A stretch of DNA of 64,000 nucleotides. Source: an uncultured Spirochaetaceae bacterium (GTDB lineage Bacteria > Spirochaetota > Spirochaetia > SZUA-6 > DRHE01). Location: positions 8,633-72,632 of the forward strand of contig CAZBDU010000013.1 in assembly GCA_964490725.1 (NCBI GenBank). The letters run 5' to 3'. The position numbers and the translations under genes are program-made. Below the pieces are notes generated by a model. It was not told the origin of the DNA. It did no database searches and saw only the letters and a program-made list of their open reading frames with translations. Positions 1-64,000 of this stretch are shown here, piece by piece (within the stretch, counting starts at the first letter, position 1; every line of letters begins with the position of its first letter).

Positions 1-508
1 AGCAGCGCCTGACCTCCTCGGCCACCCGCACCGCCCCTGTTACGTTGAGGTAGCTGTCCTGCTGTCCGGCGAAGCTTGAACCCGGGAGATCCTCCGCGGT
101 CGCGGAGGATCGCACGGCCACCGCGACGCCGTCCCCTCCCATGCGGGCGTAGCTGCCGGAGATTGCCTGGAACACCGGCGCCGGCAGGCGGCCTGCGGCA
201 AGAATCCGTCGAATCCGTCCTGCAAGCTCCCGCAGGCGGCCAAGGTCGGCGGCGGGCAGCTCTTGCAGGCGTTCCAGGAGCGGCTGCACCTCCTTCACCC
301 TTGCCGCACCCTCGTAGGCGCGGGTCGTAACGCAGAACCCTTCCGGGACTGGAAACCCCAGGCGGACCATCCGTCCCAGGTTGAGGGCCTTGCCGCCCAC
401 AAGCGGCAGCAGGTCTTCACCGATCTCACCCAGCGGCAGAACCAGCGGCGCCGCCGAGGCCGAGCCGGATTCGGGTCCGATCGACGAGCTGTCGAAAGTC
501 ATCTTCAT
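1..508 (-). CDS. PEP/pyruvate-binding (PPDK_N-type) domain protein, PpsA / phosphotransferase-like; only the 5' part is inside the window
   Basis: Manual minus-strand translation from ATG at 508 (SD GGAAGGAGA just upstream): MKMTFDSSSIGPESG..LPLGEIGEDLLPLVGGKALNLGRMVRLGFPVPEGFCVTTRAYEGAA..AVAVRSSATAEDLPGSSFAGQQDSYLNV. This is the hallmark N-terminal region of PEP synthase / PPDK / rifampicin-phosphotransferase-type enzymes. It is absent from the ORF track because it has no stop codon in the window. Confidence 0.75.
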   Translation of the reverse strand, partial: MKMTFDSSSIGPESGSASAAPLVLPLGEIGEDLLPLVGGKALNLGRMVRLGFPVPEGFCVTTRAYEGAARVKEVQPLLERLQELPAADLGRLRELAGRIRRILAAGRLPAPVFQAISGSYARMGGDGVAVAVRSSATAEDLPGSSFAGQQDSYLNVTGAVRVAEEVRRC

Positions 509-539
509 CTTCTCCTTCCGTTGCCCCGAGGCAACGTTG

Positions 540-557
540 TAATTGACTGATCAATTA
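540..557. promoter_or_regulatory. Inverted repeat TAATTGA-CTGA-TCAATTA, candidate TetR operator upstream of the PEP-utilising gene
   Basis: Perfect 7-4-7 palindrome about 32 nt upstream of the ATG at 508. It shares the core TAATT-N2-CTGA-N2-AATTA with a second dyad at 1213-1232. Confidence 0.45.
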
Positions 558-577
558 AGGCCGGGTGAAAAAAAATC

Positions 578-1186
578 TCATCTGGGCAGCAATCCCTGAA
601 GCACGGTGCTGAGGATACCGTCTACGATCTGCTCATGGGAGAAACGCAGGACTGCCGGATCCTTCAGTACCTGGCGGCGCAGGACCAGGTCCATGACGCC
701 GCCCAGCAGGTACTGAGTGGCGAAGGCAGGATCCGCCCTGCGCAACGTCCCTTCGGCCATCTGCCGTTCCAGGTAGCGTTCGAGCGAGGAGGTCGCCTCG
801 GCGACCAGCGAAATGCCCACTGGCGCGACCCCCGCGTTGTGGATGGCCTCGGGAAGATACAGACGCATGAGATTGACGAAACGCTCGTTCTCCACGATCT
901 GGAGGAGACGGCGGATCAGGGTTCGCAGCATCGCTTCGGGGGGGAGGTCGGGCATCTCTGTTTCCATCGTTCGCATCAGGCCCAGTGCGGACCGCTGTTC
1001 CATGGCGCTGCGCAGAAGATCCTCTTTGCTGTCGAAATAGTGGTAGATGAGGCCCGGCGTGATTCCGGCGGCCCTGGCGATGTCGCGGTTAGTAGCCCTG
1101 GCGAAGCCCTTTTCCGCGAACACCCGCACGGCCGCCTCCAGGATCTGCTCGCGGCGGTCTGCGCCGGTCCCCGGGGTCCTGCCCAT
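578..1186 (-). CDS. TetR/AcrR family transcriptional regulator
   Basis: 202 aa. N-terminal HTH REQILEAAVRVFAEKGFARATNRDIARAAGITPGLIYHYFDSKEDLL. ATG preceded by AAGGAG. Confidence 0.9.
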   Translation of the reverse strand: MGRTPGTGADRREQILEAAVRVFAEKGFARATNRDIARAAGITPGLIYHYFDSKEDLLRSAMEQRSALGLMRTMETEMPDLPPEAMLRTLIRRLLQIVENERFVNLMRLYLPEAIHNAGVAPVGISLVAEATSSLERYLERQMAEGTLRRADPAFATQYLLGGVMDLVLRRQVLKDPAVLRFSHEQIVDGILSTVLQGLLPR

Positions 1187-1212
1187 CTTCGCTCCTTGCC
1201 AGCTTTCAGCCG

Positions 1213-1232
1213 TTAATTATCTGACCAATTAA
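1213..1232. promoter_or_regulatory. Inverted repeat TTAATT-ATCTGACC-AATTAA, candidate autoregulatory TetR operator
   Basis: 6-8-6 dyad 27 nt upstream of the TetR start codon (1186). Its core is related to the dyad at 540-557. Confidence 0.45.
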
Positions 1233-1520
1233 ATAATCATCCTATTCGGACAACGTGTCAAGTTGTCATGATTCGGAGTCAACCATGTGCTTTGGAGGTG
1301 CGAGTGAATCTGGAGGTAGGCGGCTCCGCACCCTCGGCAGCTGTTTGCGCAGTGGCAGGGCTGAACAGACAGATCCCGCAGCAGAAGAACCAGGTGCATG
1401 GCCTGCTGACGGACAACGGGATCCCCGATCGAAGCCTGGGCAACCAGATGGTGGACCGTCCGGCGCCGGCCCCGCTGCACACCGGACCGGCCGCCGCCCG
1501 GACACCTCCCCGGCCGCAGG

Positions 1521-2483
1521 CTAGAACAGACGCAGGCCCAGCTTCAGCGCCAGGAACAGGTCGACGGGGCCGAAGAAGGAGAGCGTATCAATCGAGCTGG
1601 CCATCTTGCCGCCGTACTCCAGCTCGAGAATCAGCCGCTTCAGGAAGGGGTTGCCCGTCAACCCGTCCAGGTGCAGCCCCAGCCCCAGGCCGGCGGCGAA
1701 CATGTACCGGAAGGAGCTCACGTACCCGCCCGAATAGGTGTACCGGGTCATCGGCGTGGACCAGGGAAAGAATCCGGCGCTCACGCACAGAGAGATGGGC
1801 ACGTTCTCCAGCCGGTGCCGCCACTTGGCAAACACGGACAGGTTCACCGACTGCAGATAGGGGCCGGAGGCGATGCGGGCCCGCAGGCCTATTTGGTTGA
1901 AGAGGTGAAGCAGCAGCTCCAGGTCCCCGCCGAAGGAGGGGCCGGTGTCCTGGAACGCCCCTTCGGCCTGCGTGTCAGCGGCACCGACGTTCAGTATGTC
2001 GAAGTGTGCCCCGCTCAGCACGATGCCGGCCACCCGCGGGGCCGGGCCCGCCCCGCCTCGGCCGGCCGCGGAGGGCAGAAGCGTCCGGATGGTTTCCGCG
2101 CGGGAACGGTACTGGCGGCCCGTGGCCTGCAGGTAATGCCCTTCCTCCAGATTGCGCTGCTCCCCTGCCCACACGTAGTGGAAGACCAGCCGGCTCTTCT
2201 CCGCGCGGGCCAGATACACGCTGTCCACCAGATCCAGGTAACAGGGGTGCCCGTCCAGCTCGACGCTCGCGGCGTACACGTCGTAGATCTCCCGGAGAGT
2301 GTAGCGCTTCGGGTCTATCTCCTCTTCCAGCGCCACGACCAGCTCCTCCGCACCCACCTCCGTGACTTGCAGCGTCGCCTGCGCGCCCGCTGCCCCGGCG
2401 CCGGCCTCCTGAGCAACCGAGAAGGAGGCGCAGACCGCAAGCAGCCAGACTGCCGTGCAGAGGGTCCTACAGGATGTTGGCAT
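1521..2483 (-). CDS. Hypothetical secreted protein, probable outer-membrane beta-barrel
   Basis: 320 aa. N-terminal signal peptide (LCTAVWLLAVCASFSVA-QE). C-terminal half shows alternating hydrophobic/aromatic strands and ends in a terminal F (..LALKLGLRLF). No recognised family. Confidence 0.5.
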   Translation of the reverse strand: MPTSCRTLCTAVWLLAVCASFSVAQEAGAGAAGAQATLQVTEVGAEELVVALEEEIDPKRYTLREIYDVYAASVELDGHPCYLDLVDSVYLARAEKSRLVFHYVWAGEQRNLEEGHYLQATGRQYRSRAETIRTLLPSAAGRGGAGPAPRVAGIVLSGAHFDILNVGAADTQAEGAFQDTGPSFGGDLELLLHLFNQIGLRARIASGPYLQSVNLSVFAKWRHRLENVPISLCVSAGFFPWSTPMTRYTYSGGYVSSFRYMFAAGLGLGLHLDGLTGNPFLKRLILELEYGGKMASSIDTLSFFGPVDLFLALKLGLRLF

Positions 2484-3921
2484 CGGTGTGCCTCCTGATC
2501 ATGCTGTAGACGTAGTCGGAGACCTCCTCCAGGTCCTTCAGCGACTTGCCCTTGGGCAGATGCAGGACCTGGAGGTAGCGGGTCCTGTCCTCGAAGTGGT
2601 CGTCGATGAACCCCAGCAGGTCGCCCGGCTTCACCCCCCGGCTGGCCAGGAAGCTGTCCGCGTGGACCCTGCGCACCTCGTAGAAGGTCAGGCTTACCAG
2701 CCGGTTTTTGACGTACACCCGCTCGGTCCGCAGGCCGTCGGGGTTCACCTCGAAGCCGAAGTGGGGATACAGGGAGGAAAGCCGGTTCCCCTCCCGGGTG
2801 GCGTTGTAGATGGCGTAGTCCGGCCGGCGGGCCAGTCGCACCCAGCGATCCAGCTGCCTGCCGTCTTCCTTCTGGACCTTCAGATGCACCCAGGTGCCCG
2901 CCTCCAGATCGTAGAGCATCTCCTGGGCCTGAGGAATCCGCTCGACCGGCTCGTGATCCAGCTCCAGGAGGCGGTCGCCCACCTCGATGCCGCAGGCCCT
3001 CACCGGCGAGGTGGGGAACAGGTCGATGATCTCCACCTGGCCCTTCTCCCGCCAGCTCTCGCTCAGGAGCAGCCCCAGCCAGGGCCGGCGGATGTCCCGC
3101 CCTTCCAGCATGCGGTCCACGGCCCCCAGGATCGCCATGGACGGCACGGCGAAGTTGATCCCCTCGCCCAGATAGCCGGTCACCACCATGCCGTAGATGT
3201 GCGAATCGTCGCCGATGACCAGCCCGCCGCTGGCTCCCGGGGACACGTCGGCGTCCATCTGCAGCCAGCTCCCCACCTCCGGAGCCCTCCGCTTCACGGC
3301 GCTGACGATCCCCCGGGTGAGGCTCGAAGCGTACCCGCGGGAGTGGCCCAGGCAGTGGATGCCGAACCCCTGCACCAGGGCGTCGCTGTTTCCCAGCAGA
3401 TCGTGGATCCGGTAGGGCATCGGAAGCGGCTCGGGCAGCTCCAGGACCGCCAGGTCGCTCAGCGAGTCGCTGGAGAGAATCTCCGCGTGTTCCAGGATCT
3501 TCTCCCCGCCCTTCACCAGGATGTTCGCCTCCTGGGTCTCCTCCTGGTAGACGCCTTCCACCACGTGGAAGGCGGTGAGCACGTGCCGGGAGTCTACCAG
3601 GAAGCCGGTCCCGTAGGCGCCCGGGTAGTCCCGCCGGATCAGCCCGCCGGGTCCCTTGTAGGAGCGATCCACCAGGATCTCCACCAGGAGCCGGTGATAC
3701 TCGGGTACAGAGGGCAGGGCGGCCGCCGTGGCGGGCTGCTCGAGCCCCAGGCGGAGCTGCAGGTATTTCTGTGTGTTCGGCCGGTTGGTCGTCCGGAATC
3801 CCTCGATCAGCTCGCCGAAGAGGCGGATCTCCTCCCGCGGGTCCAGCTTCCGCACCGCACGCATGTTGTTCACCGCCGACCACACGCGGAAATACTCGCC
3901 CCGGCTGCTCCACTCCTCCAC
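2467..3921 (-). CDS. Trypsin-like (S1C, HtrA/DegP-like) serine protease with PDZ-like C-terminal region; no signal peptide seen
   Basis: 484 aa. Catalytic His (LTAFHVV), Asp (SDLAVLEL) and Ser (DVSPGASGGLV) motifs. PDZ-like segment (GIEVGDRLLELD). GTG start, so the exact start is uncertain. Overlaps the downstream beta-barrel gene by 17 nt. Confidence 0.85.
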   Translation of the reverse strand: MEEWSSRGEYFRVWSAVNNMRAVRKLDPREEIRLFGELIEGFRTTNRPNTQKYLQLRLGLEQPATAAALPSVPEYHRLLVEILVDRSYKGPGGLIRRDYPGAYGTGFLVDSRHVLTAFHVVEGVYQEETQEANILVKGGEKILEHAEILSSDSLSDLAVLELPEPLPMPYRIHDLLGNSDALVQGFGIHCLGHSRGYASSLTRGIVSAVKRRAPEVGSWLQMDADVSPGASGGLVIGDDSHIYGMVVTGYLGEGINFAVPSMAILGAVDRMLEGRDIRRPWLGLLLSESWREKGQVEIIDLFPTSPVRACGIEVGDRLLELDHEPVERIPQAQEMLYDLEAGTWVHLKVQKEDGRQLDRWVRLARRPDYAIYNATREGNRLSSLYPHFGFEVNPDGLRTERVYVKNRLVSLTFYEVRRVHADSFLASRGVKPGDLLGFIDDHFEDRTRYLQVLHLPKGKSLKDLEEVSDYVYSMIRRHTDANIL

Positions 3922-3979
3922 GCGCCGGAGCTGGACGACTCCTCGAAAGATACTTTCAGAAAGATGGCAAGCACGGCAA

Positions 3980-4482
3980 TCTCAGGGGGGGATTGCGACA
4001 GGAGCCTACTCCTACCTGAACCTGCTGCTGCACCTGATCCAGAAGCACGCGGGGCGGGACATCGCCGTCCTGACCTCCAAGCTGTTCCTGATCGACGTGG
4101 ACAGGCGCAGCCAGTCCCGGTTCGTCGTCTTCCAGGGGCAGAAGAGGCACCAGGACGGGCAGGTCCGGCGCGTGCAGGAGTTCATCGAGGCCACTACGCG
4201 GAGAACATACGCGTGGGCGACCTGGCCGGCGCCTTTGCCCTCGGCCGGAGAAACCTGGAGCGCCGCTTCCGAAAAGCCACCTGCAACACGGTTTCAGAGC
4301 ACGCCCATCGGGTGAAGGTCGAGGCCGCCGAGGCAAGCCTGGAGTCGGGCAGGATGACGGTGTACGAGGTGGTGGACCGCCTGGGTTACTCCGATCTCAA
4401 GGCCTTCCGGACGGCGTTCAAGAGAATCACGGGGCTGTCTCCGAGCCAGTACCGCAACAGGTACAGCAGGGCCGCCTCGTAG
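3980..4482 (+). pseudogene. Remnant of a GlxA-type (DJ-1/PfpI + AraC HTH) transcriptional regulator; N-terminally truncated and frameshifted
   Basis: One frame gives GGIATGAYSYLNLLLHLIQKHAGRDIAVLTSKLFLIDVDRRSQSRFVVFQGQKRHQDGQVRRVQEFIEA. From about 4193 another frame gives HYAENIRVGDLAGAFALGRRNLERRFRKATCNTVSEHAHRVKVEAAEASLESGRMTVYEVVDRLGYSDLKAFRTAFKRITGLSPSQYRNRY, a typical AraC HTH. The DJ-1 domain is missing and the protease gene starts at 3921. Confidence 0.7.
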
Positions 4483-4532
4483 AAGCCCGTGCCGCGGCGG
4501 AATCCGGCGGCCGCCTCGAGGCGGGCTCGCCC

Positions 4533-4572
4533 GCGATTGCCCCCCGGTCCCGGCGATTGCCCCCCGGCCCCG
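4533..4572. repeat. Tandem direct repeat, 2 x 20 nt (GCGATTGCCCCCCGGYCCCG)
   Basis: Read directly from the sequence, 19/20 identical. Lies between the AraC remnant and the methyltransferase gene. Confidence 0.8.
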
Positions 4573-4594
4573 GCGGTGTTATCTTCGGGGCAAG

Positions 4595-5131
4595 GTGAAC
4601 CGCATGGACCGGCCGGAAGGCAACGTTCAGTTCCGAGGGATGGCCCTGGCCTTTGGCCTGCGCGACCTGCTATCCCCGCCGGAGCGCAGGCTGCGCGAGG
4701 CGGGACTGCGGTCGGGCATCCGGGTGCTCGACTACGGCTGCGGACCGGGCAGCTACTCTCTGGCAGCGGCCGGGCAGGTCGGGGAGGGCGGGCGGGTGTT
4801 CGCCCTGGACGTCCATCCTCTGGCGGTCCGCAGTGTGGAGAGCCGCGCCAGGAAGAAGGGGCTGCGGAACGTGGTAACCGTCCGTTCCGGCTGCGCTACC
4901 GGCCTGGAGGCGGGAAGCATCGACGTGGTGCTGCTGTACGACGTCCTTCACGGCCTCCGGGAGCCCGCCTGCATTCTGCAGGAGCTGCACCGGGTGCTGA
5001 AGAGCGAAGGGACCCTCTCCGTCCACGATCCCCACATGGAGGAAGATCGAATACTGGCCGCCATCACCGGCGGCGGGCTGTTCCGCCTGGGGGAGAAGAA
5101 ATCCAGGAGCTACGCCTTCCGCAAGACCTGA
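4595..5131 (+). CDS. Class I SAM-dependent methyltransferase
   Basis: 178 aa. Motif I VLDYGCGPGSY; post-I/II region VFALDVHP..VVLLYDVLH. GTG start at 4595, with an alternative ATG at 4604. Confidence 0.85.
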   Translation: MNRMDRPEGNVQFRGMALAFGLRDLLSPPERRLREAGLRSGIRVLDYGCGPGSYSLAAAGQVGEGGRVFALDVHPLAVRSVESRARKKGLRNVVTVRSGCATGLEAGSIDVVLLYDVLHGLREPACILQELHRVLKSEGTLSVHDPHMEEDRILAAITGGGLFRLGEKKSRSYAFRKT

Positions 5132-5192
5132 ACAGACACCCAACCGCTGCGGTCAGAGCCTCCGCAGCGCCGATCCCTCGGGGCTCACCGGT

Positions 5193-6086
5193 CTACGGCG
5201 TGCCGGCTCTGCTGAGGGCATCTTCCACCGCCTTCATGTACGCCTTGCTGGTGGTGGTGGCTCCCGTAATCGCATCGGTGTTCGCACTCTGATCCCGGAT
5301 GATCTTGTTGAACACGCCCTGGGCGTATTCGGCGTATACGCTGTGAGGGCCCCCCACCGCCGAGACCCCTGCGATCCTGCCGGCGCGCACCTCCACCTCT
5401 ACGCGATAGGTGATCTTGCCGATCTCCGATTCCCCGGAGTACAGCCCGTCGGGTATTCCCGCGCCGCTCACCTCCCTGATAGCCATCCTGCGATACTTTT
5501 CCAGGCCCTGCTCGGAAAGCGTCAGCCCCGCCACCCCCACGACCACCGCGGCCAGGACGACGGCGGAGATGAGGCGCTCGGCCCGGCTCTCCTTCTCCCG
5601 GCGCTGGCCGAAGGGCCGGAGAGTGGAAAACAGAATGGCAGTGACCATACAGGCCAGCCCCACCGCGGCCGTGATGGTGACCCGCGCGGTGTAGGACGCG
5701 TAGCGGTCCTCCATGCCCGACAGGTGGAGGCCGGCGTCCGATACCGACGACAGGCCGCTGACTGCGGGTCCGAGGCCGAACCAGACCAGCGCGAACACAC
5801 CGGTCAGGAGCAGCCACTTGAGGGCGACCCAGCCGAAGCGCAGGATGCCCCAACTGAAGAACAGGCTGTAGAGGCAGGAAGTCACAACGAAGGCGAAGGA
5901 CGGGTAGGTGATCATCCAGCGGAACACAGCCAGTATTCCACGATCGACAGTGGCGTAGGCGCCGGCGTCGATGGCAGTCTTCACACCCAGGAGCACGAGT
6001 ACCGCCGCAAGGCCGCCGATGATTGCAGCGGCCAGGACGATGTGGACGGATTTCAGGATTCTCGACCAGAGAGCTTTGCCACGCAT
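5193..6086 (-). CDS. Multi-pass membrane protein with C-terminal FMN-binding (FMN_bind) domain
   Basis: The C-terminus TDAITGATTTSKAYMKAVEDAL is the FMN_bind signature. About 5 hydrophobic helices lie upstream. Start placed at the internal ATG (MRGKALW); the track ORF extends to 6188. Confidence 0.7.
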   Translation of the reverse strand: MRGKALWSRILKSVHIVLAAAIIGGLAAVLVLLGVKTAIDAGAYATVDRGILAVFRWMITYPSFAFVVTSCLYSLFFSWGILRFGWVALKWLLLTGVFALVWFGLGPAVSGLSSVSDAGLHLSGMEDRYASYTARVTITAAVGLACMVTAILFSTLRPFGQRREKESRAERLISAVVLAAVVVGVAGLTLSEQGLEKYRRMAIREVSGAGIPDGLYSGESEIGKITYRVEVEVRAGRIAGVSAVGGPHSVYAEYAQGVFNKIIRDQSANTDAITGATTTSKAYMKAVEDALSRAGTP

Positions 6087-6330
6087 GATCCAAGCTACTC
6101 CGACAATGGTGTTCCACCGGGCATCCGCATCACGTCCGGGCACGAATCCGCAGGATGCCGCCGCGGTGGTGAATTCTCCGGGGTGCAATATGCCTCACAG
6201 GCCGACAATCCACCATAGGGAATCCTCCCCATTTTGCGACTGGTCAAGGCGGCACGGGACCGCTTCGGCTCAACGCGGAACTGTTTGCTTGTAGACCTGT
6301 AAACGCTCTGTCCCGCCCGGTTCGGTGCGG

Positions 6331-6849
6331 CTACCTCTTCGCCACGGAGAGCAGCAGGTAGTCGATCTCGACCCGGCCGCCGCTCACCGCGGTGAGCCGG
6401 GCGTGGTAGCTGCCCCGCTGCAGGTCGACGGTGTCACTCACGGTGACCTCATGCCAGGACGCTCAGCCAAAGCCGTTGCCCGGTAGGGAAAGCTCGATTT
6501 CACCGGGCGCCGTCCCGGCAGCCTGGCCCGCGGGCGCCAGGGCCAGCCGCATCAGCACGGGCTTGCCCGCCCGGGCCCGGAAGTGCACCGAGACGGAATA
6601 CGTCTCCGCGGCCGGCACCTTGAGGGTGTAGGAGGTCCACTCCCCGGGGCTCTCCAGGCCTGCCAGGCTCACGCCGCCGCTGCAGGAGGGATTGTCCACG
6701 CCGCGGATGGGCGGCTGGCTCAGGTCCCGGGAGCCGGTGTAGCTTTCCGCCTCGACTCTGAGCTCCTGCGCCGGCAAGCGGAGGGCGGCCAGGAGCAGGA
6801 AGGCCGCCGGCAGCAGCAGGGCCGCCGGCGGCAGTAACCGCGTGTGCAT
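6331..6849 (-). pseudogene. Secreted carbohydrate-binding-module (CBM6/35-like) protein interrupted by an in-frame TGA at 6463-6465
   Basis: Signal peptide MHTRLLPPAALLLPAAFLLLAALRLPAQE. Then ELRVEAESYTGS..SPGEWTSYTLKVPAAETYSVSVHFRA..LPGNGFG-TGA-ASWHEVTVSDTVDLQRGSYHARLTAVSGGRVEIDYLLLSVAKR, continuing in the same frame to TAG at 6331. Confidence 0.55.
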
Positions 6850-6945
6850 CTGCCTGTCCTTTCCGTATCGCGAAGCGAGTCTACCACGAAAAGGCACGGT
6901 CGTGAAGGCGCGCCTGTCGAGGCGCGGCTCCGTGGGTGCGGCCCT

Positions 6946-7457
6946 TCAACTCCTGCCGGCGGGGGGAAGCACCCCCTCGGTCACCAGGGCGTCCACGAAG
7001 ACTTCCATAATCTCCTCCATCCTGACCCGGGTGTCACTGGCGAGCACGATCAGGGCGGCGCCGTCATCCGGAAGCAGCCAGAGCCCGAGGTTGAAGCCGG
7101 GCCCTCCGCCGTAGTGGCCGGCCACTCGCCTGCCCCTGTAGGCCTTGACCCTGAACCCCAGGCCGAACCCCGCCTCTGCGCTGCTCCCCGCGGCGAGGGC
7201 CTCGGCCAGCACGGACGCGTCCGCCGGAGGCTGGGGGCTCATCATCGCCCGCGCCGTGGGCGCGGCCACCAGCCGGTCCTCTCCGCCCCAGGCCTCGAGC
7301 ATGGCGCAGGCATAGGCGGCCAGGTCGCGGGCGCTGCCGCGGCGGCTGCCGGCCGCCGGGGCGGCCGGGGGTTGGTCAACCACAGGACCGCGACGGCGGC
7401 GATCACCGCGGCGACGGCCAGCCCGGCGATTCCCAGTCCCTTTACGAAACCACTCAT
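6946..7457 (-). pseudogene. Remnant of a beta-lactamase-family serine hydrolase (C-terminal ~145 aa only), joined out of frame to an N-terminal membrane anchor
   Basis: ORF 6946-7383 ends with GHYGGGPGFNLGLWLLPDDGAALIVLASD, typical of the C-terminus of class-C beta-lactamase-like esterases. No SxxK region is present. ORF 7242-7457 (different frame) supplies only MSGFVKGLGIAGLAVAAVIAAVAVLW. Confidence 0.55.
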
Positions 7458-7569
7458 GTTTCCCTCCAGAGGATCGTTGCTGATGGGGAAGCTACCGGGA
7501 GCCGCGGGAAGGGTCGTCCGGAGTGTTCATTTCGGACAAATCGGACAAACTCGTCACGCGCCGGCTGGA

Positions 7570-8655
7570 TCAGGAACCGCCGCCGGCCAGGTATCCCCGG
7601 GGGGTCGTGCCGGTGAGGCGGCGAAAGGCGTCGTAGAACGCGGACTTGGACTGGAAGCCGGCCTCGAAGGCCAGGGCCAGGATGGTCTTGCGCCGCTGCT
7701 CGCCCCGGGCCAGCGAAGACAGGATCTCGCGAACCCGGTAGCCCGCCACATGATCGCTGAACCGCTCGCCGATGCGATGGTTCAGAACGTAGGAGAGGTA
7801 CTGAGGCGGGCAGCCGACGCGCCGGGCGCAGGCAGGCAGGCTCAGGGTTTCCTCCCGATAGGCCCCGGAGGCCATGAGCTCGGCGAAGCGCCGCTCGATC
7901 AGGTCCAGGGACTCCGCCGGGGCCGGGGCTTCCGCCGGCAGGGAGGGCCCAACCGCGGCCGCTCCGGGGCTCTCAGGCTGCCGGACGGCGGAGGCAATCA
8001 GGCGCGGCCGCGCCAGCACACGCAGCCAGCAGCCGGTCAGGAACACCGTGACGCCGGCCCGGGTGAGCACCTCGGCCAGATCGAGAAACCACGGGATGGA
8101 GTAGACCACTCCCGCCACTCCCGTGACGGCCATGAAGAGGAATATCCCTGCCATCCAGTAGATCAGGTAGCGCAGCCACGGCAGAGTGGACTCGGCGGGG
8201 TTCGAGACCAGGTCTTTGAGCTCCTCCTGGCGGCGCTTCAGGACCGCCACAATCGCGGCGGCGTAGAGGAGAACCCAGCCGATGCGGGCCACGGCCATGG
8301 GCAGGTAGACGCGCGTACCCGGCGGGCCGAACAGGTACACGGCGACCGCAGCCGGGTACACCAGCGCGTGCAGCGCGATCCGGGGCCTGCCTCCGATGCT
8401 TCGCGCCGCGTAGTACCAGAGGAAAGGCCCGAACAGAAAGATGGCCTGGCGGAAGGGCGCGTGCAGAAGCGGTCGCTCTGCCAGGGACTGCGGCAGTGGG
8501 AACAGTGGATACAGGTCCGGGACGAAGCTGAGGCCGATCACCAGGAACAGGGGCACGATCTCCCAGGCTCGCCGGGAGGCCGCGGCGCCGGCGAAGAGCA
8601 ATCCCAGGAAGATCGGAATGATGGAGCTCACCCCCCGCAGGAGGACCAGATCCAT
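7570..8655 (-). CDS. Membrane-anchored AraC family transcriptional regulator
   Basis: 361 aa. About 6 N-terminal hydrophobic helices followed by an AraC HTH (LSLPACARRVGCPPQYLSYVLNHRIGERFSDHVAGYRVREI..LALAFEAGFQSKSAFYDAFRRLTGTTPRGY). Confidence 0.8.
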   Translation of the reverse strand: MDLVLLRGVSSIIPIFLGLLFAGAAASRRAWEIVPLFLVIGLSFVPDLYPLFPLPQSLAERPLLHAPFRQAIFLFGPFLWYYAARSIGGRPRIALHALVYPAAVAVYLFGPPGTRVYLPMAVARIGWVLLYAAAIVAVLKRRQEELKDLVSNPAESTLPWLRYLIYWMAGIFLFMAVTGVAGVVYSIPWFLDLAEVLTRAGVTVFLTGCWLRVLARPRLIASAVRQPESPGAAAVGPSLPAEAPAPAESLDLIERRFAELMASGAYREETLSLPACARRVGCPPQYLSYVLNHRIGERFSDHVAGYRVREILSSLARGEQRRKTILALAFEAGFQSKSAFYDAFRRLTGTTPRGYLAGGGS

Positions 8656-8662
8656 GGGTCTG

Positions 8663-9280
8663 TCACCGCCGCGGTGCCGCTTGCGGCCCGTCTCCGGCGC
8701 CTCCCAGGAGGCGGCTCAGCAGGAGCTCCAGGTACTCCATGCGGGCTGCGGATCCTCGGGGCGCCGCCTCGGGAAGATCGGCGAACATCCCGCCCAGGAG
8801 CCCCCAGCCCATGGTCGCTGAGAACAGCGCCGCCAGCCGCAGCTCCAGCCCTGCGGCGCCGCCCGGCAGGACCGGCGCCAGGGCGTCCCGCGCCCGAACC
8901 AGGAAGCCCCGGAACCTCCGGGCAAAGACCGTCTCGAAGTCTCCCTCCATGATGGGACCGTGGAGGTGAGCCTTGGAGAGGTTCGGGAACTTCTCCAGGC
9001 CCTCGAGGAGCTCCCGCAGGATCGACCGCAGGCGATCCACCGGTTCCATCTTGGGGTCCGCGATGATCCGTTCCCAGTCGCCGATGGCGTTCTCGGTGGT
9101 GGCCGCCAGGGTGCGATCGATGAGGGCCTGCTTGGAGCGAAAATAGTAGTTCACTGCCGCGCTGTTCATGCCCGCGATCTCGGCGATCTTGCGGATGGTC
9201 ACCGACTCGATCCCCACCGCTTCGATGCACTGAATCGTGGCTTCCAGCAGCCGCTGCTCCGCCCCGGGCTCCCTGTCCAT
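8663..9280 (-). CDS. TetR/AcrR family transcriptional regulator
   Basis: 205 aa. HTH LLEATIQCIEAVGIESVTIRKIAEIAGMNSAAVNYYFRSKQALI. Confidence 0.9.
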   Translation of the reverse strand: MDREPGAEQRLLEATIQCIEAVGIESVTIRKIAEIAGMNSAAVNYYFRSKQALIDRTLAATTENAIGDWERIIADPKMEPVDRLRSILRELLEGLEKFPNLSKAHLHGPIMEGDFETVFARRFRGFLVRARDALAPVLPGGAAGLELRLAALFSATMGWGLLGGMFADLPEAAPRGSAARMEYLELLLSRLLGGAGDGPQAAPRR

Positions 9281-9281
9281 G

Positions 9282-9306
9282 GGCGGACGCTAACACGCCG
9301 TCCGCC
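9282..9306. terminator. GC-rich hairpin (GGCGGACG-9 nt-CGTCCGCC) between the hydrolase stop and the TetR start
   Basis: 8-bp perfect stem read from the sequence, with no clear U-tract. It could be a weak terminator or a processing/regulatory stem. Confidence 0.3.
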
Positions 9307-9311
9307 GGCTG

Positions 9312-10700
9312 TCAATCAGGCGATTGAATCCCCTGGTTGCGGCTCCAGGCCGTCTCCCCCTCCCCGGGCTGACCCCGCAGGGACCGCCCGCCTCCGGTTC
9401 TTCCCATCTCCTGGTCGATCCAGTCGAAGATCCGCTGGCTCGAGACGGCCAGGGAGCCCGTCTGCACGTGCAGGGGGGCGGCCTCCGCCTCGGTGAACAT
9501 CATGTAGTCCTTCCGGCAGGTCAGGGCGTCGTAGAGTTCCCTCGACTGGCCGAACTCCTCCGCCTCCGCGTCGATCACCAGCGTGGCGGCCCGGATCCGC
9601 CCCACTCCGTCGGCGTTGGTGAAGGCCTTCATCTTGTCGAGCATCTCGGAAGGGCTGCGGGCGCCGTGCTTCCACATGGTGTCGGTGAGGCCCCAGGTCA
9701 GGAACGGGCTCAGCCGGCCCGCCACCCCGAGGACCGCGTTCAGCGCGGCGGGGCTCGATTCGTACAGCCGCAGGAGGTGCGGCGCGTATTCCTCCAGCTG
9801 CCGGAAGAACACCCTGCCCCAGTCCACCACGCCCGGGTTGGCGATGCAGAGCCGCAGGCGGGGTTCGTGGGCCGCCGCGCGGGGGGCCAGGTAGCCGCCC
9901 ATGCTCATGCCCATCAGGATGATCCCTTGCGGATCCACCTCGGGACGCGCCGCCAGGGTATCCACCACCGGGGTGATGAAGGCCTCCCAGTCAGGGCGGA
10001 AGGGCAGGTCGTGGCGCCGCAGCGCCTGACCGTTGCCGGGGCCGTCGATGAGCAGGCAGTGGTAGCCCCTGCGCACCGCCTCGTCGGCCACGTACTTGCA
10101 GTCCTCCGCCCAGGCGTCGCGGCCCTGGTGCACGATCAGGGTCGGCGCGGGCCCGCCGGCCTTTGGCGAGCGGTAGAAGTAGCCGGTCAGCTCCAGACCC
10201 TCGTAGGGCACCGCCAGCACCTCCAGCGGCGCGCCGAGCAACTCCTGCGATTTGACGAAGCAGGCAATCTCCCGCTCGGTCAGCTCCTTCACCTCGGGCG
10301 AGCCGGGGTGCATGTGGCGGTGCATGGCGGCCCGGTAGTAGGAGGCGGCGCGCAGGTAGTACTCTCCTGCGCTCTCCCGATGTCCCGCCGCCAGCAGCCT
10401 GTCCGCCTCCCGGTGCAGCCGCGCCGCGGTCTTTCTCCACTCACGGGCCCAGCTCTCCGGGTCGTCCCTGTCCACCCGGGAAGCGGTCTCCAGGCACTCG
10501 TTGATGTCCGTCATCCCGGTCCATGCCTCCCCCAGGTAGAAGAGCAGCACCTGGTCCAGGATGGGGTCCGCCATCATGCCGAGCTCGTACCACTTCTTCT
10601 CCGCCTCTTCGCCCTCCTGCCGCCCGGCGGCGCAGGACGCCGTGAAGAGAACCGCAGCCACGGCCAGGCCAGCCCGCACCCAGTGAATCAGCTTCTTCAT
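9312..10700 (-). CDS. Alpha/beta hydrolase, probable lipoprotein
   Basis: 462 aa. Signal peptide plus Cys (AVLFTASC). Nucleophile elbow GMSMGG. Low-complexity C-terminal tail. Confidence 0.8.
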   Translation of the reverse strand: MKKLIHWVRAGLAVAAVLFTASCAAGRQEGEEAEKKWYELGMMADPILDQVLLFYLGEAWTGMTDINECLETASRVDRDDPESWAREWRKTAARLHREADRLLAAGHRESAGEYYLRAASYYRAAMHRHMHPGSPEVKELTEREIACFVKSQELLGAPLEVLAVPYEGLELTGYFYRSPKAGGPAPTLIVHQGRDAWAEDCKYVADEAVRRGYHCLLIDGPGNGQALRRHDLPFRPDWEAFITPVVDTLAARPEVDPQGIILMGMSMGGYLAPRAAAHEPRLRLCIANPGVVDWGRVFFRQLEEYAPHLLRLYESSPAALNAVLGVAGRLSPFLTWGLTDTMWKHGARSPSEMLDKMKAFTNADGVGRIRAATLVIDAEAEEFGQSRELYDALTCRKDYMMFTEAEAAPLHVQTGSLAVSSQRIFDWIDQEMGRTGGGRSLRGQPGEGETAWSRNQGIQSPD

Positions 10701-10955
10701 CCCTTCCTCCCACGCTGCAGGCTAGATACGGGCACAATATAGCGCGGAGGTCGCGGGTTGTCAATCGTGTGATTAAATCATTTGTTCGTAGGATTGCTTC
10801 CGGCCATCACGTCACCCGTCGTATGGTCGGGAGTAGGCGAGAAGTAGAGCCGACCCGTGGCTCCGTTGACAGCGTGTACCGAAGGTGCTACGATTTTCCC
10901 GGGTCGACGCACGGTCGGTGGAGACCGTTACAAGACGGAAATGGGAGGCAGATCC

Positions 10956-12047
10956 ATGGCTCCCGCCACCCGCAAACGCGATACACGTCCCGACGCAGCC
11001 ATTCCACTTCGCGATCTGCTGAAGCTGAGCGTTTCGATCCTCGGCGCGCTCGGGGGTCTTACCGCTTTTCTGTCTTTCATGGGATTCGTGATCGCTCTGA
11101 GCTTCATCTCCAGTCAAGGGCTGTACGGAATTCCGAACTTCGCCGAGCAGTTCTTCAAGGAGGCGGCTGTCAAGTTCGTCGATGACCTGTTCGTTGTTCT
11201 GCATGGATGGCGTGTCCTGGCTTTTCTTCTCCTTCTCGCCCTTCTCTTTTGCCTGACTCTGCTCACCAGGGCCGCACGAAGTGAAGGAAATCAGGGATTC
11301 TGGAGGCACGGACGCCGCGTACTTGCGGTCGGCTACCCGATTTTCCTGTGTGCCGCGGCAGTGGGGGCGATCGCCCTTCTGTTCATGCTCGACAGTGACT
11401 TCGCGAAGATCAAGTCCAACGGAGCCATGCTGTACTGGATCTGCCTGCCCGTCTTCCTGGGTGTCCTGCTCTATCTTCTGTTCCACGCGCGAGACCTCTC
11501 CACAGGCAGCCGGGGCGGCAAGATCGCCTACAGCGGCTTTCTCCTCCTGTTCGTGGCCCTGGCCCTGAGCCTTCCCTTCAGCTACGGAAGGAACGTTTTC
11601 GATTTCCCCGTGTACAAAGTCTCCGCCATCGACAGCCACGCGTTTTCGGAGGGCAATCTCGGCCGCCCAGAGGGCGATTCCCCCCTCTCCGCCATGATGC
11701 GCGCCTTCGGAAGCGCCCGCCGGCAGGATGATGTGGTTCGAGCCGAAGACTTTCGAGTTTACTACGTCATGTTTCACACCAGCGGAAAGGAAGTCTTCAT
11801 AGTTCCCGGATCAGCTGAGTACACCCCGCTCAAATTCGTGCTGGTCGATGAGAACCTCACGTCTTTCCTCGAGCTGATTGCCAGTGTCGATAGCGGCTCC
11901 GGACCGACGACCGTCAACTATACGACGTTCAGGTTCGTCCTCGCCCAGGCGCGTTCCGCGGGCAGCGCCCTTCCCGGCGAACCATTCGGCACCGAGGACT
12001 ACGAGAGGTACGACCTGGAGGAGCTGCCGACGCAGATGCTTCGCTGA
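10956..12047 (+). CDS. Hypothetical multi-pass membrane protein
   Basis: Start set at the ATG 7 nt after GGGAGG. About 6 hydrophobic helices followed by a soluble ~130-aa C-terminus. No recognised domain. GC visibly lower than the flanks. Confidence 0.5.
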   Translation: MAPATRKRDTRPDAAIPLRDLLKLSVSILGALGGLTAFLSFMGFVIALSFISSQGLYGIPNFAEQFFKEAAVKFVDDLFVVLHGWRVLAFLLLLALLFCLTLLTRAARSEGNQGFWRHGRRVLAVGYPIFLCAAAVGAIALLFMLDSDFAKIKSNGAMLYWICLPVFLGVLLYLLFHARDLSTGSRGGKIAYSGFLLLFVALALSLPFSYGRNVFDFPVYKVSAIDSHAFSEGNLGRPEGDSPLSAMMRAFGSARRQDDVVRAEDFRVYYVMFHTSGKEVFIVPGSAEYTPLKFVLVDENLTSFLELIASVDSGSGPTTVNYTTFRFVLAQARSAGSALPGEPFGTEDYERYDLEELPTQMLR

Positions 12048-12117
12048 GCCGCCGGCCGGGTGGCCGGCAGCAGAGAGGCAGCGCGTGGAGCAGGCGCAAG
12101 AGCCAGGAGCTGGAGAG

Positions 12118-12696
12118 ATGACCAAGAGAACCATCACAGTCTGCGGGTTTGTTCTGTACCTTCTTGCTGCCGCAAACGGCAACGCCCAGGACCGGCTGGC
12201 CATCACGCCGGGAGTCGGGCTGGCTTTCGCGAGGGTGGACGCGCCTGCAAGCGAGTTCATCGAGGCAGTCGGATCGAAGGTGCAGATGAGCCGAGTCGAT
12301 GTGGGATCCTCCAGCCAGCCGGCCAGGCAGATCCTCATCTACGCCTTTGAGATAGGAGTCACCGCCGTGTGCAACGACCCTGCCCCCGGGAGCGGACTGG
12401 AAGTCTCCGCAATCGTCATCAGCAATCCCGCATTCCTGGTGAGGGGGAACGGGCTGCACGTTGGGAGCCAGGAATCGGAAGTCACGCGGCTCATGGGAAG
12501 TGCTTCCCCAGCGGATTTGCGCCTCTCCGGCTATCGAGTCCTGCAGTACCCCCAGCGCGGGATAGTCTTCGCGATCGGCGGCGGAGCCGTGGTGTCGATC
12601 ACGGTGCGAGCTTCCGGCACCGCCGAAATCTACGAGCAGTACAGGGGGATCCTCGGAATGGGCCTGGCCAAGAGCGAGTTGCTGCTCGCAAGATGA
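12118..12696 (+). CDS. Hypothetical secreted protein
   Basis: MTKRTITVCGFVLYLLAAANGNA-QD signal peptide, GGAGAG SD. No recognised domain. Confidence 0.5.
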   Translation: MTKRTITVCGFVLYLLAAANGNAQDRLAITPGVGLAFARVDAPASEFIEAVGSKVQMSRVDVGSSSQPARQILIYAFEIGVTAVCNDPAPGSGLEVSAIVISNPAFLVRGNGLHVGSQESEVTRLMGSASPADLRLSGYRVLQYPQRGIVFAIGGGAVVSITVRASGTAEIYEQYRGILGMGLAKSELLLAR

Positions 12697-13071
12697 AGCG
12701 GGTGCCCGCGTTGTCCGCAGGGGGTGGGCACCGGATCCGGCCGGCGGGAGCCGGATTCCTGAGTTGCCTGCGCGAACGAGTTGCGGACCCCGTCGCCCAC
12801 GCGCTATGCTGGCAGCAAGACCGACACGCTCCAGCGCTTGGGTTGCAGGGGGTTTCCATGAGTTTTCGGCCCGCCGCGAGATGGCGCCAGAGGGACGGGT
12901 GCTGGGGATCCTGCGCAGGCTGCATCTGATCCTGCCGCTGGGGGATGCATTCCTGCAGGTCGCGCAGAATCAGAGACTGCCTTTCCAGAACTGAGACTTG
13001 ACTTTCCTCTTGAGCTGTTGAAGGCTCTTTGCCGGCGGTCTTGCGGCCTGATGCCAGTGCGCCAACACGGG

Positions 13072-14121
13072 TCAGCCGGCCGTCCTCGCGTGGTGAGGGG
13101 GTCCCGACTCCTGGGCGTAGCGGACCTCCGCAAGCCTCCTCCTGGCGGCGAAGCTCTTCACCACCTCATCGGCCCCGACACCCACTAGGATGACGAAACC
13201 GACCACGGCGAACTCCAGGGTCGTGGCGATGCCCAGGATGTTGATGGCGTTGTACAGCACCCGCACGATTGCGGTCCCGATGATCACCCCCAGGATGTTC
13301 CCTTCCCCTCCCTTCAGACTGACCCCGCCGACTACGCAGCCGGCGATGGCGTACAGCTCGTACATGTTCCCGGCCGTGGAGGGCTGGACCGTGTTCAGGT
13401 CCAGGGAGAAAAGGATGCCGGCGAACCCGGCGCAGGTGCTGGAGATGACGTAGGCGATGATGGTCATGCGGTCGGTGTTGATGCCGCTGAAGCGCGCGGC
13501 CTTCTCGTTGCGGCCCAGCGCCAGGATGTACCGCCCGTAGACCGAGCGATTCAGGAACACCGCCAGGATGATGCCGATGGCGATCAGAATGAGAAAGGGC
13601 ATCGGAAAGGACCAGTCAACCAGAAACCGGGGCGCCTGCCCCTGGGGCCAGAACGCCGAAGGGATCCTGCCGTGGGCCAGGAACTTCAACCCGGCGAAGC
13701 CGTTGCCATAGCCCTGGGTCACGTCCTGCATGGAAAAGCGGGCCATCCCGCGGTAGATGAACAGCCCGCAGAGGGTCACCACGAAGGGCTGCATCTTGAT
13801 CTTGGTGACCAGCAGCCCGTGGACGATCCCCATCAGGACCGACAGTCCCAGGCAGAGGAGAATGACGGGAACCACCGGCCACCCGCGCATGCGGATGAAG
13901 TGTGCGGACAGGGCGCCCACCAAACCCACGATGGAACCGACGGAGAGATCGATGCCGCCGGTCATAATCACGAAGGCCTCCCCCAGGCTGAGCAGCCCGA
14001 ACAGCCCGGACCAGCGCATGATGTTCATCAGGTTGTACCCCCCGATGAAGCTGGGATCGATGAGCGAGGTGATCATCATGACCACGGCCAGCAGCACCGC
14101 AATTCCGGCTATTCTCTTCAT
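13072..14121 (-). CDS. CUT2-family (ribose-type) sugar ABC transporter permease
   Basis: 349 aa. RbsC-like: GLFGLLSLGEAFVIMTGGIDLSVGSIVGL.., ALGRNEKAARFSGINTD. Confidence 0.9.
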   Translation of the reverse strand: MKRIAGIAVLLAVVMMITSLIDPSFIGGYNLMNIMRWSGLFGLLSLGEAFVIMTGGIDLSVGSIVGLVGALSAHFIRMRGWPVVPVILLCLGLSVLMGIVHGLLVTKIKMQPFVVTLCGLFIYRGMARFSMQDVTQGYGNGFAGLKFLAHGRIPSAFWPQGQAPRFLVDWSFPMPFLILIAIGIILAVFLNRSVYGRYILALGRNEKAARFSGINTDRMTIIAYVISSTCAGFAGILFSLDLNTVQPSTAGNMYELYAIAGCVVGGVSLKGGEGNILGVIIGTAIVRVLYNAINILGIATTLEFAVVGFVILVGVGADEVVKSFAARRRLAEVRYAQESGPPHHARTAG

Positions 14122-14145
14122 TCCTTCGTCCCTTCGTCCCCCGGT

Positions 14146-15654
14146 CTACTTCCCCCCGGTGGCCAGGTTGACCACCGCTTCCTCGCTGAACTGCTCCTTG
14201 TGCAGCTCTCCGCTGATCGCACCCTCGTGCATCACCAGGATCCGATCCGCAATGCCCAGCACCTCCTGCATCTCGCTGGAGATCACCAGGTTGGCGACCC
14301 CCTCCGCCGCCAGGCGCTCCATCAGACGGTAGATTTCCTCCTTGGCGACGACGTCGATGCCCCGGGTCGGCTCGTCCAGCAGGAGCACCCTGGGATTCAG
14401 GGAAAGCCACTTGCCCAGCACCACCTTTTGCTGGTTGCCGCCCGAGAGGGACTCCACCAGCTGGTCGATGCTGCGCAGGCGTACGTCCAGCCTCTGCACC
14501 ATCTGCCTGGCCAGGTCTCGCACCTCATCGAAGCGGATCATCTTGAGTGTCTGATGGCGGCCGAGACCGGCGAGGGTGATGTTCGGTTCCACGGCCATCT
14601 CCACGATCAGCCCGTGGAGCTTCCGGTCTTCCGGCACCAGGATGATCCCGTGGCTTATGGCGTCCTGCGGGCCGGTGATGCGGACCGGCTCGCCGTCCAG
14701 GAGAACCGTACCCGAAAGAGGGCTCTCGATGCCGAAGAGGGCGTGGGCCAGCTCGGTCCTGCCGGCTCCGACCAGTCCCGCCAGAACCAGGATCTCTCCC
14801 GCATGGACGGCGAAGCTGATCGGAACCCCGGGATGCCGCGCAAGGACCAGGTCGCGCACCTCGAGAACCGGACGGCCGACGAACTCATGCTCCTTGTGGT
14901 AGAACTTCTCGATGTCCCGGCCCACCATCAGCTTCACCATCTTCTCGTGGCTTATCTCCTGCAGGCTCAGGTGGCCGGAGACACAACCGTCGCGAAGCAC
15001 GACCACCCTGTCCGCCACCTCCTTCACCTCGCCCAGGCGGTGGGAGATGTAGATGATGCTCACTCCCTGAGACCGCAACTCCTCGATGACCTTGAACAGC
15101 CTCTCCGCCTCCGAGCGGGAAAGGCTGCTGGTCGGCTCGTCGAGAATCAGGATCTTCGAGTTGATGGACAGGGCCTTGGCGATCTCCACCAGCTGCTGGC
15201 TGCCGATGGCCAGGTGCCGGACAAGCACCTTCGGAGAGCAGTGCATGTCGATCCGGCTGAGGATTCTCTCCGTGTCCTCGTAGATCTTCCTGCGGTCCAC
15301 AAGACGCAGGAGCCCTCTCTCCCGCGGCTCCCGCCCGAGGAACACGTTGGCGCCCACGTCCAGGTTGTCCGAAAGGTTAAGCTCCTGATGGACGAAGGCG
15401 ATCCCCAGGCTGGTCGCCACCTGCACCGAAGGGATGCGTACCTCCTGGCCGTCCAGAACGATTGTGCCGGCGTCCGGCTCGTACACTCCCCCCAGGATCT
15501 TGGCGAGGGTGCTCTTGCCCGCGCCGTTTTCCCCGATGATCGCCAGGATCTCGCCCCGGTGCAGCCGGAGGCTGACATTGTCCAGTGCTTTGACTCCGGG
15601 GAAGAACTTGGTGACGCCGCGCATCTCCAGCAGGCAGGACCTGCCTCGCTCCAT
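14146..15654 (-). CDS. Sugar ABC transporter ATP-binding protein with two fused NBDs (RbsA-like)
   Basis: Two Walker A motifs (GENGAGKST, GLVGAGRTE), Walker B motifs (ILILDEPT, VLLLDEPT) and signature LSGGNQQK. Start placed at the internal ATG (MERGRS..LEMRGVTKFFPGVKAL); the track ORF extends to 15768. Confidence 0.92.
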   Translation of the reverse strand: MERGRSCLLEMRGVTKFFPGVKALDNVSLRLHRGEILAIIGENGAGKSTLAKILGGVYEPDAGTIVLDGQEVRIPSVQVATSLGIAFVHQELNLSDNLDVGANVFLGREPRERGLLRLVDRRKIYEDTERILSRIDMHCSPKVLVRHLAIGSQQLVEIAKALSINSKILILDEPTSSLSRSEAERLFKVIEELRSQGVSIIYISHRLGEVKEVADRVVVLRDGCVSGHLSLQEISHEKMVKLMVGRDIEKFYHKEHEFVGRPVLEVRDLVLARHPGVPISFAVHAGEILVLAGLVGAGRTELAHALFGIESPLSGTVLLDGEPVRITGPQDAISHGIILVPEDRKLHGLIVEMAVEPNITLAGLGRHQTLKMIRFDEVRDLARQMVQRLDVRLRSIDQLVESLSGGNQQKVVLGKWLSLNPRVLLLDEPTRGIDVVAKEEIYRLMERLAAEGVANLVISSEMQEVLGIADRILVMHEGAISGELHKEQFSEEAVVNLATGGK

Positions 15655-15806
15655 CTCCCGTCCCTGACCCGCTTCCGTTTTCGCCACGCCGACCTCCACA
15701 GGTTGACCTTGATGCTCCACCAGACGGGTCCTCCCGGGACGCGAGCCTGGGGAGGCCCCCGAGCTCACCCCAGGCTCGACATACCCACTGCTTCCGGGAG
15801 GAACAG

Positions 15807-16859
15807 CTATTTTACCTCGAAGAACTCACCCACGGCCAGCTGCTTGTTCAGGGTCTCCATGAAAGCGTCGACCTTGTCCTTGGTGATGTAGCGGGCAGGA
15901 ACATCCACAAGCTTGTCCGCGGGGATGCCCGCATCCTGGCCGCTGATGATCTTGTACAGCAGCTCGACGCTGGTGCGGCCGTACTCGTAGGGGTTCTGCA
16001 CGATGGTGCCCGCCACGTAGCCATCCTTGATGGCCTGGAGGACGACCACCTCCTCGTCGAAGCCGATGATCTTCATGGTGCCCAGCTTGCCGGCATCCTG
16101 CACGGCGCTGATGATGGCCGGGGTGTTGTAGCTCCACAGGCCGATCATCAGGTCGAGGTCGGGGTACTTCACCAGGATGTCCTCGGCGTTCCCTTTGGCG
16201 CGGCTCTCGTCGCCGCCGTCGGTGCGGGTGTCCAGGATGGTCCACTGCCCGCAGTCAACCCTGCCCTGGGGGGTCATCTCTCCGGGATACTGGGCGGCGT
16301 AGGGCTTGCCCTGCAGCTCATCGATGATCCCCTGGCGGCGCTCCACGGCGTTCTGCGCGTCCAACCTGCCCACGAAGATCACGAGCTTGCCTCCGGCGGG
16401 CAGCTGTTCCTTGATCTTCTGCCCGGCCAGCCGACCGGCGGCATAGTTGCTCATCCCCACGTAGGCCCGCCGGTTGCTCTTGGGCGCGTCGCTGTCGAAC
16501 ATGACCACCGGTATCTTGGAGCCGATTTCATTCAGGAAGGGAGTCATGTTGTCCGGGTCGATGACGCTGATGGCCAGCCCGTCGATTCCCTTGGCCATCT
16601 GCGTCTCGATGAACCGCTTCTGCTCTTCCAGAGTGGCGCTGGGAGGCTTGTAGAAGTTCACCCTGACGCCGAACTCCTGCTCCGCCTTGAGGCAGCCGGC
16701 ATGAGCATAGGTCCAAAACGTGTACGGTCCGTTGGACACGTAGGCGATGTTGATCTGCTTCTGGGCCGCTGTCTCGGGTGTGCCCCCGGCCCACAGGGTG
16801 CCCATCCCCGCGAGCACCAGGAGGAGAAGTGTCCAAGAGAGGAACTTCCTCAGGTTCAT
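15807..16859 (-). CDS. Sugar ABC transporter periplasmic substrate-binding protein (RbsB-like)
   Basis: MNLRKFLSWTLLLLVLAGMGTLWAGG signal peptide. Periplasmic-binding-protein type I fold features. AAGGAGG SD 7 nt upstream of the ATG at 16859. Confidence 0.9.
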   Translation of the reverse strand: MNLRKFLSWTLLLLVLAGMGTLWAGGTPETAAQKQINIAYVSNGPYTFWTYAHAGCLKAEQEFGVRVNFYKPPSATLEEQKRFIETQMAKGIDGLAISVIDPDNMTPFLNEIGSKIPVVMFDSDAPKSNRRAYVGMSNYAAGRLAGQKIKEQLPAGGKLVIFVGRLDAQNAVERRQGIIDELQGKPYAAQYPGEMTPQGRVDCGQWTILDTRTDGGDESRAKGNAEDILVKYPDLDLMIGLWSYNTPAIISAVQDAGKLGTMKIIGFDEEVVVLQAIKDGYVAGTIVQNPYEYGRTSVELLYKIISGQDAGIPADKLVDVPARYITKDKVDAFMETLNKQLAVGEFFEVK

Positions 16860-16928
16860 GAGAGAACCTCCTTTGAGTCGATTGCGGGAAGACCACGCCG
16901 TGGCCCCGTTCTCCCGCTGTCCTTGGAG

Positions 16929-16944
16929 AGCAAGAATCATGCCA
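16929..16944 (-). promoter_or_regulatory. Sigma54 (-24/-12) promoter of the binding-protein/ATPase/permease operon
   Basis: The minus strand reads TGGCATGATTCTTGCT, against the consensus TGGCAC-N5-TTGCW. It lies about 70 nt upstream of the ATG at 16859, and a sigma54 activator is encoded divergently. Confidence 0.65.
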
Positions 16945-17009
16945 CAAGACGGAGGCATGACCCTGCAATCCCTTGAAGCGCAAACAGTTAAACCATGGCC
17001 CTGGCTTCC

Positions 17010-17037
17010 TTGACAGGGGAGCCCGCCCCTGTATAAT
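17010..17037 (+). promoter_or_regulatory. Consensus sigma70 promoter (TTGACA-16 nt-TATAAT) for the response-regulator/kinase operon
   Basis: Read directly: TTGACA at 17010-17015 and TATAAT at 17032-17037. A second TATAAT lies at 17063-17068. Confidence 0.55.
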
Positions 17038-17077
17038 TGTTGTACATGCGATCACCCCCGTGTATAATCAGGATACA
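17030..17077. promoter_or_regulatory. Two TGT-N11-ACA dyads (TGTATAATTGTTGTACA, TGTATAATCAGGATACA), candidate enhancer (UAS) sites for the NtrC-type activator
   Basis: Dyads at 17030-17046 and 17061-17077, centres 31 bp apart, starting 86 nt upstream of the -24 element. The same motif and geometry recur at 29096-29143. Confidence 0.5.
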
Positions 17078-17080
17078 CAG

Positions 17081-18415
17081 GTGAAGCCACAAGTCCTGGT
17101 CGTCGACGACAAGATCAAGGTCTGCGAGAGCCTGGCCCAGAATTTCAGGCAGCTCGGGTACGAATGCCACGCGGCCACGAGCTCCGGCGAGGCGATCCAC
17201 ACTTTTCTGGACCACAAGATCAACACGGTGATCCTGGACATCAGGCTGGGCAATGACGACGGGATCGAGCTGCTGAAACAGCTGCAGAATCTCAACGGCA
17301 AGGTGCCGGTTATCATGATCACCGCTTACGGTACCATCGAGTCAGCGGTGGAATCCATCAAGCTCGGCGCCTTCGACTTTCTTCAGAAGCCAATCAACTT
17401 CGACAAGCTGGTGAAGGTGGTGGAGAATGCCATCAGGATGAATGTCCTGGAGGAGGAGAACCACAGGCTCAAGCGCAAGCTCTTCGATTTCTCCTCCAGG
17501 CTGGTCACGCAGAACAGGGAGATGATCGAGCTGTGCCGCAAGGCAAAGCAGCTGGCCGCCACAGAGCTGCCAATCTTGATCTGCGGGGAAAGCGGCACAG
17601 GGAAGGAGCTGCTGGCCGACTTCATCCATTCTCATTCCGCTCAGTCGTGCAACGAGATCATCAAGATCAATTGCTCCGCCTTCGCCGAATCCCTGCTGGA
17701 CAACGAGCTGTTCGGCCACGAGAAAGGGGCCTACACAGGGGCGGATTCTACCTTCCGGGGCGTGTTCGAGAGAGCGAACAACGGGACCCTCTTTCTGGAT
17801 GAGATCGGTGACATGCCCCTGCCCATCCAGAGCAAGATACTGCGCACTCTGCAGAACAAGGAGATTCGCAGGGTCGGCGGCAACAATACCATCAGGATCA
17901 GCGTTCGTTTCATAGCGGCCACAAACAAGAACCTCCAACAACTGATCGCAGAGGGAAGATTCCGGGACGACCTCTTTTACCGCCTGAACGCCGCCACCCT
18001 GACCATCCCTCCCCTGAGAGAGCGCAGGGAGGACATTCCGCTGCTAACCCGACACTTCCTGAACGACTTCCGGGCCCCGAGCTCGGACAGGCCGAAGACT
18101 CTCGCCAGAGAGGTTCTGGGGATTTTCCTGGATTGCGACTGGCCAGGGAACATCCGCGAGCTGAAGAACACTCTGCAGTACGCCGCCACCGTTTCGCTGA
18201 AGGACACCATTGACATCTGCGACCTGCCTCCCGGGTTCAACCACACCAGCAACGAAGGCGCGCCCCAGAATATCAGGGAGAAGATGGAGAGAGACCTGAT
18301 CGTGAGCATGCTCGCCAGGACCGGCTACAACAAGAAGCGGGCGGCGGAATTGCTCGGCATGAGCCGCAAGACGCTCTATAACAAGCTGGAAAGGTATGGC
18401 ATCCTCTGCCCGTGA
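17081..18415 (+). CDS. Sigma54-dependent response regulator (NtrC family: receiver + AAA+ + Fis-type HTH)
   Basis: VKPQVLVVDDK..DIRLG receiver domain. Walker A GESGTGKELLA. GAYTGA (GAFTGA-type sigma54 contact loop). C-terminal HTH KRAAELLGMSRKTLYNKL. GTG start chosen; the track ORF begins at 16973. Confidence 0.92.
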   Translation: MKPQVLVVDDKIKVCESLAQNFRQLGYECHAATSSGEAIHTFLDHKINTVILDIRLGNDDGIELLKQLQNLNGKVPVIMITAYGTIESAVESIKLGAFDFLQKPINFDKLVKVVENAIRMNVLEEENHRLKRKLFDFSSRLVTQNREMIELCRKAKQLAATELPILICGESGTGKELLADFIHSHSAQSCNEIIKINCSAFAESLLDNELFGHEKGAYTGADSTFRGVFERANNGTLFLDEIGDMPLPIQSKILRTLQNKEIRRVGGNNTIRISVRFIAATNKNLQQLIAEGRFRDDLFYRLNAATLTIPPLRERREDIPLLTRHFLNDFRAPSSDRPKTLAREVLGIFLDCDWPGNIRELKNTLQYAATVSLKDTIDICDLPPGFNHTSNEGAPQNIREKMERDLIVSMLARTGYNKKRAAELLGMSRKTLYNKLERYGILCP

Positions 18416-20252
18416 GGGCGGCAGCAACACCCTTCTCGAGCTCCAGAACGTCAATCTCTACTACGACACCCTCAAAGTCCTCAAGGATATCAACATCAGG
18501 ATCAACCGATCCGAGGTCCATGCCATCGTCGGGGAGCACGGGGCAGGCAAGACCTCCCTGTGCATGATCCTGAGCGGCTTCCTCAGGCCCTACTCGGGCA
18601 AGCTCATCCTGGAAGGGAAGACCTGCGATTCCCTGTCGCCCAGAAAGGCCCTCACCGCCGGCATCGAGCTCGTGACTCAGCACAATCCGGTGGTCGACAA
18701 CTTCAGCGTTGCGGAGAACCTTTATCTGGACAACCGCGGGGTCTCCAGCTATCCGTTCATCAACCGCAGAAAGTACCTGGAGATGGCGCAGGCCAGCCTC
18801 GAGGCGCACGGGTTCGCCATCCGTCCCGAGGCGGTGCTGCGAAACATGAAGCTCTCCGACCGGGTGCTGGTCGACATCCTGAAGCATCTGGTAAACCGGC
18901 CGCGGCTTCTGATCCTGGACGAGGCCCTCCAGAAGCTCACCGCGCCAAACTGCGCGAAGATGATCCAGCACCTGAAGGAGCTGAAAAAGGCGGGCATGTC
19001 GATCATCTTCGTCACCCACCGCATCGACGACATCTACAACTTCGCCGACAAGGTGTCCATTCTCAGAAACGGCGAGATCCTGATCACCGATTCCGTCAGC
19101 AACATCGACAAGATCAATCTCATCAAGCTCGCCTACACCCAGATCAGCAGCGACGAGGAGCTGGAGAACGCCAACCAGGAGTTCTACCACCTGCTCAAGT
19201 ACAACGAGGCCGTCCTCAAACAACTGCCTGTGAACCTGGTGGTTGTGGACCGCAACAACAGCATCAAGCTGATCAACGAGTACGCCAAGAAGTACTTCGA
19301 GATCGAGGAGACCAACTACCTGAACACGCCGGTCCGCGAGCTGTTTTCTTTCGAGAATCGGGCGGCCTTCGATTTGCTGCAGGGCGGCCTGTCCAGCAGG
19401 AACAGCGAGACCTTCTACGGCATCACCCTGAACAGGAACGGAGTGGAGTCGATCACCAACATCAAGACCCATCCGATCTACGACGAGTCTTTCCGCATCG
19501 GCTACTACATCATTGTCGAAGACATTACGGAGCGCGAAAAGCTGCGCGAGCAGGTGATCCTGTCGGAGAAGCTTGCCTCCGTCGGGCTGCTGTCAGCCGG
19601 TGTGGCCCATGAGATCAACAACCCGCTGGAGATTATCTACAACTATGTCCGCTACCTGAAGTTCCACACCGCGAGCCAGGAGATCCGTGCCACGGTGAAC
19701 AGCCTGGAGGAGGAGCTCAAGTCCATCTCGCAGATCGTCAGCAACCTGATCTCCTTCTCTGACAGCAGCAAGAACCTGGTCGAGCAGGTGGATGTCAACG
19801 AGCTGATCGCGAGTATCCTCAACCTGGTCGAGTACAATGCCAGGTACCGGCGCATCTTCATCCACTTCCATAGGAAAGCCGATCCGCTTCCCCTCCGGAT
19901 CAACAAGACCGAGATGAAGCAGGTCATCCTCAACCTGATCAAGAACAGCTTCGAGGCCATGCCCTCGGGCGGGCACCTGACGGTCGCCACGGGCAGGCGC
20001 AAGCAGGGCGAAACGCGGCTCGTGGAGATCGTCTTCCAGGACACCGGCTGCGGGATCGGAGACCGCAAGGTGAACGACATCTTCCTGCCTTTCTACTCCA
20101 CAAAGAAGGACGGGCACGGCAACCTGGGTCTGGGTCTCTCGGTGAGCTACGGGATCATCAGAAAATACCACGGTACGATCACCGTCCGCAATCGCGACGG
20201 CGCGGGTTGCGAGTTCACCATCCGGGTTCCCCAGGCTCAGCTCGGCCGCTGA
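18396..20252 (+). CDS. Soluble sensor histidine kinase with N-terminal ABC-transporter NBD (NBD-PAS-HisKA-HATPase_c)
   Basis: 618 aa. aa ~13-247 are RbsA-N-half-like: Walker A GEHGAGKTS, Q-loop VTQH, degenerate signature LSDRVLV, Walker B LLILDEA, H-loop VTHR. A PAS-like region spans aa ~262-375. H-box GVAHEINNPL has its His codon at 19608-19610. N/G boxes are LIKNSFEAM, DTGCGI and GLGLSVS. No transmembrane segment. Overlaps the response-regulator stop by 20 nt. Confidence 0.85.
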   Translation: MASSAREGGSNTLLELQNVNLYYDTLKVLKDINIRINRSEVHAIVGEHGAGKTSLCMILSGFLRPYSGKLILEGKTCDSLSPRKALTAGIELVTQHNPVVDNFSVAENLYLDNRGVSSYPFINRRKYLEMAQASLEAHGFAIRPEAVLRNMKLSDRVLVDILKHLVNRPRLLILDEALQKLTAPNCAKMIQHLKELKKAGMSIIFVTHRIDDIYNFADKVSILRNGEILITDSVSNIDKINLIKLAYTQISSDEELENANQEFYHLLKYNEAVLKQLPVNLVVVDRNNSIKLINEYAKKYFEIEETNYLNTPVRELFSFENRAAFDLLQGGLSSRNSETFYGITLNRNGVESITNIKTHPIYDESFRIGYYIIVEDITEREKLREQVILSEKLASVGLLSAGVAHEINNPLEIIYNYVRYLKFHTASQEIRATVNSLEEELKSISQIVSNLISFSDSSKNLVEQVDVNELIASILNLVEYNARYRRIFIHFHRKADPLPLRINKTEMKQVILNLIKNSFEAMPSGGHLTVATGRRKQGETRLVEIVFQDTGCGIGDRKVNDIFLPFYSTKKDGHGNLGLGLSVSYGIIRKYHGTITVRNRDGAGCEFTIRVPQAQLGR

Positions 20253-21334
20253 GGCCCCTGCGGGATCGCGGAGGCCCGAGAGGCAGGCGGCCTTTTCCCG
20301 CGGGTGCGGCCCGCTCCCGTTCCGTGCTCGCCGATCGCTTCCGCCAGCCGTCGCCTCGCGGCGGCGGACTTGATCAGCTCCTCGGCGCTGGCCCCGAACA
20401 GGATGACCGATCCGACAATGGTGTACTCCAGGGTCGTGGAGATGCCCAGGATGTTGATCGCGTTGTACAGCACCCGCACGATCGCCGTGCCGATAATCAC
20501 CCCGGGCACCGAGCCTTCTCCGCCCCGCAGGCTCGCGCCTCCCACCACGCAGCCGGCGATCGCGTACAGCTCATACATGTTTCCGGCCGTGGAGGGCTGC
20601 ACCGTGTTGAGGTCCAGCGAAAAGAGGACCCCTGCCAGGCACGCGCAGGTTGCAGAAATGACGTAGGCAGCGATCTTGATACGATCCGTGTCCACCCCGC
20701 TGAAACGCACGGCCCTCTCGTTGCTGCCGATGGCCAGGATGCAGCGTCCGTACACTGAGCGCTCCAGGAAAAGCCAGAGGATGGCGCCCGCGAACAGCAG
20801 GATGAGGAAGGGCATCGGCAGCGACCATTCGGCCACCAGCAGCGGGGCGTTGCCCGCCGGCCAGAAGGCGGAGGGAAGGCGGCCGTTGGCCAGGAACTTG
20901 AGCCCCTGGAAGCCGCTTCCGTACCCCTGGGTGACGTCTCGCAGCGCGAAGCGCGCCAGTCCGCGGTAGATGAACAGCCCGCACAGGGTCACCACAAAGG
21001 GCTGCACCTTGACCTTGGTGACCAGCACTCCGTGCAGCAGCCCCATCAGGACCGCCAGGGTAAGACAGATGAGCAGGGCCGCGGCGATGGGCAGCCCGCG
21101 TACGGTGATGAAGTTGGCCGAGAGCCCGCCGATGAGCCCCACGATGGAGCCGACCGACAGGTCTATGCCCCCGGTCATGATGACAAAGGACACCCCCAGA
21201 CTGAGCAGGCCGAACAGGCCCGTCCAGCGCAGGATGTTCTTGACGTTGTAGGGGTTGATGAAGTCCGGGTCGACGATGGTTGTGAGCAGCATGGCGGCCA
21301 CCAGGACAACGCCAATCCCCGCCGCTCTTCTCAA
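20237..21334 (-). CDS. Second CUT2-family sugar ABC permease, paralog of 13072-14121, with no adjacent ATPase or binding protein
   Basis: Collinear with the first permease (GLFGLLSLGVSFVIMTGGIDLSVGSIVGL.., AIGSNERAVRFSGVDTD). TTG start 7 nt after GGAGGG; the track ORF extends to 21409. Its 3' end overlaps the kinase 3' end by 16 nt (convergent). Confidence 0.9.
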   Translation of the reverse strand: MRRAAGIGVVLVAAMLLTTIVDPDFINPYNVKNILRWTGLFGLLSLGVSFVIMTGGIDLSVGSIVGLIGGLSANFITVRGLPIAAALLICLTLAVLMGLLHGVLVTKVKVQPFVVTLCGLFIYRGLARFALRDVTQGYGSGFQGLKFLANGRLPSAFWPAGNAPLLVAEWSLPMPFLILLFAGAILWLFLERSVYGRCILAIGSNERAVRFSGVDTDRIKIAAYVISATCACLAGVLFSLDLNTVQPSTAGNMYELYAIAGCVVGGASLRGGEGSVPGVIIGTAIVRVLYNAINILGISTTLEYTIVGSVILFGASAEELIKSAAARRRLAEAIGEHGTGAGRTRGKRPPASRASAIPQGPQRPS

Positions 21335-21419
21335 GCGATTACCCTCCTGCCTTCGCTGGCGCTTCGGCGGGCCGCTTTCGGGCCGGGGGCGGACCCGGCG
21401 GCGGGCCACCGCAGGGCCC

Positions 21420-22049
21420 TCAGGCGAGGCGTTTCTTCACTGCCTCCTTCAGGCGGCTGTCCCGGATCGACTCCGGGTCCACCAACGCCTTCACCCCCGG
21501 GTATTCCAGGGCCGGGCGGACCACCTCCTCGGGGAGGGTCTCGATAATCTCGGCCAGGCTGCGGTGGGTCAGCCGGGAGACCCGTTCCAGGATGAGGCGC
21601 GCCTCGCGCTGCGGCTCCCTGCGGTGCTCCGGATAACCGGCGCCTCGCTCCACACTGAAGAGCCGATCGAAGATGAAGCGCAGGTTCACATCCCCGGCCC
21701 AGCCGTAGCCGCGGTTGAGGGCCAGGGAAACACAGTTGCCGCCGTTGATCTGCATGAACAGCCAGGCGTCGAGGGGGTCCAGCACGAGCCCGCAGAACAC
21801 CCCCGGATACTGCATGATCGAGCTCAGGAAGCCCTGGCCCGTGCCGCAGCCACCGACGACGAAGTCCGCCCGCTTGAGCTCCAGCAGCACCGCTGCGATC
21901 AGGCCGGTGTGGACGTAGAGCAGCTCGGGCTTCGCTCCCCGCTCCCTCATACCGGCGTTGATGACCTGGTGGCCGCGTCCCTCGAGAGCGGCCAGGATGT
22001 CCGCGTTCTTGTCCGCGGCGCTGGTCTCGCTGACCACTGCTATCCTCAC
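21420..22049 (-). CDS. RpiB/LacA/LacB family sugar-phosphate isomerase (long ~210-aa form)
   Basis: VRIAVVSETSAADKNADIL..DFVVGGCGTGQGFLSSIMQYPGV.. GTG start after GGGAGGG. It forms the C-terminal part of track ORF 21420-23642. Confidence 0.8.
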   Translation of the reverse strand: MRIAVVSETSAADKNADILAALEGRGHQVINAGMRERGAKPELLYVHTGLIAAVLLELKRADFVVGGCGTGQGFLSSIMQYPGVFCGLVLDPLDAWLFMQINGGNCVSLALNRGYGWAGDVNLRFIFDRLFSVERGAGYPEHRREPQREARLILERVSRLTHRSLAEIIETLPEEVVRPALEYPGVKALVDPESIRDSRLKEAVKKRLA

Positions 22050-23624
22050 GGCACCCTCCCGGCCGGGGTCTGCGGCCGGCCTGTCCCGCGGGTCTCGACC
22101 CGGCCCGTCCCGTTCACCTCCCTGGCCCAGCCCAGGCAGCGCTGCACTGCCTTGTTCCATCCGCGGTAGAGGGCTTGCCGGCGCTCCTCGCTCATGGCGG
22201 GCTCGAAGCGGCGGTCCAGCCGCCAGTGGGCCGCCACTTCCTCCCTGCTGCCCCAGAAGCCGACACCGAGGCCCGCCAGGTAGGCGGCGCCACGGGCTGC
22301 CATCTCCGTCACCGAGGGCCGCTCCACCGGGATTCCCAGCACGTCCGCCTGGAATTGCATCAGGAAGTCGCTGCGGCTCGCACCTCCGTCCACTCTCAGG
22401 GAGTCCGCCTGCCTGCCCGAATCGGCGCTCATCGCGTCCAGCACGTCCCGGGTCTGGTAGGCCATGGATTCCAGGCTCGCCCGGGCAATGTGCTCCCGGC
22501 CTGTCCCGCGGGTGATGCCGACGATAAGGCCCCGGGCGTACATGTCCCAGTAGGGGGCGCAGAGGCCGGTGAAGGCGGGCACCACATACACCCCTCCGGT
22601 GTCCTCCGCCTGAGCGGCCAGCCGGGTGCAGCCCTCCGCGTCCTCGACGATCCTCAGGCCGTCCCGCAGCCACTGCACCGCCGCCCCTCCGATGAACACC
22701 ACCCCTTCCAGAGCATACTCGGTCTTTCCATTGACGTGCCAGCCGAGATCCGTGGTCAGGCCGTGTGCGGACAGCATGGGGGTCTGGCCAATGTTCATCA
22801 TCAGCGCCAGGGCAGTGCCGTAGGTGTTCTTCGCCATCCCCGGCCTGAAGCAGTTCTGCCCGAAGGTGGCGGCGTGCTGGTCCCCGGCCGCGCCGGCTAC
22901 CGGGATCTCCGCTCCGAAGAAGACCATCCGGTCGGTGGTGGCCAGCACGCCGCTGGAGGAAAGGGGGGTGGGCAGGATCTCCTCGGGTATCTCCAGAGCC
23001 GCCAGGAGCTCCGCGTCCCACTGCAGCGTGTGGATGTTCAGCAGCATCGTCCGCGAGGCGTTGGAGAAGTCGGTCACGTGCGCCCTCTGGCCGCTCAGGT
23101 TCCAGATGAGCCAGGAATCGATGGTCCCCATGCAGATCTTGCCCCGGGCGATCCTCTCTCTCACTTCCGGCACGTTGTCCAGGATCCACCGGATCTTGGT
23201 TGCCGAGAAGTAGGCGTCGATCAGAAGGCCGGTCCTCTCCCGCACCAGCGGCTCCAGCCCCTTGGCCTTGAGCTCGTCGCACAGCGCCGCGGTGCGACGG
23301 CACTGCCAGACGATGGCGTTGTACACCGGCCGGCCGCTGTCCCTGTCCCAGAGGATCGTGGTTTCCCGCTGATTGGTGATGCCGATCCCGGCGATCGCCT
23401 CGGCCTCCAGGCGGCCCTTCTCCAGCACCTCCCGGGTGCAGTCCATCACCGTTTCCCAGTACTCCCGGGGGTCCTGCTCCACCCAGCCCGGCTGCGGGTA
23501 GATCTGCCGGATCTCCCGGTAGGCCGAGGAGTGGATGTCCCCGTTGTGCCGGAAGAGGATCACCCGGGTCCCGGTGGTTCCCTGGTCGATGGCCATGATG
23601 AATCGCTTGTCCACGGCGTCCCCC
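22046..23624 (-). CDS. glpK: Glycerol kinase (FGGY family)
   Basis: FIMAIDQGTTGTRVILF, GWVEQDPREYW, GITNQRETTILWD, GAAGDQHAATFGQ, RVDGGASRSDFLMQFQADVLG. GTG start at 23624. About 25 aa of low-complexity C-terminal tail. Confidence 0.9.
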
Positions 23625-23634
23625 TCGTCTCCAG

Positions 23635-24615
23635 TTAGCCACGCTCCAGGAGCGTCTCCCGCAGCAGGTCGTAGAGACCGGTGATGTCTTCTCGCTCCTG
23701 GTAGCGGCGGATGGCCTCGCCGTCCAGTCTGTCGGCGAGCCTCTCCATGCTTTGCAGCATACGGATCGAAAGCCCCACGGCCTCGGCCGGATCCTCGCGG
23801 AAAGGGAACTGATCCATGATGATGTAGCCCTCGTAGCTGGACTGCTTCAGGTACCAGAGGTACTCCACGGTGCGCCAGAGGTTGACGGTGCCGGCGATCA
23901 GGTCGTCGTCGAACTCCCCGTAGGCGTCGTTGCCATGCACGTTGAAGAGCCGGCCCGCCCGGTCGAGCATGCACAGCGACTCGGCGGGGTTCTCCCGAGA
24001 CAGGAGGGCGTGGCCGAAATCGAGGGTGATGCCGAAGTTCTCCGCGCCCACGTCGTGAGCCAGAACGAGGGCTTTCCCGACGTTGGCTACCATCATGAAC
24101 ATGCGGGGCTCTTTCAGCTTGTACTCGTAGGAGAAGCGCAAGTCGGGAGCGTACGCGGCGATCTCCCTGATGGCCTCCACGGTGGAGCTCCACATCGCGT
24201 TGTAGTCCCCCTGGAAGCAGTAGTCGTGTCCGTCCTGGCCCGGCCACATGTCGATGAGCCGGAAGCCCATCTCCCGGGCCGCATCGGCTCCCTTCTTCAC
24301 GGTGTCCACCGCCTTCCGGTAGGTCTTTCTGTCCCTGCTGGTGAAGGCGCCGTACTTGTACCGCGGGGCGAACAGGGCCATGTTCATGGCCTGCATCTCA
24401 AGCCCGCTGTCGCGGATGATCGCGGCCACCTCCCTGACCTGCAGCCCCTCGAAGTCACTCGGGTAGTGGATCTGGATCGCCTCCAGCCCCTTGACACGGG
24501 CTGCCGTTCGCACCTGCTCGCGGAAGCTCTGCGCAGGCCGATAGCCCCCCGGGATGAACCGGTCGGCCGTAAACCCGATGGTCCACAGTCCCGCTCCGAA
24601 CCTGAGCCTTTTCAT
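23635..24615 (-). CDS. Sugar phosphate isomerase/epimerase, xylose-isomerase-like TIM barrel
   Basis: 326 aa. AP_endonuc_2-type pattern (..IQIHYP.., WPGQDGHDY, EYKLKEPR, ITLDFGHALL, NVHGNDAYGEFDDDL). GAAGGAGG SD. Confidence 0.8.
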   Translation of the reverse strand: MKRLRFGAGLWTIGFTADRFIPGGYRPAQSFREQVRTAARVKGLEAIQIHYPSDFEGLQVREVAAIIRDSGLEMQAMNMALFAPRYKYGAFTSRDRKTYRKAVDTVKKGADAAREMGFRLIDMWPGQDGHDYCFQGDYNAMWSSTVEAIREIAAYAPDLRFSYEYKLKEPRMFMMVANVGKALVLAHDVGAENFGITLDFGHALLSRENPAESLCMLDRAGRLFNVHGNDAYGEFDDDLIAGTVNLWRTVEYLWYLKQSSYEGYIIMDQFPFREDPAEAVGLSIRMLQSMERLADRLDGEAIRRYQEREDITGLYDLLRETLLERG

Positions 24616-24688
24616 GTTGCGCCCTCCTTCTTCTCCACCTTCTGCACGCGGAACCGGCCGCAGGGCTCCCCGCGGCGGCCCCCAGGGG

Positions 24689-24939
24689 CTACTCCGGCAG
24701 CGGCTCCCCTGGAAAGAACATCACCTTGTTGAACGCCTGCTCCCTGCGGTGCATCAGAACTGGTGGCCGATGGTCGTCGGGTGGCGGTAGGTGCCCGTGA
24801 GCATGACCCGGGGAATGTCCGAGCCGCAGACGCCGCAGGCCTTGACCCGCACGATGAGCTCGCCTTCCCTCTCGATCTGCGGGGCCTCCGTGTGCACACA
24901 CCGCAGGTCCCCGGGCGCAAAGAGCCCGACCGCCCTCAT
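24689..24939 (-). pseudogene. Deletion remnant of a zinc-dependent (MDR) polyol/alcohol dehydrogenase
   Basis: MRAVGLFAPGDLRCVHTEAPQIEREGELIVRVKACGVCGSDIPRVMLTGTYRHPTTIGHQF then TGA. About 20 nt later, in another frame, ..REQAFNKVMFFPGEPLPE-stop resembles an MDR C-terminus. Roughly 270 internal codons are missing. Confidence 0.65.
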
Positions 24940-24995
24940 TGTTTCTGGCTCCACGAATCTGGCTCTCCCCCGTCTGCCCGGCGGCAACCGGCTGC

Positions 24996-25274
24996 TCAGC
25001 CGCCGGCCACCATCTGCAGGAGCATCACCTCCTGATCTTCCCGCAACGCGGTGCGGAGCTCCTTCACCGGACGGCCGTCCACGATGATGATCACCGAGGC
25101 CGCTGGCTTCCTACCCTGCCGATCCCAGAACTGCCCGGGGACGGCGGCCGCCCAGCGCTCGTCGATCAGTTTCATCAGGCTCTGAAGCGTGGAGCCTTCC
25201 GGCAGCTCCATCCGGTGGGTCTGCTCGCCGAGAAAGCCCGCCAGCGCCCCGAGGGCGCGCAGCCTGATCTTCAT
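24996..25274 (-). CDS. MoaD/ThiS-family ubiquitin-like small protein (C-terminal GG)
   Basis: 92 aa, ending ..VMLLQMVAGG. Lies immediately downstream of the AOR gene. Confidence 0.75.
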   Translation of the reverse strand: MKIRLRALGALAGFLGEQTHRMELPEGSTLQSLMKLIDERWAAAVPGQFWDRQGRKPAASVIIIVDGRPVKELRTALREDQEVMLLQMVAGG

Positions 25275-25283
25275 GGGCGGCCC

Positions 25284-27143
25284 TCACTGCGCGTAAAGAT
25301 CGGCGGCGGCATCCTCGAGGCCCAGCTCCAGCAGGACCGCCCGGCTCGGCCTGCCGTCCGCCTCCCAGCGGCGCAGCCGGTAGTACCGTTCCAGCTGGGC
25401 CGCCAGGTCCGGCACCTTGCCCGCCGCACCCCCTTCCTTCAGGGGGGTCATGGCCCGCACCGGCATGGTGTCATCCTCCCTCCGTATCCCGCAGCGCCAG
25501 TTGTACGCTCGATGCAGAGCGTTGATCCGGTCTCCGATGCACAGCAGGTCCTCTGGCCTCAGCGCGGAGCCGGTGGCCGCCTTCAGCAGGGCGCAGAAAT
25601 CCGAGGGCTTCAGCAGCACGGTGGCGAAATAGCACAGCACGAGAGAGTCCAGGACGTGGGCCCAGTTTTGGGCGAAGCGAGTCATCTCCGCCTTTCCGGT
25701 GTCGCTCAACCGCGTGTATGTGCCCGTGAACCCCCACTCCGGGATCGGGTTCTCCCCCTCTTCGTAGAGGTCCGTCATACCATGCAGATGGCAGCCTCCC
25801 CGGGAAGCGGTGGCGTAGTTGGAGGCCCACGCGAACCCGGCCCGCGCGTCGTGCATGGGAAGCTCCAGGCCCTTGACCTGCACCGCCCACTCCTTCGAGC
25901 CTCCCCCCAGCTTCTGCGCCAGCCTCCTGGTGCCCAGTCCCAGGAGCCTTCCCGCCCCTTCGCCTCGGCCGATCTTTTCGATCATACGGATCAACGCCTC
26001 CGCGCTGCCCCAGCGCAGCTCGATCCCATCCAGATCCTGGCTGGCGAGCAACCCCTTCTCGACGCATTCCATGGCAAAGGCCAGGGTGGAGCCGGTGCTG
26101 ATCGCATCCAGGCCGTAGAGGTTGCAGAGATGGTTGGCGTAGCAGACCGCCCGCACGTCCAGCACCATGCAGAGGGTTCCCAGCGCCGCCGTGCTCTCAT
26201 ACTCCGGGCCGGGAGCGTCCATCCTGTAGGGACCCTCCTCGATGCGGGTCCAGCGAGCGCAGCCGATGGTACAGCGGTGGCAGGCGGAGTGTCTCCTGGG
26301 CATGAGCTCGTAGATTCTCCGCCCTCCAATGGCCGTGCACACCGCTTCGGTGGAGCCCACCGACCAGTTCTTCACCGGGATGTCGCTGATCGCCCAGCGG
26401 CTGTCCAGCACGTCCGCCGTGCCGTACTTCCTGAGCGCCTCCAGGTCAGGGTCCGTGGCGTTGCGCCGGTTGATCGCCCGGGCCAGCTCCGTGAAGCCCT
26501 CCGGGTCGGCCAGCTGCACCTCCGCCGAGCCCCGCACCGCGATGGCCTTCAGCCGCTTGGCGCCCATGACCGCCCCGCCGCCGCCCCGGGCCGCCGCCCG
26601 GGCGTCGTCGTTGAGGATGGCACTGTACAGCACCCCCTTCTCCCCGGCCGGGCCGATCACCGCCACCCTGACCCCGCGCTGGCCTATCTCTTGCCTGATA
26701 TCCTCCTGGGCCGCGAAGGTGTCCTTACCCCAGTGTTGTGAGGCAGCGCGAATCTCCGCCTTCCCCTCCTCGACGTACAGATACACCGGCTCCGACGCGG
26801 CCCCTTCCACGACCAGCCCGTCGTAACCTGCCCTGCGGAGCGCCGTTCCCCAGTGTCCGCCAGAGCTGGAGTCGCAGAGCATCTCGGTCAGGGGGGCCTT
26901 GAAAACCACCTGGTAGCGCCCAGAGGTGCCCAGGGAGGTGCCCGTGACCGGTCCGGTCATGAACAGGAGCCTGTTCTCCGGCCCCAGCGGATCGGCCTCC
27001 GGAGGGATCTCGTCATAGGCCAGCCGGATTCCCATCCCGGAGCCCCCAATGTAGTTCCTGGCGTGCTCCGGTGAGACAGGCTCCTCGGCGATCCTCCCGG
27101 AGCCGAGATTCACCCGCAGCAGCTTTCCCATGTAGCCCTTCAT
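25284..27143 (-). CDS. Tungsten-type aldehyde:ferredoxin oxidoreductase (AOR family)
   Basis: 619 aa. MGKLLRVNLGSG..YIGGSGMGIRL..FMTGPVTGT N-terminus. 4Fe-4S Cys motif CHRCTIGC. AAGGAGG SD. Confidence 0.92.
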   Translation of the reverse strand: MKGYMGKLLRVNLGSGRIAEEPVSPEHARNYIGGSGMGIRLAYDEIPPEADPLGPENRLLFMTGPVTGTSLGTSGRYQVVFKAPLTEMLCDSSSGGHWGTALRRAGYDGLVVEGAASEPVYLYVEEGKAEIRAASQHWGKDTFAAQEDIRQEIGQRGVRVAVIGPAGEKGVLYSAILNDDARAAARGGGGAVMGAKRLKAIAVRGSAEVQLADPEGFTELARAINRRNATDPDLEALRKYGTADVLDSRWAISDIPVKNWSVGSTEAVCTAIGGRRIYELMPRRHSACHRCTIGCARWTRIEEGPYRMDAPGPEYESTAALGTLCMVLDVRAVCYANHLCNLYGLDAISTGSTLAFAMECVEKGLLASQDLDGIELRWGSAEALIRMIEKIGRGEGAGRLLGLGTRRLAQKLGGGSKEWAVQVKGLELPMHDARAGFAWASNYATASRGGCHLHGMTDLYEEGENPIPEWGFTGTYTRLSDTGKAEMTRFAQNWAHVLDSLVLCYFATVLLKPSDFCALLKAATGSALRPEDLLCIGDRINALHRAYNWRCGIRREDDTMPVRAMTPLKEGGAAGKVPDLAAQLERYYRLRRWEADGRPSRAVLLELGLEDAAADLYAQ

Positions 27144-28141
27144 CTCACCCCTCCTTTGCGCTTCTTGTCTCTCGCGAGAACGGTCCGGCGGCCTTCATCT
27201 GCCCCTCTCCTGTGCACTTCTTTTTTCTCAAGGGCCTCCCGGGCGGCCCGGGCGATATCTTGCGGACCCAGGCCGCAGAAGTCCCACAGGCTCTCCGGAT
27301 CAGGGCCGGTACAGACGAAGGTATCCCGGATACCTACCGGAACCGCCGGCGTGGGCCTCTCCCGGCTCAGCGCCTCGGCTACGGCGCCGTAGAGCCCCCC
27401 GACGATCGAGTGCTCCTCCACTGTGACCAACGCTCCCGTCTCTGCGGCAGCGCGGAGGACCAGCTCTCTGTCCAGGGGCTTGAGGGTGTGGATCTCCAGC
27501 ACTCGGGCGGAGATCCCCTCCCGCTCGAGCAGCTCGGCAGCCTCCAGGCTGCGGTGCACGGCAATTCCGGTAGCCACCAGGGTGAGGTCTCTGCCCTCCC
27601 TGAGCGGGCGCCCTTTGCCGATCTCCACGGCGCTATTCCGGCCAGGAACCGTCGGAACATCCGCCCGGCTGATGCGCAGGTACACCGGGCCGGGGTACTC
27701 CGCAACGGCTGGAATCAACTCCTTCAGCTCCGCGCCGTCGGTGGCGGTGACCACCGTCATGTTGGGCATGGCCCTCATGACGGCCAGATCGAACACCGAG
27801 TGATGGGTGGGACCGTCTTTGAAATCGGACACCCCCGCATAACCGGCCAGCAGCTTGACGTTGGCGCGGTTGTAGGCCACGCAGGTACGGATTTGCTCCA
27901 ACCCCCGGTAGCAAAGCATCGCAGCGAAGGCGCTGACGAAAGGGATCTTGCCGGCCAGGGCCATCCCCACCGCCGTGTCGATCATCCCGGGCTCGGCGAT
28001 CCCGACATTGAAGAACCGCTCCGGGTGCGCCTCGCGGAACAGGATGGTCATGGTGGAGTTGGAGGCATCCGCATCCAGAACCACTACGTTGCCGTTCAGG
28101 TGTCCGTAGTCCGCCAGGGCCCGGCCTAGCTCCTTCCTCAT
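27140..28141 (-). CDS. Transketolase, C-terminal (pyrimidine-binding) subunit
   Basis: MRKELGRALADYG..FFNVGIAEPGMIDTAVGMALAGKIPFVSAFA..GPTHHS.. ATGA overlap with the N-terminal subunit gene. Confidence 0.9.
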   Translation of the reverse strand: MRKELGRALADYGHLNGNVVVLDADASNSTMTILFREAHPERFFNVGIAEPGMIDTAVGMALAGKIPFVSAFAAMLCYRGLEQIRTCVAYNRANVKLLAGYAGVSDFKDGPTHHSVFDLAVMRAMPNMTVVTATDGAELKELIPAVAEYPGPVYLRISRADVPTVPGRNSAVEIGKGRPLREGRDLTLVATGIAVHRSLEAAELLEREGISARVLEIHTLKPLDRELVLRAAAETGALVTVEEHSIVGGLYGAVAEALSRERPTPAVPVGIRDTFVCTGPDPESLWDFCGLGPQDIARAAREALEKKEVHRRGADEGRRTVLARDKKRKGGVR

Positions 28142-28980
28142 GACCTGCCCGCTCCCGAGAGCTCCCGTCTGGCTTGCTCCATCTGCTCTCCCGTCGGCGC
28201 CGCCCCGTGCCAGGCATGGGCGTTCTCCATGAAGCTCACCCCCTTTCCCTTCACCGTGTGGGCTACGATCATCGCTGGCCGGTCGTGGATTGTCTCCGCT
28301 TCGTCGAGAGCCTCCAGGATATGGCGCATGTTGTGACCATCGATCTCGATGACCCCCAAGTTGAAGGCCTTCCACTTGTCCACGAGGGGCTCCAGAGGCA
28401 TGATCTCGTGCACGAAGCCGTCCAGCTGTACGTCGTTGTAGTCCAGGATCAGGGTCAGGTTGCTGAGATGGTACTTGGCCGCGGTCATCGCCCCCTCCCA
28501 GATGACCCCCGCCTGGCACTCCCCGTCTCCCAGCAGCACATAGGTGCGGAAGCGCCGGCCGTCGAGCCTGGCCGCCAGAGCCAGCCCGGCGCCCACGTTG
28601 ATGCCGTGTCCCAGGACTCCGGTGGTCATGTCCACGCCCGGGGTCTTGAGGCGCTCCGGATGTCCCTGCAGGTGGCAGTCCAGCTTTCCCCAGTTTCCCA
28701 AGTCGCTCTCCGGAAAGAACCCCCTCGCGGCAAGAGCCGCATAGAGAATGGCGCTGGCGTGTCCCTTGCTCAGGATGAAACGGTCCCGGCCGGGATCCTC
28801 CGGCAGGGCAGGATCGACGCGCAGCTTGTGGAAGTACAGGGCCGTGACGATGTCCGCTGCCGACAGGGAGCCGCCGGGATGACCGGCTCCTCGCCGCCAG
28901 ATCATCTCCAGCGCGGTGATGCGCAACCGCCGGGCCGTGTCCTCCAGACAGGCGATGAGCCTTTCTCCGTGGTGTGGCAT
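28138..28980 (-). CDS. Transketolase, N-terminal (TPP-binding) subunit
   Basis: 280 aa. GAGHPGGSLSAADIVTALYF..RDRFILSKGHA..LGDGECQAGVIWE. Confidence 0.9.
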   Translation of the reverse strand: MPHHGERLIACLEDTARRLRITALEMIWRRGAGHPGGSLSAADIVTALYFHKLRVDPALPEDPGRDRFILSKGHASAILYAALAARGFFPESDLGNWGKLDCHLQGHPERLKTPGVDMTTGVLGHGINVGAGLALAARLDGRRFRTYVLLGDGECQAGVIWEGAMTAAKYHLSNLTLILDYNDVQLDGFVHEIMPLEPLVDKWKAFNLGVIEIDGHNMRHILEALDEAETIHDRPAMIVAHTVKGKGVSFMENAHAWHGAAPTGEQMEQARRELSGAGRS

Positions 28981-28994
28981 GACTGGCCTCAGAC

Positions 28995-29010
28995 AGCAAG
29001 AAATGTGCCA
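28995..29010 (-). promoter_or_regulatory. Sigma54 (-24/-12) promoter of the transketolase-AOR-glpK-permease operon
   Basis: The minus strand reads TGGCACATTTCTTGCT, a perfect TGGCAC-N5-TTGC, and is 13/16 identical to the element at 16929-16944. The -12 GC is only ~16 nt from the ATG at 28980. Confidence 0.6.
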
Positions 29011-29095
29011 AATCCTGGCGCTCCCGTGCTGTAAACCCTTATGCTAAAGGGAGTTGTCAGCCGAAAATGGAAGACGGTTACCGCCGCCGGGTGAA

Positions 29096-29143
29096 TGTAT
29101 AACTCTTATACAAACCAGCCTGGCTGTGTACAATACCGCTACA
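29096..29143. promoter_or_regulatory. Two TGT-N11-ACA dyads (TGTATAACTCTTATACA, TGTACAATACCGCTACA), candidate UAS sites
   Basis: Dyads at 29096-29112 (perfect 7-3-7 palindrome) and 29127-29143, centres 31 bp apart, starting 86 nt upstream of the -24 T. This is the same geometry as at 17030-17077. Confidence 0.5.
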
Positions 29144-29636
29144 GTCAGGTGCGCGGAAGACGCACTTTGTTGAATCGAGGCGGGATTGGACGTGCCCCTG
29201 CGGAGACGGTCCCGACGGATGAGCAGATCGACGGCCAGGGCGCCTACGACACGGGTCATGCTTTGCTACCGGCTCGTATTCCCCATCGGCCCCTTCAGCC
29301 ATAACCTCAAGCTTGGCTTCTCCTCATGTTGCTAAAGCAGGCAACGCCTGCAGGAACGCCTGGTTCCGATCGCTCTGTTTCAGGCCGGGCCGGGCTCGAG
29401 CTGGAAACGGCAGCACCGCCCGGTCCAGAGAGTCTCCTCCACCCGAAAGCCTCTGGCCGGCGAAAGAGCTCCGGCCAGCGCCCGGAAAGGATTGATGCAG
29501 TACAGCTCGCAGGGCCGACCTTGGGTCTTGCGGAGGATTCCACGGTCTTGGAGGCGAGGCTTCCAGAGCACCAGGTGCCGGCCCCTTCGACTGTTCACCG
29601 ATCTGTGTCGACCGCACCTGCGGAAAGTCGCCATTG

Positions 29637-29665
29637 TTGACTGGATTGAAAACTTGACCTAATAT
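29637..29665 (+). promoter_or_regulatory. Sigma70 promoter TTGACT-17 nt-TAATAT for the toxin-antitoxin operon
   Basis: Read directly. The -10 ends 6 nt before the GTG start at 29672, which implies a leaderless or very short-leader mRNA. Confidence 0.5.
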
Positions 29666-29682
29666 GGTCTTGTGAAGACCAT
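29664..29682. promoter_or_regulatory. Perfect palindrome ATGGTCTT-GTG-AAGACCAT spanning the -10 region and start codon; candidate antitoxin operator
   Basis: 8-3-8 inverted repeat read directly. The central GTG is the antitoxin start codon. Confidence 0.45.
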
Positions 29683-29914
29683 AAACATCTCCGAATTCAA
29701 GAAGCACATGAGCGCGGAGCTCAGAAGAGTCAGGAACGGCGAGCGACTACTGATTTTCGACCGGGACAAACCGGTGGCCGAAGTCGTCCCATACCAGGAG
29801 TCTTCGAAGCGGCTCGTGGTCCGGCCGCCCCGGGGCCCCACAGCCCTTCCTGCCGTGAACGTCAAGACGGACGTTGACCCGCTCGGATTTCTGCTTGAGG
29901 ATCGGAAACGCTGA
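29672..29914 (+). CDS. Phd/YefM-family type II antitoxin
   Basis: 80 aa. MKTINISEFKKHMSAELRRVRNGERLLIFDRDKPVAEVVP. The stop overlaps the toxin ATG (TGATG). Confidence 0.8.
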   Translation: MKTINISEFKKHMSAELRRVRNGERLLIFDRDKPVAEVVPYQESSKRLVVRPPRGPTALPAVNVKTDVDPLGFLLEDRKR

Positions 29915-30330
29915 TGAGCTGCTACGTCGATTCGTCGATCGTCCTGCGGTACCTTCTCGGCATCGACCGCCAGCTCGAGAAGACCGAAAGATTTGAGGCG
30001 GCTGCCTCGAGCGAGCTTCTGCTGATCGAGTGCCCGCGCGTCCTCGATCGATACCGCCTTGAGAAGCTCCTGGACGACGACGCGCTCGTGCACGTCCTGG
30101 CGGCCTTCCGTGTCGTCGCGGAGGGCTTTCACATCATCGAGCTAACCGAAGCCGTCAAGGAACGGGCTGCCGAACCGTTCCCCACTGTGATCGGAACGCT
30201 CGACGCGCTCCACCTGAGCTCCGCAGCCCTCTGGTCTGAGAGGGAGGGCCGTCGCAGCGTGACGGTTCTCACGGCCGACCGGCAGATGGAGCGGTGCGCG
30301 CAAGCGATGGGGTTCGCGGTCGGCGCGTAG
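29914..30330 (+). CDS. vapC: PIN-domain ribonuclease toxin VapC
   Basis: 138 aa. Conserved acidic residues are in context: YVDSSIV, SELLLIE, GTLDALHLSSA, LTADRQM. Confidence 0.85.
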   Translation: MSCYVDSSIVLRYLLGIDRQLEKTERFEAAASSELLLIECPRVLDRYRLEKLLDDDALVHVLAAFRVVAEGFHIIELTEAVKERAAEPFPTVIGTLDALHLSSAALWSEREGRRSVTVLTADRQMERCAQAMGFAVGA

Positions 30331-30639
30331 CGGGAGGCTACTCTCCCCGGCCCCGCTCTCGGACGTCCTGGGGCCGGAAAAAGGAGCGGGGGACACGCCG
30401 AATCCTGCCTGCGGCGAACCCCCCCGGTGCCTGCGATGTCGCAGGGCTTGTCGGAATCTAGCGACTCGACGTTCTGGCCGACAAGACCACCAAGGCACAG
30501 ACACAGTGGTCGATTTCCGCCGGAGCAAAGCAACGATAGCCCTCCCTCTCCTATTCGAATCGATCATGATGATCTCGCGGTTGTATCTGCGACCGGCGCA
30601 ACCCTCGAGACCCTGGAGGCGCCGCCTGCCGCCGGCGCG

Positions 30640-30850
30640 CAGCGGGGTCGTCTTCCTGTCCATGCCGCTCGGAATGGGCCTGATGGGCTTCATAGCGGGT
30701 TGGTTCGCGAACCGCTTCAGCGCCCATCGCATCGCCGTCCTTGGCGCCGCGATCGTGGTGTGCGGCATCCCCACGCTCCCGGCGCTGTCGGCCGCCCACC
30801 CAGCGGGGGACCTCCTCTGGCGACTGGCGGGAAATGGGCCAGCAGGTCCG
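30640..30850 (+). pseudogene. Fragment of an MFS transporter (about 2 TM helices)
   Basis: GVVFLSMPLGMGLMGFIAGWFANRFSAHRIAVLGAAIVVCGIPTL..LLWRLAGNG sits inside track ORF 30506-31552. No remaining MFS helices are present on either side. Confidence 0.4.
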
Positions 30851-30997
30851 GAGGTTCCAGAGATGAAGACCGCCTCCGCGCTCCCGGATCGAGCCCTGTT
30901 CTATCGTGTGCGTGTCGATTTCGACCGCCGTCAAACGACTAGACGCCGTGAGCGCACCATACCCGCGGCAACCAGCTCTTACACGGAGACGCTTGGC

Positions 30998-31552
30998 ATG
31001 GCTACCAGGACGGTGGCTTCGATGATGCATGAGCCGGGCGATCCCCGTTGCCCCGTCGCGGGAACCTCGACCGGTGTCGACATCTCCCGCGATGGCACCA
31101 CGGTCGGCTACCGGCGGCTCGGGCAAGGCCCGGGCCTCGTGATCCTGCATGGCACCGCGTCGTCGGGATACAACCACCTGCGGCTCGGCGCGGCGCTGGC
31201 CGATGCCTTCACCGTCTGTCTTCCCGACCGCCGCGGCCGCGGCCTGAGCGGTCCCTACCGCGCCGATGACACCCTTCAGACCGAGGTCGAGGATCTCGAG
31301 GCGATCCTCAAGGCCACCGGAGCTCAGGATGTATTCGGCGTCAGCTCCGGCGGTATCGTCTCCCTCGAGGCAGCGCTGCGCCTGCCTGGGATCCGGCACG
31401 TCGCCGTCCATGAACCGCCGCTGTTCGCTGATCCGACGGTCCCACAGGCGGTGCTGAGGCGGTTCGACCACGCGCTCGCGCCAGCCCGTCTCCGGGGCAT
31501 GAGCGCCGTATCCATTACGAGGCCGGAAGGAGACACTCCATGGCCAGGCTGA
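30998..31552 (+). pseudogene. C-terminally truncated alpha/beta hydrolase
   Basis: GLVILHGTASSG..LPDRRGRGLS..DVFGVSSGGIVSLEAALRLPGIRHVAVHEPP, then it ends about 45 aa later. The Asp/His part of the fold is missing. The end is overlapped by the next gene, which starts at 31540. Confidence 0.6.
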
Positions 31553-32100
31553 TCTACTCGGCGATCACGTCCCTGGACGGCTACGTGGCGGACGAAGATG
31601 GGAACTTCGACTGGGCGGCGCCGGACGAGGAGGTCCACACTTTCGTCAACAACCTCGAGCGTCCCATCGGCACCTATCTCTACGGGCGCCGGATGTACGA
31701 GGTGATGGTCGGCTGGGAGACGGCACCGACCGTCGGCGAGGCGCCGTCCTTCATGCGTGACTTCGCGCAGATCTGGCAGGCGGCGGAGAAGATCGTGTAC
31801 TCCCGGACACTCGATTCGGTCTCGAGCGCCAGGACGCGAATCGAGCGCGACTTCGACCCCGACGCCATCCGTGAGTTGAAGGCAACGGCGAAGCGTGACC
31901 TGAGCGTCGGCGGTCCGCAGCTCGCCGCCCAGGCGATCGGCGCGGGCTTGGTCGACGAGATCCACCTGTTCCTCACCCCTATCATCGTGGGCGGCGGCAA
32001 GCCGTCCCTCCGCGACCACGTCCGCCTGGAGCTTGGGCTGTTCGACGAACGCCGGTTCGGCAGCGGAGTGGTCCACCTCCATTACGGCATCAGGACGTGA
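31540..32100 (+). CDS. Dihydrofolate reductase family protein (RibD C-terminal domain type)
   Basis: 186 aa. MARLIYSAITSLDGYVADEDGNFDWAAP..YLYGRRMYEVM..LSVGGPQLAAQAIGAGLVDEIHLFLTPIIVGGG. Confidence 0.85.
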   Translation: MARLIYSAITSLDGYVADEDGNFDWAAPDEEVHTFVNNLERPIGTYLYGRRMYEVMVGWETAPTVGEAPSFMRDFAQIWQAAEKIVYSRTLDSVSSARTRIERDFDPDAIRELKATAKRDLSVGGPQLAAQAIGAGLVDEIHLFLTPIIVGGGKPSLRDHVRLELGLFDERRFGSGVVHLHYGIRT

Positions 32101-32202
32101 GGAGTCGTCCACCTCGCCCGGGTGCGGGGAAGGTCGCTCCCTGGTTTCGTGGAGAGCGACTATGTCGCTTGACGGCTTCATCGCGGCCCAGGAGGCCGCA
32201 GG

Positions 32203-33534
32203 TCATTCCAGTTCCCGCAAACGTCTTCTCAGGAAGCGACGCTCCGGCTCCTGCCGGGTGAGCTCCAGGGCGCGGCGATAGGACTCCCTGGCCTCGGCCC
32301 TTCGTCCGAGCCGCCGGCAGAGCTCCGCCCTCGCCGAGTGGGCCAGGTGGTAGCCGGTCAGCTCCCCCCGCGCCCAAATGGCATCGATCCCATCCAGGCC
32401 GCCCTGCGGGCCGTCGCGCATGGCCACGGCGACCGCCCGGTTGAGCTCCACGACCGGCGAAGGATCGACCTGATACAGCAAATCGTAGAGATCCGCTATC
32501 CGCCCCCAGTCCGTCGCTCTGGCTGAAGCCGCTGAGGCGTGCACCGCGCCAATCGCCGCCTGAAGCGTGTAGGTTCCGACTCGACGGCTGGCCATGGCCC
32601 GCTCGACGAGGCCGATCCCTTCGGCGATCTGCTCTCGATTCCAGAGCCCTCGATCCTGCTCCTCCAAAAGGACCAGATCGCCGCCCGGAGTCGCCCGCGC
32701 CGCACGGCGCGATTCCTGGAGGAGCATGAGCGCGAGAAGGCCTATCGCCTCCCCGGCCGGAAGCAGCTCCACCAGCAGCCGGCCCAGCCGGATCGCCTCC
32801 CCGGACAGGTCGGCCCGCGTGAGCGACTCCCCCGAGGTCGCCGAATAGCCCTCGTTGAACACCAGGTAGATGACCTGCAAGACCGCCTCGAGGCGCTGCG
32901 GCAGATCCTTTTCCGACGGCACCTGGTAGGGGATGCCAGCATCGCGGATTTTCGCCTTGGCCCGCACGATGCGCTGGGCCACGGTGGCGGGGCTGGCGAG
33001 AAAAGCCCGGGCGATTTCTTCGGTGGTCAACCCGCACACCTCCCGCAGAGTGAGCGCGGGGCGTGCTTCGGCCGACAGGGCGGGATGGCAGCAGGCGAAG
33101 ATCAGCCGCAGCTGGTCGTCCGGCACCGCTTCCAGGGCCTGCTCCGCAGGATCTTCGACCGTTGGGAGCTTCTCGGCCAGGCTCGGGAGCCTGGAATTGA
33201 ACCGGGTGCGGCGCCGCATCGCGTCGATGGCTTTGAATCGGCCCGTCGAAATCAGCCACGCGCGAGGATTGGCGGGTATGCCCCGCTCGGGCCACTGCCT
33301 GGCCGCCGCCACGAAGGCATCGTGGAGTGCGTCCTCGGCGGTGTCGAAGTCGCCCAGCAGCCGGATGAGCGTCGCCAGGATCCGACGGGACTCGTCGTGA
33401 TACAACCTGTCCAAGGTCTCGCGTACGGCTTCCGCGGTGTGCTCCCTGCCGCGGCTCCGCAATCGAGGGATGGTGTGCTGATACGTCGTGTCACCGAGGT
33501 CTTCCACTCGTTTCACCCTCCGCTCCGCGCTCAA
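32203..33534 (-). CDS. ECF-type sigma-70 factor with long C-terminal (TPR-like/DUF6596-type) extension
   Basis: Region 2: [44 protein letters not shown]. Region 4: [36 protein letters not shown]. About 230 aa of C-terminal extension. The start codon (TTG at 33534 or a GTG downstream) is uncertain. Confidence 0.85.
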
Positions 33535-33783
33535 CGGATCGAATCACGCAAGTTCTATTGCCAAAATCGTATTATTTGAGTTGGAAAGCAAACATGGCAG
33601 TATGATGCTGGGACAGTCCGCACAGGCCGCGTTGGCCCGCCTCTGGAAACCAACGTCCAATCTGCATATGGCGATGGGTCCTCGGAATATCCCTTCCGGG
33701 ACAGGGTGGGAGGCGACTGGGGGCAGTCCGCCGATGGCCAGAGCGCGAGGGTGTGCCGCCGGCTTCGTGGATGCGGGCCCCGG

Positions 33784-35208
33784 CTAGCCCTGCTGACCCG
33801 CGGTCAGATACTCTTCCCTTACTCCCTTTCGGCCCTTGTTGCTCATGGTTTCCGCACCGGTCGGCAGAGCCGCCGCCGCCTCGATGTTCGTACGCACCAG
33901 ACGGAACCCGACGACCGCGACCACCAGGTTCGTCACGGCAACGGCCGCCCAGAGCGTGATCAGCGGCAGCTTGAGAACGTGCAGCAGGAGGTAGGCCGCC
34001 GGAATGGCGATGGCGAGCCTCGCCAGGGCGAGCAGGAATCCAGACCAGGAGCGGGCGATGCCCTGAAGCGAATTGATCTCGACGAAAACCATGGCAAACA
34101 GCCCGTAGCTCAGCGGCACCGTGAGAAAGTAGCCGCGAGCGTACTCGGTGATCACTGGATCGGTAGTCAGAATGCGGATGATCCGATCATGGAACAATGC
34201 TGCGAGGAGGCCGAACAGGGTCGCCAGACCGAACCCGAGCAACAGCGCCTGGCGATAGGCGGCCCGGACGCGGTCGAACCGGCCCGCACCCGTGTTCTGG
34301 CTGAGGAGCGCAAGGACCGCCACGCCGAAGCCAACGGCCGGGAGGTAGGCGAAGAACTCCACGCGAAAGCCGATCGAAAGGCTTATCGCACCCGCTTCCT
34401 GAAAGCGAGCGGAGATGATCGCCGCCAGCACGGCCAGGGAGAGAGGACCGACCACGTTGGTCAGGGAGGCAGGAAGGCCGACGTTCAGAACCTGCTTCAC
34501 CGACTCCCAGTGTAGTCCCAGACGCGAGAACCGCAGAGCCACCATCATCTTCGCCTTCCTGAGGATGGTCAGCGCCGCAATCAGCATCAGCAGCTGCGAG
34601 AACAGAGTCGCCACCGCGGCGCCGCGAATACCCATGGCCGGAAGCCCTGCCCAGCCGAAGATCAGGGCCGGATCGAGGACGGCGTTGACGGCGGTGGAGA
34701 TGCTGAACAGGAGAGTGACGGTCTTGTTGTCGCCCTGGGAGTTGAACGCGAAGAACACGGTGAAGAGCAGGAACATCACCATCGAACCACCGGCGACGAT
34801 GGCGAAGTAGTCAACTGCCAGCGGAAGTATGCCTCCTGTAGCCCCGGAGGCCACCAGTAGCGGTATCCGGAAGACGAGAGAAATACCGGTGAAGAACAGG
34901 CCGGCGACGGCGGAAAGCACGAATGACTGGCCCAGGATCCGTTCCGCCTCGGCGATGTCCCGGCGTCCGATAGACATCGCCATCAGCACTCCCGAGCCCA
35001 CCGTGATACCCATGCTGAGGGATATCATCACGAACAGCGTAATCTGGGACAGGCTCACAGCCGCGATTGCATCGGGAGAGAGCTTGCTCACCCAGAAGGA
35101 GTCCACCGCGTTGTACAGGGTCTGAAAGAAAATCGACAGCATCACTGGCCAGGCCAGCGCCCATAGATGAGAGAAGAGGTTGCCCTCGGTCAGGTTGCGT
35201 CCTCGCAT
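33784..35208 (-). CDS. MATE family efflux transporter
   Basis: 474 aa, 12 predicted helices. N-terminus LWALAWPVMLSIFFQTLYNAVDSFWVSKL is typical of NorM/DinF-type MATE pumps. Confidence 0.9.
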   Translation of the reverse strand: MRGRNLTEGNLFSHLWALAWPVMLSIFFQTLYNAVDSFWVSKLSPDAIAAVSLSQITLFVMISLSMGITVGSGVLMAMSIGRRDIAEAERILGQSFVLSAVAGLFFTGISLVFRIPLLVASGATGGILPLAVDYFAIVAGGSMVMFLLFTVFFAFNSQGDNKTVTLLFSISTAVNAVLDPALIFGWAGLPAMGIRGAAVATLFSQLLMLIAALTILRKAKMMVALRFSRLGLHWESVKQVLNVGLPASLTNVVGPLSLAVLAAIISARFQEAGAISLSIGFRVEFFAYLPAVGFGVAVLALLSQNTGAGRFDRVRAAYRQALLLGFGLATLFGLLAALFHDRIIRILTTDPVITEYARGYFLTVPLSYGLFAMVFVEINSLQGIARSWSGFLLALARLAIAIPAAYLLLHVLKLPLITLWAAVAVTNLVVAVVGFRLVRTNIEAAAALPTGAETMSNKGRKGVREEYLTAGQQG

Positions 35209-35309
35209 AGTTCCGTTCCTTTCGCTGTACCTAGTCGGGAGTAAGCGGCCGAGAGGAAGCTCACCAGGCTGCTTCTCACCTCAGGCTGAACTGGTCGGCG
35301 GGCCTGTCC

Positions 35310-35662
35310 CTACTCTGGCAAGCCCGGGATTTCCATTACGGGCCGGATTTCGATCGTGCCCAGATCCGCCACCGGGACCCGCGCGGCTATGTCGATAGCC
35401 TCGTCGAGGTCCCGGGCGTCGATCAGATAGTACCCGCCCAGCTGCTCTCGCGTTTCGGCGAACGGTCCGTCGGTCACCACGCGCTTTCCGCCGCGCACTC
35501 GGACGCTTGTCGCCGTCGACGGGGGTGCAGCGGCGATGCGTCCAGGTACTGACCACTCCGATTGAGGTCCCGTGCCAGGCGCGCCGAATCACGGTAGCAA
35601 GCCTCCCGCCGAGCATCGCCCAGCGCATCTTCGTCCAGATGGACCAACGGCATGTACTTCAC
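35310..35662 (-). pseudogene. YCII-related (DGPF) domain protein with a -1 frameshift in a C/G homopolymer run (about 35521-35525)
   Basis: ORF 35474-35662 gives MKYMPLVHLDEDALG..SGQYLDASPLHP. ORF 35310-35498 gives ..STATSVRVRGGKRVVTDGPFAETREQLGGYYLIDARDLDEAIDIAARVP. The two join if one C is added to the CCCCC run on the coding strand. Confidence 0.75.
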
Positions 35663-35729
35663 GGCCGATACCGCGGCCAGACCGTACCTGAGCGGAGGCT
35701 CCTGTTCTCCAGCATCGCTGCCACGCTTC

Positions 35730-36081
35730 TCACGATTGCTCCTGTCGACCGGTGATGTTCACCATCCATTCGACGCCAAACCTGTCGGTGAGCATGCCAA
35801 ACGCGTCTCCCCAGGGGGCCTTGGCAAGCGGCTCTCGGATCGTGGCGCCGGAGGAGAGCTTCTCCCAGTAGCCACGCAGTTCCGCTTCGTTGTCGCCGGA
35901 GAGGGATATGCTCACGTTGGTCCCCGGAGGATGCTCCATCCTGTTCGGAATGTCTGCGGCCATGAGCGTGATGCCATTGTCCGCTTCCAGCAGGGAGTTT
36001 GCCGCCAGAGACCCTGTAGAATGTCATGGCCTCGCGAGCGTTGTCCTTGAACCCGATGTACGGATTCAGCCTGGTCTGCAC
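35730..36081 (-). pseudogene. PhnB/VOC (glyoxalase-fold, 3-demethylubiquinone methyltransferase-like) protein with internal deletion and frameshift
   Basis: N-terminus MQTRLNPYIGFKDNAREAMTFY (frame of ORF 35659-36081). C-terminus LLEADNGITLMAADIP..SISLSGDNEAELRGYWEKLSSGATIREPLAKAPWGDAFGMLTDRFGVEWMVN (frame of ORF 35730-35963). About 25-30 residues expected between the two are missing. Confidence 0.6.
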
Positions 36082-36275
36082 AAGCGCCTCCTTGGGAAAT
36101 GGTCCGCTGCGTTACGCTGCCTCCGGGCTCCATCCCCACGAGATAGTCGATTGGGTGGAGCAGAAATCGACTGAGACAGTGATGGTTCCAGCCCGGCTAC
36201 CCGCTCGTGCAGGGCTCCCGCCCCTGCCCGGCAACCCCAAAGCCCACCATTGCACGCCTTCTCTTTGAAAGGTTT

Positions 36276-36647
36276 TCAAGACGTCCGGAGATCGAAATCG
36301 TCGCTTCTGACGTCAAGACATCCCGAGGTTTTCTTTCCCGGGGATGATAGAGACTGTGCATCTTCTTCAGGTCCTCGAGCGGTTGAGGCGGAGCCTCCCG
36401 TCCCGGCGCCGGTGAAAGCCTCCCCTTCAGCAATCTGAAACCGCTGCTCCAGCCGCTGCCCCAGGCCATTGGCGTAGCCGCCCAGCCGGCGGCACATCCA
36501 CGCTGTCGCTCCAGCCAGCCGTTTCAGGCGGCGCTGCCTGCGGATGCGGGCCTGTTCCTCGAGCGCCCGGTATATGGACGCGTTCTTCTCCCAGGCGAGC
36601 TGCCGCAGGCGATGATTGAGCATGACTTCGTACATGCTCCCGTACAT
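36276..36647 (-). CDS. Hypothetical protein (weak call), divergent from the WYL regulator
   Basis: 123 aa. Plausible SD (AAGGGGGA). Charged helical N-terminus, but a low-complexity C-terminal half. No recognised domain. Confidence 0.3.
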   Translation of the reverse strand: MYGSMYEVMLNHRLRQLAWEKNASIYRALEEQARIRRQRRLKRLAGATAWMCRRLGGYANGLGQRLEQRFQIAEGEAFTGAGTGGSASTARGPEEDAQSLSSPGKKTSGCLDVRSDDFDLRTS

Positions 36648-36711
36648 AATGTCCCCCTTTCGACCGTGCCCGGTTCCTTGATTTCGTCTTCAGGAAAAGT
36701 TACTCTTGAAA

Positions 36712-36730
36712 GAGGACATACTCGGTCCTC
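36712..36730. promoter_or_regulatory. Inverted repeat GAGGAC-7 nt-GTCCTC in the AT-richer divergent promoter region
   Basis: 6-bp arms read directly. Lies between the divergent genes at 36647 and 36811. Confidence 0.3.
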
Positions 36731-36810
36731 ATTAAATTTGTTTTCGGGTGTTTTTCTTTGCTTTTTTCCTGATCGAGGTTCCGGGGTGATGCCCGGGGAG
36801 GGTTCAGGCC

Positions 36811-37758
36811 ATGTACCATCCTACCGGCCGCGTGCTGACCGTGCTGGAGCTGCTACAGTCGCGACCCGGCATCACCGGCCCGCAGCTGGCGATGAGGCTG
36901 GAAACCGACGTTCGTACGGTGCGCCGCTACGTCTCCAAGCTCCAGGACGTCGGCATTCCCGTGGAAGCGAATCCCGGGCGCTACGGAGGATACCGCCTGA
37001 GACCCGGTTACAAGCTGCCCCCGCTGATTTTCAGCGAAGAGGAGGCCACCGCGATCGTGCTCGGCCTCATAGGAAGCTCCTGGCTCGAGGTCGAGCAGTC
37101 CCGGGCCGCCGTGTCGGGGGCGATATCGAAGATCACCCGGGTGCTGCCGCAAGAAGCCCGGGAACGCCTCGACTCGCTCTCCTCGCTCCTGATCCTGGAC
37201 ACCCGGCGAAAGAGGTCCCAGCCCGATGCGGCCCTGCTCATCCGCCTGAGCGAAGCGGTCCAGGCCCGCCAGGCGGTCGACATGCGTTACACGGCGGACG
37301 AACGGACCACGCTCAGGGTGGTCGAACCCTACGGGCTGATCGGCCGGGCGGGATGCTGGTACCTGGTGGGCTACTGCCGGTTGAGGCAGGATTACCGCAC
37401 CTTCCGGCTGGACCGCATCGACGCGCTCGACGTTCTGGAAGAACACTTCACCCGCAACGAGGACTTCGATTACGAGGCGTACGTCGCCGAGCACGTGGAA
37501 ACCTATCCCGGTAGCAAGCGGTACCGGGTGGTGTTCAAGGCCGACCTGGAGACCGTGCGGAGAAGGATCCCCCCCGCCGACGGTCCGCTCACCGAGAGTC
37601 CCGAGGGGATCGTCTTCGACGGGCGTACCGACGATTACGATTACGGGGCCCGACGCCTCATCCGGCTGGAAATCCCCTTCGTGGTGAAGGATCCCCCAGA
37701 GCTGAAGGAAGCCCTGCTGGCCATCGTCCGCGAGCTCCGCCTCAGCGCGCAAGCCTGA
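36811..37758 (+). CDS. YafY-family transcriptional regulator (wHTH + WYL + WCX domains)
   Basis: 315 aa. RVLTVLELLQSRPGITGPQLAMRLETDVRTVRRYVSKLQDVGIPVEANPGRYGGYRL. WYL-type core: VDMRYTADERTTLRVVEPYGLIGRAGCWYLVGYCRLRQDYRTFRLDRI. Confidence 0.85.
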   Translation: MYHPTGRVLTVLELLQSRPGITGPQLAMRLETDVRTVRRYVSKLQDVGIPVEANPGRYGGYRLRPGYKLPPLIFSEEEATAIVLGLIGSSWLEVEQSRAAVSGAISKITRVLPQEARERLDSLSSLLILDTRRKRSQPDAALLIRLSEAVQARQAVDMRYTADERTTLRVVEPYGLIGRAGCWYLVGYCRLRQDYRTFRLDRIDALDVLEEHFTRNEDFDYEAYVAEHVETYPGSKRYRVVFKADLETVRRRIPPADGPLTESPEGIVFDGRTDDYDYGARRLIRLEIPFVVKDPPELKEALLAIVRELRLSAQA

Positions 37759-37783
37759 AGACTATGGGTGACGCAAGGAACCG

Positions 37784-38146
37784 TTGATGACACTTTGGGT
37801 ACGCGATGGTCAATCGAATCGGGACTCGAACCTGGTGAAAAGACTAACCAAGCACGGGAACAGTCTGGCGCTGGTCATCGATCGGGCGGTCCTCGATCTG
37901 CTCAAGATCGATCGCGACACTCCCTTGGATATCTCGACTGATGGTGAGGTCCTCGTAGTATCGGCCTGCGGGATCTCGGGCCGCTGCAGTCTGCTTTGGC
38001 GATGCCTGCGAAAACGGGTCCCCTGCGCTGCGTTCCCCGGAGGCAGCCCCGCAGGAAAGCTCGCGGGGTGCGGCGAACGGGAGCCTGCTACGCCGGGGGC
38101 GCCGGCGGCCCGGCCACCTGCAGCCCGATCAGCTCCTCGACGGTGA
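37784..38146 (+). pseudogene. Orphan AbrB/MazE/SpoVT-family antitoxin; the SpoVT-AbrB core (about 37835-37960) is intact, the C-terminus is degenerate, and no toxin gene follows
   Basis: VKRLTKHGNSLALVIDRAVLDLLKIDRDTPLDISTDGEVLVVS, followed by Cys/Arg/Pro-rich sequence that overlaps an antisense ABC ATPase fragment. Confidence 0.55.
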
Positions 38147-38330
38147 CATCCCGCTTGGCCAGGTTGGCCACCACCTGTCCCCTGAGCATGACCACGAGCC
38201 GGTCGGCAACGGCGTAGACGTCGTGAAGGTTGTGGGTCACGAAGATGCCGGCGATGTCCTCCTCCTTCAGCCTTTCGATGAAGCTCAACACCCGCTGCAC
38301 CCCGGTGACCGCCAGGGCCAGCACGTGGTG
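38088..38330 (-). pseudogene. C-terminal fragment of a sugar-type ABC transporter ATPase
   Basis: ..ALAVTGVQRVLSFIERLKEEDIAGIFVTHNLHDVYAVADRLVVMLRGQVVANLAKRDVTVEELIGLQV (H-loop and C-terminal region only). No Walker A/B or signature motif is recognisable upstream in this frame. Confidence 0.6.
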
Positions 38331-39158
38331 AACGACGTAGTAGGTGTCGCGGACCGAAGAGCAGCCGCCGGCGAGGAGGTCGAACAGCCTCTCGGTCACC
38401 GCCGCCAGGGTGTAGCGGTCACCCCCGCGGGCGGCGAGAATCAGCTGCGTCTCCAGCTCCTGAGGTCCGGGATTCACCCGGCAGCTCAATCGGGGAGATG
38501 CCCGCTCCGCCGGTGGGGGGGTCTCCTTGACGCAGAAGTCCATCTTCTTCTGCGGCCGGCTTGCCGAATGCCGCCTCCCCCCCGCGTGCAGCTCCCCGAC
38601 GGAACCGGCAGCCGCCTGCATTGAGTATAGGCAGGACAGGCCGCCTCCACCTATAGCCGGATGTGACTAACTGTCCGGGTGGTATCGGGTTAGCTGATAC
38701 TGGCAGCAAGAGTTGGAACTGCCCTTAACCCTCTACTCTTTGAACCGAAGCTCTTTGGGCAAATCCTCCTCGCCCCCACCCCTGCCGTGCCGCCGCTCTT
38801 CGGCCTCATCCTCGCGACCTTCGTGCTCGCGGACGATCAGAAGTACGGGCATTTCTTCCGGGACCACGGAATTCGCAAGGTGATCTTCGCATTCCAGGGC
38901 CGGCCGAGGCTGTACAACGATCTTGCCACCGCCGGCGCATCCGTGCGCCGTGTGGCCTTGCATGCAGGGGAGCTCGCCGGCGAGGGGGCCAAGGCGCCTA
39001 GGTGCTGGCCGGGGAGTGACCGCGGGCCGCCGGAACGCGCTTGCGCGCCGGCGGAAAGGGGGCCTCCCCCAGCTGCAACCCCAGCGAGCCCTGGAGCATC
39101 CTGGCGGACATACGCCTGCCCATGAGCACGCTGGTCTGGGCTCACCTGCGGCCAGCTT

Positions 39159-40028
39159 CTAGTCCTTCTTTCCCGGGCGTTGCCGGGGGCTGAGGGCCCC
39201 CGCTACATCGCCGAAGCGGGTCAGCTTGGCCTTGCTCTTTGCGGCCATGAGCTCATCGTAGCGCCGGTCATCCACCATGGCCACGAGTCGGCAGATGCTG
39301 GACTCCCCATCCACGAACCTCCATGGGAAGCAGCCAATGACCACCCGCTGGTTCAAGAGAAGATCTATGTCCCCTCCGGCGCACTCCAGGTGGATGATGC
39401 CGTGGTTGAACATCTCGATATGCATCAGTTGGTACTTGTCCTCGGGGAAGGCCTCCTCCAGGCTCCGACCGAACTTCTGGCGGAAGAAGGCATCGGCCTC
39501 CCGTGCCTGTCTGGGCATCCAGTTGCGGATAATTGTGTTCATCGGGTGATCTGCACTGCCGCAGTCTACGGCGATCCAGCGGATCCTTTTTCTTTTGGCC
39601 CATTCGGCGAACTCCCGGTCGGGGCCCGGGTGCTTCACCATGTAGCGGATCTCGTCAGCGGTGGGCTGGTCCCAACCGTAGTGATGGTAGCCGGTATGAA
39701 TGACCAGAATGTCTCCCTCCTTCACTTCCACCCGCTCCTCTACCTGGGCTGAGGTATACACATCGTAGTCCTGGGTGCAATCCGACAGATCCACTACCAC
39801 CCCTTCATGCACCAGAAAGTCCATGTCCAGAGAGGCGATGTCCTTGCCGGGCGTATGAAAGTGAATCTCCCCGTCCAGATGCGTGCCCACGTGGTTGGAG
39901 TGGGTCAGCAACTGTCCGTTGGCTCCATTGGGCGCCAGCCGTTTGAAGTACTTCACCTGTAGGGGTTCGTAGGTCGGCCAGGGCGGCGTGGCGATGCCGA
40001 TCGGGATGGTCAGGTCAATGAATTTCAC
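39159..40028 (-). CDS. Cyclase family protein (kynurenine-formamidase-like metal hydrolase fold)
   Basis: 289 aa. HxGTHxDxxxH motif as HVGTHLDGEIH. GTGA overlap with the upstream gene. Confidence 0.85.
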   Translation of the reverse strand: MKFIDLTIPIGIATPPWPTYEPLQVKYFKRLAPNGANGQLLTHSNHVGTHLDGEIHFHTPGKDIASLDMDFLVHEGVVVDLSDCTQDYDVYTSAQVEERVEVKEGDILVIHTGYHHYGWDQPTADEIRYMVKHPGPDREFAEWAKRKRIRWIAVDCGSADHPMNTIIRNWMPRQAREADAFFRQKFGRSLEEAFPEDKYQLMHIEMFNHGIIHLECAGGDIDLLLNQRVVIGCFPWRFVDGESSICRLVAMVDDRRYDELMAAKSKAKLTRFGDVAGALSPRQRPGKKD

Positions 40029-41305
40029 GGTTTCCTCCTGTGCTCACGCTGAATCTCGCCTTCTCCGTACTCCTGCACGAAGGTCTCGAAGGCTTCCTGA
40101 AAACAGGCCAGGGGCGGTTTGACCAACCCCGCGCCCACCATGCCGATCCCCGGCTCGCGGTGGGCGATCCCGGTGTTCACGGCCGGCAGAATCCCGGTTT
40201 CCACCACCTTGACCAAGTCAATCGCGGTGGGGGTGCCCCGGAAATCCAGGATAGGGATCCGGTAGGCGTCGTTCTCGGCCGTGGTGATCTCGTACATGGA
40301 CTGGCTGACGTTGAGGGCCTCGCGGGGGCTGCCGCCTACGAACTTGACAATGGCCGGGGCCGCAGCCATGGCAAAACCGCCGATGCCGGCTGTCTCGGTG
40401 ATCACCGAATCCCCTATGTCGGGGGCCGCGTCCGCCGCGGAGAAGCCCGGAAGATAGAGCCCGTCGACCGTGCTGGCCGGGGCGGTGAACCAACCCTCCC
40501 CCAGGCCCGACACGCGGATGCCGAAATCGGTGCCGTTGCGCGCCATGGTCCAAATCACTGAGCTGCCCTCGATGCCGGCTGCAGCGTCAGCGGTGCACTT
40601 GCAGGCCGGCATGGACAGGTTCAGGAAAAAGTGGTCGTTGCCGTGCATGAAGGAGAGCACTCGGGCGATCGCCTCACGGTCCGCATCGAGCCTGACCAGG
40701 TGGGGAGCCAGTTCCCGAATCAGCAGGGAGGTGCCGGCGCGGTTGCGGTTGTGCCCTTCGTCGCCCATCTGCAGGGCCTGGGCGATCAGGCTCTTCATGT
40801 CAATCTCTCCATGGCGCCGCAAGGCGGCCCGCAGCAGGGGCGCCAGCTCGGCGGCCATCCAGCGCAACCGCTCGATCACCTCATCGGAAAAGGCTCCGTA
40901 GCGCAAAACCTTGCCCAGCCCCTCGTTGAGGGTGCAGAACGCGCGGTTGCCGAAGCTCCTGTTCTCCAAGACCCACACCGGCATGCTCCAGCCGAGCACG
41001 CCGGCCATCGGCCCCACGGCGGAATGGTGATGGCAGGGTTCGAAGGCGATCTGCCCGGAGGCGGCCAGCCGCTGCGCTGCTTCGGGGTCAGAAGCCAGAC
41101 CCTCGAGGATCAGGGCGCCGATCACGGCTCCACGCATGGGGCCGCACATTCGCTCCCAGCCCACGGGGGGCCCGGCGTGCAGGATGAGATTGCGGCGCAG
41201 GCCAGGGACCACCTCTGCGGCGGTGGCGATGTCCACCAGGGTGGGTTTGCTCCCCAGCATCCGGGAGGCGGCTTCCTGGTTGGCCTTCACGATCCGCGAG
41301 TGCAT
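40025..41305 (-). CDS. DUF1116 family protein (YlbE-like)
   Basis: 426 aa. LILHAGPPVGWERMCGPMRGAVIGA..FEPCHHHSAVGPMAGV..NEGLGKVLRYGAF..GDSVITETAGIGGFAMAAAP..NTGIAHREPGIGMVGAGLVKPPLACF, collinear with E. coli YlbE as I recall it. AAGGAGG SD. Confidence 0.85.
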   Translation of the reverse strand: MHSRIVKANQEAASRMLGSKPTLVDIATAAEVVPGLRRNLILHAGPPVGWERMCGPMRGAVIGALILEGLASDPEAAQRLAASGQIAFEPCHHHSAVGPMAGVLGWSMPVWVLENRSFGNRAFCTLNEGLGKVLRYGAFSDEVIERLRWMAAELAPLLRAALRRHGEIDMKSLIAQALQMGDEGHNRNRAGTSLLIRELAPHLVRLDADREAIARVLSFMHGNDHFFLNLSMPACKCTADAAAGIEGSSVIWTMARNGTDFGIRVSGLGEGWFTAPASTVDGLYLPGFSAADAAPDIGDSVITETAGIGGFAMAAAPAIVKFVGGSPREALNVSQSMYEITTAENDAYRIPILDFRGTPTAIDLVKVVETGILPAVNTGIAHREPGIGMVGAGLVKPPLACFQEAFETFVQEYGEGEIQREHRRKP

Positions 41306-41314
41306 GGCGCCTCC

Positions 41315-41500
41315 TTATCGCCCCAGCCGGCGCAGCAGCCCGAGCAGGCGCTCGTCGCCGCCGGCAGGGGGGCGCCAGGCCATCTGCAATACTGTCACCC
41401 CTTGGCGCTGCAAGCTCTGCGCAAATAACTCCAGCCCCATGTTGATGCACTGAAGCTCGCCTGTGAACAGATCGCTGATTTTCCCGACGTCCGGTGTCAT
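41315..41500 (-). CDS. Small ORF (61 aa) in the same frame as, and 9 nt upstream of, the DUF1116 gene; resembles the N-terminal extension of longer DUF1116 proteins
   Basis: MTPDVGKISDLFTGELQCINMGLELFAQSLQRQGVTVLQMAWRPPAGGDERLLGLLRRLGR then TAA. ATGA overlap with the fdrA stop. Confidence 0.5.
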   Translation of the reverse strand: MTPDVGKISDLFTGELQCINMGLELFAQSLQRQGVTVLQMAWRPPAGGDERLLGLLRRLGR

Positions 41501-43086
41501 GGTGCCGTCTCCTCTTTCTCCCGTCGCGCCCGCAAAATGCGGCAGCTCAACCGAGCCGCCTGGTAGTTGGAGGGCATCACCAGGCAACCGACAGAGGCCA
41601 GTTTCGCTGTCTGCCGCTCCAGATTCTGCGGATCCCCTTCCGTTCCAGTAACCGAAGCGATCATAGCCAGCGCACCGCCGCGTCGTTTTGCCTTGGCCGA
41701 GGCCTCCCGCATGCTATTCAGCAGGGCTCCGGCCGGATCAGGGTGCGAACCGTAGCCCAGAACGAAGTCCAGGAGCAGCACGGCCACTTCAGGATCTTCG
41801 GCTTCCTTCAGGATACGCTCGGCACGGAGGCTGGGATCAATCATCGGGTGCGGCCGCCCCACGGTGAACACGTCGTCGCCCAGGTCTACGATTGTATGAG
41901 CCTGCGATCGCCAGGGGTCGCTCAGTCGCAGCTCAGCCCGAAGCTGATTGGTGGAGTAAACCTCGCCGATCTCCTGCTCCAGCAGGGAAAGGGCCTCATC
42001 GGCAAGAGTTCCACCGGAGAAGAGCCCGCGCACATAGCGCTGCTCGGCGGCCAGGGCGCCGCCTGCGCCGGTCACGAGTCGCTGCAGCTCTGGCTCAGGC
42101 AGGCTGAGGGCCTGCGGATCGTGAGGCCTGCCCTGCAGCAGGGACACGGCCAACCCAGCAGCTTCCTCCAGACTGCCGGCCTGGTGGACGCCCTCCGGAA
42201 GGCCGGAGCGCCCGGACAATCCCTGTGCCCCGACGAAATGCACCACCCCCGGTTTGCCCGAGCGCCCCAAACGGCTTAGCACTTTGCGGGCCACCTCCGG
42301 AGCCGGAGGCTTGGAGATGAGCACGATGATGTCGGTGTGGGGGTCTCGTTTGAGCGCTTCGATCCCCATGAGCATGGTGGAGCCGCCCACCTCCGGGCTC
42401 AAGTCCCGGCCCCCGGTGCCGATCGCCTGGGAAACCCCGCTGCCCAGCCGATGCAGCAGGCAGGCAACCTCCTGCAGGCCGGTGCCCGAAGCGGCCACCA
42501 GTCCTACGCGGCCGCGGCGCACTTCGTTGGCGAAGCACAGAGGCTTGCCGTCGATTATGGCGGTACCGCAGTCAGGGCCCATCAGCAGCAGACCCTTGCG
42601 GGCGGCCAGGTGTTTGAGAGCTACCTCCTGATCCAGCGGAACGTTGTCCGAGAACAGCATGACATGCAGGTCCCGCTCGAGGGCCAGGCGCGCTTCCCGC
42701 GCGGCGTATGCTCCGGGGACCGAGATGATCGCCAGGTTGGCTCCAGGCAGCAGCCGCAGCGCGCCCTCCAGGCTCACTGGACGGTAACCTTCAGCTGAGG
42801 CCACCTGCTGTTTCTGCTCGCCGAGAAGCTGGCGCACCCGCGCCAGGGCTTGGGCCGCTGCGGTTTCGCCCGTCGCCTCCACGGCGATCACCAGGTCGTT
42901 CGGGGTGGCCCACTCCAATTCGGGACAGGAAAAACCTATCCGCTCGAGCAGCTCCCGGTTGGTTTCGGTGGCCATGGCCACCACTGCCTCCGTTATGCCC
43001 GGCAGCTTCTTGACTTCGGCGCTGATGAGCATCAGGAAGACGGAATCGTGATAGGAGCCCTTGGCCACCAGAACCTGTCTCTTCAA
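41497..43086 (-). CDS. fdrA: FdrA family protein (succinyl-CoA-synthetase-alpha-like / acyl-CoA synthetase-like)
   Basis: 529 aa. N-terminus (TTG start) KRQVLVAKGSYHDSVFLMLIS, like E. coli FdrA. CoA-ligase-type Gly-rich segments are present. Confidence 0.85.
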   Translation of the reverse strand: MKRQVLVAKGSYHDSVFLMLISAEVKKLPGITEAVVAMATETNRELLERIGFSCPELEWATPNDLVIAVEATGETAAAQALARVRQLLGEQKQQVASAEGYRPVSLEGALRLLPGANLAIISVPGAYAAREARLALERDLHVMLFSDNVPLDQEVALKHLAARKGLLLMGPDCGTAIIDGKPLCFANEVRRGRVGLVAASGTGLQEVACLLHRLGSGVSQAIGTGGRDLSPEVGGSTMLMGIEALKRDPHTDIIVLISKPPAPEVARKVLSRLGRSGKPGVVHFVGAQGLSGRSGLPEGVHQAGSLEEAAGLAVSLLQGRPHDPQALSLPEPELQRLVTGAGGALAAEQRYVRGLFSGGTLADEALSLLEQEIGEVYSTNQLRAELRLSDPWRSQAHTIVDLGDDVFTVGRPHPMIDPSLRAERILKEAEDPEVAVLLLDFVLGYGSHPDPAGALLNSMREASAKAKRRGGALAMIASVTGTEGDPQNLERQTAKLASVGCLVMPSNYQAARLSCRILRARREKEETAP

Positions 43087-43099
43087 ACTTCGTTCCCAC

Positions 43100-44392
43100 C
43101 TACCGTTGGGCCAGACGGGAAGCCGCCTGCCGCCCCTCGGCGATCAGCCGTTCTTCATCCAGCCGGGTGAAGCGTTTCCCCTCCAACAGGACTTCGCCGT
43201 TTACAATGACGGTATCCACATTCTGAGGCCCGGCGGAGTACACGACCGCTGCTATGGGGTCGTGCGAGAAGACCGTATTCGGCTGCTGCATATCCAGAAT
43301 GGTGATATCGGCCAGGTACCCGCGTTTGAGCACTCCGGCCCGGATTCCCAGCGCCCGGGCACCGTTCACAGTGGCCATCCTCAACACATCGCGAGCAGTG
43401 ATCTGGGCGGCATTCATGTGGTGGATCTTCTGCAGGAGAGAGGCGGTCTTCATCTCGCTGAACATATCCAGCCGCCCCGTGCTGGCCGCTCCGTCCGTGC
43501 CCAGGCAGACATTGGCGCCCGTCCCGGCCAGCCTGCTCAGCGGGGAAACCCCGTCCGCAATGTACATGTTGGAGGTGGGGCAGTGCACTGTGCTGGATCG
43601 CGCCCGACCGAGTGCCTCGATCTCGTGATCGGCCAGGTTGCAGGAATGCACCCCGATGAAACGGCCATCCAGGATCCCCAGCTCGTGCATCAGCTCCGCA
43701 TCCCGCTTGCCCTCTCGCTGCTGGAGCAGGCGAATGTCCCCCTCGCTCTCGGCCAAATGGATATAGAAGAGCCGGCCATACGCGTCCGCCAACTCTTTCG
43801 TCTTACTCAACAGCCGAGTGGATACGTAACAGGGATGCATGGGGCCGGGAAATACGTTGGGGTGTCTTTCCAGCAGCGCCGCGGTGCTCTCAAGGATGCT
43901 CGCCTCGTCTTCCAGCAGGCTCGGATTCGCCTCGACCTCATAGAAGCCCCTGGCCAGGAACCCGCGAATTCGTGTTTCCGCGAAGGCGGCGAGCACGGTT
44001 TCGAAATGGGGATTGCCGTAGTTCATGTCCACAAGGCAGGTCACGCCGGACCGGATGTTCTCGGCGATGCCGAGCCGTGCCGCTGCCTGCATGTCCGGGG
44101 CTGAATACCGGTGCACCACGGGCCAGATCACCCGGCTCAGCCAATCCAGCAGGTTCAAATCCGCGCCGCGGGTTCGCAAGAACACCTGGAACAGGTGGCA
44201 GTGCAGGTTGGCGAAGCCGGGCAGGGCGTATTTCCCGGCTGCCCGGATGAGCTTGTCCGGGCGAAATGGGGGAGCCTGTGTTCTACCTCCCGCATACTCA
44301 ATTCGGTTGTCTTCGACGAGCACAATGCCGTCCTGGATCGCCTCGGCATGATCCATGGTGATGACCGTGGCTCCCTCGATGGCCAGCTTCAC
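43100..44392 (-). CDS. Amidohydrolase (TRZ/ATZ / SsnA / nucleobase-deaminase-like)
   Basis: 430 aa. GFANLHCHLFQ metal-binding HxH, HLAESE, GTDGAAS. GTGA overlap with the upstream gene. Confidence 0.85.
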   Translation of the reverse strand: MKLAIEGATVITMDHAEAIQDGIVLVEDNRIEYAGGRTQAPPFRPDKLIRAAGKYALPGFANLHCHLFQVFLRTRGADLNLLDWLSRVIWPVVHRYSAPDMQAAARLGIAENIRSGVTCLVDMNYGNPHFETVLAAFAETRIRGFLARGFYEVEANPSLLEDEASILESTAALLERHPNVFPGPMHPCYVSTRLLSKTKELADAYGRLFYIHLAESEGDIRLLQQREGKRDAELMHELGILDGRFIGVHSCNLADHEIEALGRARSSTVHCPTSNMYIADGVSPLSRLAGTGANVCLGTDGAASTGRLDMFSEMKTASLLQKIHHMNAAQITARDVLRMATVNGARALGIRAGVLKRGYLADITILDMQQPNTVFSHDPIAAVVYSAGPQNVDTVIVNGEVLLEGKRFTRLDEERLIAEGRQAASRLAQR

Positions 44393-45297
44393 CGCCTACT
44401 CCCTGCTGTACGTGCCTTCTCCAGGTACCACAACAGGCCCACTAAAGCGTCCGTGCCGGAAGTCTTCCCATGCGCCACGGCTTTCTCGACCACCTTGAAC
44501 ACGGCCTGCAATGGTGCGGCCCGGGTCAGCCCTCGCACGGCAGAAAGCAGGTAGGCAGGAAAGCTCCCTCGCAGGGCCAGCCAGAGCAAGGTCCTCCCGC
44601 CCGGGCTGGAGCGGTCAAGCGTCGATCGGATACGCTCCGAGTCGATGCGCGGCGCTCCCGCGCGCTGCAGCATGAGCGCCCTCTCCCCCAGCAACATGCC
44701 GGCCAGGAAATCGTCTCCGGAAGGGGTAAAGCCTGGTCCCAGCCCTACGAGATCCTCCAGCCCCTGCAGAATCGGAGGATCAGAAGTCATTTCGACCCGG
44801 CGAAGAGTTGCAGCGGCGTACTCCCGGAAGGGGTTGGTCCCCTGCAGAGGGCCGAGTTCCCGCTGGAACCGGCCCGCCGCTTCGGATCTCGCCAGCCCGA
44901 GAAACCCTCCTGGCTCGCCGCAGGCCCCCAGGGCTCGGGCCAGGTCCGCAGCCTTCTCGGTGAGGCACCCACGCGAATCGAATTCTGATGGTGCAGCCGC
45001 GCGCACATCCCGCCCGCGCAGCCGGCCCCGCCAGAGCCGGCAGCCGCTCAGACAGACCTCGATACTTCCGACGCGCAGGCGGGTCCCAACTCGTTTCATG
45101 ACCGCTCCCACCACCGGGGGACGCCGGACCCGTTCCGGCAGCAGGACGGCCATGGCCGTCATCCGGTCCCGGCTGTTCACGAAGGACAGAAGCAACCCGT
45201 CGTCAAGAAGGACATTAACGGCGTCTGGATAACTGGCAACCACAGCCCCCCGCCCGCAGCAGCGGTTGACATGGCAACCGACAGTCAGGCTCGTCAC
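44389..45297 (-). CDS. DUF2877 family protein (YlbF-like)
   Basis: 302 aa. Signature GLGPGFTPSGDDFLAGMLLG and C-terminal GKTSGTDALVGLL. GTG start, uncertain. Confidence 0.75.
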   Translation of the reverse strand: MTSLTVGCHVNRCCGRGAVVASYPDAVNVLLDDGLLLSFVNSRDRMTAMAVLLPERVRRPPVVGAVMKRVGTRLRVGSIEVCLSGCRLWRGRLRGRDVRAAAPSEFDSRGCLTEKAADLARALGACGEPGGFLGLARSEAAGRFQRELGPLQGTNPFREYAAATLRRVEMTSDPPILQGLEDLVGLGPGFTPSGDDFLAGMLLGERALMLQRAGAPRIDSERIRSTLDRSSPGGRTLLWLALRGSFPAYLLSAVRGLTRAAPLQAVFKVVEKAVAHGKTSGTDALVGLLWYLEKARTAGSRR

Positions 45298-45325
45298 GCT
45301 CGTCCCATGCTCGTTTTCAGCTTGC

Positions 45326-45718
45326 TCAGGGCAGGCGGGCGAACAAGCCGTAGATCTCCTTGCCGGAGCGTTCCGTGGTCACTCCGGGCTCGGCGAGCAG
45401 CTCCATGCCGGTCTTCGGATCGTCCACTTCCAGCCGGACGCTGGCTTTCAAGCCGTTCTCGAAGGCCACGACTCCGAACAGCAGGAACTTCACGTCGTAC
45501 CCTTCGGGAAGCGCGTATACCCGCGTCCAGCCCAGCAGCTTGCACTTGCCCCCCAGCGGGACCTTCTCCCAGGGAGAGAAGAACACCGCCGACGGGTCCC
45601 GCCTGGTGTGACATTTGCCGCACACCATGGGCGCCGGGTAATAGAGCGTCCCGCAGGTCGGGCACTTGAGCGCGTTGACCTCTGCCTGTTGTTGGCCGTA
45701 AACGCTGAAATCGATCAT
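45326..45718 (-). CDS. Zn-ribbon/OB-fold DUF35 protein (thiolase partner)
   Basis: 130 aa. CPTCGTLYYPAPMVCGKC zinc ribbon followed by an OB-fold-like region. ATGA overlap with the thiolase gene. Confidence 0.8.
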   Translation of the reverse strand: MIDFSVYGQQQAEVNALKCPTCGTLYYPAPMVCGKCHTRRDPSAVFFSPWEKVPLGGKCKLLGWTRVYALPEGYDVKFLLFGVVAFENGLKASVRLEVDDPKTGMELLAEPGVTTERSGKEIYGLFARLP

Positions 45719-46920
45719 TTCGTTATCCTCGAACAAATGGTGGAAACTACGTTGTTGCCGAACCCCCCGAAGTTCACCGCCAGGCCATGCCTGGGGTTCT
45801 GGACCTGCCTTCCGTTCTCCGCCTCCCCGCGAAGTTGCTTGACCAGCTCGAAGACCTGCGATACCCCTGTGGCTCCCACGGGGTGACCCTTGGCCTTCAG
45901 CCCGCCGGAGGTGTTCAGAGGAATGAGGCCGTCGATGCGGGTTTCTCCTCGCACGATCCCCCCCCGGGCCTTGCCCCTCTCGAAGAAGCCGACCTCCTCG
46001 GAGATGGCGATCTCCAGGATCACGAAGGCGTCGTGCAGCTCCGCGAACGAGATGTCCTTGGGTCCCAGGCCCGCCATCGCGTAGGCCCTCTCGGCGCTCA
46101 GGCGCACCGCCTCCAGGCGCAGCGGGTCCATCCGCTCGTGCACGCAGTGCACGTCCGTGGCCGAACCTACACCTGCGATCAGCACCGGCGCCTTCTGCTG
46201 GAAATGCTTCATCCTCGGAGAATCCAGGGCGCACAGCAGCAGGGCCGCCGCGCCGTCCGAGACCGGACACATGCCATACAGGCGCAGGGGCTCGGCGATG
46301 TAGTTGTTCACCACGTCGGCGTTTTCGCCGTCGTGGATCGCCTCCAGCGTGCAGGGGACCCGCACGTGGGCGAAGGGGTTTTTCGCCGCGTTCTCGTGGT
46401 CCTTCACGGCCACCATGGCCAGTTCCCGCTCGGTCAGGCCGTAGCGCTCCATGTACATGCGCGTGAAAATGCCCCCGAAAGCCGGCAGGGTGAGCCCCAA
46501 GTCATACTCGGCCTGGGGGTGCAGCAGCGTGGCCACGGCATCCGTCCCTATCCAGCCGGTGACCGCCCGCATCAGTTCCCCCCCGGTGACCAGCACCACA
46601 TCGGCCATCCCGCTGGCGATGGCCATCACGCCCATCTTCACCGCGCTGGCTCCGCTGGCAGGGCCGTTCTCCACCAGCTCGGCCATCACCGGCTCCAGGC
46701 CGAGCCTGCTGGCCAGCGCCGAGGCGATCCCCGTCTGGTGGTTGAGGATCCCCCCGGCCATGTTGGCCACCAGCAGCTGGTCGACGATCTTGCGCTCCTT
46801 CAGGATCCCGGCATCCTCCAGGGCGCTGCAGGCCGCGAAGCCCATGATGTCCACCAGGTCGAACTCGCTCAGGTTCCCGAAAACCGTGTGTCCGATTCCG
46901 ACGATTCCTACTTTCCTCAT
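45715..46920 (-). CDS. Thiolase-domain protein (SCP-x / non-specific thiolase type)
   Basis: 401 aa. MRKVGIVGIGHTVFG.., ..NGPASGASAVKMG.., ..NTSGGLKAKGHPVGATG.. Confidence 0.85.
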   Translation of the reverse strand: MRKVGIVGIGHTVFGNLSEFDLVDIMGFAACSALEDAGILKERKIVDQLLVANMAGGILNHQTGIASALASRLGLEPVMAELVENGPASGASAVKMGVMAIASGMADVVLVTGGELMRAVTGWIGTDAVATLLHPQAEYDLGLTLPAFGGIFTRMYMERYGLTERELAMVAVKDHENAAKNPFAHVRVPCTLEAIHDGENADVVNNYIAEPLRLYGMCPVSDGAAALLLCALDSPRMKHFQQKAPVLIAGVGSATDVHCVHERMDPLRLEAVRLSAERAYAMAGLGPKDISFAELHDAFVILEIAISEEVGFFERGKARGGIVRGETRIDGLIPLNTSGGLKAKGHPVGATGVSQVFELVKQLRGEAENGRQVQNPRHGLAVNFGGFGNNVVSTICSRITK

Positions 46921-46931
46921 CCCGAGCCTCG

Positions 46932-47624
46932 CTAGCTCCCGCGCTTGAAACCGGGGATCTGCGGATAGCTTTCAGGCATCCTCAGCCTGGCGGCGCCGGC
47001 CAGCAGCTCAGGCGGGACCGGCCGGCTGCCGGTGACCTTCTGGCTCTTCACCGCGTCGTACAGGGCGCGGGTCAGCACGTAGGTGGGAACTCCGCCCAGC
47101 TCGTGGTGGATCTTGGGGTACAACGCCTCCCGGTTCTCCAGCTCGTACTCGATCATCCAGCGCTTGAAACCGATCGGGCTTTCGGCCACGATCCAGACTT
47201 CCTTCTCGCCCAGGATCTCCAGGTGGTGCTCCATCTTGGCCGCAAAGAGCTGGGCGCCGATCCGCAGCCCCCGCTTGATCGTCAGGGTGTGGTGGCTCAT
47301 ACCGAGATTCTGGTCCACGTGACGGCTGGTCACGATGCCGGCAATCTCCCCGTCGATGGCGCCCACGATCACAAACTCGTTGGCCACCCGGTAGCGGAAC
47401 CAGCCCAGGATCTCCGCGTACATCCGCGCCGCCACGATGTCGTAGAAGTCCTTCGGCACTCCAAGAAGCGGATACACCGTCCCCAACAATACCCCCGCTT
47501 CTTCTCTCCTAACCTCGCGAACCACCATCCGCTCCCCGTCGGCCAGGGTAATCACCTTGGGCGGGTATGGTTTCAGCGCCACCTCCGGCGGCCTGAGTTT
47601 CTTTTCCAGTTCGTCGACAGCCAT
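46932..47624 (-). CDS. Hypothetical protein, possible GNAT-like fold
   Basis: 230 aa with a good SD (AGAGGAG). The segment FVIVGAIDGEIAGIVTSRH..HTLTIKRGLRIGAQLFAAKMEHHLE..VWIVAESPIGFKRWMIE resembles an acyl-CoA N-acyltransferase core. The functional call is weak. Confidence 0.55.
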   Translation of the reverse strand: MAVDELEKKLRPPEVALKPYPPKVITLADGERMVVREVRREEAGVLLGTVYPLLGVPKDFYDIVAARMYAEILGWFRYRVANEFVIVGAIDGEIAGIVTSRHVDQNLGMSHHTLTIKRGLRIGAQLFAAKMEHHLEILGEKEVWIVAESPIGFKRWMIEYELENREALYPKIHHELGGVPTYVLTRALYDAVKSQKVTGSRPVPPELLAGAARLRMPESYPQIPGFKRGS

Positions 47625-47691
47625 TCCTGACTCCTCTTGCTCTCTGTTGGTGTCTTATCGCCGGCCAACAGCCGGCGCTCGGTCGCGACAA

Positions 47692-48372
47692 TTATGCGGT
47701 GCCGGCCATCCGCTCCAGGGCGTCCCAGAACCACAGCTCGTAGGTCTGTATCAGGCGGGCCACCCTTACCAAGGCCTTTTCCGGGACCCCTTGCTGGAGG
47801 CCGCGCCGCATGGCGGCGAGGGTGAGCTCGTCGAACGGCGCGTCCGGCGGGGGGACCTCATGAAACGGGCTCAGGAAAGCCACGGCTTGGCGGGGCACCC
47901 CGTACCCGTCCGCCAGCCCATCCGCGACGCGCTTGCAGGCGGACCACCAGGCCGAGAAGTTCGAGGCGAAAGCGACGAGCACTTCGGCCTCGCTGCCGTG
48001 GAGGGCCAGGCGGGCGAAGTAGGAGGGGTAGGCCTGGCACCTGGGATCCGGCTCGTGTTCCTCCAGTGCGGAGGCTTTGCAGCCGAGGGCTTCGGCCAGC
48101 CTGCGGATATGAGCCTGGGCGTATTGCTCGTTTTCCACCAATTCGCGGAAGAAGTCGGCGGAAGGCGCCTCCTTGAAGCGCCCGTACAGGTGCTTCGAGG
48201 AGGGCAGATCGCTAGCCACGATGTGGTACTCCTCCAGCGGGAGAATCGCGACCTGGGCCTTCGAATACTCCCGGGCTTCGACCTTCCGCAAGAAGGGGTG
48301 GTCGAGCAATCGAGACTCGAAGGGTTCCAAGGCCTTCCTGATCTGCTTGAATACCGACTGGGCTGGATCCAC
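47692..48372 (-). CDS. Heme-oxygenase-like fold protein (TenA/PqqC family)
   Basis: 226 aa. LLDHPFLRKVEAREYSKAQVA..ENEQYAQAHIRRLAEALG..QAYPSYFARLALHGSEAEVLVAFASNF.. pattern. GTG start after GGGAGG. Confidence 0.6.
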   Translation of the reverse strand: MDPAQSVFKQIRKALEPFESRLLDHPFLRKVEAREYSKAQVAILPLEEYHIVASDLPSSKHLYGRFKEAPSADFFRELVENEQYAQAHIRRLAEALGCKASALEEHEPDPRCQAYPSYFARLALHGSEAEVLVAFASNFSAWWSACKRVADGLADGYGVPRQAVAFLSPFHEVPPPDAPFDELTLAAMRRGLQQGVPEKALVRVARLIQTYELWFWDALERMAGTA

Positions 48373-48391
48373 TCGCTGCCTCCCGTCAAAC

Positions 48392-48418
48392 GCCCGCCGG
48401 CTAACCGCGCCGGCGGGC
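48392..48418 (-). terminator. Perfect 10-bp GC hairpin (GCCCGCCGGC-7 nt-GCCGGCGGGC) after the binding-protein gene; attenuator or mRNA-stabilising stem
   Basis: Read directly. Only a short T-run (GTTT) follows on the minus strand, so it is probably not a full terminator. Confidence 0.4.
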
Positions 48419-48432
48419 CGAGGAAAACTACC

Positions 48433-49491
48433 CTACTTGATGATCACCTCATTGACCAGCTCGACCTTCAGCGCGCCGCTTTTGAGCTTCTTCTCCACAT
48501 CCGCGGCGGCATTCTTCACATTGTCCGGCACGACCGAGCTCCACTTGCCCAGATAGATCGACCCATCCTTCGCGCTCAGCGGCCTGAAGTACCACTGCTT
48601 GCGGTAGGCGGCGAAGTTCCCCTTGGCCACCGCCTCGATGGCGCCCGTCAGGGGCGTGGACCAATCCATCACCACGCTGGTGAGAACGGTGTTCGGAGCC
48701 ACATCCAGCTTGTCCATGTACATGGGGATGATGTAGATCCCTCTGCTCTGGGCTTCGAGGATGGCGGAGTTGTCGTCCATTTCCGTGAAGACCACGTCGC
48801 AGCCCTGCTGGGCAAGGCTGTTCACCGCATCGCGGGTCTCCGCCGGGGCAATGTAGTCCCCGATGTAGATGACCTTCACCTCGATGTCCGGCTTGGCGGC
48901 CTTGGCGCCGAAGTAGAAGCAGTTGGAGTAGCGGTTCAGCGGCGGCGCCTCGAAGGGCTGCAGGACGCCGATCTTGTTTTTCTTGCTCATCAGGGCGGCC
49001 GTGTAGCCGGCCAGGTAGTTGCCCTCCCAGGGGGTGTCGCCGGCCAGCACGAGGTTCTCCGGCGTCTTGTCCGGCGTGTACTTGCCGGTTTCCGGATCGC
49101 TGGCGTACAACCGCGGGTCCAGCTGCAGCTCGCAGACGAAGGCCACCTTCGGGAACTGCTTTGCCACCGTGACCACCTGCTCCAGGTAGATGTCGCTGTG
49201 GGCGAAAATCAGGTCCACCCCACGGGAAGCCCAGTTGCGGATGATCTTCTCCGCGTCCTGGGTGGTGGTGCCTTCGCTCAGGCTCAGCTTGAAGGGCACC
49301 TTCTCCTGCGCCTTGATCAGTCCGGCATAGGCCGACGGGTCCCAGGTCCCCTCGTTGGCATGGCCGTACATGACAGCCACCACCTCCAGCTCCTTTTTGG
49401 GGGCGCTTTCGCTGCCGCCGCCGGCGAACACCATCTGGCCCACCAGGCCGAGAAGCAGAACCACGCCGAGAAGCAGGTAACCTTTCTTCAT
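48433..49491 (-). CDS. BMP-family (PnrA/Med-like) ABC transporter substrate-binding lipoprotein
   Basis: MKKGYLLLGVVLLLGLVGQMVFAGGGS signal, then a typical BMP pattern (VVAVMYGHANEGTWDPSAYAGL..DLIFAHS..). Start placed at the internal ATG after GGAGGAGAG. Confidence 0.85.
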   Translation of the reverse strand: MKKGYLLLGVVLLLGLVGQMVFAGGGSESAPKKELEVVAVMYGHANEGTWDPSAYAGLIKAQEKVPFKLSLSEGTTTQDAEKIIRNWASRGVDLIFAHSDIYLEQVVTVAKQFPKVAFVCELQLDPRLYASDPETGKYTPDKTPENLVLAGDTPWEGNYLAGYTAALMSKKNKIGVLQPFEAPPLNRYSNCFYFGAKAAKPDIEVKVIYIGDYIAPAETRDAVNSLAQQGCDVVFTEMDDNSAILEAQSRGIYIIPMYMDKLDVAPNTVLTSVVMDWSTPLTGAIEAVAKGNFAAYRKQWYFRPLSAKDGSIYLGKWSSVVPDNVKNAAADVEKKLKSGALKVELVNEVIIK

Positions 49492-49606
49492 CTTCTCTCC
49501 TCCTTCACCAAAGATGAGACAGGCGCGGCCGAAGCCGTGCTCCTGTCGATCCGAAGCCCAATACACTCGCTCTCTATCACCTCCTTTCGGCAGCGTTCCA
49601 GCGATG

Positions 49607-50533
49607 TTATTCCCGGTAGTAGGGCTGCCCCAGAGCCGAGGGAATGCGGGACTTCCCGGATCTGGACATGATCAGGATCAGGACGAAGAGGGTGACGATG
49701 TACGGCAGGGCCGTCAGGAACTCGGAAGGCACCCGCACGCCGATCACCTGCAGCCTGATCTGCAGCCCGTTGATGCCGGCGAACAGCAGGCAGCCCCACA
49801 GGATGTTGGCCGGCCGCCAGCGGCCGAAGATGATGATGATGAACGCGATCCACCCCCGCCCGGCTACCATGCCCTGGGTGTAGCCCTGGAGGAAGTCGAC
49901 GGCCAGGTAGGAGCCGGCCACCCCGACCAGTCCGGCCCCCAGGGTCACGCTCGCCTGCCGCAGCAGGAACAGGTCCACCCCGGCGGCATCCACCACCGCC
50001 GGGTTCTCCCCCGCCGCCCGCATGAACGCCCCGGGACGCGTGCCGTAGAGGAACCAGGACACCGCGACCAGCAGGGCGATCGAAAGCACGAAGATCACGT
50101 CCAGGTCCAGGATCAGGCCGAGCCCCCGGCTTCGGTCGGACAGCCCCAGCATTTCCGCGATGGACTTGAAGCCGACGGTGGATTGATCGAAAGGGATGTA
50201 CAGCTTGTAGAGGAAGCTGGCGAGCCCCAGCCCCACGAACCAGAGGCCGAAGCCGATGACGATCTGGTCAAGGTTGAAGCGGATCGAGAGGGTGGACAGG
50301 ATCAACCCGAAAATGAGCCCGCCGCCGAAACCGAACAGCAGCCCCATCCAGGGGGATTTGCTCACGAAGAAGCCGATCATCCCCAAGGCACAGCCCAGGG
50401 TCATGTTGCCCTCCATGCTGATGTCATAGATGCCGACCCTCTGGGAAAGGAAGCCGCCCAGGGCGGCGATCAGGTAGATGGGCAGGATGTTCAGCGTGGA
50501 GAAAAAGAGGTTCAGCAGCAGGTCGCCTACCAT
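49607..50533 (-). CDS. ABC transporter permease (BMP/nucleoside-type, second permease)
   Basis: MVGDLLLNLFFSTLNILPIYLIAALGGFLSQRVGIYDISMEGNM.. About 9 helices. Confidence 0.85.
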   Translation of the reverse strand: MVGDLLLNLFFSTLNILPIYLIAALGGFLSQRVGIYDISMEGNMTLGCALGMIGFFVSKSPWMGLLFGFGGGLIFGLILSTLSIRFNLDQIVIGFGLWFVGLGLASFLYKLYIPFDQSTVGFKSIAEMLGLSDRSRGLGLILDLDVIFVLSIALLVAVSWFLYGTRPGAFMRAAGENPAVVDAAGVDLFLLRQASVTLGAGLVGVAGSYLAVDFLQGYTQGMVAGRGWIAFIIIIFGRWRPANILWGCLLFAGINGLQIRLQVIGVRVPSEFLTALPYIVTLFVLILIMSRSGKSRIPSALGQPYYRE

Positions 50534-51792
50534 GTCCCACTCCCCCCGCAATACGCGTAGCTGAAGGCGGCGTACAGCTTGGCGGCTTCCACGAGCTGGG
50601 AAATCTCGATCTTCTCATTGATGGCGTGGGCCTCCTCCAGCCGGCCGGGACCGCAGATGACCACCGGGATGCCGCTTTCGGAGAACCAGCCGGCATCGCT
50701 GACCGACGGCCAGACCACGCTCTGCGCCTCGCGGCCCAGCACCTTGCTGAAAGTCCTGCCCAGGAGCTGCACCTGCGGATCATCCAGCCTCACCTCCGAG
50801 GCAGGAAAGATCTCGCCCCGGTCCCGGAACATGGAGCTGCCGCCGAAAATGACTTCGGGCGGGTTGTTCCTCAGCCAGGGGTCCGCCTGGCAGACGGCGT
50901 TCAGGTGCGACAGCACCTCCGCCTTGATCGCTTCCAAACGCTCGTTGGGCAGGTAGTGGATGGTGTACCAGAGGGAGCACTCGTCGGCGATGAAGGCCGG
51001 GTGCCGCCCTCCCTTGATGACCGCCGGGTTGATGGTGTTGGCCCCGGCAGGCATGCCCTGGTAGCCCTTCGTGACCGCCCAGTGCCGCTCCAGCTCCTGC
51101 ATCCCTCGCAGGATGTGAACCATCTTCTCGATGGCGCTGGCCGCCTCTATTCCGCCCCCGGCGTGGATCATCCGCGAGCGCAGCCCGTCGTGGTAGGTCT
51201 TGGGGCTGCGCACAATGACCCACATGGTCACCACGCCCCCCTGCCCTCCGATCTTCAGCTCCGACGGCTCGGGGATGATGGCGAAATCGCCCCGGAACCC
51301 CTTCTCCAGCAGCGTCTTCGTGCCGTGTTCCCCGGCCTCCTCTCCGATCACCGACTGGAACATCAGCGACCCATCCAACTGCACGCCCAGGTCGGTGAGC
51401 GTCTTGATGGCCCAGTAGGCCGCCGCCATCCCGCCTTTCATGTCCGCCGAACCCCGACCGTAGAGGTAGCGGCTGTCGCTGCGGGCGGTGAACGGCTCGA
51501 AGTCCCACTTCTCCTCCGGGTTGACCTGGGCCACGTCCACGTGGCCGTTGAACACCAGGGTGCGCTGGCCGCGCTTCCCGGGTTTGACTCCCACCAGGAG
51601 AGGCTCCTGCGGGTACAGGTCGAACATCTCGGTCTGGAGCCCCGCCTGCCGAAGCCGCTCGGCCAGCCACTTCTGGATACCCGCCGTGTTGTGCGCCGGC
51701 GGGTCGGGCGTGGCGAAACCGATCAGCCGGCCCGCGAAATCCAGCAGCTCGCCGCTGGAGTCCTCAATAGCCTGAAGGATTCTCTCCACCAT
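50527..51792 (-). CDS. M20 family metallohydrolase (ArgE/DapE/N-carbamoyl-amino-acid amidohydrolase-like)
   Basis: MVERILQAIE..LVFNGHVDV..GRGSADMKGGMAA..IGEEAGEHG.. Forms the C-terminal part of track ORF 50527-52857. Overlaps both flanking permease genes. Confidence 0.85.
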   Translation of the reverse strand: MVERILQAIEDSSGELLDFAGRLIGFATPDPPAHNTAGIQKWLAERLRQAGLQTEMFDLYPQEPLLVGVKPGKRGQRTLVFNGHVDVAQVNPEEKWDFEPFTARSDSRYLYGRGSADMKGGMAAAYWAIKTLTDLGVQLDGSLMFQSVIGEEAGEHGTKTLLEKGFRGDFAIIPEPSELKIGGQGGVVTMWVIVRSPKTYHDGLRSRMIHAGGGIEAASAIEKMVHILRGMQELERHWAVTKGYQGMPAGANTINPAVIKGGRHPAFIADECSLWYTIHYLPNERLEAIKAEVLSHLNAVCQADPWLRNNPPEVIFGGSSMFRDRGEIFPASEVRLDDPQVQLLGRTFSKVLGREAQSVVWPSVSDAGWFSESGIPVVICGPGRLEEAHAINEKIEISQLVEAAKLYAAFSYAYCGGSGTW

Positions 51793-52832
51793 CAGCGCAC
51801 CTCCCAGGCCGCGGTCATCCTGCCCTCCAGCCAGGTGGCGGAGACCACGCAGAGCAGCAAAAGCCCGACGAACACCTGCGAGAAGGTCGCCGGAATGCCC
51901 GCCAGGGTCAGCGAGGTGGCGCCCACCAGGACTCCGGAGATGAAAATGCTCACAAAGGGCAGAGCGACGATGTTCTCCCGGGCGAGCATGACCACCACGA
52001 TGGCAGTGAAGCCGTAGCCTCCGGTGACATTCTTCTCCATCCGGAAAAAGTCCCCGACGATCTCCACCGTTCCGCCGAGGGCCGAAACGGCACCGCTCAG
52101 CACCATGATGATCAGGGTGAGCGAGCGCATGCTCATCCCGGCCAGGCGCGCGGATTCCCGGCTCAACCCCACGGCCTGCAAACGGAAGCCGAGCGTGGTC
52201 GAGCTGAGGATGAACCAGATCGCCGGCACGATGACCAGGGCGACGAGGAAGGTGACGTTCAGCGGGTACTGCAGGAACGGCATGTGCGCCTGGGGCAGGA
52301 TCTCGGAGGTCCGCGGGTAGTTGGGGTTGGGCATGGACATGGGGCCGTAGATCAGGTAGTCCATCAGCTTCAGGGCAATGTAGTTCATCATCAGAGTGGA
52401 AAGCATCTCGTGGACCCCGAAGCGGTTCTTCAAGTATCCGGATATCCCCGACCAGATGCCCCCTCCCACCAGGGAAACCACGAAGATCAGCAGCAGCAGT
52501 ACATAAGCGGGCAGGCGCAGGTACAGCCCCAGGGCGGTGGAAAGGATGGCCCCGATCGCCATCTGCCCTTCGGCGCCCAGGTTCCACAGCCCGCAACGGA
52601 AGGCTGTGATCATCCCCGCGCCGGCGATCATGATGGGAGTTGCCTTGGCCAGCACCTCCAGCAGGCCGTAGACCGAGAAGAAGCTCTGGGAGAAGAACTC
52701 CCCGTAGGCGCCGATAGGGTCCTTGCCGGTGAACAGGAGGATGAAAAGACCGCCCAGGACAAAGGCCATCACAATGGCCGTCACGTAGGCCAGGGGCTTG
52801 CTGAGCCTGGCTAGGTTTTGTCTTTGGGACAT
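51792..52832 (-). CDS. ABC transporter permease (BMP/nucleoside-type, first permease)
   Basis: MSQRQNLARLSKPLAYVTAIVMAF..ATPIMIAGAGMITAFRCGLWNLGAEGQM.. Forms the C-terminal part of track ORF 51792-54170. Confidence 0.85.
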   Translation of the reverse strand: MSQRQNLARLSKPLAYVTAIVMAFVLGGLFILLFTGKDPIGAYGEFFSQSFFSVYGLLEVLAKATPIMIAGAGMITAFRCGLWNLGAEGQMAIGAILSTALGLYLRLPAYVLLLLIFVVSLVGGGIWSGISGYLKNRFGVHEMLSTLMMNYIALKLMDYLIYGPMSMPNPNYPRTSEILPQAHMPFLQYPLNVTFLVALVIVPAIWFILSSTTLGFRLQAVGLSRESARLAGMSMRSLTLIIMVLSGAVSALGGTVEIVGDFFRMEKNVTGGYGFTAIVVVMLARENIVALPFVSIFISGVLVGATSLTLAGIPATFSQVFVGLLLLCVVSATWLEGRMTAAWEVR

Positions 52833-54373
52833 GGTTTCCCTTCTGGGGCCTGCGCACCCCCGGTCATCAGGACTCCGACGTCGTACTTGGTGACCCCGGC
52901 CAGCTCCCGGAAGCAGCCGACCACCTGACCCCGGTAGAGCACAAACAGCCGGTCGCAGATCTTGTACAGCTCGTCCAGATCGGTGCCCAGGAACAGTATG
53001 GTGGCGCCGGACAGGGTCATTTCGCTGAGCTTTGAATAGAAGAAATTCTGCGAAGCAACGTCCAGCCCCTTGGTGGGGTGATAGGCGATCAACAGCCTCG
53101 GGCAGGCCTCGATCTTCCTTCCCAGGGCCAGCCGCTGCCGGTTTCCCCCCGACAGCTTCGCCGAGGAGAGGTTGATCCCCGGCGTCTGCACGTTGTAGGT
53201 ATCCACGATCCTCTGGGCGTGCCTCGCCACCGCGGGCCAGTTCATGACCCCCCGCCGGGAAAAGGGCTGCTTCTCCGGATAGTCCAGAATCGAGTTCTTG
53301 CGGATGCTGAACAGCGGCACCAGGGTGTTCGCGCTGGGCAGGTAGTTCATTCCCCGGCGCATGCGCGCCTGACAGGACAGGCGGGTGATGTCCCGGCCCC
53401 GGAAGCGGATGGTTCCGGCCTGCGCTTCCCGCAGCCCCATCAGGGCTTCGGCCAGCTGAGCGCTGCCGTTGCCTTCGATGGCCGCCACCCCCACGACTTC
53501 CCCCTCGTGCAGCTCCAGGCTGAGGTCGCGCACTGCCGGCAGGCCTCGATCGTCCGCCACATGCAGCCCTGAAACCGACAGGGCCATCTCCCCGCTCTTC
53601 CTGCCGACGCCGCCGAAGCGGTGGGAGAACTCCTCGCCGACCATCATCATCGTGAGGCGGTTGTAGTCCGCTTGCGCCGCGGGGAGAGTGCCCACCAGCT
53701 TCCCTTTCCGGAACACGGAGATGCGGTCGGAGATGGCAAGGGCCTCGTAGAGGCGGTGCGTGATGTTGAGGATGGTGTAGCCCTGCCGGTTCAGGTCCCG
53801 GATCACCCGCTGGAAGGACTCCAGCTCGTTGGGGGCCAGGACGTTGGTCGCCTCGTCCAGCAGGATGATGCGAGAGCCCAGGGCCAGGACCTTGAGGATC
53901 TCCACCTTCTGCTTCTCGCCTTCCGAGAGGTCCACGATTTCGGTGTCGAGGCGTTCCTCCAGGCCGAAACCGAACAGGTCCGACAGCCGCCTGACCTTCC
54001 GCGCCAGCTCCTGCTTCCTGGCCAGAAACCCGCTTTCCTGCAGGAAGAGGCTGACGTTCTCGACGACCGTCATGTCCTCGACGAGCTTGAAGAACTGCGG
54101 GACCATGCCAATGCCCAGCCGCAGGGCGTGCTTGGGATCGCGGATCTCCTGTTCCTGCCCTTCGACCCACACGCTTCCGCAGTCCTTCTGGTACAGGCCG
54201 TAGAGGATGTTCATCAGGGTGGTTTTGCCCGCCCCGTTCTCCCCCAGCAAGGTGTGGATCTCCCCGCGCTGGAAGGCCAGGGAGACGTCGTCGAGAGCCT
54301 GCACTTTCCCGAAGTGCTTGGAGACGCCCCGCACCTCCAGGACGATGTCCGTGCCTCTCCCGGTCTCTTTCAT
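52811..54373 (-). CDS. ABC transporter ATP-binding protein with two fused NBDs
   Basis: 520 aa. GENGAGKTT, LSEGEKQKVEI, ILLDEAT. Second NBD: AIEGNGSAQ, LSGGNRQRLAL. Confidence 0.9.
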   Translation of the reverse strand: MKETGRGTDIVLEVRGVSKHFGKVQALDDVSLAFQRGEIHTLLGENGAGKTTLMNILYGLYQKDCGSVWVEGQEQEIRDPKHALRLGIGMVPQFFKLVEDMTVVENVSLFLQESGFLARKQELARKVRRLSDLFGFGLEERLDTEIVDLSEGEKQKVEILKVLALGSRIILLDEATNVLAPNELESFQRVIRDLNRQGYTILNITHRLYEALAISDRISVFRKGKLVGTLPAAQADYNRLTMMMVGEEFSHRFGGVGRKSGEMALSVSGLHVADDRGLPAVRDLSLELHEGEVVGVAAIEGNGSAQLAEALMGLREAQAGTIRFRGRDITRLSCQARMRRGMNYLPSANTLVPLFSIRKNSILDYPEKQPFSRRGVMNWPAVARHAQRIVDTYNVQTPGINLSSAKLSGGNRQRLALGRKIEACPRLLIAYHPTKGLDVASQNFFYSKLSEMTLSGATILFLGTDLDELYKICDRLFVLYRGQVVGCFRELAGVTKYDVGVLMTGGAQAPEGKPCPKDKT

Positions 54374-56649
54374 GCGTCCTTCAAATCCCGCTGGAGCGCG
54401 AAATACACGTCCTCGGCCTTCACCGGAAGCTGGTGAAAGCGGATGCCGACGGCGTTGTGGATGGCATTGACGATCGCCGGCGCCGTGTTGTTGAGGCCGA
54501 TCTCGCCGACCCCTTTCGCGCCGTAGGGACCTTCCTTGTCGGCGCTTTCTACCAGGATGATCCGGATCTCCGGCATGTCCATGGAGGTGGGCAGCATGTA
54601 CTTTTCGAAGCAGTCACTCACCACTCTCCCTTTGGCGTCGGTGATCAGCTCCTCGCTCAGAGCGTAGCCCACACCCTGGAGCACCGCCCCCTCGATCTGG
54701 CCTTCCACGGCCAGGGGATTGATGGCCTTGCCCACGTCCTGGGCCACGGTCACCCGCTCCACCTGCACCTCGCCGGTCAGGGTGTCCACCAGCACCTCGG
54801 CCACCTGGATGGAGAAGGCGAAGGCGGCGGAGGTGTTGGCGTAGCCGTTGGGCGGCAGCCGCTCGCTGGGCGGCGAATACTGGAAAGCAGAAGAAAGCAC
54901 GTGCCCGATGCACCGCGGAGAACGGAACACGGCCTCCCCGTAATCCAGGCTCTTGCTTTCGTCGCCGCGCGCCTGAATCCGGCCGTCCCGCACGACCAGC
55001 TGCTCCACCGGGAGGCCCAACACCGCCGCGGCCGACTCCAGCAGATACCCCCGCAGCTGGCCGGCCGCTCCCCGCGCGGCGTTGCCGTCCTCGAAGCAGA
55101 CCCGGGAGGCGAAGCTCCCCAGCGACACCGGGGCGGTCAGGGTGTCGTAGCCCATGACCTTGATGCTGGACAGCGGCAGATCCAGCTCCTCGGCCACGAT
55201 TTGGGCCAGCACGGTGTCGGCCCAGGTGCCGGTGTCCCCGCTGCCCTTGTACAGCGCCACCTGCCCGTCCCTGAACATCTTCAGCTCGATGCTGGAGAAC
55301 TCGCCATCCGGGAAGATGTTGCTGCCGCTGACGTGGATGGCCCCGGCCAGTCCGATGCCTCGCCGCAGCCGGCCCTGCTTGGGGGCTCTCCACTTGCGTT
55401 CCCAGTCCGTAGCCTCAAGCGCCTTCTGCAGGCACTCCCCGAACCCGCAGGAGGTGATCCTCCAACCGCAGGCGGTGACCTCCCCGGACTCCGTGAGGTT
55501 GCGCTGACGGATCTGCACCGGGTCCAGACCCAGCTCCTGGGCGATCCGGTCCAGCTGGGTGTCGATGGCGAAGCAGACCTGCGGGGCTCCAAAGCCGCGG
55601 AAGGGCCCCCCGACCTCCTTATTGGTGTAGACGATCTTGGCCCGATAACGGAAGTTCGGGACCCGGTACAACGAGGAGGCGATGCCCCCGGCGTACCCGG
55701 TCACCCCGGGGCCGTAATGGCAGTAGGCCCCCTTGTCGGCCACGACCTGCATCTCGCGGGCCAGCAGAGTGCCGTCCTGGCGCACGCCCGTCTTGATCTT
55801 CATGCGATAGGGGTGGCGGATGCGGGTGGTGGTCATCTCCTCTTCGCGGGTGAAGTTGATCTTCACCGGCCGGCCCGTACGGATGGCCAGCAGCGCCGTG
55901 ACCCCCTCGTCCTCGCAGTACTTGGAGCGGGAACCGAAACCGCCTCCCGACAGGATGGGCATCACCCGCACCTGCGAAAGCGGGAGGTTGCACACGTGCG
56001 CCACTTCCTTGCGCACGAAGTAGGGACTCTGGGTGCCCGACCAGATCTCCAGCACATCGTCCCCGGTGAGTCGGGCGACGCTGCAGCGCGGCTCCAGGTT
56101 GCAGTGGGCGGCGGCCTGGGTGGAGTACTCGTCCTCGAACACCCGATCGCAGGCGGCAAAGGCGGAGTCCACGTCGCCGAAGTCGCGGTTGATCTGCAGC
56201 ATCAGGTTGCTCTTGCCCTCGTGGATTTGCGGCGCATCTTCCTTGAGCGCCTCCTCCGGATCCAGCAGGGCGGGCAGCGGCTCGTATTCCACCTCGATGA
56301 GCTTCAGGGCGGCGCTGGCGGCCTCCAGGCTCTCCGCCGCCACCGCGGCCACAGCGTCCCCCACGTAACGGACCTTGTCCTTGGCCAGAACCGGCATATC
56401 GGGGATCTGGGCCTGGTAGTTGATGCCCGGGGTGTCCTTACCGGTCATGACGGTGACCACGCCCGGCACTGCCAGCGCCTTGGATGCGTCGATGCTCAAG
56501 ATTCGCGCATGCGCGTGCGGGCTGCGCAGGATCCTGGCCTGCAGCATGTTGGGCAACTTCAGGTCGTCGCCGTATTCGGCCTTGCCGCTGATCTTCGCGT
56601 AGCCGTGGACTTCCGGCACCCGCTGGCCAATGTACCGGTTCTTGCTCAT
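54370..56649 (-). CDS. Xanthine dehydrogenase family molybdopterin-binding subunit
   Basis: MSKNRYIGQRVPEVHGYAKISGKAEYGDDL (a/b-hammerhead N-terminus), ..GGGFGS.., ..KGVGEIG.. ATG at 56649 preferred; the track ORF starts at TTG 56664. Confidence 0.9.
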   Translation of the reverse strand: MSKNRYIGQRVPEVHGYAKISGKAEYGDDLKLPNMLQARILRSPHAHARILSIDASKALAVPGVVTVMTGKDTPGINYQAQIPDMPVLAKDKVRYVGDAVAAVAAESLEAASAALKLIEVEYEPLPALLDPEEALKEDAPQIHEGKSNLMLQINRDFGDVDSAFAACDRVFEDEYSTQAAAHCNLEPRCSVARLTGDDVLEIWSGTQSPYFVRKEVAHVCNLPLSQVRVMPILSGGGFGSRSKYCEDEGVTALLAIRTGRPVKINFTREEEMTTTRIRHPYRMKIKTGVRQDGTLLAREMQVVADKGAYCHYGPGVTGYAGGIASSLYRVPNFRYRAKIVYTNKEVGGPFRGFGAPQVCFAIDTQLDRIAQELGLDPVQIRQRNLTESGEVTACGWRITSCGFGECLQKALEATDWERKWRAPKQGRLRRGIGLAGAIHVSGSNIFPDGEFSSIELKMFRDGQVALYKGSGDTGTWADTVLAQIVAEELDLPLSSIKVMGYDTLTAPVSLGSFASRVCFEDGNAARGAAGQLRGYLLESAAAVLGLPVEQLVVRDGRIQARGDESKSLDYGEAVFRSPRCIGHVLSSAFQYSPPSERLPPNGYANTSAAFAFSIQVAEVLVDTLTGEVQVERVTVAQDVGKAINPLAVEGQIEGAVLQGVGYALSEELITDAKGRVVSDCFEKYMLPTSMDMPEIRIILVESADKEGPYGAKGVGEIGLNNTAPAIVNAIHNAVGIRFHQLPVKAEDVYFALQRDLKDA

Positions 56650-56660
56650 GCTCCTCGCTC

Positions 56661-57338
56661 TCAATAGTTCTTGACCTGCACGCCGTACGGGTCGCGGTGC
56701 GCCCGTTCGACCAGATCCTGCGGACGCAGCTTGCCGCGGTCGAACCTCTCCTCGTGAGTGAAGTCAGCCGGGTTTCTGCGCTCCGGCGGAGTCTTGGCCG
56801 GTCCGCCGGGGTATCCCAGAGGCAGGCTGCAGATCACCTTCAGCGGGTCGGGGACCCCCAGGATCGCCTTCACCTCCTCCGGGTAGAAGTTGGTGAACAC
56901 AGCCGAGCCCAGCCCCAGGGCGTGCGCCGCCAGCAGCATGTTCTGGATGGCCATGCTCACGCTGCCCCACAGGGCGAAAAGCTCCATCTGGTCGTCCACC
57001 CCGTGCATCATGCTGACGTACTGGAAACGGGGGTCCGCGCAGATCACCAGCTGTAAGGGAGCCTCCAGCAGATACCCGCCGGTGAAAGTGCGCAGGAAGG
57101 GGAAATCCCTAAGCTCCTTGATGCGAGCCACCACCCGCCGCACGCTCTTCTGGATGCGCTCCCGGGTGGCCAGGTCCCTGACCACGACGACGTCCCAGGG
57201 CTGGGAGTTCGCGCTGGAGGGAGCCCAGCGGCCGGCCTCGATGACCGCGCGGATCGCCTCCTCGGGCACCGGGTCCGGCTTGTAGGCGCGGACCGTTCGC
57301 CGCCCGCGCACGATCGACAACAGCTCTTCGGCTTGCAT
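56661..57338 (-). CDS. Nitroreductase family protein
   Basis: 225 aa. RRTVRAYKPDPVPEEAIRAVIEAGRWAPSSANSQPWDVVVV. Confidence 0.85.
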   Translation of the reverse strand: MQAEELLSIVRGRRTVRAYKPDPVPEEAIRAVIEAGRWAPSSANSQPWDVVVVRDLATRERIQKSVRRVVARIKELRDFPFLRTFTGGYLLEAPLQLVICADPRFQYVSMMHGVDDQMELFALWGSVSMAIQNMLLAAHALGLGSAVFTNFYPEEVKAILGVPDPLKVICSLPLGYPGGPAKTPPERRNPADFTHEERFDRGKLRPQDLVERAHRDPYGVQVKNY

Positions 57339-57348
57339 GCCTTTCTCC

Positions 57349-58668
57349 CTACCTGGCCTTCTTCTCCGCCGCCGTCAGGGCCTTCTCGAAGACCTCCAGC
57401 ACCCTCCCGGCCTGCTCGCGACTAAGGCAAAGGGCCGGCTGGAAGCGGATGCGGTTATAATAGAAGCCTCCCCGGCCGAGCAGCACGTTCTGCTTCAGCG
57501 CCTCGTCGAGGATCGTGGTGAGCACCTCGTTGCCTGCCGGGGTGCGGGCCTTCTTGTCGCTCACGATCTCGGCGCCGATCATCAGCCCCCGGCCCTGGAC
57601 GTCGTCCAGGAACGGGTGGCTGCGGCTGAGCTGGAGGAGCCCCTCCTTCAGGAACTCCCCGACCTCCCGGGCATTGTCCATCAGCTTCTCTTCGACGATA
57701 ACCTCCAGGCTCGCCAAGGCCGCCCGGCAGCTCACCGGGTTACCGCCGAAGGTGGAGAAGTCGGGGCCGGGGAACGAGTCGGCTACCTGGGCGCTGGCCA
57801 TCACCGCCCCGATCGGCAGTCCCCCGCCCAGCGCCTTGGCAACGGTGATCACGTCGGGCGTCACCCCGCAGTGCTCGATGCCGAACCACTTGCCGGTGCG
57901 CCCGAAGCCGGTCTGCACCTCGTCCACCAGCAGGAGGATCTTGTTCTCGTCGAGGATGGGCTTCAGGACCTTGAAGTAGTCCGGCGGGGCGCACACGATG
58001 CCGCCGATGCCCTGGATGGTCTCGACCATGACGGCGGCCACGCGCCTGCAGGTCTGGCTCTTGAGCAGCACGTCCAGGTAGCGGGCGCAGGCGGTCCCGC
58101 ACTTCTCCGGGTCCTTGTGCCCCAGCGAGCAGCGGTAGCAGTGGTAGCCCGGCAGGTGCGTCGCTCCCGGCATGAACGGCCCCAGGCCCGCTCGCCAGGA
58201 GCCCAGCCCGGTCAGGCTCATGGTGAAGCCGCCGCGGCCGTAGAAACCGTTCTGCAGGCCCAGCAGCTCGAACTTGCCCGTGGCAACCCGGGCCAGGGTC
58301 AGGGCGTGCTCATTGGCCTCCGTGCCGGAGTTGCAGAAGAACACCCTGGCCCTGCCGCGGTCCATCGGGGAAATCTCCGAGAGTTTCTTGGCCAGCAGGG
58401 GCATGGGCACCGTGCGGTAGAGGGTGGACATGTGGGTCAGCTTGCCCACCTGGTCGCGGACCGCCTGCACCACCTTGGGGTGGGTGTGGCCGACATTCAG
58501 GACCGCAACCCCGCTGAAGCAGTCGATGTACTCCTGCCCCTCCAGATCGGTGACCACGGCCCCGTGCCCTGCAACGAAGACCTTGTCGTTCCAGGCCTCC
58601 ACGGACTTCATCAGGTACCTGTCCTGCAGCTCGATCAGCTGTCTGCTCGTAAGCCTTTTCTCATCCAC
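57349..58668 (-). CDS. Class III (omega) aminotransferase, PLP-dependent
   Basis: 439 aa. DCFSGVAVLNVGHTHPKV.., LLLVDEVQTGFGRTGKWF.., VTVAKALGGGLPIG. Confidence 0.9.
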   Translation of the reverse strand: MDEKRLTSRQLIELQDRYLMKSVEAWNDKVFVAGHGAVVTDLEGQEYIDCFSGVAVLNVGHTHPKVVQAVRDQVGKLTHMSTLYRTVPMPLLAKKLSEISPMDRGRARVFFCNSGTEANEHALTLARVATGKFELLGLQNGFYGRGGFTMSLTGLGSWRAGLGPFMPGATHLPGYHCYRCSLGHKDPEKCGTACARYLDVLLKSQTCRRVAAVMVETIQGIGGIVCAPPDYFKVLKPILDENKILLLVDEVQTGFGRTGKWFGIEHCGVTPDVITVAKALGGGLPIGAVMASAQVADSFPGPDFSTFGGNPVSCRAALASLEVIVEEKLMDNAREVGEFLKEGLLQLSRSHPFLDDVQGRGLMIGAEIVSDKKARTPAGNEVLTTILDEALKQNVLLGRGGFYYNRIRFQPALCLSREQAGRVLEVFEKALTAAEKKAR

Positions 58669-58680
58669 GGCGTGGGCTCC

Positions 58681-60009
58681 TCATCTTCTGGCCTTGATCA
58701 CCCGCTGGGCCGCCTCCGCCGCGCTGTCGATGACCTCGCGCTCGTCCACCGTGAGCATTCGGCGAGCCTTCATCACCACCCGCCCGTCGATGATGACCGT
58801 GTCTACGTTCTCCCCGTGGGCGGCGAAGACCAGGTGGGCGTAGACGTTGAAGTTCTTGCCGGTGAAAAGCGGGGTCAGCGAGGGGGCGCGCATGTTCACC
58901 AGGATCACGTCGGCCTTCTTGCCGGCTTCCAGGGAGCCGATCTCCTTTTCCAGCCCCAGCGCCATGGCCCCCCCGCGGGTGGCCATGGACAGCACCTGCT
59001 CGGAGGGCAGGAGGCTCGCGTCGGTGTGCACCGCTTTCTGGAACAGGGATGCGTACTTCATGACCTCGAACATGTCGTTGTTGTTGTTGCACGGGGCATC
59101 ATCGGTCCCCAGGCCGACGTTGATGCCCGCCTTCAGGTAGTCCACCGTCCGGGCCACCCCATTGCCCAGCTTGGCGTTGGAGACGGGGTTGTAGGAGATG
59201 TGCGTGCCGGTGTCACGCATGATCTGGATCTCGCGGTCCGAAAGCCAGACGCAGTGCGCGGCCACCACGTCCGGGCCCAGCAGGCCCAGCGCGTGGACGA
59301 ACTCCACCGGCGGCTTGCCGTATTTCTCGGTGCACATCCGGACTTCTTCCCTGGATTCGTTCAAGTGCACATGGATGCCCACCCCGTGCTTGTCGGCCAG
59401 CTCCCGGCAGCGGCGGATGTACTGCTCGGAGCAGACCGGCACCCACTCCACCCCGAACCGGAAGGTGATGCGCCCTCCCGCCGAGTTGTTCCGTTCCAGG
59501 AGCGCCCGCTCGTTGTCCTCCAGACTCTCCTGCCCGGGCACCAGGTCCGCCCCTTCGCTGGACAGCACCGCCCGGATGCCCACTCTCTCCGCCGCGTCGG
59601 CCAGAGCCGGCAGCTTGATGTACATGTCGTTGACGCAGGTGGTCCCGCCCTTGATCACCTCCGTGTAAGCCAGCAGGCCCGCTTTGCGGGCGTCCTCCGG
59701 GCCCATAGCCGCGAGCATCGGGTAGTAGATTGTTTCCAGCCAGGCCTCCAGCCCCAGGTGCTCCCCCACCCCACGGGAGAAATTGTCCGAGTGCAGGTGC
59801 AGGTTCACCAGCCCCGGCATCACCACCATACCGCGGGCGTCCAGCTGCTCCCGGCCGCGGTACCGCTTCCGCAGCTCACCGGTTGCCCCCACCTCCACGA
59901 TGCGCCCCCGATCGATGGCCGCGCCGCCGTCGTCCAGCACGCGCCGTCGCTCGTCCATGGCGAGCACGATCCCGCCGTGTATCAGGATGTCCACGTCCCG
60001 TGCAGGCAT
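58681..60009 (-). CDS. Amidohydrolase (TRZ/ATZ, MTA/SAH- or nucleobase-deaminase-like)
   Basis: PGLVNLHLHS, HVHLNESREE, GLGTDDAPCNNN. ATG at 60009 after GGGAGGA preferred; the track ORF starts at TTG 60018. Confidence 0.85.
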   Translation of the reverse strand: MPARDVDILIHGGIVLAMDERRRVLDDGGAAIDRGRIVEVGATGELRKRYRGREQLDARGMVVMPGLVNLHLHSDNFSRGVGEHLGLEAWLETIYYPMLAAMGPEDARKAGLLAYTEVIKGGTTCVNDMYIKLPALADAAERVGIRAVLSSEGADLVPGQESLEDNERALLERNNSAGGRITFRFGVEWVPVCSEQYIRRCRELADKHGVGIHVHLNESREEVRMCTEKYGKPPVEFVHALGLLGPDVVAAHCVWLSDREIQIMRDTGTHISYNPVSNAKLGNGVARTVDYLKAGINVGLGTDDAPCNNNNDMFEVMKYASLFQKAVHTDASLLPSEQVLSMATRGGAMALGLEKEIGSLEAGKKADVILVNMRAPSLTPLFTGKNFNVYAHLVFAAHGENVDTVIIDGRVVMKARRMLTVDEREVIDSAAEAAQRVIKARR

Positions 60010-60024
60010 CGTCCGCAATCCTCC

Positions 60025-61845
60025 CTACAGCCCCAGCCTTCGCAGGAGCTCCGTGGTGGGCCTGCCCTCCGGGGTCCAGCCGCGCTTCTGGTAGTATTCC
60101 CTCAAAAGAACGTCCAGCTCGACCACCTGTTTCGCCGATCCGCCCTCGGCGTGCGGCTCCTCGAGGAACCGCCGGGGCAGGCAGTCCTGGCTCGGGCTCA
60201 TGCCCTCCCGCCAGTTGAAGAGGCGTTCCAGGTTGAACACCCGCTCGCCAACCTGCTCCAAAGCCTCTTTGGAACCCAGCTCGCTGAAGCCCGTGGCCGC
60301 CGGGAGCAGCCGGGCCATGGTGTCCTGGTCGATGACCCCTAGCTGGGTGGGGAAAGCGCAGACTCCGGTGGAGTCGTACATGCAGGACTTGTTCTGGTTG
60401 GCCACGGTCAGCGCCGCCTTGCCGTCGGTGGTGAAGCGGTCGAAGGCCGGGTCGAACAGCTCCGGTTCGGCGTAGCCGGTGTGGTGGCAGCCCCCGCGGG
60501 GGGAGGTCGCATAGGCCAGCGCCTGGGACTTGGCGCCCCGCGGGTCGTAGCCGGCCAGCTCCATCCCCTTCACCTCGAGCGCGTAGGCTTCCGCGCCCAT
60601 GCCGATGGACTTCGCGGCCCGCAGCACCCCTTCGCCCAGCAGCCGTCCCAGCCCTTCGCGGCGGCCCATCCGCTTCAACAGCTCGATCATCGCCCGGTGG
60701 TTGCCGAAGCGCAGCTCCAGTCCGCCGGTGTCGCGGTGGCTCAGGATTCCGCGCTCGTACAGCTCCATGGCGAAGGCGCAGATATTGCCCGCCGAAATCG
60801 TGTCCACCCCGTATTCGGTGCAGAGCTGGTCGGCGCGGATGATCGCCGGAAGCGAGCTCACGCCGCAGTCCGAGCCGAAGGCGTAGATCGTTTCGTATTC
60901 CGGGCCTCGGCAGCGGGCCCCGGCGTATTCGCCCTCCCTCACCTCCGAGAGTGAAATACAGACCACGGGGCAGCGGTGGCAGGTGATCTTTTTCACCACG
61001 AAGCTCTTCAGCAGGCTTTCCCCGTTGATCTGCTCGTGGAAGGAGCACTCCCCGCTCTGGTAGTTTCGCGTCCCCAGGAGCCCGAGCTTGTTCATGGGCG
61101 AAACGATGTAGGGCGTCCCGTACTGCCGCCATTCCTGGAAGAAGTCGTTGTCCCGGAACAGCTTCATTTCCTGCTCGACGATTGCCCGGAAGCTCTTCGG
61201 GTCCGCAGCCTCCAGCTTGTTGGTCGCCGTCCCCCGCGCGACAATGCCCTTGAGGTTCTTGGAGCCGAACACGGCGCCCGTTCCTCCCCGCCCCACGAAG
61301 CGGTGGTCCCCGTACAGGCAGGCGATCCGCGCCTGCAGCTCGCCCGCCGGGCCGATGCACAGCGCCCGGGCCCTGCGGTCCGTGGCGGCGAGCAGCTCGG
61401 ACTCGGTCTCCGGACAGCTCTTGCCGCGCAGCTCTCCGCAGGGGCGCAGCTCCGCCCGCCCGTCCCGGATCCAGAGGTAGCACATCTCCCTCGCGCGCCC
61501 ACTGAGGATCACGGCATCAAAGCCGGCGAACTTGAGCTCCGGGCCGAAGAAGCCGCCGCAGTTGCCCATACAGATCATGCCGGTCAGGGGCGACTTGGTG
61601 GTCACGTTGGTGCGCGAGCTGAACGGCGAGGCCGTGCCGGTCAGCGCACCCGCTGTCAGGACCACCACGTTTTCCGGGGAGAGGGGGTCGGTCCCGGCAG
61701 GCAGCCGGTCGTAGAGCAGGCGGGCCCCCAGACCGCGGCCGCCGATGTAGCGGGCGAGCAGGCGCTCGTCGGTGCTCTCCGATCCGATCACCCCGCTCGC
61801 CAGGTCAACGATCAGCACCTTTCCGGCGTAGGCGCCCCGCATCAC
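60025..61845 (-). CDS. Aldehyde:ferredoxin oxidoreductase family tungsten enzyme (second copy in the window)
   Basis: 606 aa. AGKVLIVDLASG..YIGGRGLGARLLY..; Cys motif CHRCPVVC. Start is GTG 61845 or ATG 61842, overlapping the 2Fe-2S gene stop. Confidence 0.9.
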   Translation of the reverse strand: MMRGAYAGKVLIVDLASGVIGSESTDERLLARYIGGRGLGARLLYDRLPAGTDPLSPENVVVLTAGALTGTASPFSSRTNVTTKSPLTGMICMGNCGGFFGPELKFAGFDAVILSGRAREMCYLWIRDGRAELRPCGELRGKSCPETESELLAATDRRARALCIGPAGELQARIACLYGDHRFVGRGGTGAVFGSKNLKGIVARGTATNKLEAADPKSFRAIVEQEMKLFRDNDFFQEWRQYGTPYIVSPMNKLGLLGTRNYQSGECSFHEQINGESLLKSFVVKKITCHRCPVVCISLSEVREGEYAGARCRGPEYETIYAFGSDCGVSSLPAIIRADQLCTEYGVDTISAGNICAFAMELYERGILSHRDTGGLELRFGNHRAMIELLKRMGRREGLGRLLGEGVLRAAKSIGMGAEAYALEVKGMELAGYDPRGAKSQALAYATSPRGGCHHTGYAEPELFDPAFDRFTTDGKAALTVANQNKSCMYDSTGVCAFPTQLGVIDQDTMARLLPAATGFSELGSKEALEQVGERVFNLERLFNWREGMSPSQDCLPRRFLEEPHAEGGSAKQVVELDVLLREYYQKRGWTPEGRPTTELLRRLGL

Positions 61846-62312
61846 AGCTTGCCTCCCTGCCCGGAGGCCTGCTGCACCGCCTCGATGATCTTCTTGTAGC
61901 CCGTGCAGCGGCAGAGGTTTCCGGACAATCCACGCTTGATCTCTTCCTCATCGGGCTTGGGCTTTTCGTCCAGCAGCGCCTTGGCCGCCAGCACCATGCC
62001 GGGGGTGCAAAACCCACACTGCAGGGCGCCTGTTTCCAGGAACGCCTGCTGGATCGGGTGGGGGCTCTCCCGGCTGCCCAGCCCGGCGGCCGTGAGGATC
62101 GAGCAGCCCTCCGCCTGCAGCACCAGCACCAGGCAGGAGTCCACGAGCTTCCCGTCCAGGATCACCGAGCAGGAGCCGCAGTCCCCGCGGCTGCAGCCCC
62201 GCTTGACCTCCGTGCAGTCCAGCTCATCCCGGAGGAAGTCCAGCAGGGTCTGCCCTGGACGGGCCCAGCCCTCGCGCCAGGCGCCGTTGACCTTGATGCG
62301 GATCCGCTTCAC
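61842..62312 (-). CDS. (2Fe-2S)-binding small subunit of a xanthine dehydrogenase / CoxS family enzyme
   Basis: 156 aa. GCSRGDCGSCSV and QCGFCTPGM..LCRCTGY motifs. Confidence 0.9.
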   Translation of the reverse strand: MKRIRIKVNGAWREGWARPGQTLLDFLRDELDCTEVKRGCSRGDCGSCSVILDGKLVDSCLVLVLQAEGCSILTAAGLGSRESPHPIQQAFLETGALQCGFCTPGMVLAAKALLDEKPKPDEEEIKRGLSGNLCRCTGYKKIIEAVQQASGQGGKL

Positions 62313-63199
62313 GGCCTGCCCCCTTGGGTTGGAAGCCGGGACCAGGCCGCGTGGATCGTCCGCTCGACCATTACCTTGGCCATGTCTTTGCGGTACGCCG
62401 CCGAGCCCCGGAACACGGAATCCCGGGGCGTAGAAGCGGCTGCGGCCGCCTCCGCCGCCAGCCTGACCCGCTTTGAGTCATAAGATCCCTGGCACAGCAC
62501 CTTCTCGGCCTCCCTCGCCCTCAGCGGGACCGCGGCCACCGGGCCCAGCACGATGCGCGCCTCGCTCACTGCCCCGTCCTGCCGGCGCAGCCGGACGGCG
62601 CAGCCCAGAACCGGCAGGGTCAGGGCCTGGCGGCGCATCATCCGGCTGTAGGCGGAAGCCTCCTCCCGGTCGTGCAGGCGCAGAAGCAGCCCGGTGACCA
62701 TCTCACGTGTGGAGTCGACAGCGCTTCCCCCTGCTTCGCGGTAGGCCTGCTCGATCGGAAGCTCGCGCGCGCCCTCCGGGGAACGCAGCAGAAGCACCGC
62801 GTCCAGGGCCAACAGCGGCAGGGCAGCGTCCGCGGCCGGCTGTGCCGAAACCACGTTGCCCACCAGGGTAGCCCGGTTCCTGATCTGCGGGCCGCCGACC
62901 CAGGCGCAGCCTTCGGCCAGCGCGGCAGCCCTCCGCACCAGCTCCGGGCTGCCTTCCGCCTGGGTCATGGTGACCCTGGCGCCGAGCCTCACCCTGGCGC
63001 CGCCGTCCTGCAGCTCGATGGCATCGAGATTGGGAATCCTGGCGGTGTCCACCAGCACTTCGCAGAGCAGCTTACCTTCGTGCAGGGCCACCACCAGGTC
63101 CGTGCCACCGGCGATCAGCCGGGCCTCGCCGCGCTCATTGGCCAGGAGGGTCAGCGCCTCTTGCACGCTTTCCGGAAAATGATGCGCCCGAATCTGCAT
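62309..63199 (-). CDS. FAD-binding (CoxM/XdhB-like) subunit of a molybdenum hydroxylase
   Basis: MQIRAHHFPESVQEALTLL..ARLIAGGTDLVV..IRNRATLVGNV.. Start placed at the internal ATG 63199. Confidence 0.85.
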   Translation of the reverse strand: MQIRAHHFPESVQEALTLLANERGEARLIAGGTDLVVALHEGKLLCEVLVDTARIPNLDAIELQDGGARVRLGARVTMTQAEGSPELVRRAAALAEGCAWVGGPQIRNRATLVGNVVSAQPAADAALPLLALDAVLLLRSPEGARELPIEQAYREAGGSAVDSTREMVTGLLLRLHDREEASAYSRMMRRQALTLPVLGCAVRLRRQDGAVSEARIVLGPVAAVPLRAREAEKVLCQGSYDSKRVRLAAEAAAAASTPRDSVFRGSAAYRKDMAKVMVERTIHAAWSRLPTQGGRP

Positions 63200-63221
63200 C
63201 CCGCCGCTCCGTCCTCCCGGC

Positions 63222-63989
63222 CTATTCCTCGACGAAGGCCACCGCGCGCACGAACCCGGCACTGCCCTTGGAGAACTTGATCGGAAAACCGAAGAACTTG
63301 AAGCCGAACGGCGGCAGCAGTTCCAGGTGAGCCAGCTTCTCGTAGTGGGCGTACTCCCTCTTCCTGCCCAGCAGGTGGCAGGGCCAGAGGTACTTCGGGT
63401 CCCGGCCGTGGTCCTTGTAGTTCTTCGACCAGTGGGCGTACCCGATGTCGAAGCTCCAGGCGTCGGTCCCCACGGTCTTGATCCCCTGGTCCAGCACCCA
63501 GGACAGGGCGTCCGCGGACAGGTGCCCGCCGTGGTCCGCGTAGCCGGGCTGGCCGAACAGCTTGTCGTTGCCGGTCATCGCCAGGAAAATGTCGTTGGGC
63601 TTCAGCTTGTAGCCGATCTTGTTCAGTCGCTCCTGCAGCTCCTTGGGGGAGAGGGAATACCCCTCGGGCAGGTCGCGAATGTCGACCACCACCCCGTCGC
63701 CGTAGCACCATTCCAGGGGCCACTCGTCGATGGTCTTGGCCGGCTTTCCCGCGCATTCCGGCCCCATGTGCCACGGGGAATCCAGGTGGGTGCCGGCATG
63801 CGTGGTCATCTCCAGGAAGTCGTCCGCCCAGGCCTTGCCCGGGGTTGGCCAGTCCTGCGGGTCGATGCCGTAGCACCGCTGGTCCTCCTTGGCTCCGTTT
63901 TCGTGCGGGAGATTCGTGATCTTCACGTTCATCAGGGGGCTGGGATCGCTCTGTGTCACCATCGACAGATCGATGATCTTGGTAGCCAT
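63222..63989 (-). CDS. Cyclase family protein (second copy)
   Basis: 255 aa. HAGTHLDSPWH motif. First recognisable gene of the long minus-strand cluster inside the window. Confidence 0.8.
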   Translation of the reverse strand: MATKIIDLSMVTQSDPSPLMNVKITNLPHENGAKEDQRCYGIDPQDWPTPGKAWADDFLEMTTHAGTHLDSPWHMGPECAGKPAKTIDEWPLEWCYGDGVVVDIRDLPEGYSLSPKELQERLNKIGYKLKPNDIFLAMTGNDKLFGQPGYADHGGHLSADALSWVLDQGIKTVGTDAWSFDIGYAHWSKNYKDHGRDPKYLWPCHLLGRKREYAHYEKLAHLELLPPFGFKFFGFPIKFSKGSAGFVRAVAFVEE

Positions 63990-64000
63990 GCTCTGCTCTC

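Follow-up and report, generated by a model that had tools for sequence, protein, structure and literature searches.

A candidate tandem-dyad enhancer for two predicted sigma-54 operons overlaps the sigma-70 promoter of its presumed response regulator in an uncultured Spirochaetaceae bacterium

Two tandem 17-bp dyads of 7-3-7 arrangement lie between a sugar-type ABC transporter operon and the divergent genes of a two-component system, in a window of 64,000 nucleotides (the whole stretch of DNA that was analysed). We consider it likely that these dyads are the enhancer through which the response regulator of this system would serve two sigma-54 operons, while overlapping the sigma-70 promoter of the regulator gene itself. 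Taken singly, the elements of the arrangement are weak evidence; in combination, they strongly support this reading. The features on which the analysis is built are located in Table 1.

Table 1. Position of the control elements, genes and operons in the window
Feature	Position	Strand	Basis or remark
Target operon 1, sugar-type ABC transporter	13072-16859	-	Pfam and synteny
AAGGAGG ribosome-binding site and ATG (16859) of the binding-protein gene	16857-16874	-	Invariant block in the alignment
Palindrome or hairpin in the predicted 5′ leader of the binding-protein mRNA	16888-16921	-	Covariation
Predicted sigma-54 (-24/-12) promoter of the transporter operon, TGGCATGATTCTTGCT	16929-16944	-	Direct reading and ortholog conservation
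YAA-N4-TT block CAATCCCTTGAAG, between promoter and enhancer	16966-16978		Invariant A, A and T columns
Sigma-70-type promoter of the regulator gene: TTGACA, 16 nt, TATAAT	17010-17037	+	Score 12/12
Dyad 1, TGTATAATTGTTGTACA, candidate enhancer site	17030-17046		Centre at about -120 from the sigma-54 start
Dyad 2, TGTATAATCAGGATACA, candidate enhancer site	17061-17077		Centre at about -151 from the sigma-54 start
Response regulator: receiver, sigma-54 AAA+ and Fis-type HTH	17081-18415	+	Pfam Response_reg, Sigma54_activat and HTH_8
Histidine kinase: N-terminal ABC ATPase, PAS, HisKA and HATPase_c	18396-20252	+	Domain search
Target operon 2, catabolic	20237-28980	-	Headed by the second promoter; converges on the end of the kinase gene
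Second predicted sigma-54 promoter, TGGCACATTTCTTGCT, 1 mismatch	28995-29010	-	Pattern scan
Second candidate enhancer: TGTATAACTCTTATACA (29096-29112) and TGTACAATACCGCTACA (29127-29143)	29096-29143		Extended-dyad scan

Direct reading of the minus strand confirmed the transporter-side promoter sequence reported in the preliminary description, which deviates at one position from TGGCACG-N4-TTGCW. Its GG and GC doublets, set within TGGCAC-N5-TTGCW (again with one mismatch), are exactly one helical turn apart, and the predicted +1 falls near 16918. The number of such matches is not significant by itself, since the sigma-54 consensus with at most one mismatch occurs twice in 64 kb against 0.64 expected, and 12 of 100 shuffles also reach two. 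The claim of a sigma-54 promoter for the transporter operon is upheld by conservation: the -24 and -12 elements are kept upstream of the binding-protein/transporter gene at all ten distinct orthologous loci. No RpoN-box protein is encoded in the 64-kb window, and we infer the sigma-54 dependence of this promoter, as well as its start site, from the sequence. The binding-protein gene starts, as previously read, at the ATG at 16859, with AAGGAGG at 16874-16868, and 221 bp of intergenic DNA, which we read as a bidirectional control region, separate it from the regulator gene. The operon that it heads encodes a binding protein of the Peripla_BP_4 family (15807-16859), a double ATPase (14146-15768) and a permease (13072-14121).

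The predicted leader of the binding-protein mRNA contains a palindrome for which six orthologs yielded nine consensus pairs, three of them with compensatory changes; in AT-rich relatives, it takes the form ATCACC..GGTGAT. A search of positions 16500-17400 against Rfam gave nothing meaningful (best E = 0.054, for a microRNA model). The palindrome therefore does not belong to a known RNA family, and it could be either an RNA stem or a DNA operator. On the other side of the promoter, all orthologs have the YAA-N4-TT block at 22-34 nt upstream of the -24 T, as does the second control region described below. In CAATCCCTTGAAG, read on the promoter strand, only the core TCAA-N4-TTG fits the IHF consensus WATCAA-N4-TTR.

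Both dyads were found by direct reading where they had been claimed to be, and the distances given for them are correct: dyad 1 begins 86 nt from the -24 T (17030 - 16944), and the starts as well as the centres of the two dyads are 31 bp apart. The motif itself had to be redefined. The TGT and ACA ends noted at the outset are present, but the half-site is longer than was read, the complete site being TGTATAA-N3-TTATACA (7-3-7, 17 bp). In the bare form TGT-N11-ACA, the motif is weak evidence by itself, with nine occurrences in 64 kb against 4.4 expected and 3 of 100 shuffles reaching nine. When extended to TGTATAAT-N6-ACA with at most two mismatches, it occurs eight times in 64 kb against 1.09 expected, a count that none of 100 shuffles attained. 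The four extended matches with at most one mismatch are confined to two places in the window, and both places lie 86 nt upstream of the only two good sigma-54 matches that the window contains. A PWM of the dyad gave no further match scoring at least 11 in the 64-kb window beyond the two control regions, and about 1.4 Mb from about 160 loci of unrelated NtrC-type regulators contained no site scoring at least 18 and no dyad pair; because the matrix was made from the sites that it scores, its positive scores are circular, and only this negative control and the spacing are independent.

Scans of genome and metagenome contigs with the regulator were dominated by paralogs of its AAA+ domain (best identities 51% and 43%), and a single locus obtained in this way, L001, was informative. 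The orthologs were reached by protein homology search and, from there, through the contigs that encode them. Named relatives belong to Spirochaetaceae or Spirochaetia bins (67% identity) and to candidate division KSB3 (58%). Synteny is constant among the orthologs, with the binding protein, the ATPase and the permease on one side and the regulator and the ABC-domain kinase on the other. Footprint alignment of seven intergenic regions (regulator identity 67-76%, locus GC 52-65%) revealed conservation in islands only. On the transporter side, these are the ribosome-binding site with the ATG, GCAA (-12), TGCCA (-24) and YAA-N4-TT; on the regulator side, they are TTGAC (-35), dyad 1 as TGTATAAT..TT..AC, dyad 2 as TGTATAA...G..TAC, and the start codon.

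The placement of the dyads in these loci is that of an enhancer candidate: they stand in tandem upstream of the -24 element, on one helix face, and every close ortholog has them spaced by exactly 31 bp. Measured from the -24 T, dyad 1 lies 85-89 nt away in five of the six close orthologs and in eight of nine cases, the exception being the locus L161 with 98 nt. Four distant orthologs (58-61%) retain the whole layout, with dyads that have drifted to CGTRTAAT..TTAYACG or TGTGTAAAT..ACG; in these orthologs, dyad 1 still encloses a -10-like hexamer, and dyad 2 a G-rich ribosome-binding site. At L001 (51%), the sigma-54 promoter is kept and the dyad motif is absent; the recognition helix reads SRNTLYRKL there, as against SRKTLYNKL.

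The second control region, at 28995-29143, repeats this geometry, with a dyad spacing of 31 bp and a distance of 86 nt to the -24 T, and lacks a -35 hexamer. It had been missed by the first reading of the window. Ungapped comparison of the two 149-bp control regions showed 78% identity at motif positions and 32% at the remaining ones, which makes them independent instances of one design; a recent duplication was rejected on account of the 32% identity outside the motifs. The sole stretch common to both regions outside the motifs is TG.AA.CCCTT, found at the same offset (29032-29044), and by its sequence it is a putative IHF-like core between enhancer and promoter. The genes downstream encode the N and C subunits of a transketolase, an aldehyde:ferredoxin oxidoreductase, a small ORF, a xylose-isomerase-like TIM barrel, an FGGY kinase scoring above the GlpK cut-off, an RpiB-like isomerase and a second permease. 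The ATG at 28980 follows the predicted +1 by only about 4 nt, and GAGG, its apparent ribosome-binding site, would lie upstream of that start, which is awkward for a normal leader. A later start codon for the transketolase was considered and rejected on two grounds: the alignment with orthologs includes the N-terminal helix, and GAGG is well spaced from the ATG at 28980. The orthologous locus L163 also has a second dyad pair (14809 and 14840), which lies 87 nt upstream of a second predicted sigma-54 promoter, TGGCATATATTTTGCA; this pair fronts the catabolic operon of L163 and follows immediately on the stop codon of the gene before it.

On the strand of the regulator gene, dyad 1 overlaps a sigma-70-type promoter, as had been proposed. 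TTGACA (17010-17015), a 16-nt spacer and TATAAT (17032-17037) agree with the consensus at 12 of 12 positions, and the -10 lies within dyad 1. A second sigma-70-like pair, TGTACA and TATAAT separated by 16 nt (17041-17068), scores 10/12, and TATAAT is the most conserved part of each dyad. These scores would fit an explanation in which both TGTATAAT boxes are merely the -10 elements of tandem promoters (P1 and P2) of the regulator gene, the symmetry of the dyads is fortuitous, and the sigma-54 promoter either does not function or receives its activation from elsewhere. Since TGTATAAT is itself a near-perfect -10, part of the conservation next to the regulator gene could indeed reflect promoter function. 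As a full account, however, we judge tandem promoters to be highly improbable. First, the same dyad pairs are present where there is neither a divergent gene nor a -35 hexamer, as at both second sites examined (29096-29143 in the window and 14809-14856 in L163). Secondly, conservation extends to the right half-sites (TTATACA or TACA) and to the exact spacing of 31 bp, and the distance of about 86 nt is fixed relative to the -24 element, not to the regulator gene. Thirdly, a transcript made from the second TATAAT would begin about 5 nt ahead of the start codon and would not contain the ribosome-binding site. The confinement of the -35 to regulator-proximal sites thus suggests that TGTATAAT is first of all a protein-binding half-site, which only at the regulator gene is joined with a -35 into a promoter.

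Across the seven aligned orthologs, the TTGA of the -35 is invariant and the -35/-10 spacing is constant, and every regulator-proximal site has TTGAC at 16 nt upstream of the TATAAT of dyad 1. The sigma-70 element is also present in two further loci, L172 and L173, where the -10 reads TATACT or TGTAAT and the overlap between dyad and promoter is retained. In the window, the -10 and the predicted start of the regulator promoter both fall within dyad 1. Dyad 2 extends from about +18 to about +34; the ribosome-binding site AGGA (17070-17073) is located in its spacer, and the dyad ends 3 nt before the GTG start codon of the regulator (17081). This position of dyad 2 over the ribosome-binding site was not part of the preliminary description. 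A terminator-like hairpin at 17013-17032 was set aside, as it is not conserved in orthologs.

Because the dyads cover the -10, the start site and the ribosome-binding region, their occupancy should hold down transcription of the regulator-kinase operon and probably turns down the regulator's own gene. The dyads might also be occupied without repression, the overlap with the sigma-70 promoter being neutral or stimulatory and autoregulation absent or positive. The direction of autoregulation is indeed pure inference, and some enhancer-binding regulators are positively autoregulated from sigma-54 promoters. Occupancy without repression nevertheless appears unlikely to us in view of the positions just described for the two dyads, and every ortholog retains the overlap, including those with a changed dyad sequence (L172 and L173). 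The precedent is found in E. coli, where NtrC-P, the activator of the sigma-54 promoter glnAp2, blocks the sigma-70 promoter glnAp1 located 115 bp upstream of it (PMC1865078).

The presumed ligand of the dyads is the adjacent response regulator. Its phospho-acceptor Asp53 and its Walker motifs are intact, its sigma-54-contacting loop is GAYTGA, conserved in nine of ten aligned relatives, and by these residues the protein looks functional. Its architecture places it in the NtrC class, and it is the ortholog of no named regulator, the NCBIfam scores being below the cut-offs for AtoC (425 vs 714), NtrC (392 vs 558.6 bits), ZraR (363 vs 760) and NifA (315 vs 528.85).

The dyads could instead be operators of another transcription factor from outside the module, such as a global or sugar-specific repressor, with the sigma-54 activator binding elsewhere or acting from solution. 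The ortholog view extended to about 20 kb of flanking sequence each, which leaves room for such a factor, and the conserved leader palindrome shows that other factors or structures may act here. We regard this as improbable. The position at -120 and -151, the tandem arrangement on the same face and the 7-3-7 geometry are those of an NtrC-type enhancer. The regulator is the only DNA-binding protein conserved in the module among the ortholog contigs compared, no other regulator gene being retained. The dyads moreover accompany the regulator gene in both Spirochaetota-like and KSB3-like contigs, and their sequence drifts with increasing divergence of the regulator. This drift, the constant spacing in close orthologs, the recurrence of the pair at the second sigma-54 promoters of the window and of L163, and its absence from the roughly 160 unrelated loci all back the initial proposal that the dyads are enhancer sites of the adjacent NtrC-type regulator, to which the regulator is predicted to bind.

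In the mechanism that we propose, the partner kinase would phosphorylate the adjacent response regulator, which would then bind the two 17-bp dyads (TGTATAA-N3-TTATACA), 31 bp apart on one helix face. The regulator would oligomerise on them and loop across the IHF-like block. With ATP, it would open the sigma-54 promoter at 16944-16929 and turn on the ABC transporter operon, and it would act likewise at 28995-29143 to turn on the catabolic operon. At its own gene, the dyad-bound regulator would block the sigma-70 promoter, resulting in negative autoregulation of the regulator-kinase operon.

By analogy, the control logic of the window is that of E. coli glnAp1/glnAp2. The glnALG control region has two strong 17-bp NtrC dyads, which lie near -110 and -140 relative to a sigma-54 promoter, a spacing of about three helical turns; the NtrC dyad, TGCACCA-N3-TGGTGCA, is of the 7-3-7 type, and NtrC represses its own expression at glnLp. 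The likeness lies in tandem 17-bp 7-3-7 dyads, about three turns apart, that overlap a sigma-70 promoter. The differences concern the half-site (TGTATAA here, TGCACCA in E. coli), the targets, which here are a sugar-type ABC transporter and a catabolic operon and not nitrogen assimilation, and the regulator, which stays below the NCBIfam NtrC cut-off. The sigma-70 promoter also faces the opposite way here and drives the regulator-kinase operon, whereas glnAp1 serves the same structural gene as glnAp2.

Three other known systems resemble parts of the arrangement. In the rhizobial dctA/dctBD system, a sigma-54 transporter gene is divergent from two-component genes, and tandem DctD sites occupy the shared intergenic region. 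The module described here likewise sets a sigma-54 transporter operon against the two-component genes that would control it, with tandem sites between them. However, DctB is a membrane sensor with a periplasmic domain while the kinase here is soluble and carries an ABC ATPase domain; a C4-dicarboxylate permease is controlled there and an ABC importer would be here, and the DNA motif is another one. AtoS/AtoC and ZraS/ZraR share the domain order of the regulator, and the kinase core, PAS-HisKA-HATPase_c, is closest to AtoS and ZraS; the scores obtained here are nonetheless far under the equivalog cut-offs, and both AtoS and ZraS are membrane kinases that lack an ABC domain. The NifA upstream activating sequence, TGT-N10-ACA, is located more than 100 bp upstream of a -24/-12 promoter. 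The TGT...ACA end bases and the position more than 100 bp upstream are common to both, but the site here has N11 spacing (17 bp) and longer half-sites, and its presumed ligand is a phosphorylated response regulator that scores below the NifA cut-off, in contrast to the GAF-domain protein NifA.

The kinase that would feed this control region reached no NCBIfam equivalog cut-off (AtoS, 238 vs 646). It is soluble, having no membrane segment (top 19-residue hydropathy 1.26). It carries a single ABC domain, whose closest resemblance is to the first half of the cognate transporter ATPase (31% identity) and which keeps Walker A, the Q-loop, Walker B and the H-loop, with a degenerate signature motif. 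The combination of ABC and kinase domains is found in 117 of the 120 top homologs. A ZraS structure was among the top matches of the kinase in the PDB, where no chain spans the ABC and kinase parts together. A literature search found nothing relevant on the dyad motif, on histidine kinases fused to an ABC domain, or on sugar systems under sigma-54 control in spirochaetes or KSB3. The partner kinase is more unusual than the control region and is the part most likely to hold something new.

More tentatively, and with the balance of probability against it, the control region may serve as the output of a type of sensor not described before, in which the kinase docks on a permease and the ABC importer itself is the receptor. 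The docking partner would perhaps be the second permease, encoded at the end of the catabolic operon, and the docked kinase would directly read transport activity or the docking of the binding protein. If this were true, the loop would be closed, with the binding protein and the permeases induced and the regulator and kinase repressed.

The control region itself is a fresh instance of a well-known bacterial enhancer design, and since its regulatory logic is textbook, it will not surprise the specialist. Its value lies in the precise regulon and the DNA motif that it would provide for an uncharacterised two-component system, which is widespread in uncultured anaerobes (Spirochaetota-like, KSB3/Moduliflexus-like and others) and tied to a defined module for sugar or polyol uptake and catabolism. 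The motif, its spacing and the two promoters give a handle on the ABC-domain-fused kinase and may serve to annotate the module in metagenomes.

In both control regions of the window and in all orthologs, a short YAA-N4-TT block sits between the sigma-54 promoter and the enhancer dyads, at an identical offset from the -24 T; its sequence is similar to an IHF-site core. Downstream of the promoter, the predicted leader of the binding-protein mRNA harbors a palindrome with equivalents in the orthologous loci. Nine consensus pairs were identified in this element, three of them with compensatory changes, and comparison with Rfam returned no match; it could act as an RNA stem or as a DNA operator. 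The inverted repeat that takes up the sigma-70 promoter spacer is found only in this GC-rich genome and is missing from the orthologs.

Features in and around the two control regions and the genes that they serve
Feature	Locus and position	Strand	Remarks
YAA-N4-TT block	window 16966-16978 and 29032-29044		22-34 nt upstream of the -24 T
Conserved palindrome/hairpin	window 16888-16921	-	predicted 5' leader of binding-protein mRNA
Equivalent leader palindromes	L161 9775-9810, L163 7085-7112, and others		orthologous loci
Inverted repeat ACAGGGG-N6-CCCCTGT	window 17013-17032	+	occupies sigma-70 promoter spacer, extends into dyad 1
Partner histidine kinase	window 18396-20252	+	single N-terminal ABC-transporter ATPase domain, then PAS-HisKA-HATPase_c
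Second ABC permease gene	window 20237-21409	-	final gene of catabolic operon, convergent with kinase gene
FGGY kinase gene	window 22046-23605	-	in putatively sigma-54-regulated catabolic operon; above NCBIfam GlpK cut-off

Analysis of the second sigma-54 promoter and the adjoining gene start (together 28980-29010, minus strand) placed the predicted transcription start about 4 nt upstream of the transketolase ATG (28980), and a GAGG resembling the ribosome-binding site of this gene is located upstream of that start. Taken together, these positions imply that the transketolase operon would yield a near-leaderless transcript or use an unusual start. On the upstream side of the second enhancer, a stretch of ~1.3 kb (29144-30500) contains only short ORFs, with no Pfam match. 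Further upstream lies a gene (32203-33534, minus strand) for an ECF-type sigma factor carrying DUF6596 and TPR repeats; it is unrelated to the control region.

Within the catabolic operon, the FGGY kinase scored 695 bits against the 590-bit cut-off of the NCBIfam glycerol kinase (GlpK) equivalog, and its gene neighbors encode a split transketolase, an aldehyde:ferredoxin oxidoreductase, an RpiB-like isomerase and a xylose-isomerase-like TIM barrel. The placement of the second permease gene, at the operon end and facing the kinase gene, is kept in most close orthologs and not in the more distant KSB3-like loci L170 and L171. Compared with its close relative L171, L170 carries a ~270-bp insertion (~9700-10000) that separates dyad 2 from the start codon of the regulator gene, and the repetition of an AAGGT(A/C)ACGGAT stretch at both ends suggests a small insertion element. 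In the close ortholog L163, the first gene downstream of the second sigma-54 promoter of that locus is AraA-like, and its start is overlapped by a tiny ORF (MREVEK; 14587-14615, minus strand) that has a separate ribosome-binding site.

The partner histidine kinase lacks a membrane segment. Its ABC domain, in which the signature motif is degenerate, shares 31% identity with the first half of the ATPase of the cognate sugar transporter. Our searches matched this ABC-domain kinase to no named family or solved structure, and a literature search for the architecture turned up no paper; the same arrangement of ABC and PAS-HisKA-HATPase_c domains is common to nearly all of its best 120 homologs.

Follow-up and report, generated by a model that had tools for sequence, protein, structure and literature searches.

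A predicted soluble histidine kinase carrying an ABC nucleotide-binding domain beside a CUT2 sugar importer: a candidate for sensing through the transporter

In the PhoR-PhoU-PstSCAB and MalK-MalT systems, the nucleotide-binding domain (NBD) subunit of a binding-protein-dependent importer reports transporter activity to transcriptional control; in both, the NBD in question is that of the functioning transport ATPase, and its contacts are non-covalent (the PhoU adaptor and MalT sequestration, respectively). In Firmicutes, the histidine kinase of BceS-BceAB type modules uses an ABC transporter for sensing (PMC9169098, PMC3023708, PMC7438565), and the CbrA/CrbS kinases carry a fused SLC5 solute-symporter domain (PMC7096432, PMC5715377). 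Here we analyzed a 64,000-nt stretch of DNA (the window) from an uncultured Spirochaetaceae bacterium (GCA_964490725.1, contig CAZBDU010000013.1, positions 8,633-72,632 of the forward strand), in which an ABC NBD is itself part of a sensor kinase (Table 1).

The domain order of the kinase is NBD, linker helix, PAS, DHp/HisKA and HATPase_c. As originally predicted from the letters alone, all four domains were recovered by Pfam at or above the gathering score (GA): ABC_tran (PF00005) at aa 29-178 (E 5e-20, 72.9 bits versus GA 25), which answers the proposed check of the N-terminal part, PAS_4 at aa 274-381 (29.7 bits versus GA 23.1), HisKA at aa 398-456 (35.5 bits) and HATPase_c at aa 505-614 (71.4 bits). 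The motif coordinates assigned earlier (Walker A at nt 18531-18557, VTQH, LLILDE, VTHR, LSDRVLV and the His codon at 19608-19610) were right. No transmembrane helix was found in the kinase, in agreement with the earlier reading: the maximum Kyte-Doolittle 19-residue mean was 1.26, versus 2.7 in the neighbouring permease. The kinase is thus predicted to be soluble and cytoplasmic, with neither a membrane nor a periplasmic part.

Table 1. Features of the window (positions are those of the window)
Feature	Position	Strand	Evidence or remark
Permease 1, BPD_transp_2	13072..14121	-	Pfam 8.5e-45
CUT2 transport ATPase, two fused NBDs	14146..15654	-	Pfam ABC_tran x2; NCBIfam XylG/AraG/RbsA-like, E 1e-151 to 1e-164
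Periplasmic sugar-binding protein (SBP), Peripla_BP_4	15807..16859	-	Pfam 1.7e-59
sigma54 promoter TGGCATGATTCTTGC, SBP-ATPase-permease operon	16930..16944	-	Motif
sigma70-type promoter of regulator-kinase operon, TTGACA-16-TATAAT	17010..17037	+	12/12 consensus matches
Two palindromic enhancer sites, TGTRNN-N5-TATACA, 31 bp apart	17030..17077		Motif scan
sigma54-dependent response regulator, REC - AAA+ - HTH_8, 444 aa	17081..18415	+	Pfam, NCBIfam
Sensor kinase gene, 618 aa	18396..20252	+	ORF; Pfam domains all above gathering score
ABC NBD, aa 13-247, derived from CUT2 NBD1	18432..19136	+	NCBIfam; identity; fold
Walker A, GEHGAGKTS	18531..18557	+	G46 99%, G51 98%, K52 97%, S/T53 98%
Q-loop glutamine Q95	18678..18680	+	87% in 222 members; 100% in 60 systems with transporter
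Signature position, LSDRV instead of LSGGQ	18852..18866	+	Family consensus LS(D/E)(R/Q)
Walker B LLILDE and altered D-loop (ALQ instead of PTS)	18906..18932	+	D175 98%, E176 93%
H-loop histidine H208	19017..19019	+	82% in 222 members
Linker helix NIDKINLIKLAYTQIS, aa 236-251, NBD to PAS	19101..19148	+	Conservation
PAS domain, aa 263-380	19182..19535	+	Pfam PAS_4, 29.7 bits; AF2 model is a confident PAS fold
Kinase core: DHp with H405 (19608-19610) and catalytic ATP-binding domain	19536..20237	+	HisKA, HATPase_c
Permease 2, BPD_transp_2	20237..21409	-	Pfam 1.8e-45
Catabolic operon	21420..28980	-	Pfam; syntenic with related loci L081, L087 and L089
Second sigma54 promoter TGGCACATTTCTTGC, of catabolic operon ending in permease 2	28996..29010	-	Motif
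Second enhancer palindrome pair, 31 bp apart	29096..29143		Same TGTRNN-N5-TATACA motif

At least 222 full-length relatives with the same architecture were found in independent assemblies, and residue-conservation frequencies were computed over 222 full-length members. The window kinase was 48-71% identical to its best 120 relatives over 97-100% of the length, and the domain junction lay at the same position in about 100-140 clusters (50% identity). The family hallmarks (~600-625 aa, a GEHGAGK(S/T) Walker A, LS(D/E)(R/Q), an AYTQ linker helix, PAS and kinase core) are all present in the window protein. The architecture was not found described in any paper, curated model or solved structure; these kinases form a large, unstudied family. 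A frameshift or assembly join, which had been named as a possible flaw of the original prediction, was not borne out. That the fusion is such an artefact or a decaying pseudogene is hardly conceivable and was ruled out by the family data: i) the architecture is uninterrupted in all of these proteins; ii) the helix at the junction is the best-conserved segment; iii) the catalytic residues are all intact. No support for the artefact or pseudogene reading was found.

The kinase NBD descends from NBD1 of the CUT2 (RbsA-type) ATPases. At aa 13-260 the NCBIfam matches were confined to the N-terminal halves of the CUT2 sugar ATPases YtfR, LsrA, AraG and RbsA (E 1e-37 to 1e-44), in keeping with the collinearity noted earlier; identity to the neighbouring ATPase was 29% for NBD1 and 20% for NBD2; and the fold matched MJ1267, LptB and MalK (PDB structures). 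The linker helix is homologous to the helix after NBD1 in CUT2 ATPases. Cis ATP-site residues (Walker A, Q-loop, Walker B Asp-Glu and H-loop) were 82-99% conserved in the 222 relatives and are under strong selection; the A-loop aromatic was 76% conserved. Elements contacting a partner NBD (signature and D-loop) were replaced by family-specific sequences: LSGGQ was absent from all 222 members examined, and the D-loop Pro-Thr (98%/88% in transport NBD1) gave way to Ala-Leu (DEALQKL in the window). As an ABC_tran domain, the kinase NBD has the profile score and the cis ATP-site motifs but lacks LSGGQ and the canonical D-loop. The degenerate signature reported originally (LSDRVLV) was indeed seen, but it is for the most part inherited from CUT2 NBD1: NBD1 of the cognate ATPases already lacks LSGGQ (LAIGSQQ and similar, with LSGGNQQK in NBD2), and LSDRV is collinear with this already degenerate signature. 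The NBD core and ATP-site residues were as conserved as the kinase core, while the helical subdomain was the most variable part of the NBD.

The linker helix was the most conserved stretch of the kinase (mean top-residue frequency 0.70; Y247 98%). Downstream of it, aa 260-614 resemble AtoS/ZraS in NCBIfam, and Foldseek matched the PAS-kinase region to YF1 (4gcz). H405, N513, N517, D549, G551, G553, G578 and G580 were 99-100% conserved in the family. As in HisKA-class sensor histidine kinases, the H-box His and the N, G1, F and G2 boxes are present, both domains score above threshold, and a response regulator is encoded alongside.

The start of this regulator most likely lies at GTG 17081 rather than at 16973, which gives a length like that of its relatives. 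Its stop is overlapped by the kinase gene by 20 nt, as described before. The G+C of the regulator-kinase pair is 0.57, below that of the flanks (0.64-0.67). The SBP was found to start at ATG 16859 (M34), where a ribosome-binding site and a signal peptide are present, and not at 16958. Pfam confirmed an SBP/ATPase/permease operon on one side of the pair and a paralogous permease (permease 2) on the other. Permease 2 shares 68% identity with permease 1, and the EAA loop differs consistently between the permease paralogues (GRNExAARFSG versus G(S/N)NExAVRFSG). The permease 2 gene converges on the kinase gene, the 3' ends overlapping by 16 nt. The earlier description of it as an orphan holds only in part: the paralogue is present, but it closes a long catabolic operon on the minus strand, which has its own sigma54 promoter. 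Other genes of that operon are a split transketolase, an aldehyde:ferredoxin oxidoreductase, a ThiS-like gene, an ADH remnant, a xylose-isomerase-like TIM barrel, an FGGY kinase and an RpiB-like isomerase.

The enhancer palindrome had eight hits in 64 kb (versus 0.36 expected) in only two clusters, both upstream of sigma54 promoters and nowhere else. The first pair overlaps the -10 of the regulator promoter, and the second precedes the second sigma54 promoter by 90-130 bp. In related loci the region upstream of the regulator showed an enrichment of the palindrome by over 100-fold (1.16 versus 0.01 per kb). Moreover, a CTGTCAAG box was conserved in the intergenic regions of related loci. As in the window, a sigma54 promoter facing the transporter operon was seen in relatives: 39 of 78 related regions had a strict TGGYAY-N5-TTGC directed away from the regulator.

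Gene context was compared over 94 related loci, of which 80 were informative for the upstream gene and 35 had enough flank for the transporter. A sigma54 response regulator was directly upstream of the kinase in 77 of the 80, and a CUT2 ATPase and permease were found in 35 of the 35 (13/13 in the first set), a context shared by the window (regulator directly upstream, CUT2 SBP/ATPase/permease operon adjacent). Since the family sits beside CUT2 transporters, what the kinase senses is probably the transporter and not the sugar itself. At all well-covered loci the transporter is complete and includes its own ATPase; therefore the suggestion that the kinase acts in place of the transport ATPase cannot be a general rule. 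Nor is the permease 2-type paralogue a family feature: it lies beside the kinase in 12 of the 94 loci, having been placed there twice independently, in two clades, and is a stand-alone gene in one clade.

Relative to the window, the kinase NBD was 44-53% and the regulator 48-58% identical, while the binding proteins, except in the closest relative, were at most 28% identical or undetectable. NBD and PAS were highly conserved among relatives, and the catabolic genes near the kinase differed from locus to locus. Furthermore, one locus (L025) holds two such systems back to back in one genome, each with its own transporter. Together with the CUT2 linkage, this speaks for sensing via the cognate transporter and against both a generic ATP/energy sensor and direct recognition of chemically different sugars. 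A free ATP/ADP sensor without transporter contact, by which uptake genes would follow energy charge, fits a soluble kinase with intact Walker A/B, Q-loop and H-loop and a lost dimer-forming signature, i.e., binding without a transport cycle. It is quite improbable, however: i) the CUT2 linkage is complete at well-covered loci (35/35) and the NBD comes specifically from CUT2 NBD1; ii) there are several paralogous systems per genome, each beside a different transporter, and all would read one energy signal, giving induction without substrate specificity; iii) the variable helical subdomain tracks the permease (below).

PAS domains commonly bind small ligands, and the well-conserved PAS domain here (9 of 118 columns at >=90%) could itself do so. 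It might then be the true sensor, either of a sugar derivative inside the cell or of a common metabolite formed downstream after uptake, with the NBD only an ATP-dependent accessory (e.g., for dimer stabilisation or for tethering the kinase near the transporter), and the position of the kinase gene between transport and catabolic operons would suit this. We consider it unlikely: the same PAS residues are invariant while SBPs and catabolic enzymes differ, so that recognition of different substrates by the PAS domain is not to be expected; a common metabolite could not keep the paralogous systems of L025 apart; and the conservation of the NBD core and ATP site, equal to that of the kinase core, would be left unexplained.

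In ABC-transporter NBDs, the helical subdomain touches the permease. Its divergence in the kinase NBD correlated with that of the cognate permease with r = 0.51 (0.35-0.38 for other kinase parts and the regulator), and in partial Mantel tests with r = 0.30-0.38 (p <= 0.0005). The co-evolution signal is modest, as a rate-matched control (fast columns of the kinase C-terminal half) reproduced much of it (r = 0.42; partial 0.23-0.31). The kinase NBD was no more similar to cognate (0.234) than to non-cognate ATPase NBD1 (0.227, p = 0.08), so that convergence on a common docking surface is not indicated; a solved CUT2 transporter structure on which to map an interface was not found. Helical-subdomain divergence also correlated with that of the ATPase (partial r about 0.31), as would be expected if the NBD engaged the transport ATPase by pairing with NBD2, the sole carrier of a consensus LSGGQ, or if the kinase competed with the ATPase and throttled uptake, information then flowing from kinase to transporter. 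The two domains are complementary: the kinase NBD has the full Walker-side catalytic set and no signature, and in the cognate NBD2 the signature is a consensus LSGGNQQK, Walker A is degenerate (with Arg) and the H-loop lacks its His. Yet at nearly all loci NBD2 is joined covalently to its own NBD1, so that a third NBD is unlikely to invade; no cognate-specific similarity was detected; and a regulatory role on transport leaves induction of the system unexplained. Contact with the ATPase is thus a rather improbable alternative.

That the kinase senses through the cognate transporter, which would also provide the substrate specificity, is the reading we favour, and has in our judgement about an even chance of being correct. 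The original proposal is partly supported, by the architecture, the CUT2 linkage (35/35), the soluble kinase and the locus-to-locus differences of the SBPs, while the orphan permease is not family-wide. To the observed architecture, family, gene context and promoter/enhancer layout we add two points that we infer: physical contact between kinase and transporter, and the direction of the switch. The kinase, with a single ABC NBD as its input module, would be the sensor of a sigma54-type two-component system that switches on the adjacent CUT2 importer and the co-regulated catabolic operon. Its dimer would present two NBDs, with ATP bound via the Walker A, Q-loop, Walker B and H-loop residues, to the cognate transporter, most plausibly to the cytoplasmic coupling loops of the permease dimer and less likely to the transport ATPase. 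Docking of the sugar-loaded binding protein on the permease would change the position or closure of the kinase NBDs, and the change would pass via the linker helix and PAS to the DHp helices and set kinase activity. The phosphorylated regulator would bind the TGTRNN-N5-TATACA enhancers, activate both sigma54 promoters and probably repress its own sigma70 promoter. Substrate specificity would accordingly rest with the binding protein and permease and not with the kinase. Two points weigh on this scheme: a complete transport ATPase is kept at every well-covered locus, so the kinase must compete with it or share permease dimers; and a kinase NBD homodimer without a consensus signature makes canonical ATP-driven closure doubtful.

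A more speculative form, which we hold only tentatively, is an "ABC receptor", in which the kinase NBDs fill both NBD sites of a permease dimer and SBP docking is read out as kinase activity. The ABC coupling mechanism itself would carry the signal across the membrane, with ATP bound and little or no transport. In the window the permease could be a homodimer of permease 2, whose gene abuts that of the kinase; elsewhere the kinase would sit on a fraction of ordinary permease dimers. The two gains of a permease paralogue beside the kinase, and the difference between paralogues in the EAA coupling loop, are hints of such a receptor. If true, this would be a new mode of transmembrane signalling, by which any CUT2 importer could be made a sensor.

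Compared with known systems, the window kinase is like BceS in that it has no ligand-binding sensor of its own, presumably responds to the state of its cognate ABC transporter and would control the expression of that transporter. However, BceS spans the membrane with two TM helices and makes contact there with the permease BceB, whereas the window kinase is predicted to be soluble and itself contains an ABC NBD; BceAB serves in peptide resistance and has a large extracellular domain, while the transporter here is a binding-protein-dependent CUT2 sugar importer; and the output of BceS is an OmpR-type regulator instead of a sigma54 activator. With no TM segment and a CUT2 importer as partner, a BceS-like intramembrane-sensing kinase was ruled out. 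As in CbrA/CrbS, a transporter-derived input module is fused to a kinase, and carbon-source use is controlled via a sigma54-type regulator. The CbrA/CrbS module, however, is a complete membrane-embedded secondary transporter plus STAC, while the window kinase has no more than the cytoplasmic ATPase domain of a primary ABC transporter, so that membrane and periplasmic parts would have to come from separate proteins; a kinase of the CbrA/CrbS type was ruled out, as no SLC5 (SSSF) or STAC Pfam hit was obtained.

With the CUT2 ATPases (RbsA, XylG, AraG, YtfR, LsrA), the N-terminal 250 aa share collinearity with NBD1, including the following helix, and Walker A, Q-loop, Walker B and H-loop. Unlike them, the kinase has one NBD instead of two, replacements of the signature Gln and the D-loop Pro-Thr, and the kinase fusion; a CUT2 transport ATPase equivalog (two fused NBDs, about 500 aa) was ruled out, with profile positions 1-247 of 492 matched and a best score of 152 bits versus a cut-off of 850 (NCBIfam). 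The C-terminal 360 aa (PAS-DHp-CA) and the NtrC-family partner regulator are of the AtoS/ZraS/NtrB type, with a fold matching ZraS and YF1; unlike in AtoS/ZraS, the N-terminal module is an ABC NBD and no membrane or periplasmic sensor is present, and equivalogs of both were ruled out by the NCBIfam cut-offs (AtoS 238 versus 646 bits; ZraS 151 versus 479). Finally, while PhoR-PhoU-PstSCAB and MalK-MalT use the transport ATPase itself, here a dedicated, non-transport copy of the NBD is built into the kinase.

The open reading frame at 18396-20252(+) is real, and its 618-aa product carried four Pfam domains at or above the gathering score: ABC_tran (aa 29-178; E 5e-20, 72.9 bits), PAS_4 (aa 274-381), HisKA (aa 398-456) and HATPase_c (aa 505-614). 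No hydrophobic segment was present (best 19-residue Kyte-Doolittle mean of 1.26 versus 2.7 in the neighbouring permease). Thus the protein is the soluble kinase of the original prediction, with an ABC nucleotide-binding domain (NBD) ahead of PAS, HisKA and HATPase domains; the predicted motif coordinates were all correct, and the kinase ATG overlaps the stop codon of the regulator by 20 nt, as claimed. Against NCBIfam, aa 13-260 matched only the N-terminal halves of the CUT2 ATPases YtfR, LsrA, AraG and RbsA (E 1e-37 to 1e-44) and aa 260-614 grouped with AtoS/ZraS-like kinases; no equivalog cut-off was reached, that of a CUT2 ATPase included. In the AF2 model (mean pLDDT 74.5) the NBD, PAS, DHp and CA domains were confident, but the inter-domain arrangement was unreliable (pTM 0.41). 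In Foldseek comparisons the C-terminal half resembled YF1 (4gcz), ThkA and ZraS, whereas MJ1267, LptB, MalK and MetN were matched by the N-terminal half; none of the matches was a solved chain spanning both halves. By every criterion tested the protein is a HisKA-class kinase, while its NBD has the ABC_tran profile and the cis motifs but neither the canonical signature nor the D-loop.

The architecture is shared across a large family, which rules out a frameshift or assembly join as its source. Among the matches listed from a search of 5.8 billion proteins, 120 relatives showed 48-71% identity at 97-100% length coverage, and almost all of them carried PF00005, PF00512 and PF02518; their sources were Spirochaetota, KSB3 (Moduliflexus, Vecturithrix) and numerous metagenomes, the closest being given as a Spirochaetaceae MAG (67%). 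A query confined to the NBD-PAS junction (aa 140-395) matched 103 clusters at E <= 1e-30 among 1.84 billion cluster representatives; of the best 150 matches, ~140 had a length of 600-625 aa and an identically placed junction, with identity falling to ~25%. The family comprises at least 100 clusters (50% identity) in Spirochaetota, KSB3/Moduliflexota and many lineages without cultured members, and its proteins are alike in length and in the order of their domains. Databases name its members only "ATP-binding cassette domain-containing protein", "histidine kinase" or by composite COG-style labels, and no curated NCBIfam model fits them. In line with the original statement that no characterised example was known, no ABC-NBD/histidine-kinase fusion was found in the full-text literature (where coverage was incomplete, so that absence is no proof), and no description of the architecture in NCBIfam or PDB.

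Gene context was compared over 94 loci (nine annotated contigs, six genome loci and 79 metagenome loci), which were sorted by means of HMMs derived from the annotated components. In the scan of the genome collection with the full-length alignment the generic kinase pattern dominated and six full-length loci were obtained; metagenomes were scanned with an NBD-only alignment. In the window, Pfam and NCBIfam bore out the predicted neighbours: a sigma54 response regulator, minus-strand genes for a Peripla_BP_4 binding protein (SBP), a double-NBD ATPase and a BPD_transp_2 permease (permease 1), and a second permease (permease 2) converging on the kinase 3' end. Of 80 informative loci, 77 had the regulator immediately upstream of the kinase, and a CUT2 ATPase and permease were present in each of the 35 loci whose flanks measured >=6 kb upstream and >=4 kb downstream. 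Most commonly (62 loci) the SBP/ATPase/permease operon adjoined the regulator and was divergent from it; in a few loci the transporter was downstream. In no locus with sufficient flank was the kinase the sole NBD gene beside a permease. Hence docking in place of the transport ATPase, one of the two options originally proposed, does not hold as a family-wide arrangement.

Outside the closest clade the SBPs were at most 28% identical to that of the window or undetectable; across the same loci the kinase NBD was 44-53% and the regulator 48-58% identical to those of the window. Linked catabolic genes were variable (AraA-like, xylose-isomerase-like TIM barrel, GFO/IDH/MocA, glycerol-3-P-dehydrogenase-like, SGL lactonase, transketolase and FGGY kinases). 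Because the SBPs diverge and the catabolic genes vary, the transported substrates evidently differ between loci. In one Spirochaetota MAG (locus L025, 4980-11824), two regulator/kinase pairs stand back to back, each flanked by its own SBP-ATPase-permease operon; the two kinases are 45% and the two SBPs 32% identical. The Walker A of the L025 kinases reads GEHRAGKS, with Arg for Gly at the fourth position. The regulator-kinase pair of the window (16973-20252) has a G+C of 0.56-0.58 versus 0.63-0.70 in the flanking transporter and catabolic genes, which could reflect horizontal origin or a constraint on composition.

The promoters and palindromes of the window are listed in the table. The real start of the SBP is ATG 16859, with RBS and signal peptide, and the position of the sigma70 promoter places the start of the regulator at GTG 17081, giving 444 aa as in its relatives. 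The palindrome TGTRNN-N5-TATACA was confined to two places in 64 kb (8 matches versus 0.36 expected); a version with 8-nt spacing had no match, the right spacing being 5 nt between hexamers. Among 78 regulator-upstream regions of relatives, 27 had the strict palindrome (1.16 per kb versus 0.01 per kb elsewhere) and 39 had a strict sigma54 promoter toward the transporter operon. From this layout in the window and its relatives we predict that the two-component system very probably controls both the transporter and the catabolic operon and regulates its own expression. An Rfam scan found no RNA family in the window; a G+C-rich hairpin occupies the sigma70 promoter spacer.

The minus-strand operon, for sugar or polyol catabolism, encodes a split transketolase, directly behind the second sigma54 promoter, then an aldehyde:ferredoxin oxidoreductase (AFOR), a ThiS-like gene, an alcohol dehydrogenase (ADH) remnant, a xylose-isomerase-like TIM barrel, an FGGY kinase, an RpiB-like isomerase and permease 2. 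The tungsten-type AFOR and the small ThiS/MoaD-like ORF, which are kept in two relatives (L081 and L087), are unusual company for FGGY kinase, RpiB and transketolase genes. The 61-aa ORF matched only the N-terminal part of the syntenic zinc alcohol dehydrogenase of L081 (39% over 33 aa) and looks like a truncated ADH, since relatives carry a full gene of 320-350 aa at this position.

Regulatory and coding features of the window (nucleotide positions) and conserved residues of the kinase (amino-acid positions; conservation over 222 full-length members)
Feature	Position	Strand	Remark
sigma54 promoter TGGCATGATTCTTGC	16930-16944	-	~70 nt upstream of SBP start
sigma70 promoter of regulator-kinase operon	17010-17037	+	12/12 consensus
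Hairpin ACAGGGG-AGCCCG-CCCCTGT	17013-17032	+	directly beside first palindrome
Two palindromes TGTRNN-N5-TATACA	17030-17077		31 bp apart; overlapping -10 element
61-aa ORF	24757-24939	-	
AFOR and ThiS/MoaD-like ORF	25002-27143	-	AFOR_N + AFOR_C, 619 aa
Transketolase, two genes	27140-28980	-	N-terminal TPP-binding part, 280 aa; pyrimidine-binding and C-terminal part, ~332 aa
Second sigma54 promoter TGGCACATTTCTTGC	28996-29010	-	perfect; heads catabolic operon
Second palindrome pair	29096-29143		likewise 31 bp apart; 90-130 bp upstream of second sigma54 promoter
Walker A	G46 / G51 / K52 / S-T53		99 / 98 / 97 / 98% conserved
Q-loop	Q95		87% conserved
Walker B	D175		98% conserved
Catalytic Glu	E176		93% conserved
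H-loop	H208		82% conserved
A-loop aromatic	23		76% conserved
Kinase H, N, G1, G2 residues	H405, N513, N517, D549, G551, G553, G578, G580		99-100% conserved

In alignments the NBD was collinear with NBD1 of the cognate transport ATPases, i.e., those encoded in the same locus (29% identity versus 20% for NBD2), and at 36 of the 72 positions conserved at >=70% in cognate NBD1s the kinase NBDs had the same majority residue. All cis-acting ATP-site residues were retained; of the elements acting in trans, the Gln of the signature and the Pro-Thr of the D-loop were substituted. LSGGQ occurred in none of the 222 members, the family consensus at this position being LS(D/E)(R/Q)xL(V/I)DILKH. The signature is already degenerate in cognate NBD1 (LAIGSQQ, LSLAETQ); cognate NBD2 has the consensus LSGGNQQK and a Walker A arginine and is without the H-loop histidine. 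Conservation of the RecA-like core equalled that of the catalytic domain of the kinase; within the NBD the helical subdomain (aa 110-150) varied most, and the linker helix NIDKINLIKxAYTQI was the most conserved stretch of the entire protein (Y247, 98%). This pattern would fit i) an NBD that still binds ATP without forming the canonical homodimeric sandwich, and ii) a partner-specific helical subdomain, with the state of the NBD relayed via a rigid linker.

In a distance comparison (mirror-tree) over 54 non-redundant systems, cognate permease distances correlated with those of the helical subdomain (r = 0.51), the NBD core (0.38), the kinase C-terminal half (0.37) and the regulator (0.35). The helical subdomain signal persisted given the C-terminal half (partial Mantel r = 0.38, p <= 0.0005) or the NBD core (r = 0.30, p <= 0.0005), while that of the core given the helical subdomain was not significant in these systems (r = 0.10). 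A rate-matched control made up of the 73 fastest-varying columns from the C-terminal half (not entropy-matched) also correlated with the permease (r = 0.42; partial 0.23-0.31). A large part of the helical-subdomain signal thus stems from fast columns generally, and the remaining excess is small but real; it is suggestive only, and argues weakly to moderately that helical subdomain and transporter are functionally linked. The kinase NBD was not closer to NBD1 of its own ATPase than to others (p = 0.08), and gene conversion or convergence between the two was not significant. Sequence searches returned no solved CUT2 ATPase or BPD_transp_2 permease structure for mapping contacts by homology.

Permease 2, originally described as an orphan permease flanking the regulator-kinase pair, is no family feature: a permease occupied the kinase 3' position in 12 of 94 loci, and an ATPase was present in every well-covered locus, which leaves it a clade-specific lead. 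It is 68% identical to permease 1. Throughout the clade defined by >=67% kinase identity (window, L081, L087, L089, L091 and L094) each of the two permeases has its own set of orthologues, and the EAA coupling loops of the two sets differ consistently (GRNExAARFSG versus G(S/N)NExAVRFSG). In a second clade (L127, L129, L130 and L122; kinase NBD 44% identical to that of the window) a paralogous permease also converges on the kinase 3' end; the two permeases of this clade share 49% identity with one another and 28-30% with the pair of the window, to which they are not orthologous, and therefore the duplications were independent. In L127 the gene of the paralogous permease stands alone, 5 nt away from the stop codon of the kinase. 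Upstream it has no canonical sigma54 promoter, and the genes that come next encode an MFS transporter and a reverse transcriptase/maturase of a group II intron (RVT_1 + GIIM; L127 7946-12613). Most simply, permease 2 would provide the same transporter with a second membrane subunit, as happens in the two-permease CUT2 systems found among the loci (e.g., L086, L125 and L150); its recurrent placement beside the kinase gene leaves room for the more novel reading of a dedicated kinase partner.

Transporter-coupled sensing is the best-supported mode of action for the kinase. The proposal drew support from the constant CUT2 linkage, the divergent SBPs and the L025 paralogues, while its orphan-permease part did not stand as a family feature. 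Periplasmic sugar is out of reach for a cytoplasmic kinase, and a conserved NBD-PAS module cannot plausibly recognise many different substrates itself. As the kinase is soluble, its NBD-PAS conserved and the paralogous systems kept specific, specificity would therefore be supplied by the cognate transporter through direct contact. The NBD would be a natural adaptor for this, with docking on the permease coupling loops as the favoured mode. Less favoured than permease docking is pairing of the kinase NBD with the transport ATPase; in locus L084 (5832-7354) the cognate CUT2 ATPase was called as two genes (NBD1, 286 aa; NBD2, 221 aa), through a frameshift or a true split, and a true split would bear on the idea of the kinase NBD pairing with a free NBD2. 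Also less favoured is that the NBD only localises the kinase and the PAS domain binds a metabolite. Should the NBD dock on the permease, the kinase would offer i) a means of following ABC importer conformation that is both soluble and simple genetically, ii) a natural example of transmembrane signalling via an ABC scaffold, and iii) a modular biosensor design with specificity set by the binding protein; should it not dock, this would be the first case of an ABC NBD that by itself forms the nucleotide-sensing input of a two-component kinase.

Substrate sensing through transporters ("co-sensing", "trigger transporters") has been studied in a handful of cases. There the kinase is a protein apart from the transporter, and how the two touch is hard to define. 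Here a transporter-derived module is hard-wired into the kinase itself, beside a CUT2 importer, and this large, uncharacterised family opens transporter-coupled signalling to direct testing. We classify the kinase as a two-component sensor that, by the mechanism we infer, reads a transporter, the novelty being the type of input domain. In its working it is likened to BceS-BceAB co-sensing, of which it is no member, having no TM helices and another transporter class, and to PhoR-PhoU-Pst co-sensing, to which it likewise does not belong; it also resembles the transporter-fused kinases CbrA/CrbS, but is set apart from them by having no SLC5/STAC domain.

Follow-up and report, generated by a model that had tools for sequence, protein, structure and literature searches.

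The segment at positions 28995–29143 of the window (the whole 64-kb stretch of DNA analysed) adjoins a nine-gene catabolic operon, which runs on the minus strand from 28980 down to 20237. The following features were assigned to this operon.

28138–28980, minus strand: transketolase N-terminal subunit, first gene, with its ATG at 28980 (Pfam Transketolase_N, E 2e-52)
27140–28141, minus strand: transketolase C-terminal subunit (Pfam Transket_pyr and Transketolase_C)
25284–27143, minus strand: aldehyde:ferredoxin oxidoreductase, AOR (Pfam AFOR_N and AFOR_C)
24996–25274, minus strand: small ThiS/MoaD-like protein (Pfam ThiS, E 4.5e-6)
23635–24615, minus strand: xylose-isomerase-like TIM-barrel protein (Pfam AP_endonuc_2)
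22046–23614, minus strand: FGGY kinase scoring as glycerol kinase GlpK, with a GTG start at 23614 (NCBIfam GlpK, 750 bits against a cut-off of 498)
21420–22049, minus strand: RpiB/LacAB-like isomerase (Pfam LacAB_rpiB; NF006753)
20237–21334, minus strand: CUT2 permease perm2, last gene of the operon (Pfam BPD_transp_2)

The names transketolase, AOR and glpK, which a preliminary description of this DNA had given to the operon, are borne out by these Pfam and NCBIfam matches. A 102-aa ORF at 24612–24920 is probably spurious; it has no family match, and a short Zn-ADH remnant in a different frame overlaps it. The combination of a split transketolase, an FGGY kinase, a TIM-barrel isomerase and an RpiB-like protein suggested D-apiose (with an apulose-4-phosphate transketolase) or erythritol as a possible substrate; this idea was set aside, as the literature gave nothing usable for it and NCBIfam names the kinase GlpK. 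Upstream of the operon, beyond the inverted repeats described below, no ORF with family support was found for ~530 bp, the next supported gene being that of a Phd/YefM antitoxin (plus strand, 29672), after which comes a PIN-like-looking ORF without a Pfam match. An Rfam scan of the whole window returned no RNA family.

A second locus in the window encodes an uptake system together with a two-component pair, the features of which are as follows.

13072–16862, minus strand: uptake operon, with a binding protein (Peripla_BP_4; 15807–16862), a double ABC ATPase (14146–15768) and the permease perm1 (13072–14121)
17081–18415, plus strand: NtrC-family response regulator / sigma-54 activator (Response_reg, Sigma54_activat, HTH_8)
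18396–20252, plus strand: histidine kinase with an N-terminal ABC-transporter ATPase domain (ABC_tran, PAS, HisKA, HATPase_c)
17010–17037, plus strand: sigma-70 promoter of the activator-kinase operon (TTGACA-N16-TATAAT, 12/12 matches)

The activator, which adjoins the uptake locus, is the only sigma-54 activator encoded in the 64-kb window. It has a Walker A motif (GESGTGK), a receiver aspartate assigned by eye as Asp53 and a conserved recognition helix (SRKTLYNKL); its sigma-54 contact loop reads GAYTGA in place of the canonical GAFTGA, a conservative Phe-to-Tyr variant. No RpoN box was found in the 64-kb window, and a sigma-54 supplied by the host genome is assumed; that rpoN is present is implied, indirectly, by the sigma-54 interaction domain of the activator.

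The ABC domain of the kinase is closest to the first nucleotide-binding domain of CUT2 sugar-transporter ATPases (YtfR, LsrA, AraG, RbsA). Its Walker A, Q-loop, Walker B and H-loop are conserved, with the LSGGQ signature being replaced by a conserved LSDR. In every genomic context examined, the ABC-domain kinase is found beside a CUT2 transporter and the activator. No solved structure covering both halves of the kinase (the ABC domain and the kinase core) was found, nor did a literature search turn up a description of an ABC-domain/histidine-kinase fusion or of a regulon for this activator and kinase in spirochaetes.

The permeases perm1 and perm2 are 71% identical (BLASTP) and form separate orthologous clades, with one permease in each operon. 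Co-regulation of the two operons thus has a functional reason, since the second permease of the transporter sits in the catabolic operon.

The regulatory elements upstream of the two operons are arranged as follows.

28995–29010, minus strand: sigma-54 (-24/-12) promoter of the catabolic operon, TGGCACATTTCTTGCT; an equivalent element heads the catabolic operon of relatives
29096–29112, unstranded: predicted promoter-proximal activator site, TGTATAACTCTTATACA, a perfect 7-3-7 palindrome (TGTATAA-CTC-TTATACA)
29127–29143, unstranded: predicted distal activator site, TGTACAATACCGCTACA, reading TGTAGCGGTATTGTACA on the promoter strand
16929–16944, minus strand: sigma-54 promoter of the uptake operon, TGGCATGATTCTTGCT
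17030–17046 and 17061–17077, unstranded: dyad pair of the uptake locus, in the same layout as at the catabolic locus

The catabolic-operon element TGGCACATTTCTTGCT fits TGGCAC-N5-TTGCW, with a distance of exactly 10 bp between its GG and GC doublets, and is identical to TGGCATGATTCTTGCT of the uptake locus (16944..16929) at 13 of 16 positions. The proximal dyad is centred near -120, ~94 nt above the -24 T, and the distal dyad 31 bp further, near -151. The geometry of the uptake locus is identical: its dyad centres are separated by 31 bp, and its nearer dyad is 86 positions away from the -24 T. Direct reading of the DNA thereby confirms what had first been noticed here, namely a perfect -24/-12 element on the minus strand at 29010–28995 with a 13/16 counterpart at the other locus, and two 17-mers, centred 31 bp apart, 86 nt above the -24 T; all of these sequences and coordinates check out. 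The arrangement at 29096–29143 is that of an NtrC-type enhancer, i.e. at least two inverted repeats of ~17 bp on the same helical face, ~80–150 bp upstream of the promoter.

Allowing up to one mismatch, the promoter pattern has 3 matches in the 64-kb window where 3.06 are expected, which is not significant; perfect matches are limited to the two elements at 29010..28995 and 16944..16929. Such a chance frequency of about three per window, along with the unusual proximity of the catabolic-operon element to the start codon, could be taken to mean that the likeness of the two loci is a remnant of duplication or a coincidence, and that 28995–29010 is no working promoter. The dyads argue otherwise. 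TGTA-N9-TACA occurs four times in 64 kb against 0.06 expected, and all four matches are the dyads of the two loci, placed at the two perfect promoters with identical spacing; the same four are returned by TGTAYAA-N6-TACA with up to one mismatch (0.03 expected). When up to three mismatches are tolerated, the full palindrome TGTATAA-N3-TTATACA recovers three of the four dyads (29127–29143 is missed) and has no other match in 64 kb. The window has a G+C content of 65%, making these A/T-rich palindromes conspicuous.

The DNA between promoter and dyads bears on the same point. An ungapped comparison of the two spacers gives 32% identity, so that the two loci are not a recent duplication; the earlier description of this DNA as unrelated holds for most of its length, the exception being a weak box, AACT-N12-AAGGGnTTnCAG, common to both in the same register (29031–29056 and 16965–16990). 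Taken with the conservation of the geometry in relatives, the low spacer identity also upholds the proposal that the shared geometry was selected and not duplicated. As many relatives, in addition, conserve the module before catabolic operons that begin with different genes (below), an origin of the likeness in duplication or chance, with no promoter at 28995–29010, appears highly improbable.

29031–29056, minus strand: mid-spacer box, CAACTCCCTTTAGCATAAGGGTTTAC, which may bind a DNA-bending protein (IHF/HU-like) or mark an intrinsic bend

In an alignment of 20 modules, an A/T-rich box lies halfway between enhancer and promoter (columns TAAyTCnTTAT....tAA..AaTTa), of which the spacers of the window carry a G+C-shifted version. 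The box falls at about -45 to -70, a position at which DNA-bending proteins act at many sigma-54 promoters. An IHF site was rejected following a by-eye comparison with the E. coli IHF consensus WATCAANNNNTTR, which matched neither strand; the box is accordingly kept as a candidate for a bend or for the site of an architectural protein.

The kinase has many full-length homologues, those on contigs of relatives that we label L081, L083, L084/85, L086 and L087/88 being 67–71% identical. In these five the gene order is the same, with permease, ATPase and binding protein, divergent activator and kinase, and a convergent catabolic operon; a ThiS-like gene follows the AOR gene in L084 and L086 too. 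In all five, the binding-protein operon is headed by the module (TGGCAY-N5-TTGC with the nearer of two dyads 85–89 nt upstream and the dyads 31 bp from each other), and so is the catabolic operon wherever the fetched DNA includes the 5′ end of that operon (L083, L084, L086 and L087/88). The first catabolic gene varies whilst the module stays: it encodes a split transketolase in L087, an AraA-like protein in L083 and YjbQ in L084 and L086. Overall, a sigma-54 promoter heads the catabolic operon in L083, L084, L086, L087, L092, L107, L125, L128 and L138–141.

Across 23 distinct module sequences, the distance from the proximal dyad to the promoter is 85 nt in three, 86 in eleven, 87 in seven, and 88 and 89 in one each; these counts depend in part on the search patterns, which fixed the 31-bp dyad spacing and left the promoter and its distance free. 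The consensus of the proximal site in the 23 modules is TGTATAAnnATTATACA. At the distal site the promoter-side half, ATT(A/G)TACA, is kept (ATTATACA), with a degenerate far half in every relative. A metagenome scan with a pattern consisting of the dyad pair alone, the promoter not being included, gave 47 matches. A sigma-54 promoter was present at 85–87 nt in all 15 matches with a complete TGT-N11-ACA upstream site and in none of the remaining 32, which are mostly from A/T-rich contigs, several having a G+C content of 53–57%.

The conservation reaches beyond the close relatives. In a more distant clade (L089 and L090; activator 58–59% identical), there is one combined operon, in which the layout is retained whilst both the motif (CGTATAAnnnTTATACG) and the promoter (TGGTACGATTGTTGCT) are shifted. 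A scan of a genome collection with the kinase alignment returned 80 loci, 75 of which hold unrelated kinases, the full-length relatives being L001–L004 and L025. In still more distant systems, L001 (from a KSB3 bacterium) and L003, related TGTAAC/TTACA repeats are found, and the gene order is kept as judged by ORF positions alone, one strand holding the permease, the ATPase and a third ORF, with activator and kinase divergent from these. Wherever the dyad motif is conserved, the recognition helix of the activator is conserved as well.

These observations constitute strong evidence that the dyads are, as predicted, the sites of the activator, with their geometry under selection. A/T-rich palindromes of the TGTATAAT type could suit many helix-turn-helix proteins, and our view is restricted to the 64-kb window, with other activators perhaps lying elsewhere in the genome; the dyads might on these grounds be operators of another protein, a repressor or a different activator encoded elsewhere, in which case the neighbouring activator would use other sites or genes. 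Such an assignment has little probability when set against the distribution of the dyads, which occur only with sigma-54 promoters and at an enhancer-typical 85–89 nt. In the loci of relatives the module is, moreover, always linked to the genes for this NtrC-type activator and its histidine kinase, one dyad overlaps the activator's own promoter, a shift of the motif accompanies that of the activator in the distant L089/L090 clade, and a pair of 17-bp dyads separated by three turns is the classic arrangement for NtrC.

The overlap with the activator's promoter suggests a second role for the activator. At the uptake locus, the -10 element of the sigma-70 promoter (17010–17037) falls inside the proximal dyad, and the distal dyad covers the ribosome-binding-site region of the activator gene, making negative autoregulation of the activator likely; in addition to its role at the sigma-54 promoters, the regulator would thus probably act as a repressor of the sigma-70 promoter of its own operon. 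Amongst relatives, the -35 TTGAC is conserved solely at uptake-type loci. Reading TGTATAAT as an extended -10 was rejected, as its TG abuts TATAAT without the 1-nt gap and a promoter scan reports no TG element.

As a regulatory element, the 28995–29143 segment is ordinary, and its description draws on elements, chance statistics, conservation, geometry and gene content that can be read directly. It very probably represents an NtrC-type enhancer with a -24/-12 promoter that controls the catabolic operon, which would place this operon in a regulon shared with the uptake operon. The conserved gene order, the shared module and the presence of a single activator in the window lend good in silico support to the initial proposal that one activator/kinase pair co-regulates uptake and catabolism.

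From the sequence we infer binding of the activator, dependence on sigma-54, the transcription start, leaderless translation and the existence of an inducing substrate, from which the following mechanism can be outlined. RNA polymerase with sigma-54 would sit on the -24/-12 element as a closed complex, whilst the regulator (17081–18415) would bind the two 17-bp dyads as dimers, three helical turns apart, near -120 and -151. Phosphorylation of the regulator by the kinase (18396–20252) would lead to assembly of the active ring, the DNA between would loop, possibly aided by a bend at the conserved mid-spacer box, and ATP hydrolysis by the regulator would open the promoter. Transcription of the transketolase operon would then start ~4 nt before the ATG, leaving the first gene near-leaderless. 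Since the same regulator would act on an identically arranged module at both operons, uptake and catabolism would be switched on together.

The designation -24/-12 states where the GG and GC doublets lie with respect to the transcription start, and from this geometry the start is placed as follows.

28982–28986, minus strand: predicted transcription start, with the A of 28984 following the -12 C (28996) by 12 nt

The ATG at 28980 is 16 nt from the -12 C, and the predicted leader is ~4 nt; a GAGG at 28990–28987 lies 6 nt before the ATG, upstream of the expected start at ~28984. The preliminary description had remarked on this ATG ~16 nt from the -12 element and on a tiny predicted leader devoid of the GAGG; its coordinates are correct, and the tight layout is conserved in relatives. 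The start codon follows the promoter 16-mer by 14 nt in the window, 11 nt in L087/88, 12 nt in L128/L138–140 (Spirochaetes bacterium GWB1_66_5) and 12 nt in L141, such that the four distinct transketolase-led modules have predicted leaders of 1–4 nt (4 nt in the window, 1–2 nt in the relatives). Modules heading other genes have leaders of 28–70 nt with clear ribosome-binding sites.

The assignment of the ATG at 28980 is secure because of four observations. An identical 280-aa transketolase N product is on record in a public collection, homologues of this subunit are almost all 277–292 aa long, and the N-termini of the L142 and L143 proteins, which have Shine-Dalgarno-led starts, fall at the same aligned residue as that of the window protein. 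Additionally, in codons 5–26, 8 of the 10 differences between L087 and L128 (counted by hand) are synonymous third-position changes.

The GAGG would serve only a longer transcript, and is therefore a hint of a possible additional upstream start. The module might accordingly work as described whilst an extra upstream promoter gives a longer transcript from which most of the transketolase subunit is made, with GAGG 28990–28987 as the ribosome-binding site and the sigma-54 transcript serving mainly the downstream genes or a weak translation of the first. In L141 and L138–140 a co-directional gene ends ~170–230 nt upstream, making read-through conceivable, and three of the four leaderless-type loci (the relatives) would start with GUG, a codon that is inefficient on leaderless mRNA in E. 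coli (PMC3616915). In the window, by contrast, no co-directional gene with family support was found upstream of the transketolase gene and no sigma-70-like promoter on the minus strand between 28980 and 29800. Furthermore, no Shine-Dalgarno sequence precedes the aligned start codon in L087, L128 or L141, and the recurrence of the 11–14 nt spacing in four distinct loci argues for selection. We therefore consider a longer transcript as the main source of the subunit unlikely, and rather favour translation of the first catabolic gene from an essentially leaderless sigma-54 transcript, as predicted from the promoter geometry. Within the library searched, no report of a sigma-54-driven leaderless mRNA was found, which is absence of evidence only.

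The ABC domain of the kinase invites the speculation that the transporter itself may be the sensor. A joint proposal, in which the kinase senses via its ABC ATPase domain and the sigma-54 promoter is placed for a leaderless first-gene mRNA, is tentative, and we regard it as doubtful in its entirety. If it were true, the ABC domain of the kinase dimer could dock on perm1/perm2, replacing the true ATPase or alongside it, and the transporter loaded by its binding protein would be the receptor that sets the phosphorylation of the activator. The conserved near-leaderless transcript predicted from sigma-54 and the kinase fused to an ABC ATPase could interest specialists more than the promoter itself.

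An uncharacterised two-component/sigma-54 system thereby gains a motif (TGTATAAnnATTATACA), a fixed geometry and a predicted regulon of two operons, and the second permease at the end of the catabolic operon explains the need for both operons to be co-expressed. The system is widely distributed amongst uncultured bacteria, with ‘Spirochaetes bacterium GWB1_66_5’ and ‘Spirochaetaceae bacterium’ as the annotations of its closest homologues; close homologues are annotated as Spirochaetota metagenome-assembled genomes, and more distant ones as KSB3. It is directly testable, since the promoter fragments, the mutable sites and the expected co-induction are all defined.

In its predicted mode of action the system is like NtrC at glnAp2, DctD at dctA, ZraR and AtoC. 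At glnAp2, two 17-bp dyads ~three helical turns apart likewise lie more than 100 bp above a -24/-12 promoter, and an activator with receiver, AAA+ and Fis-type helix-turn-helix domains is phosphorylated by a partner kinase. NtrC sites also repress the sigma-70 promoters glnAp1 and glnL, to which the activator's own promoter at 17010–17037 would be the counterpart here. The half-sites differ (TGTATAA/TTATACA here, TGCACC/GGTGCA for NtrC), as do the roles, carbon catabolism here versus nitrogen control by NtrC; the GAYTGA loop, in place of GAFTGA, and the ABC ATPase domain on the kinase further set the present system apart. The NCBIfam scores of the activator are all below the cut-offs (AtoC 425 against 714, NtrC 392 against 558.6, ZraR 363 against 760), which places it in the broad NtrC family and in no named orthologue group. 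The kinase scores 238 against a cut-off of 646 for AtoS.

AtoS/AtoC, the acetoacetate system of E. coli, is the best-scoring named family for both proteins and shares with the present system the predicted two-component sigma-54 activation of a catabolic operon via paired upstream repeats; its target genes are different, and AtoS, a membrane kinase, lacks an ABC domain. The ZraS/ZraR (zraP-zraSR) and DctB/DctD (dctA) systems resemble the uptake locus in that the activator gene is divergent from the sigma-54 target with paired inverted repeats in the intergenic region, and the kinase core here resembles ZraS (PDB 9jfj). In contrast to both, the activator operon here is apparently sigma-70-driven and auto-repressed, not sigma-54-driven, and there is a second, unlinked target operon with an identical module.

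Leaderless mRNAs, taken here as transcripts whose 5′ end falls 0–5 nt from the start codon and which contain no Shine-Dalgarno sequence, occur, for example, in Actinobacteria, Deinococcus and archaea. In S. meliloti, 171 leaderless cases have been described (PMC3616915), and according to a work in the reference list of that paper a start codon close to the 5′ end favours ribosome binding. The transketolase-led transcripts predicted here would resemble such mRNAs in their 5′ untranslated regions of 1–4 nt and in having no Shine-Dalgarno sequence within the transcript, and would differ from the known ones in the predicted sigma-54 dependence of their promoter and in the GUG start codons of the relatives.

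The activator-kinase operon appears to have a promoter of its own within the control region of the uptake operon:

17010-17037, + strand: sigma-70 promoter TTGACA-N16-TATAAT (12/12 matches), directed at the activator-kinase operon

The -10 element of this promoter falls within the proximal activator dyad (17030-17046), whilst the distal dyad at the uptake locus overlaps the AGGA ribosome-binding site and ends 3 nt upstream of the GTG at 17081. The -35 TTGAC is kept in relatives. Taken together, the location of the -10 inside one dyad, the positioning of the other over the ribosome-binding site, and the conservation of the -35 suggest that the operon is negatively autoregulated. The sigma-54 contact loop of the activator itself reads GAYTGA (window 17726; residues about 216-221), compared with the canonical GAFTGA.

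Two further elements lie on either side of the sigma-54 promoter, one in the spacer towards the dyads and one in the leader:

16965-16990, - strand: A/T-rich box, uptake locus
29031-29056, - strand: A/T-rich box, catabolic locus
about 16891-16905, - strand: hairpin or inverted repeat GGCCAC-GGC-GTGGTC, 5' leader of the mRNA for the binding protein

The box (TAAyTCnTTAT....tAA..AaTTa) is conserved in all modules, midway between enhancer and promoter, and is a candidate DNA-bending site; comparison with the E. coli IHF consensus gave no match. The position of the leader hairpin or inverted repeat, about 25-45 nt downstream of the sigma-54 promoter, is likewise conserved. In relatives the repeat is GGTAATCAC-N4-GTGATTACC, and the differences from locus to locus look compensatory, as with GGCAGTCAC/GTGATTGCC in the related locus L122; the repeat is reduced in L087 and absent from L114.

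Three other loci, L095, L103 and L116, also carry this dyad pair together with the sigma-54 promoter. In L095 and L103 the module is followed by no more than part of the transketolase C subunit (..LKALIPMLAEHCGPVHMRISQAEVP..), and it looks as if the first genes have decayed or been rearranged and the control region has been retained. L116 showed no ORF in the first 130 nt from the promoter. The public gene call for L141 3001 has an ATG start 6 nt past the sigma-54 promoter. This start is probably two codons too long, since the annotated ATG would sit upstream of the predicted transcription start, and a GTG two codons further downstream lines up with the L128 and L138 start codons.

Each of the two operons in the window encodes a CUT2 permease:

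13072-14121, - strand: CUT2 permease of the uptake operon
20237-21334, - strand: CUT2 permease, final gene in the catabolic operon; it is convergent with the kinase gene and overlaps its end

The two are paralogues that share 71% identity according to BLASTP, or 68% when taken from the multiple alignment. Across relatives they fall in separate orthologous clades, so the duplication is old and both copies have been retained.

Within and upstream of the catabolic operon are two further features:

24760-24858, - strand: short zinc alcohol dehydrogenase remnant (N-terminus), inside the 380-nt gap that separates the ThiS-like gene from the TIM-barrel gene
29672-30330, + strand: Phd/YefM antitoxin gene, then a PIN-type-toxin-like ORF; both lie upstream of the catabolic operon and are divergent from it

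The remnant reads LIVRVKACGVCGSD...GHQ and matches an intact zinc alcohol dehydrogenase gene at the same position in L084 (single-subject E 7.5e-4). A 102-aa ORF overlapping it (24612-24920) had no family match and is probably spurious. The PIN-type-toxin-like ORF had no Pfam match, and the approximately 530 bp before the antitoxin gene, on the catabolic-operon side, contain no ORF with family support.

The kinase encoded with the activator has a composite architecture:

18396-20252, + strand: histidine kinase, comprising an N-terminal ABC-transporter ATPase domain, then PAS, HisKA and HATPase_c

No description of an ABC-domain kinase was found in the literature searched, and no PDB chain covers both halves of the protein. 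The family is a large one: the architecture is common to nearly all of the best 120 matches listed in the kinase search. The N-terminal domain resembles nucleotide-binding domain 1 of the CUT2 sugar-transporter ATPases, with the Walker A/B motifs, Q-loop and H-loop all conserved, and with a conserved LSDR in place of the LSGGQ signature.
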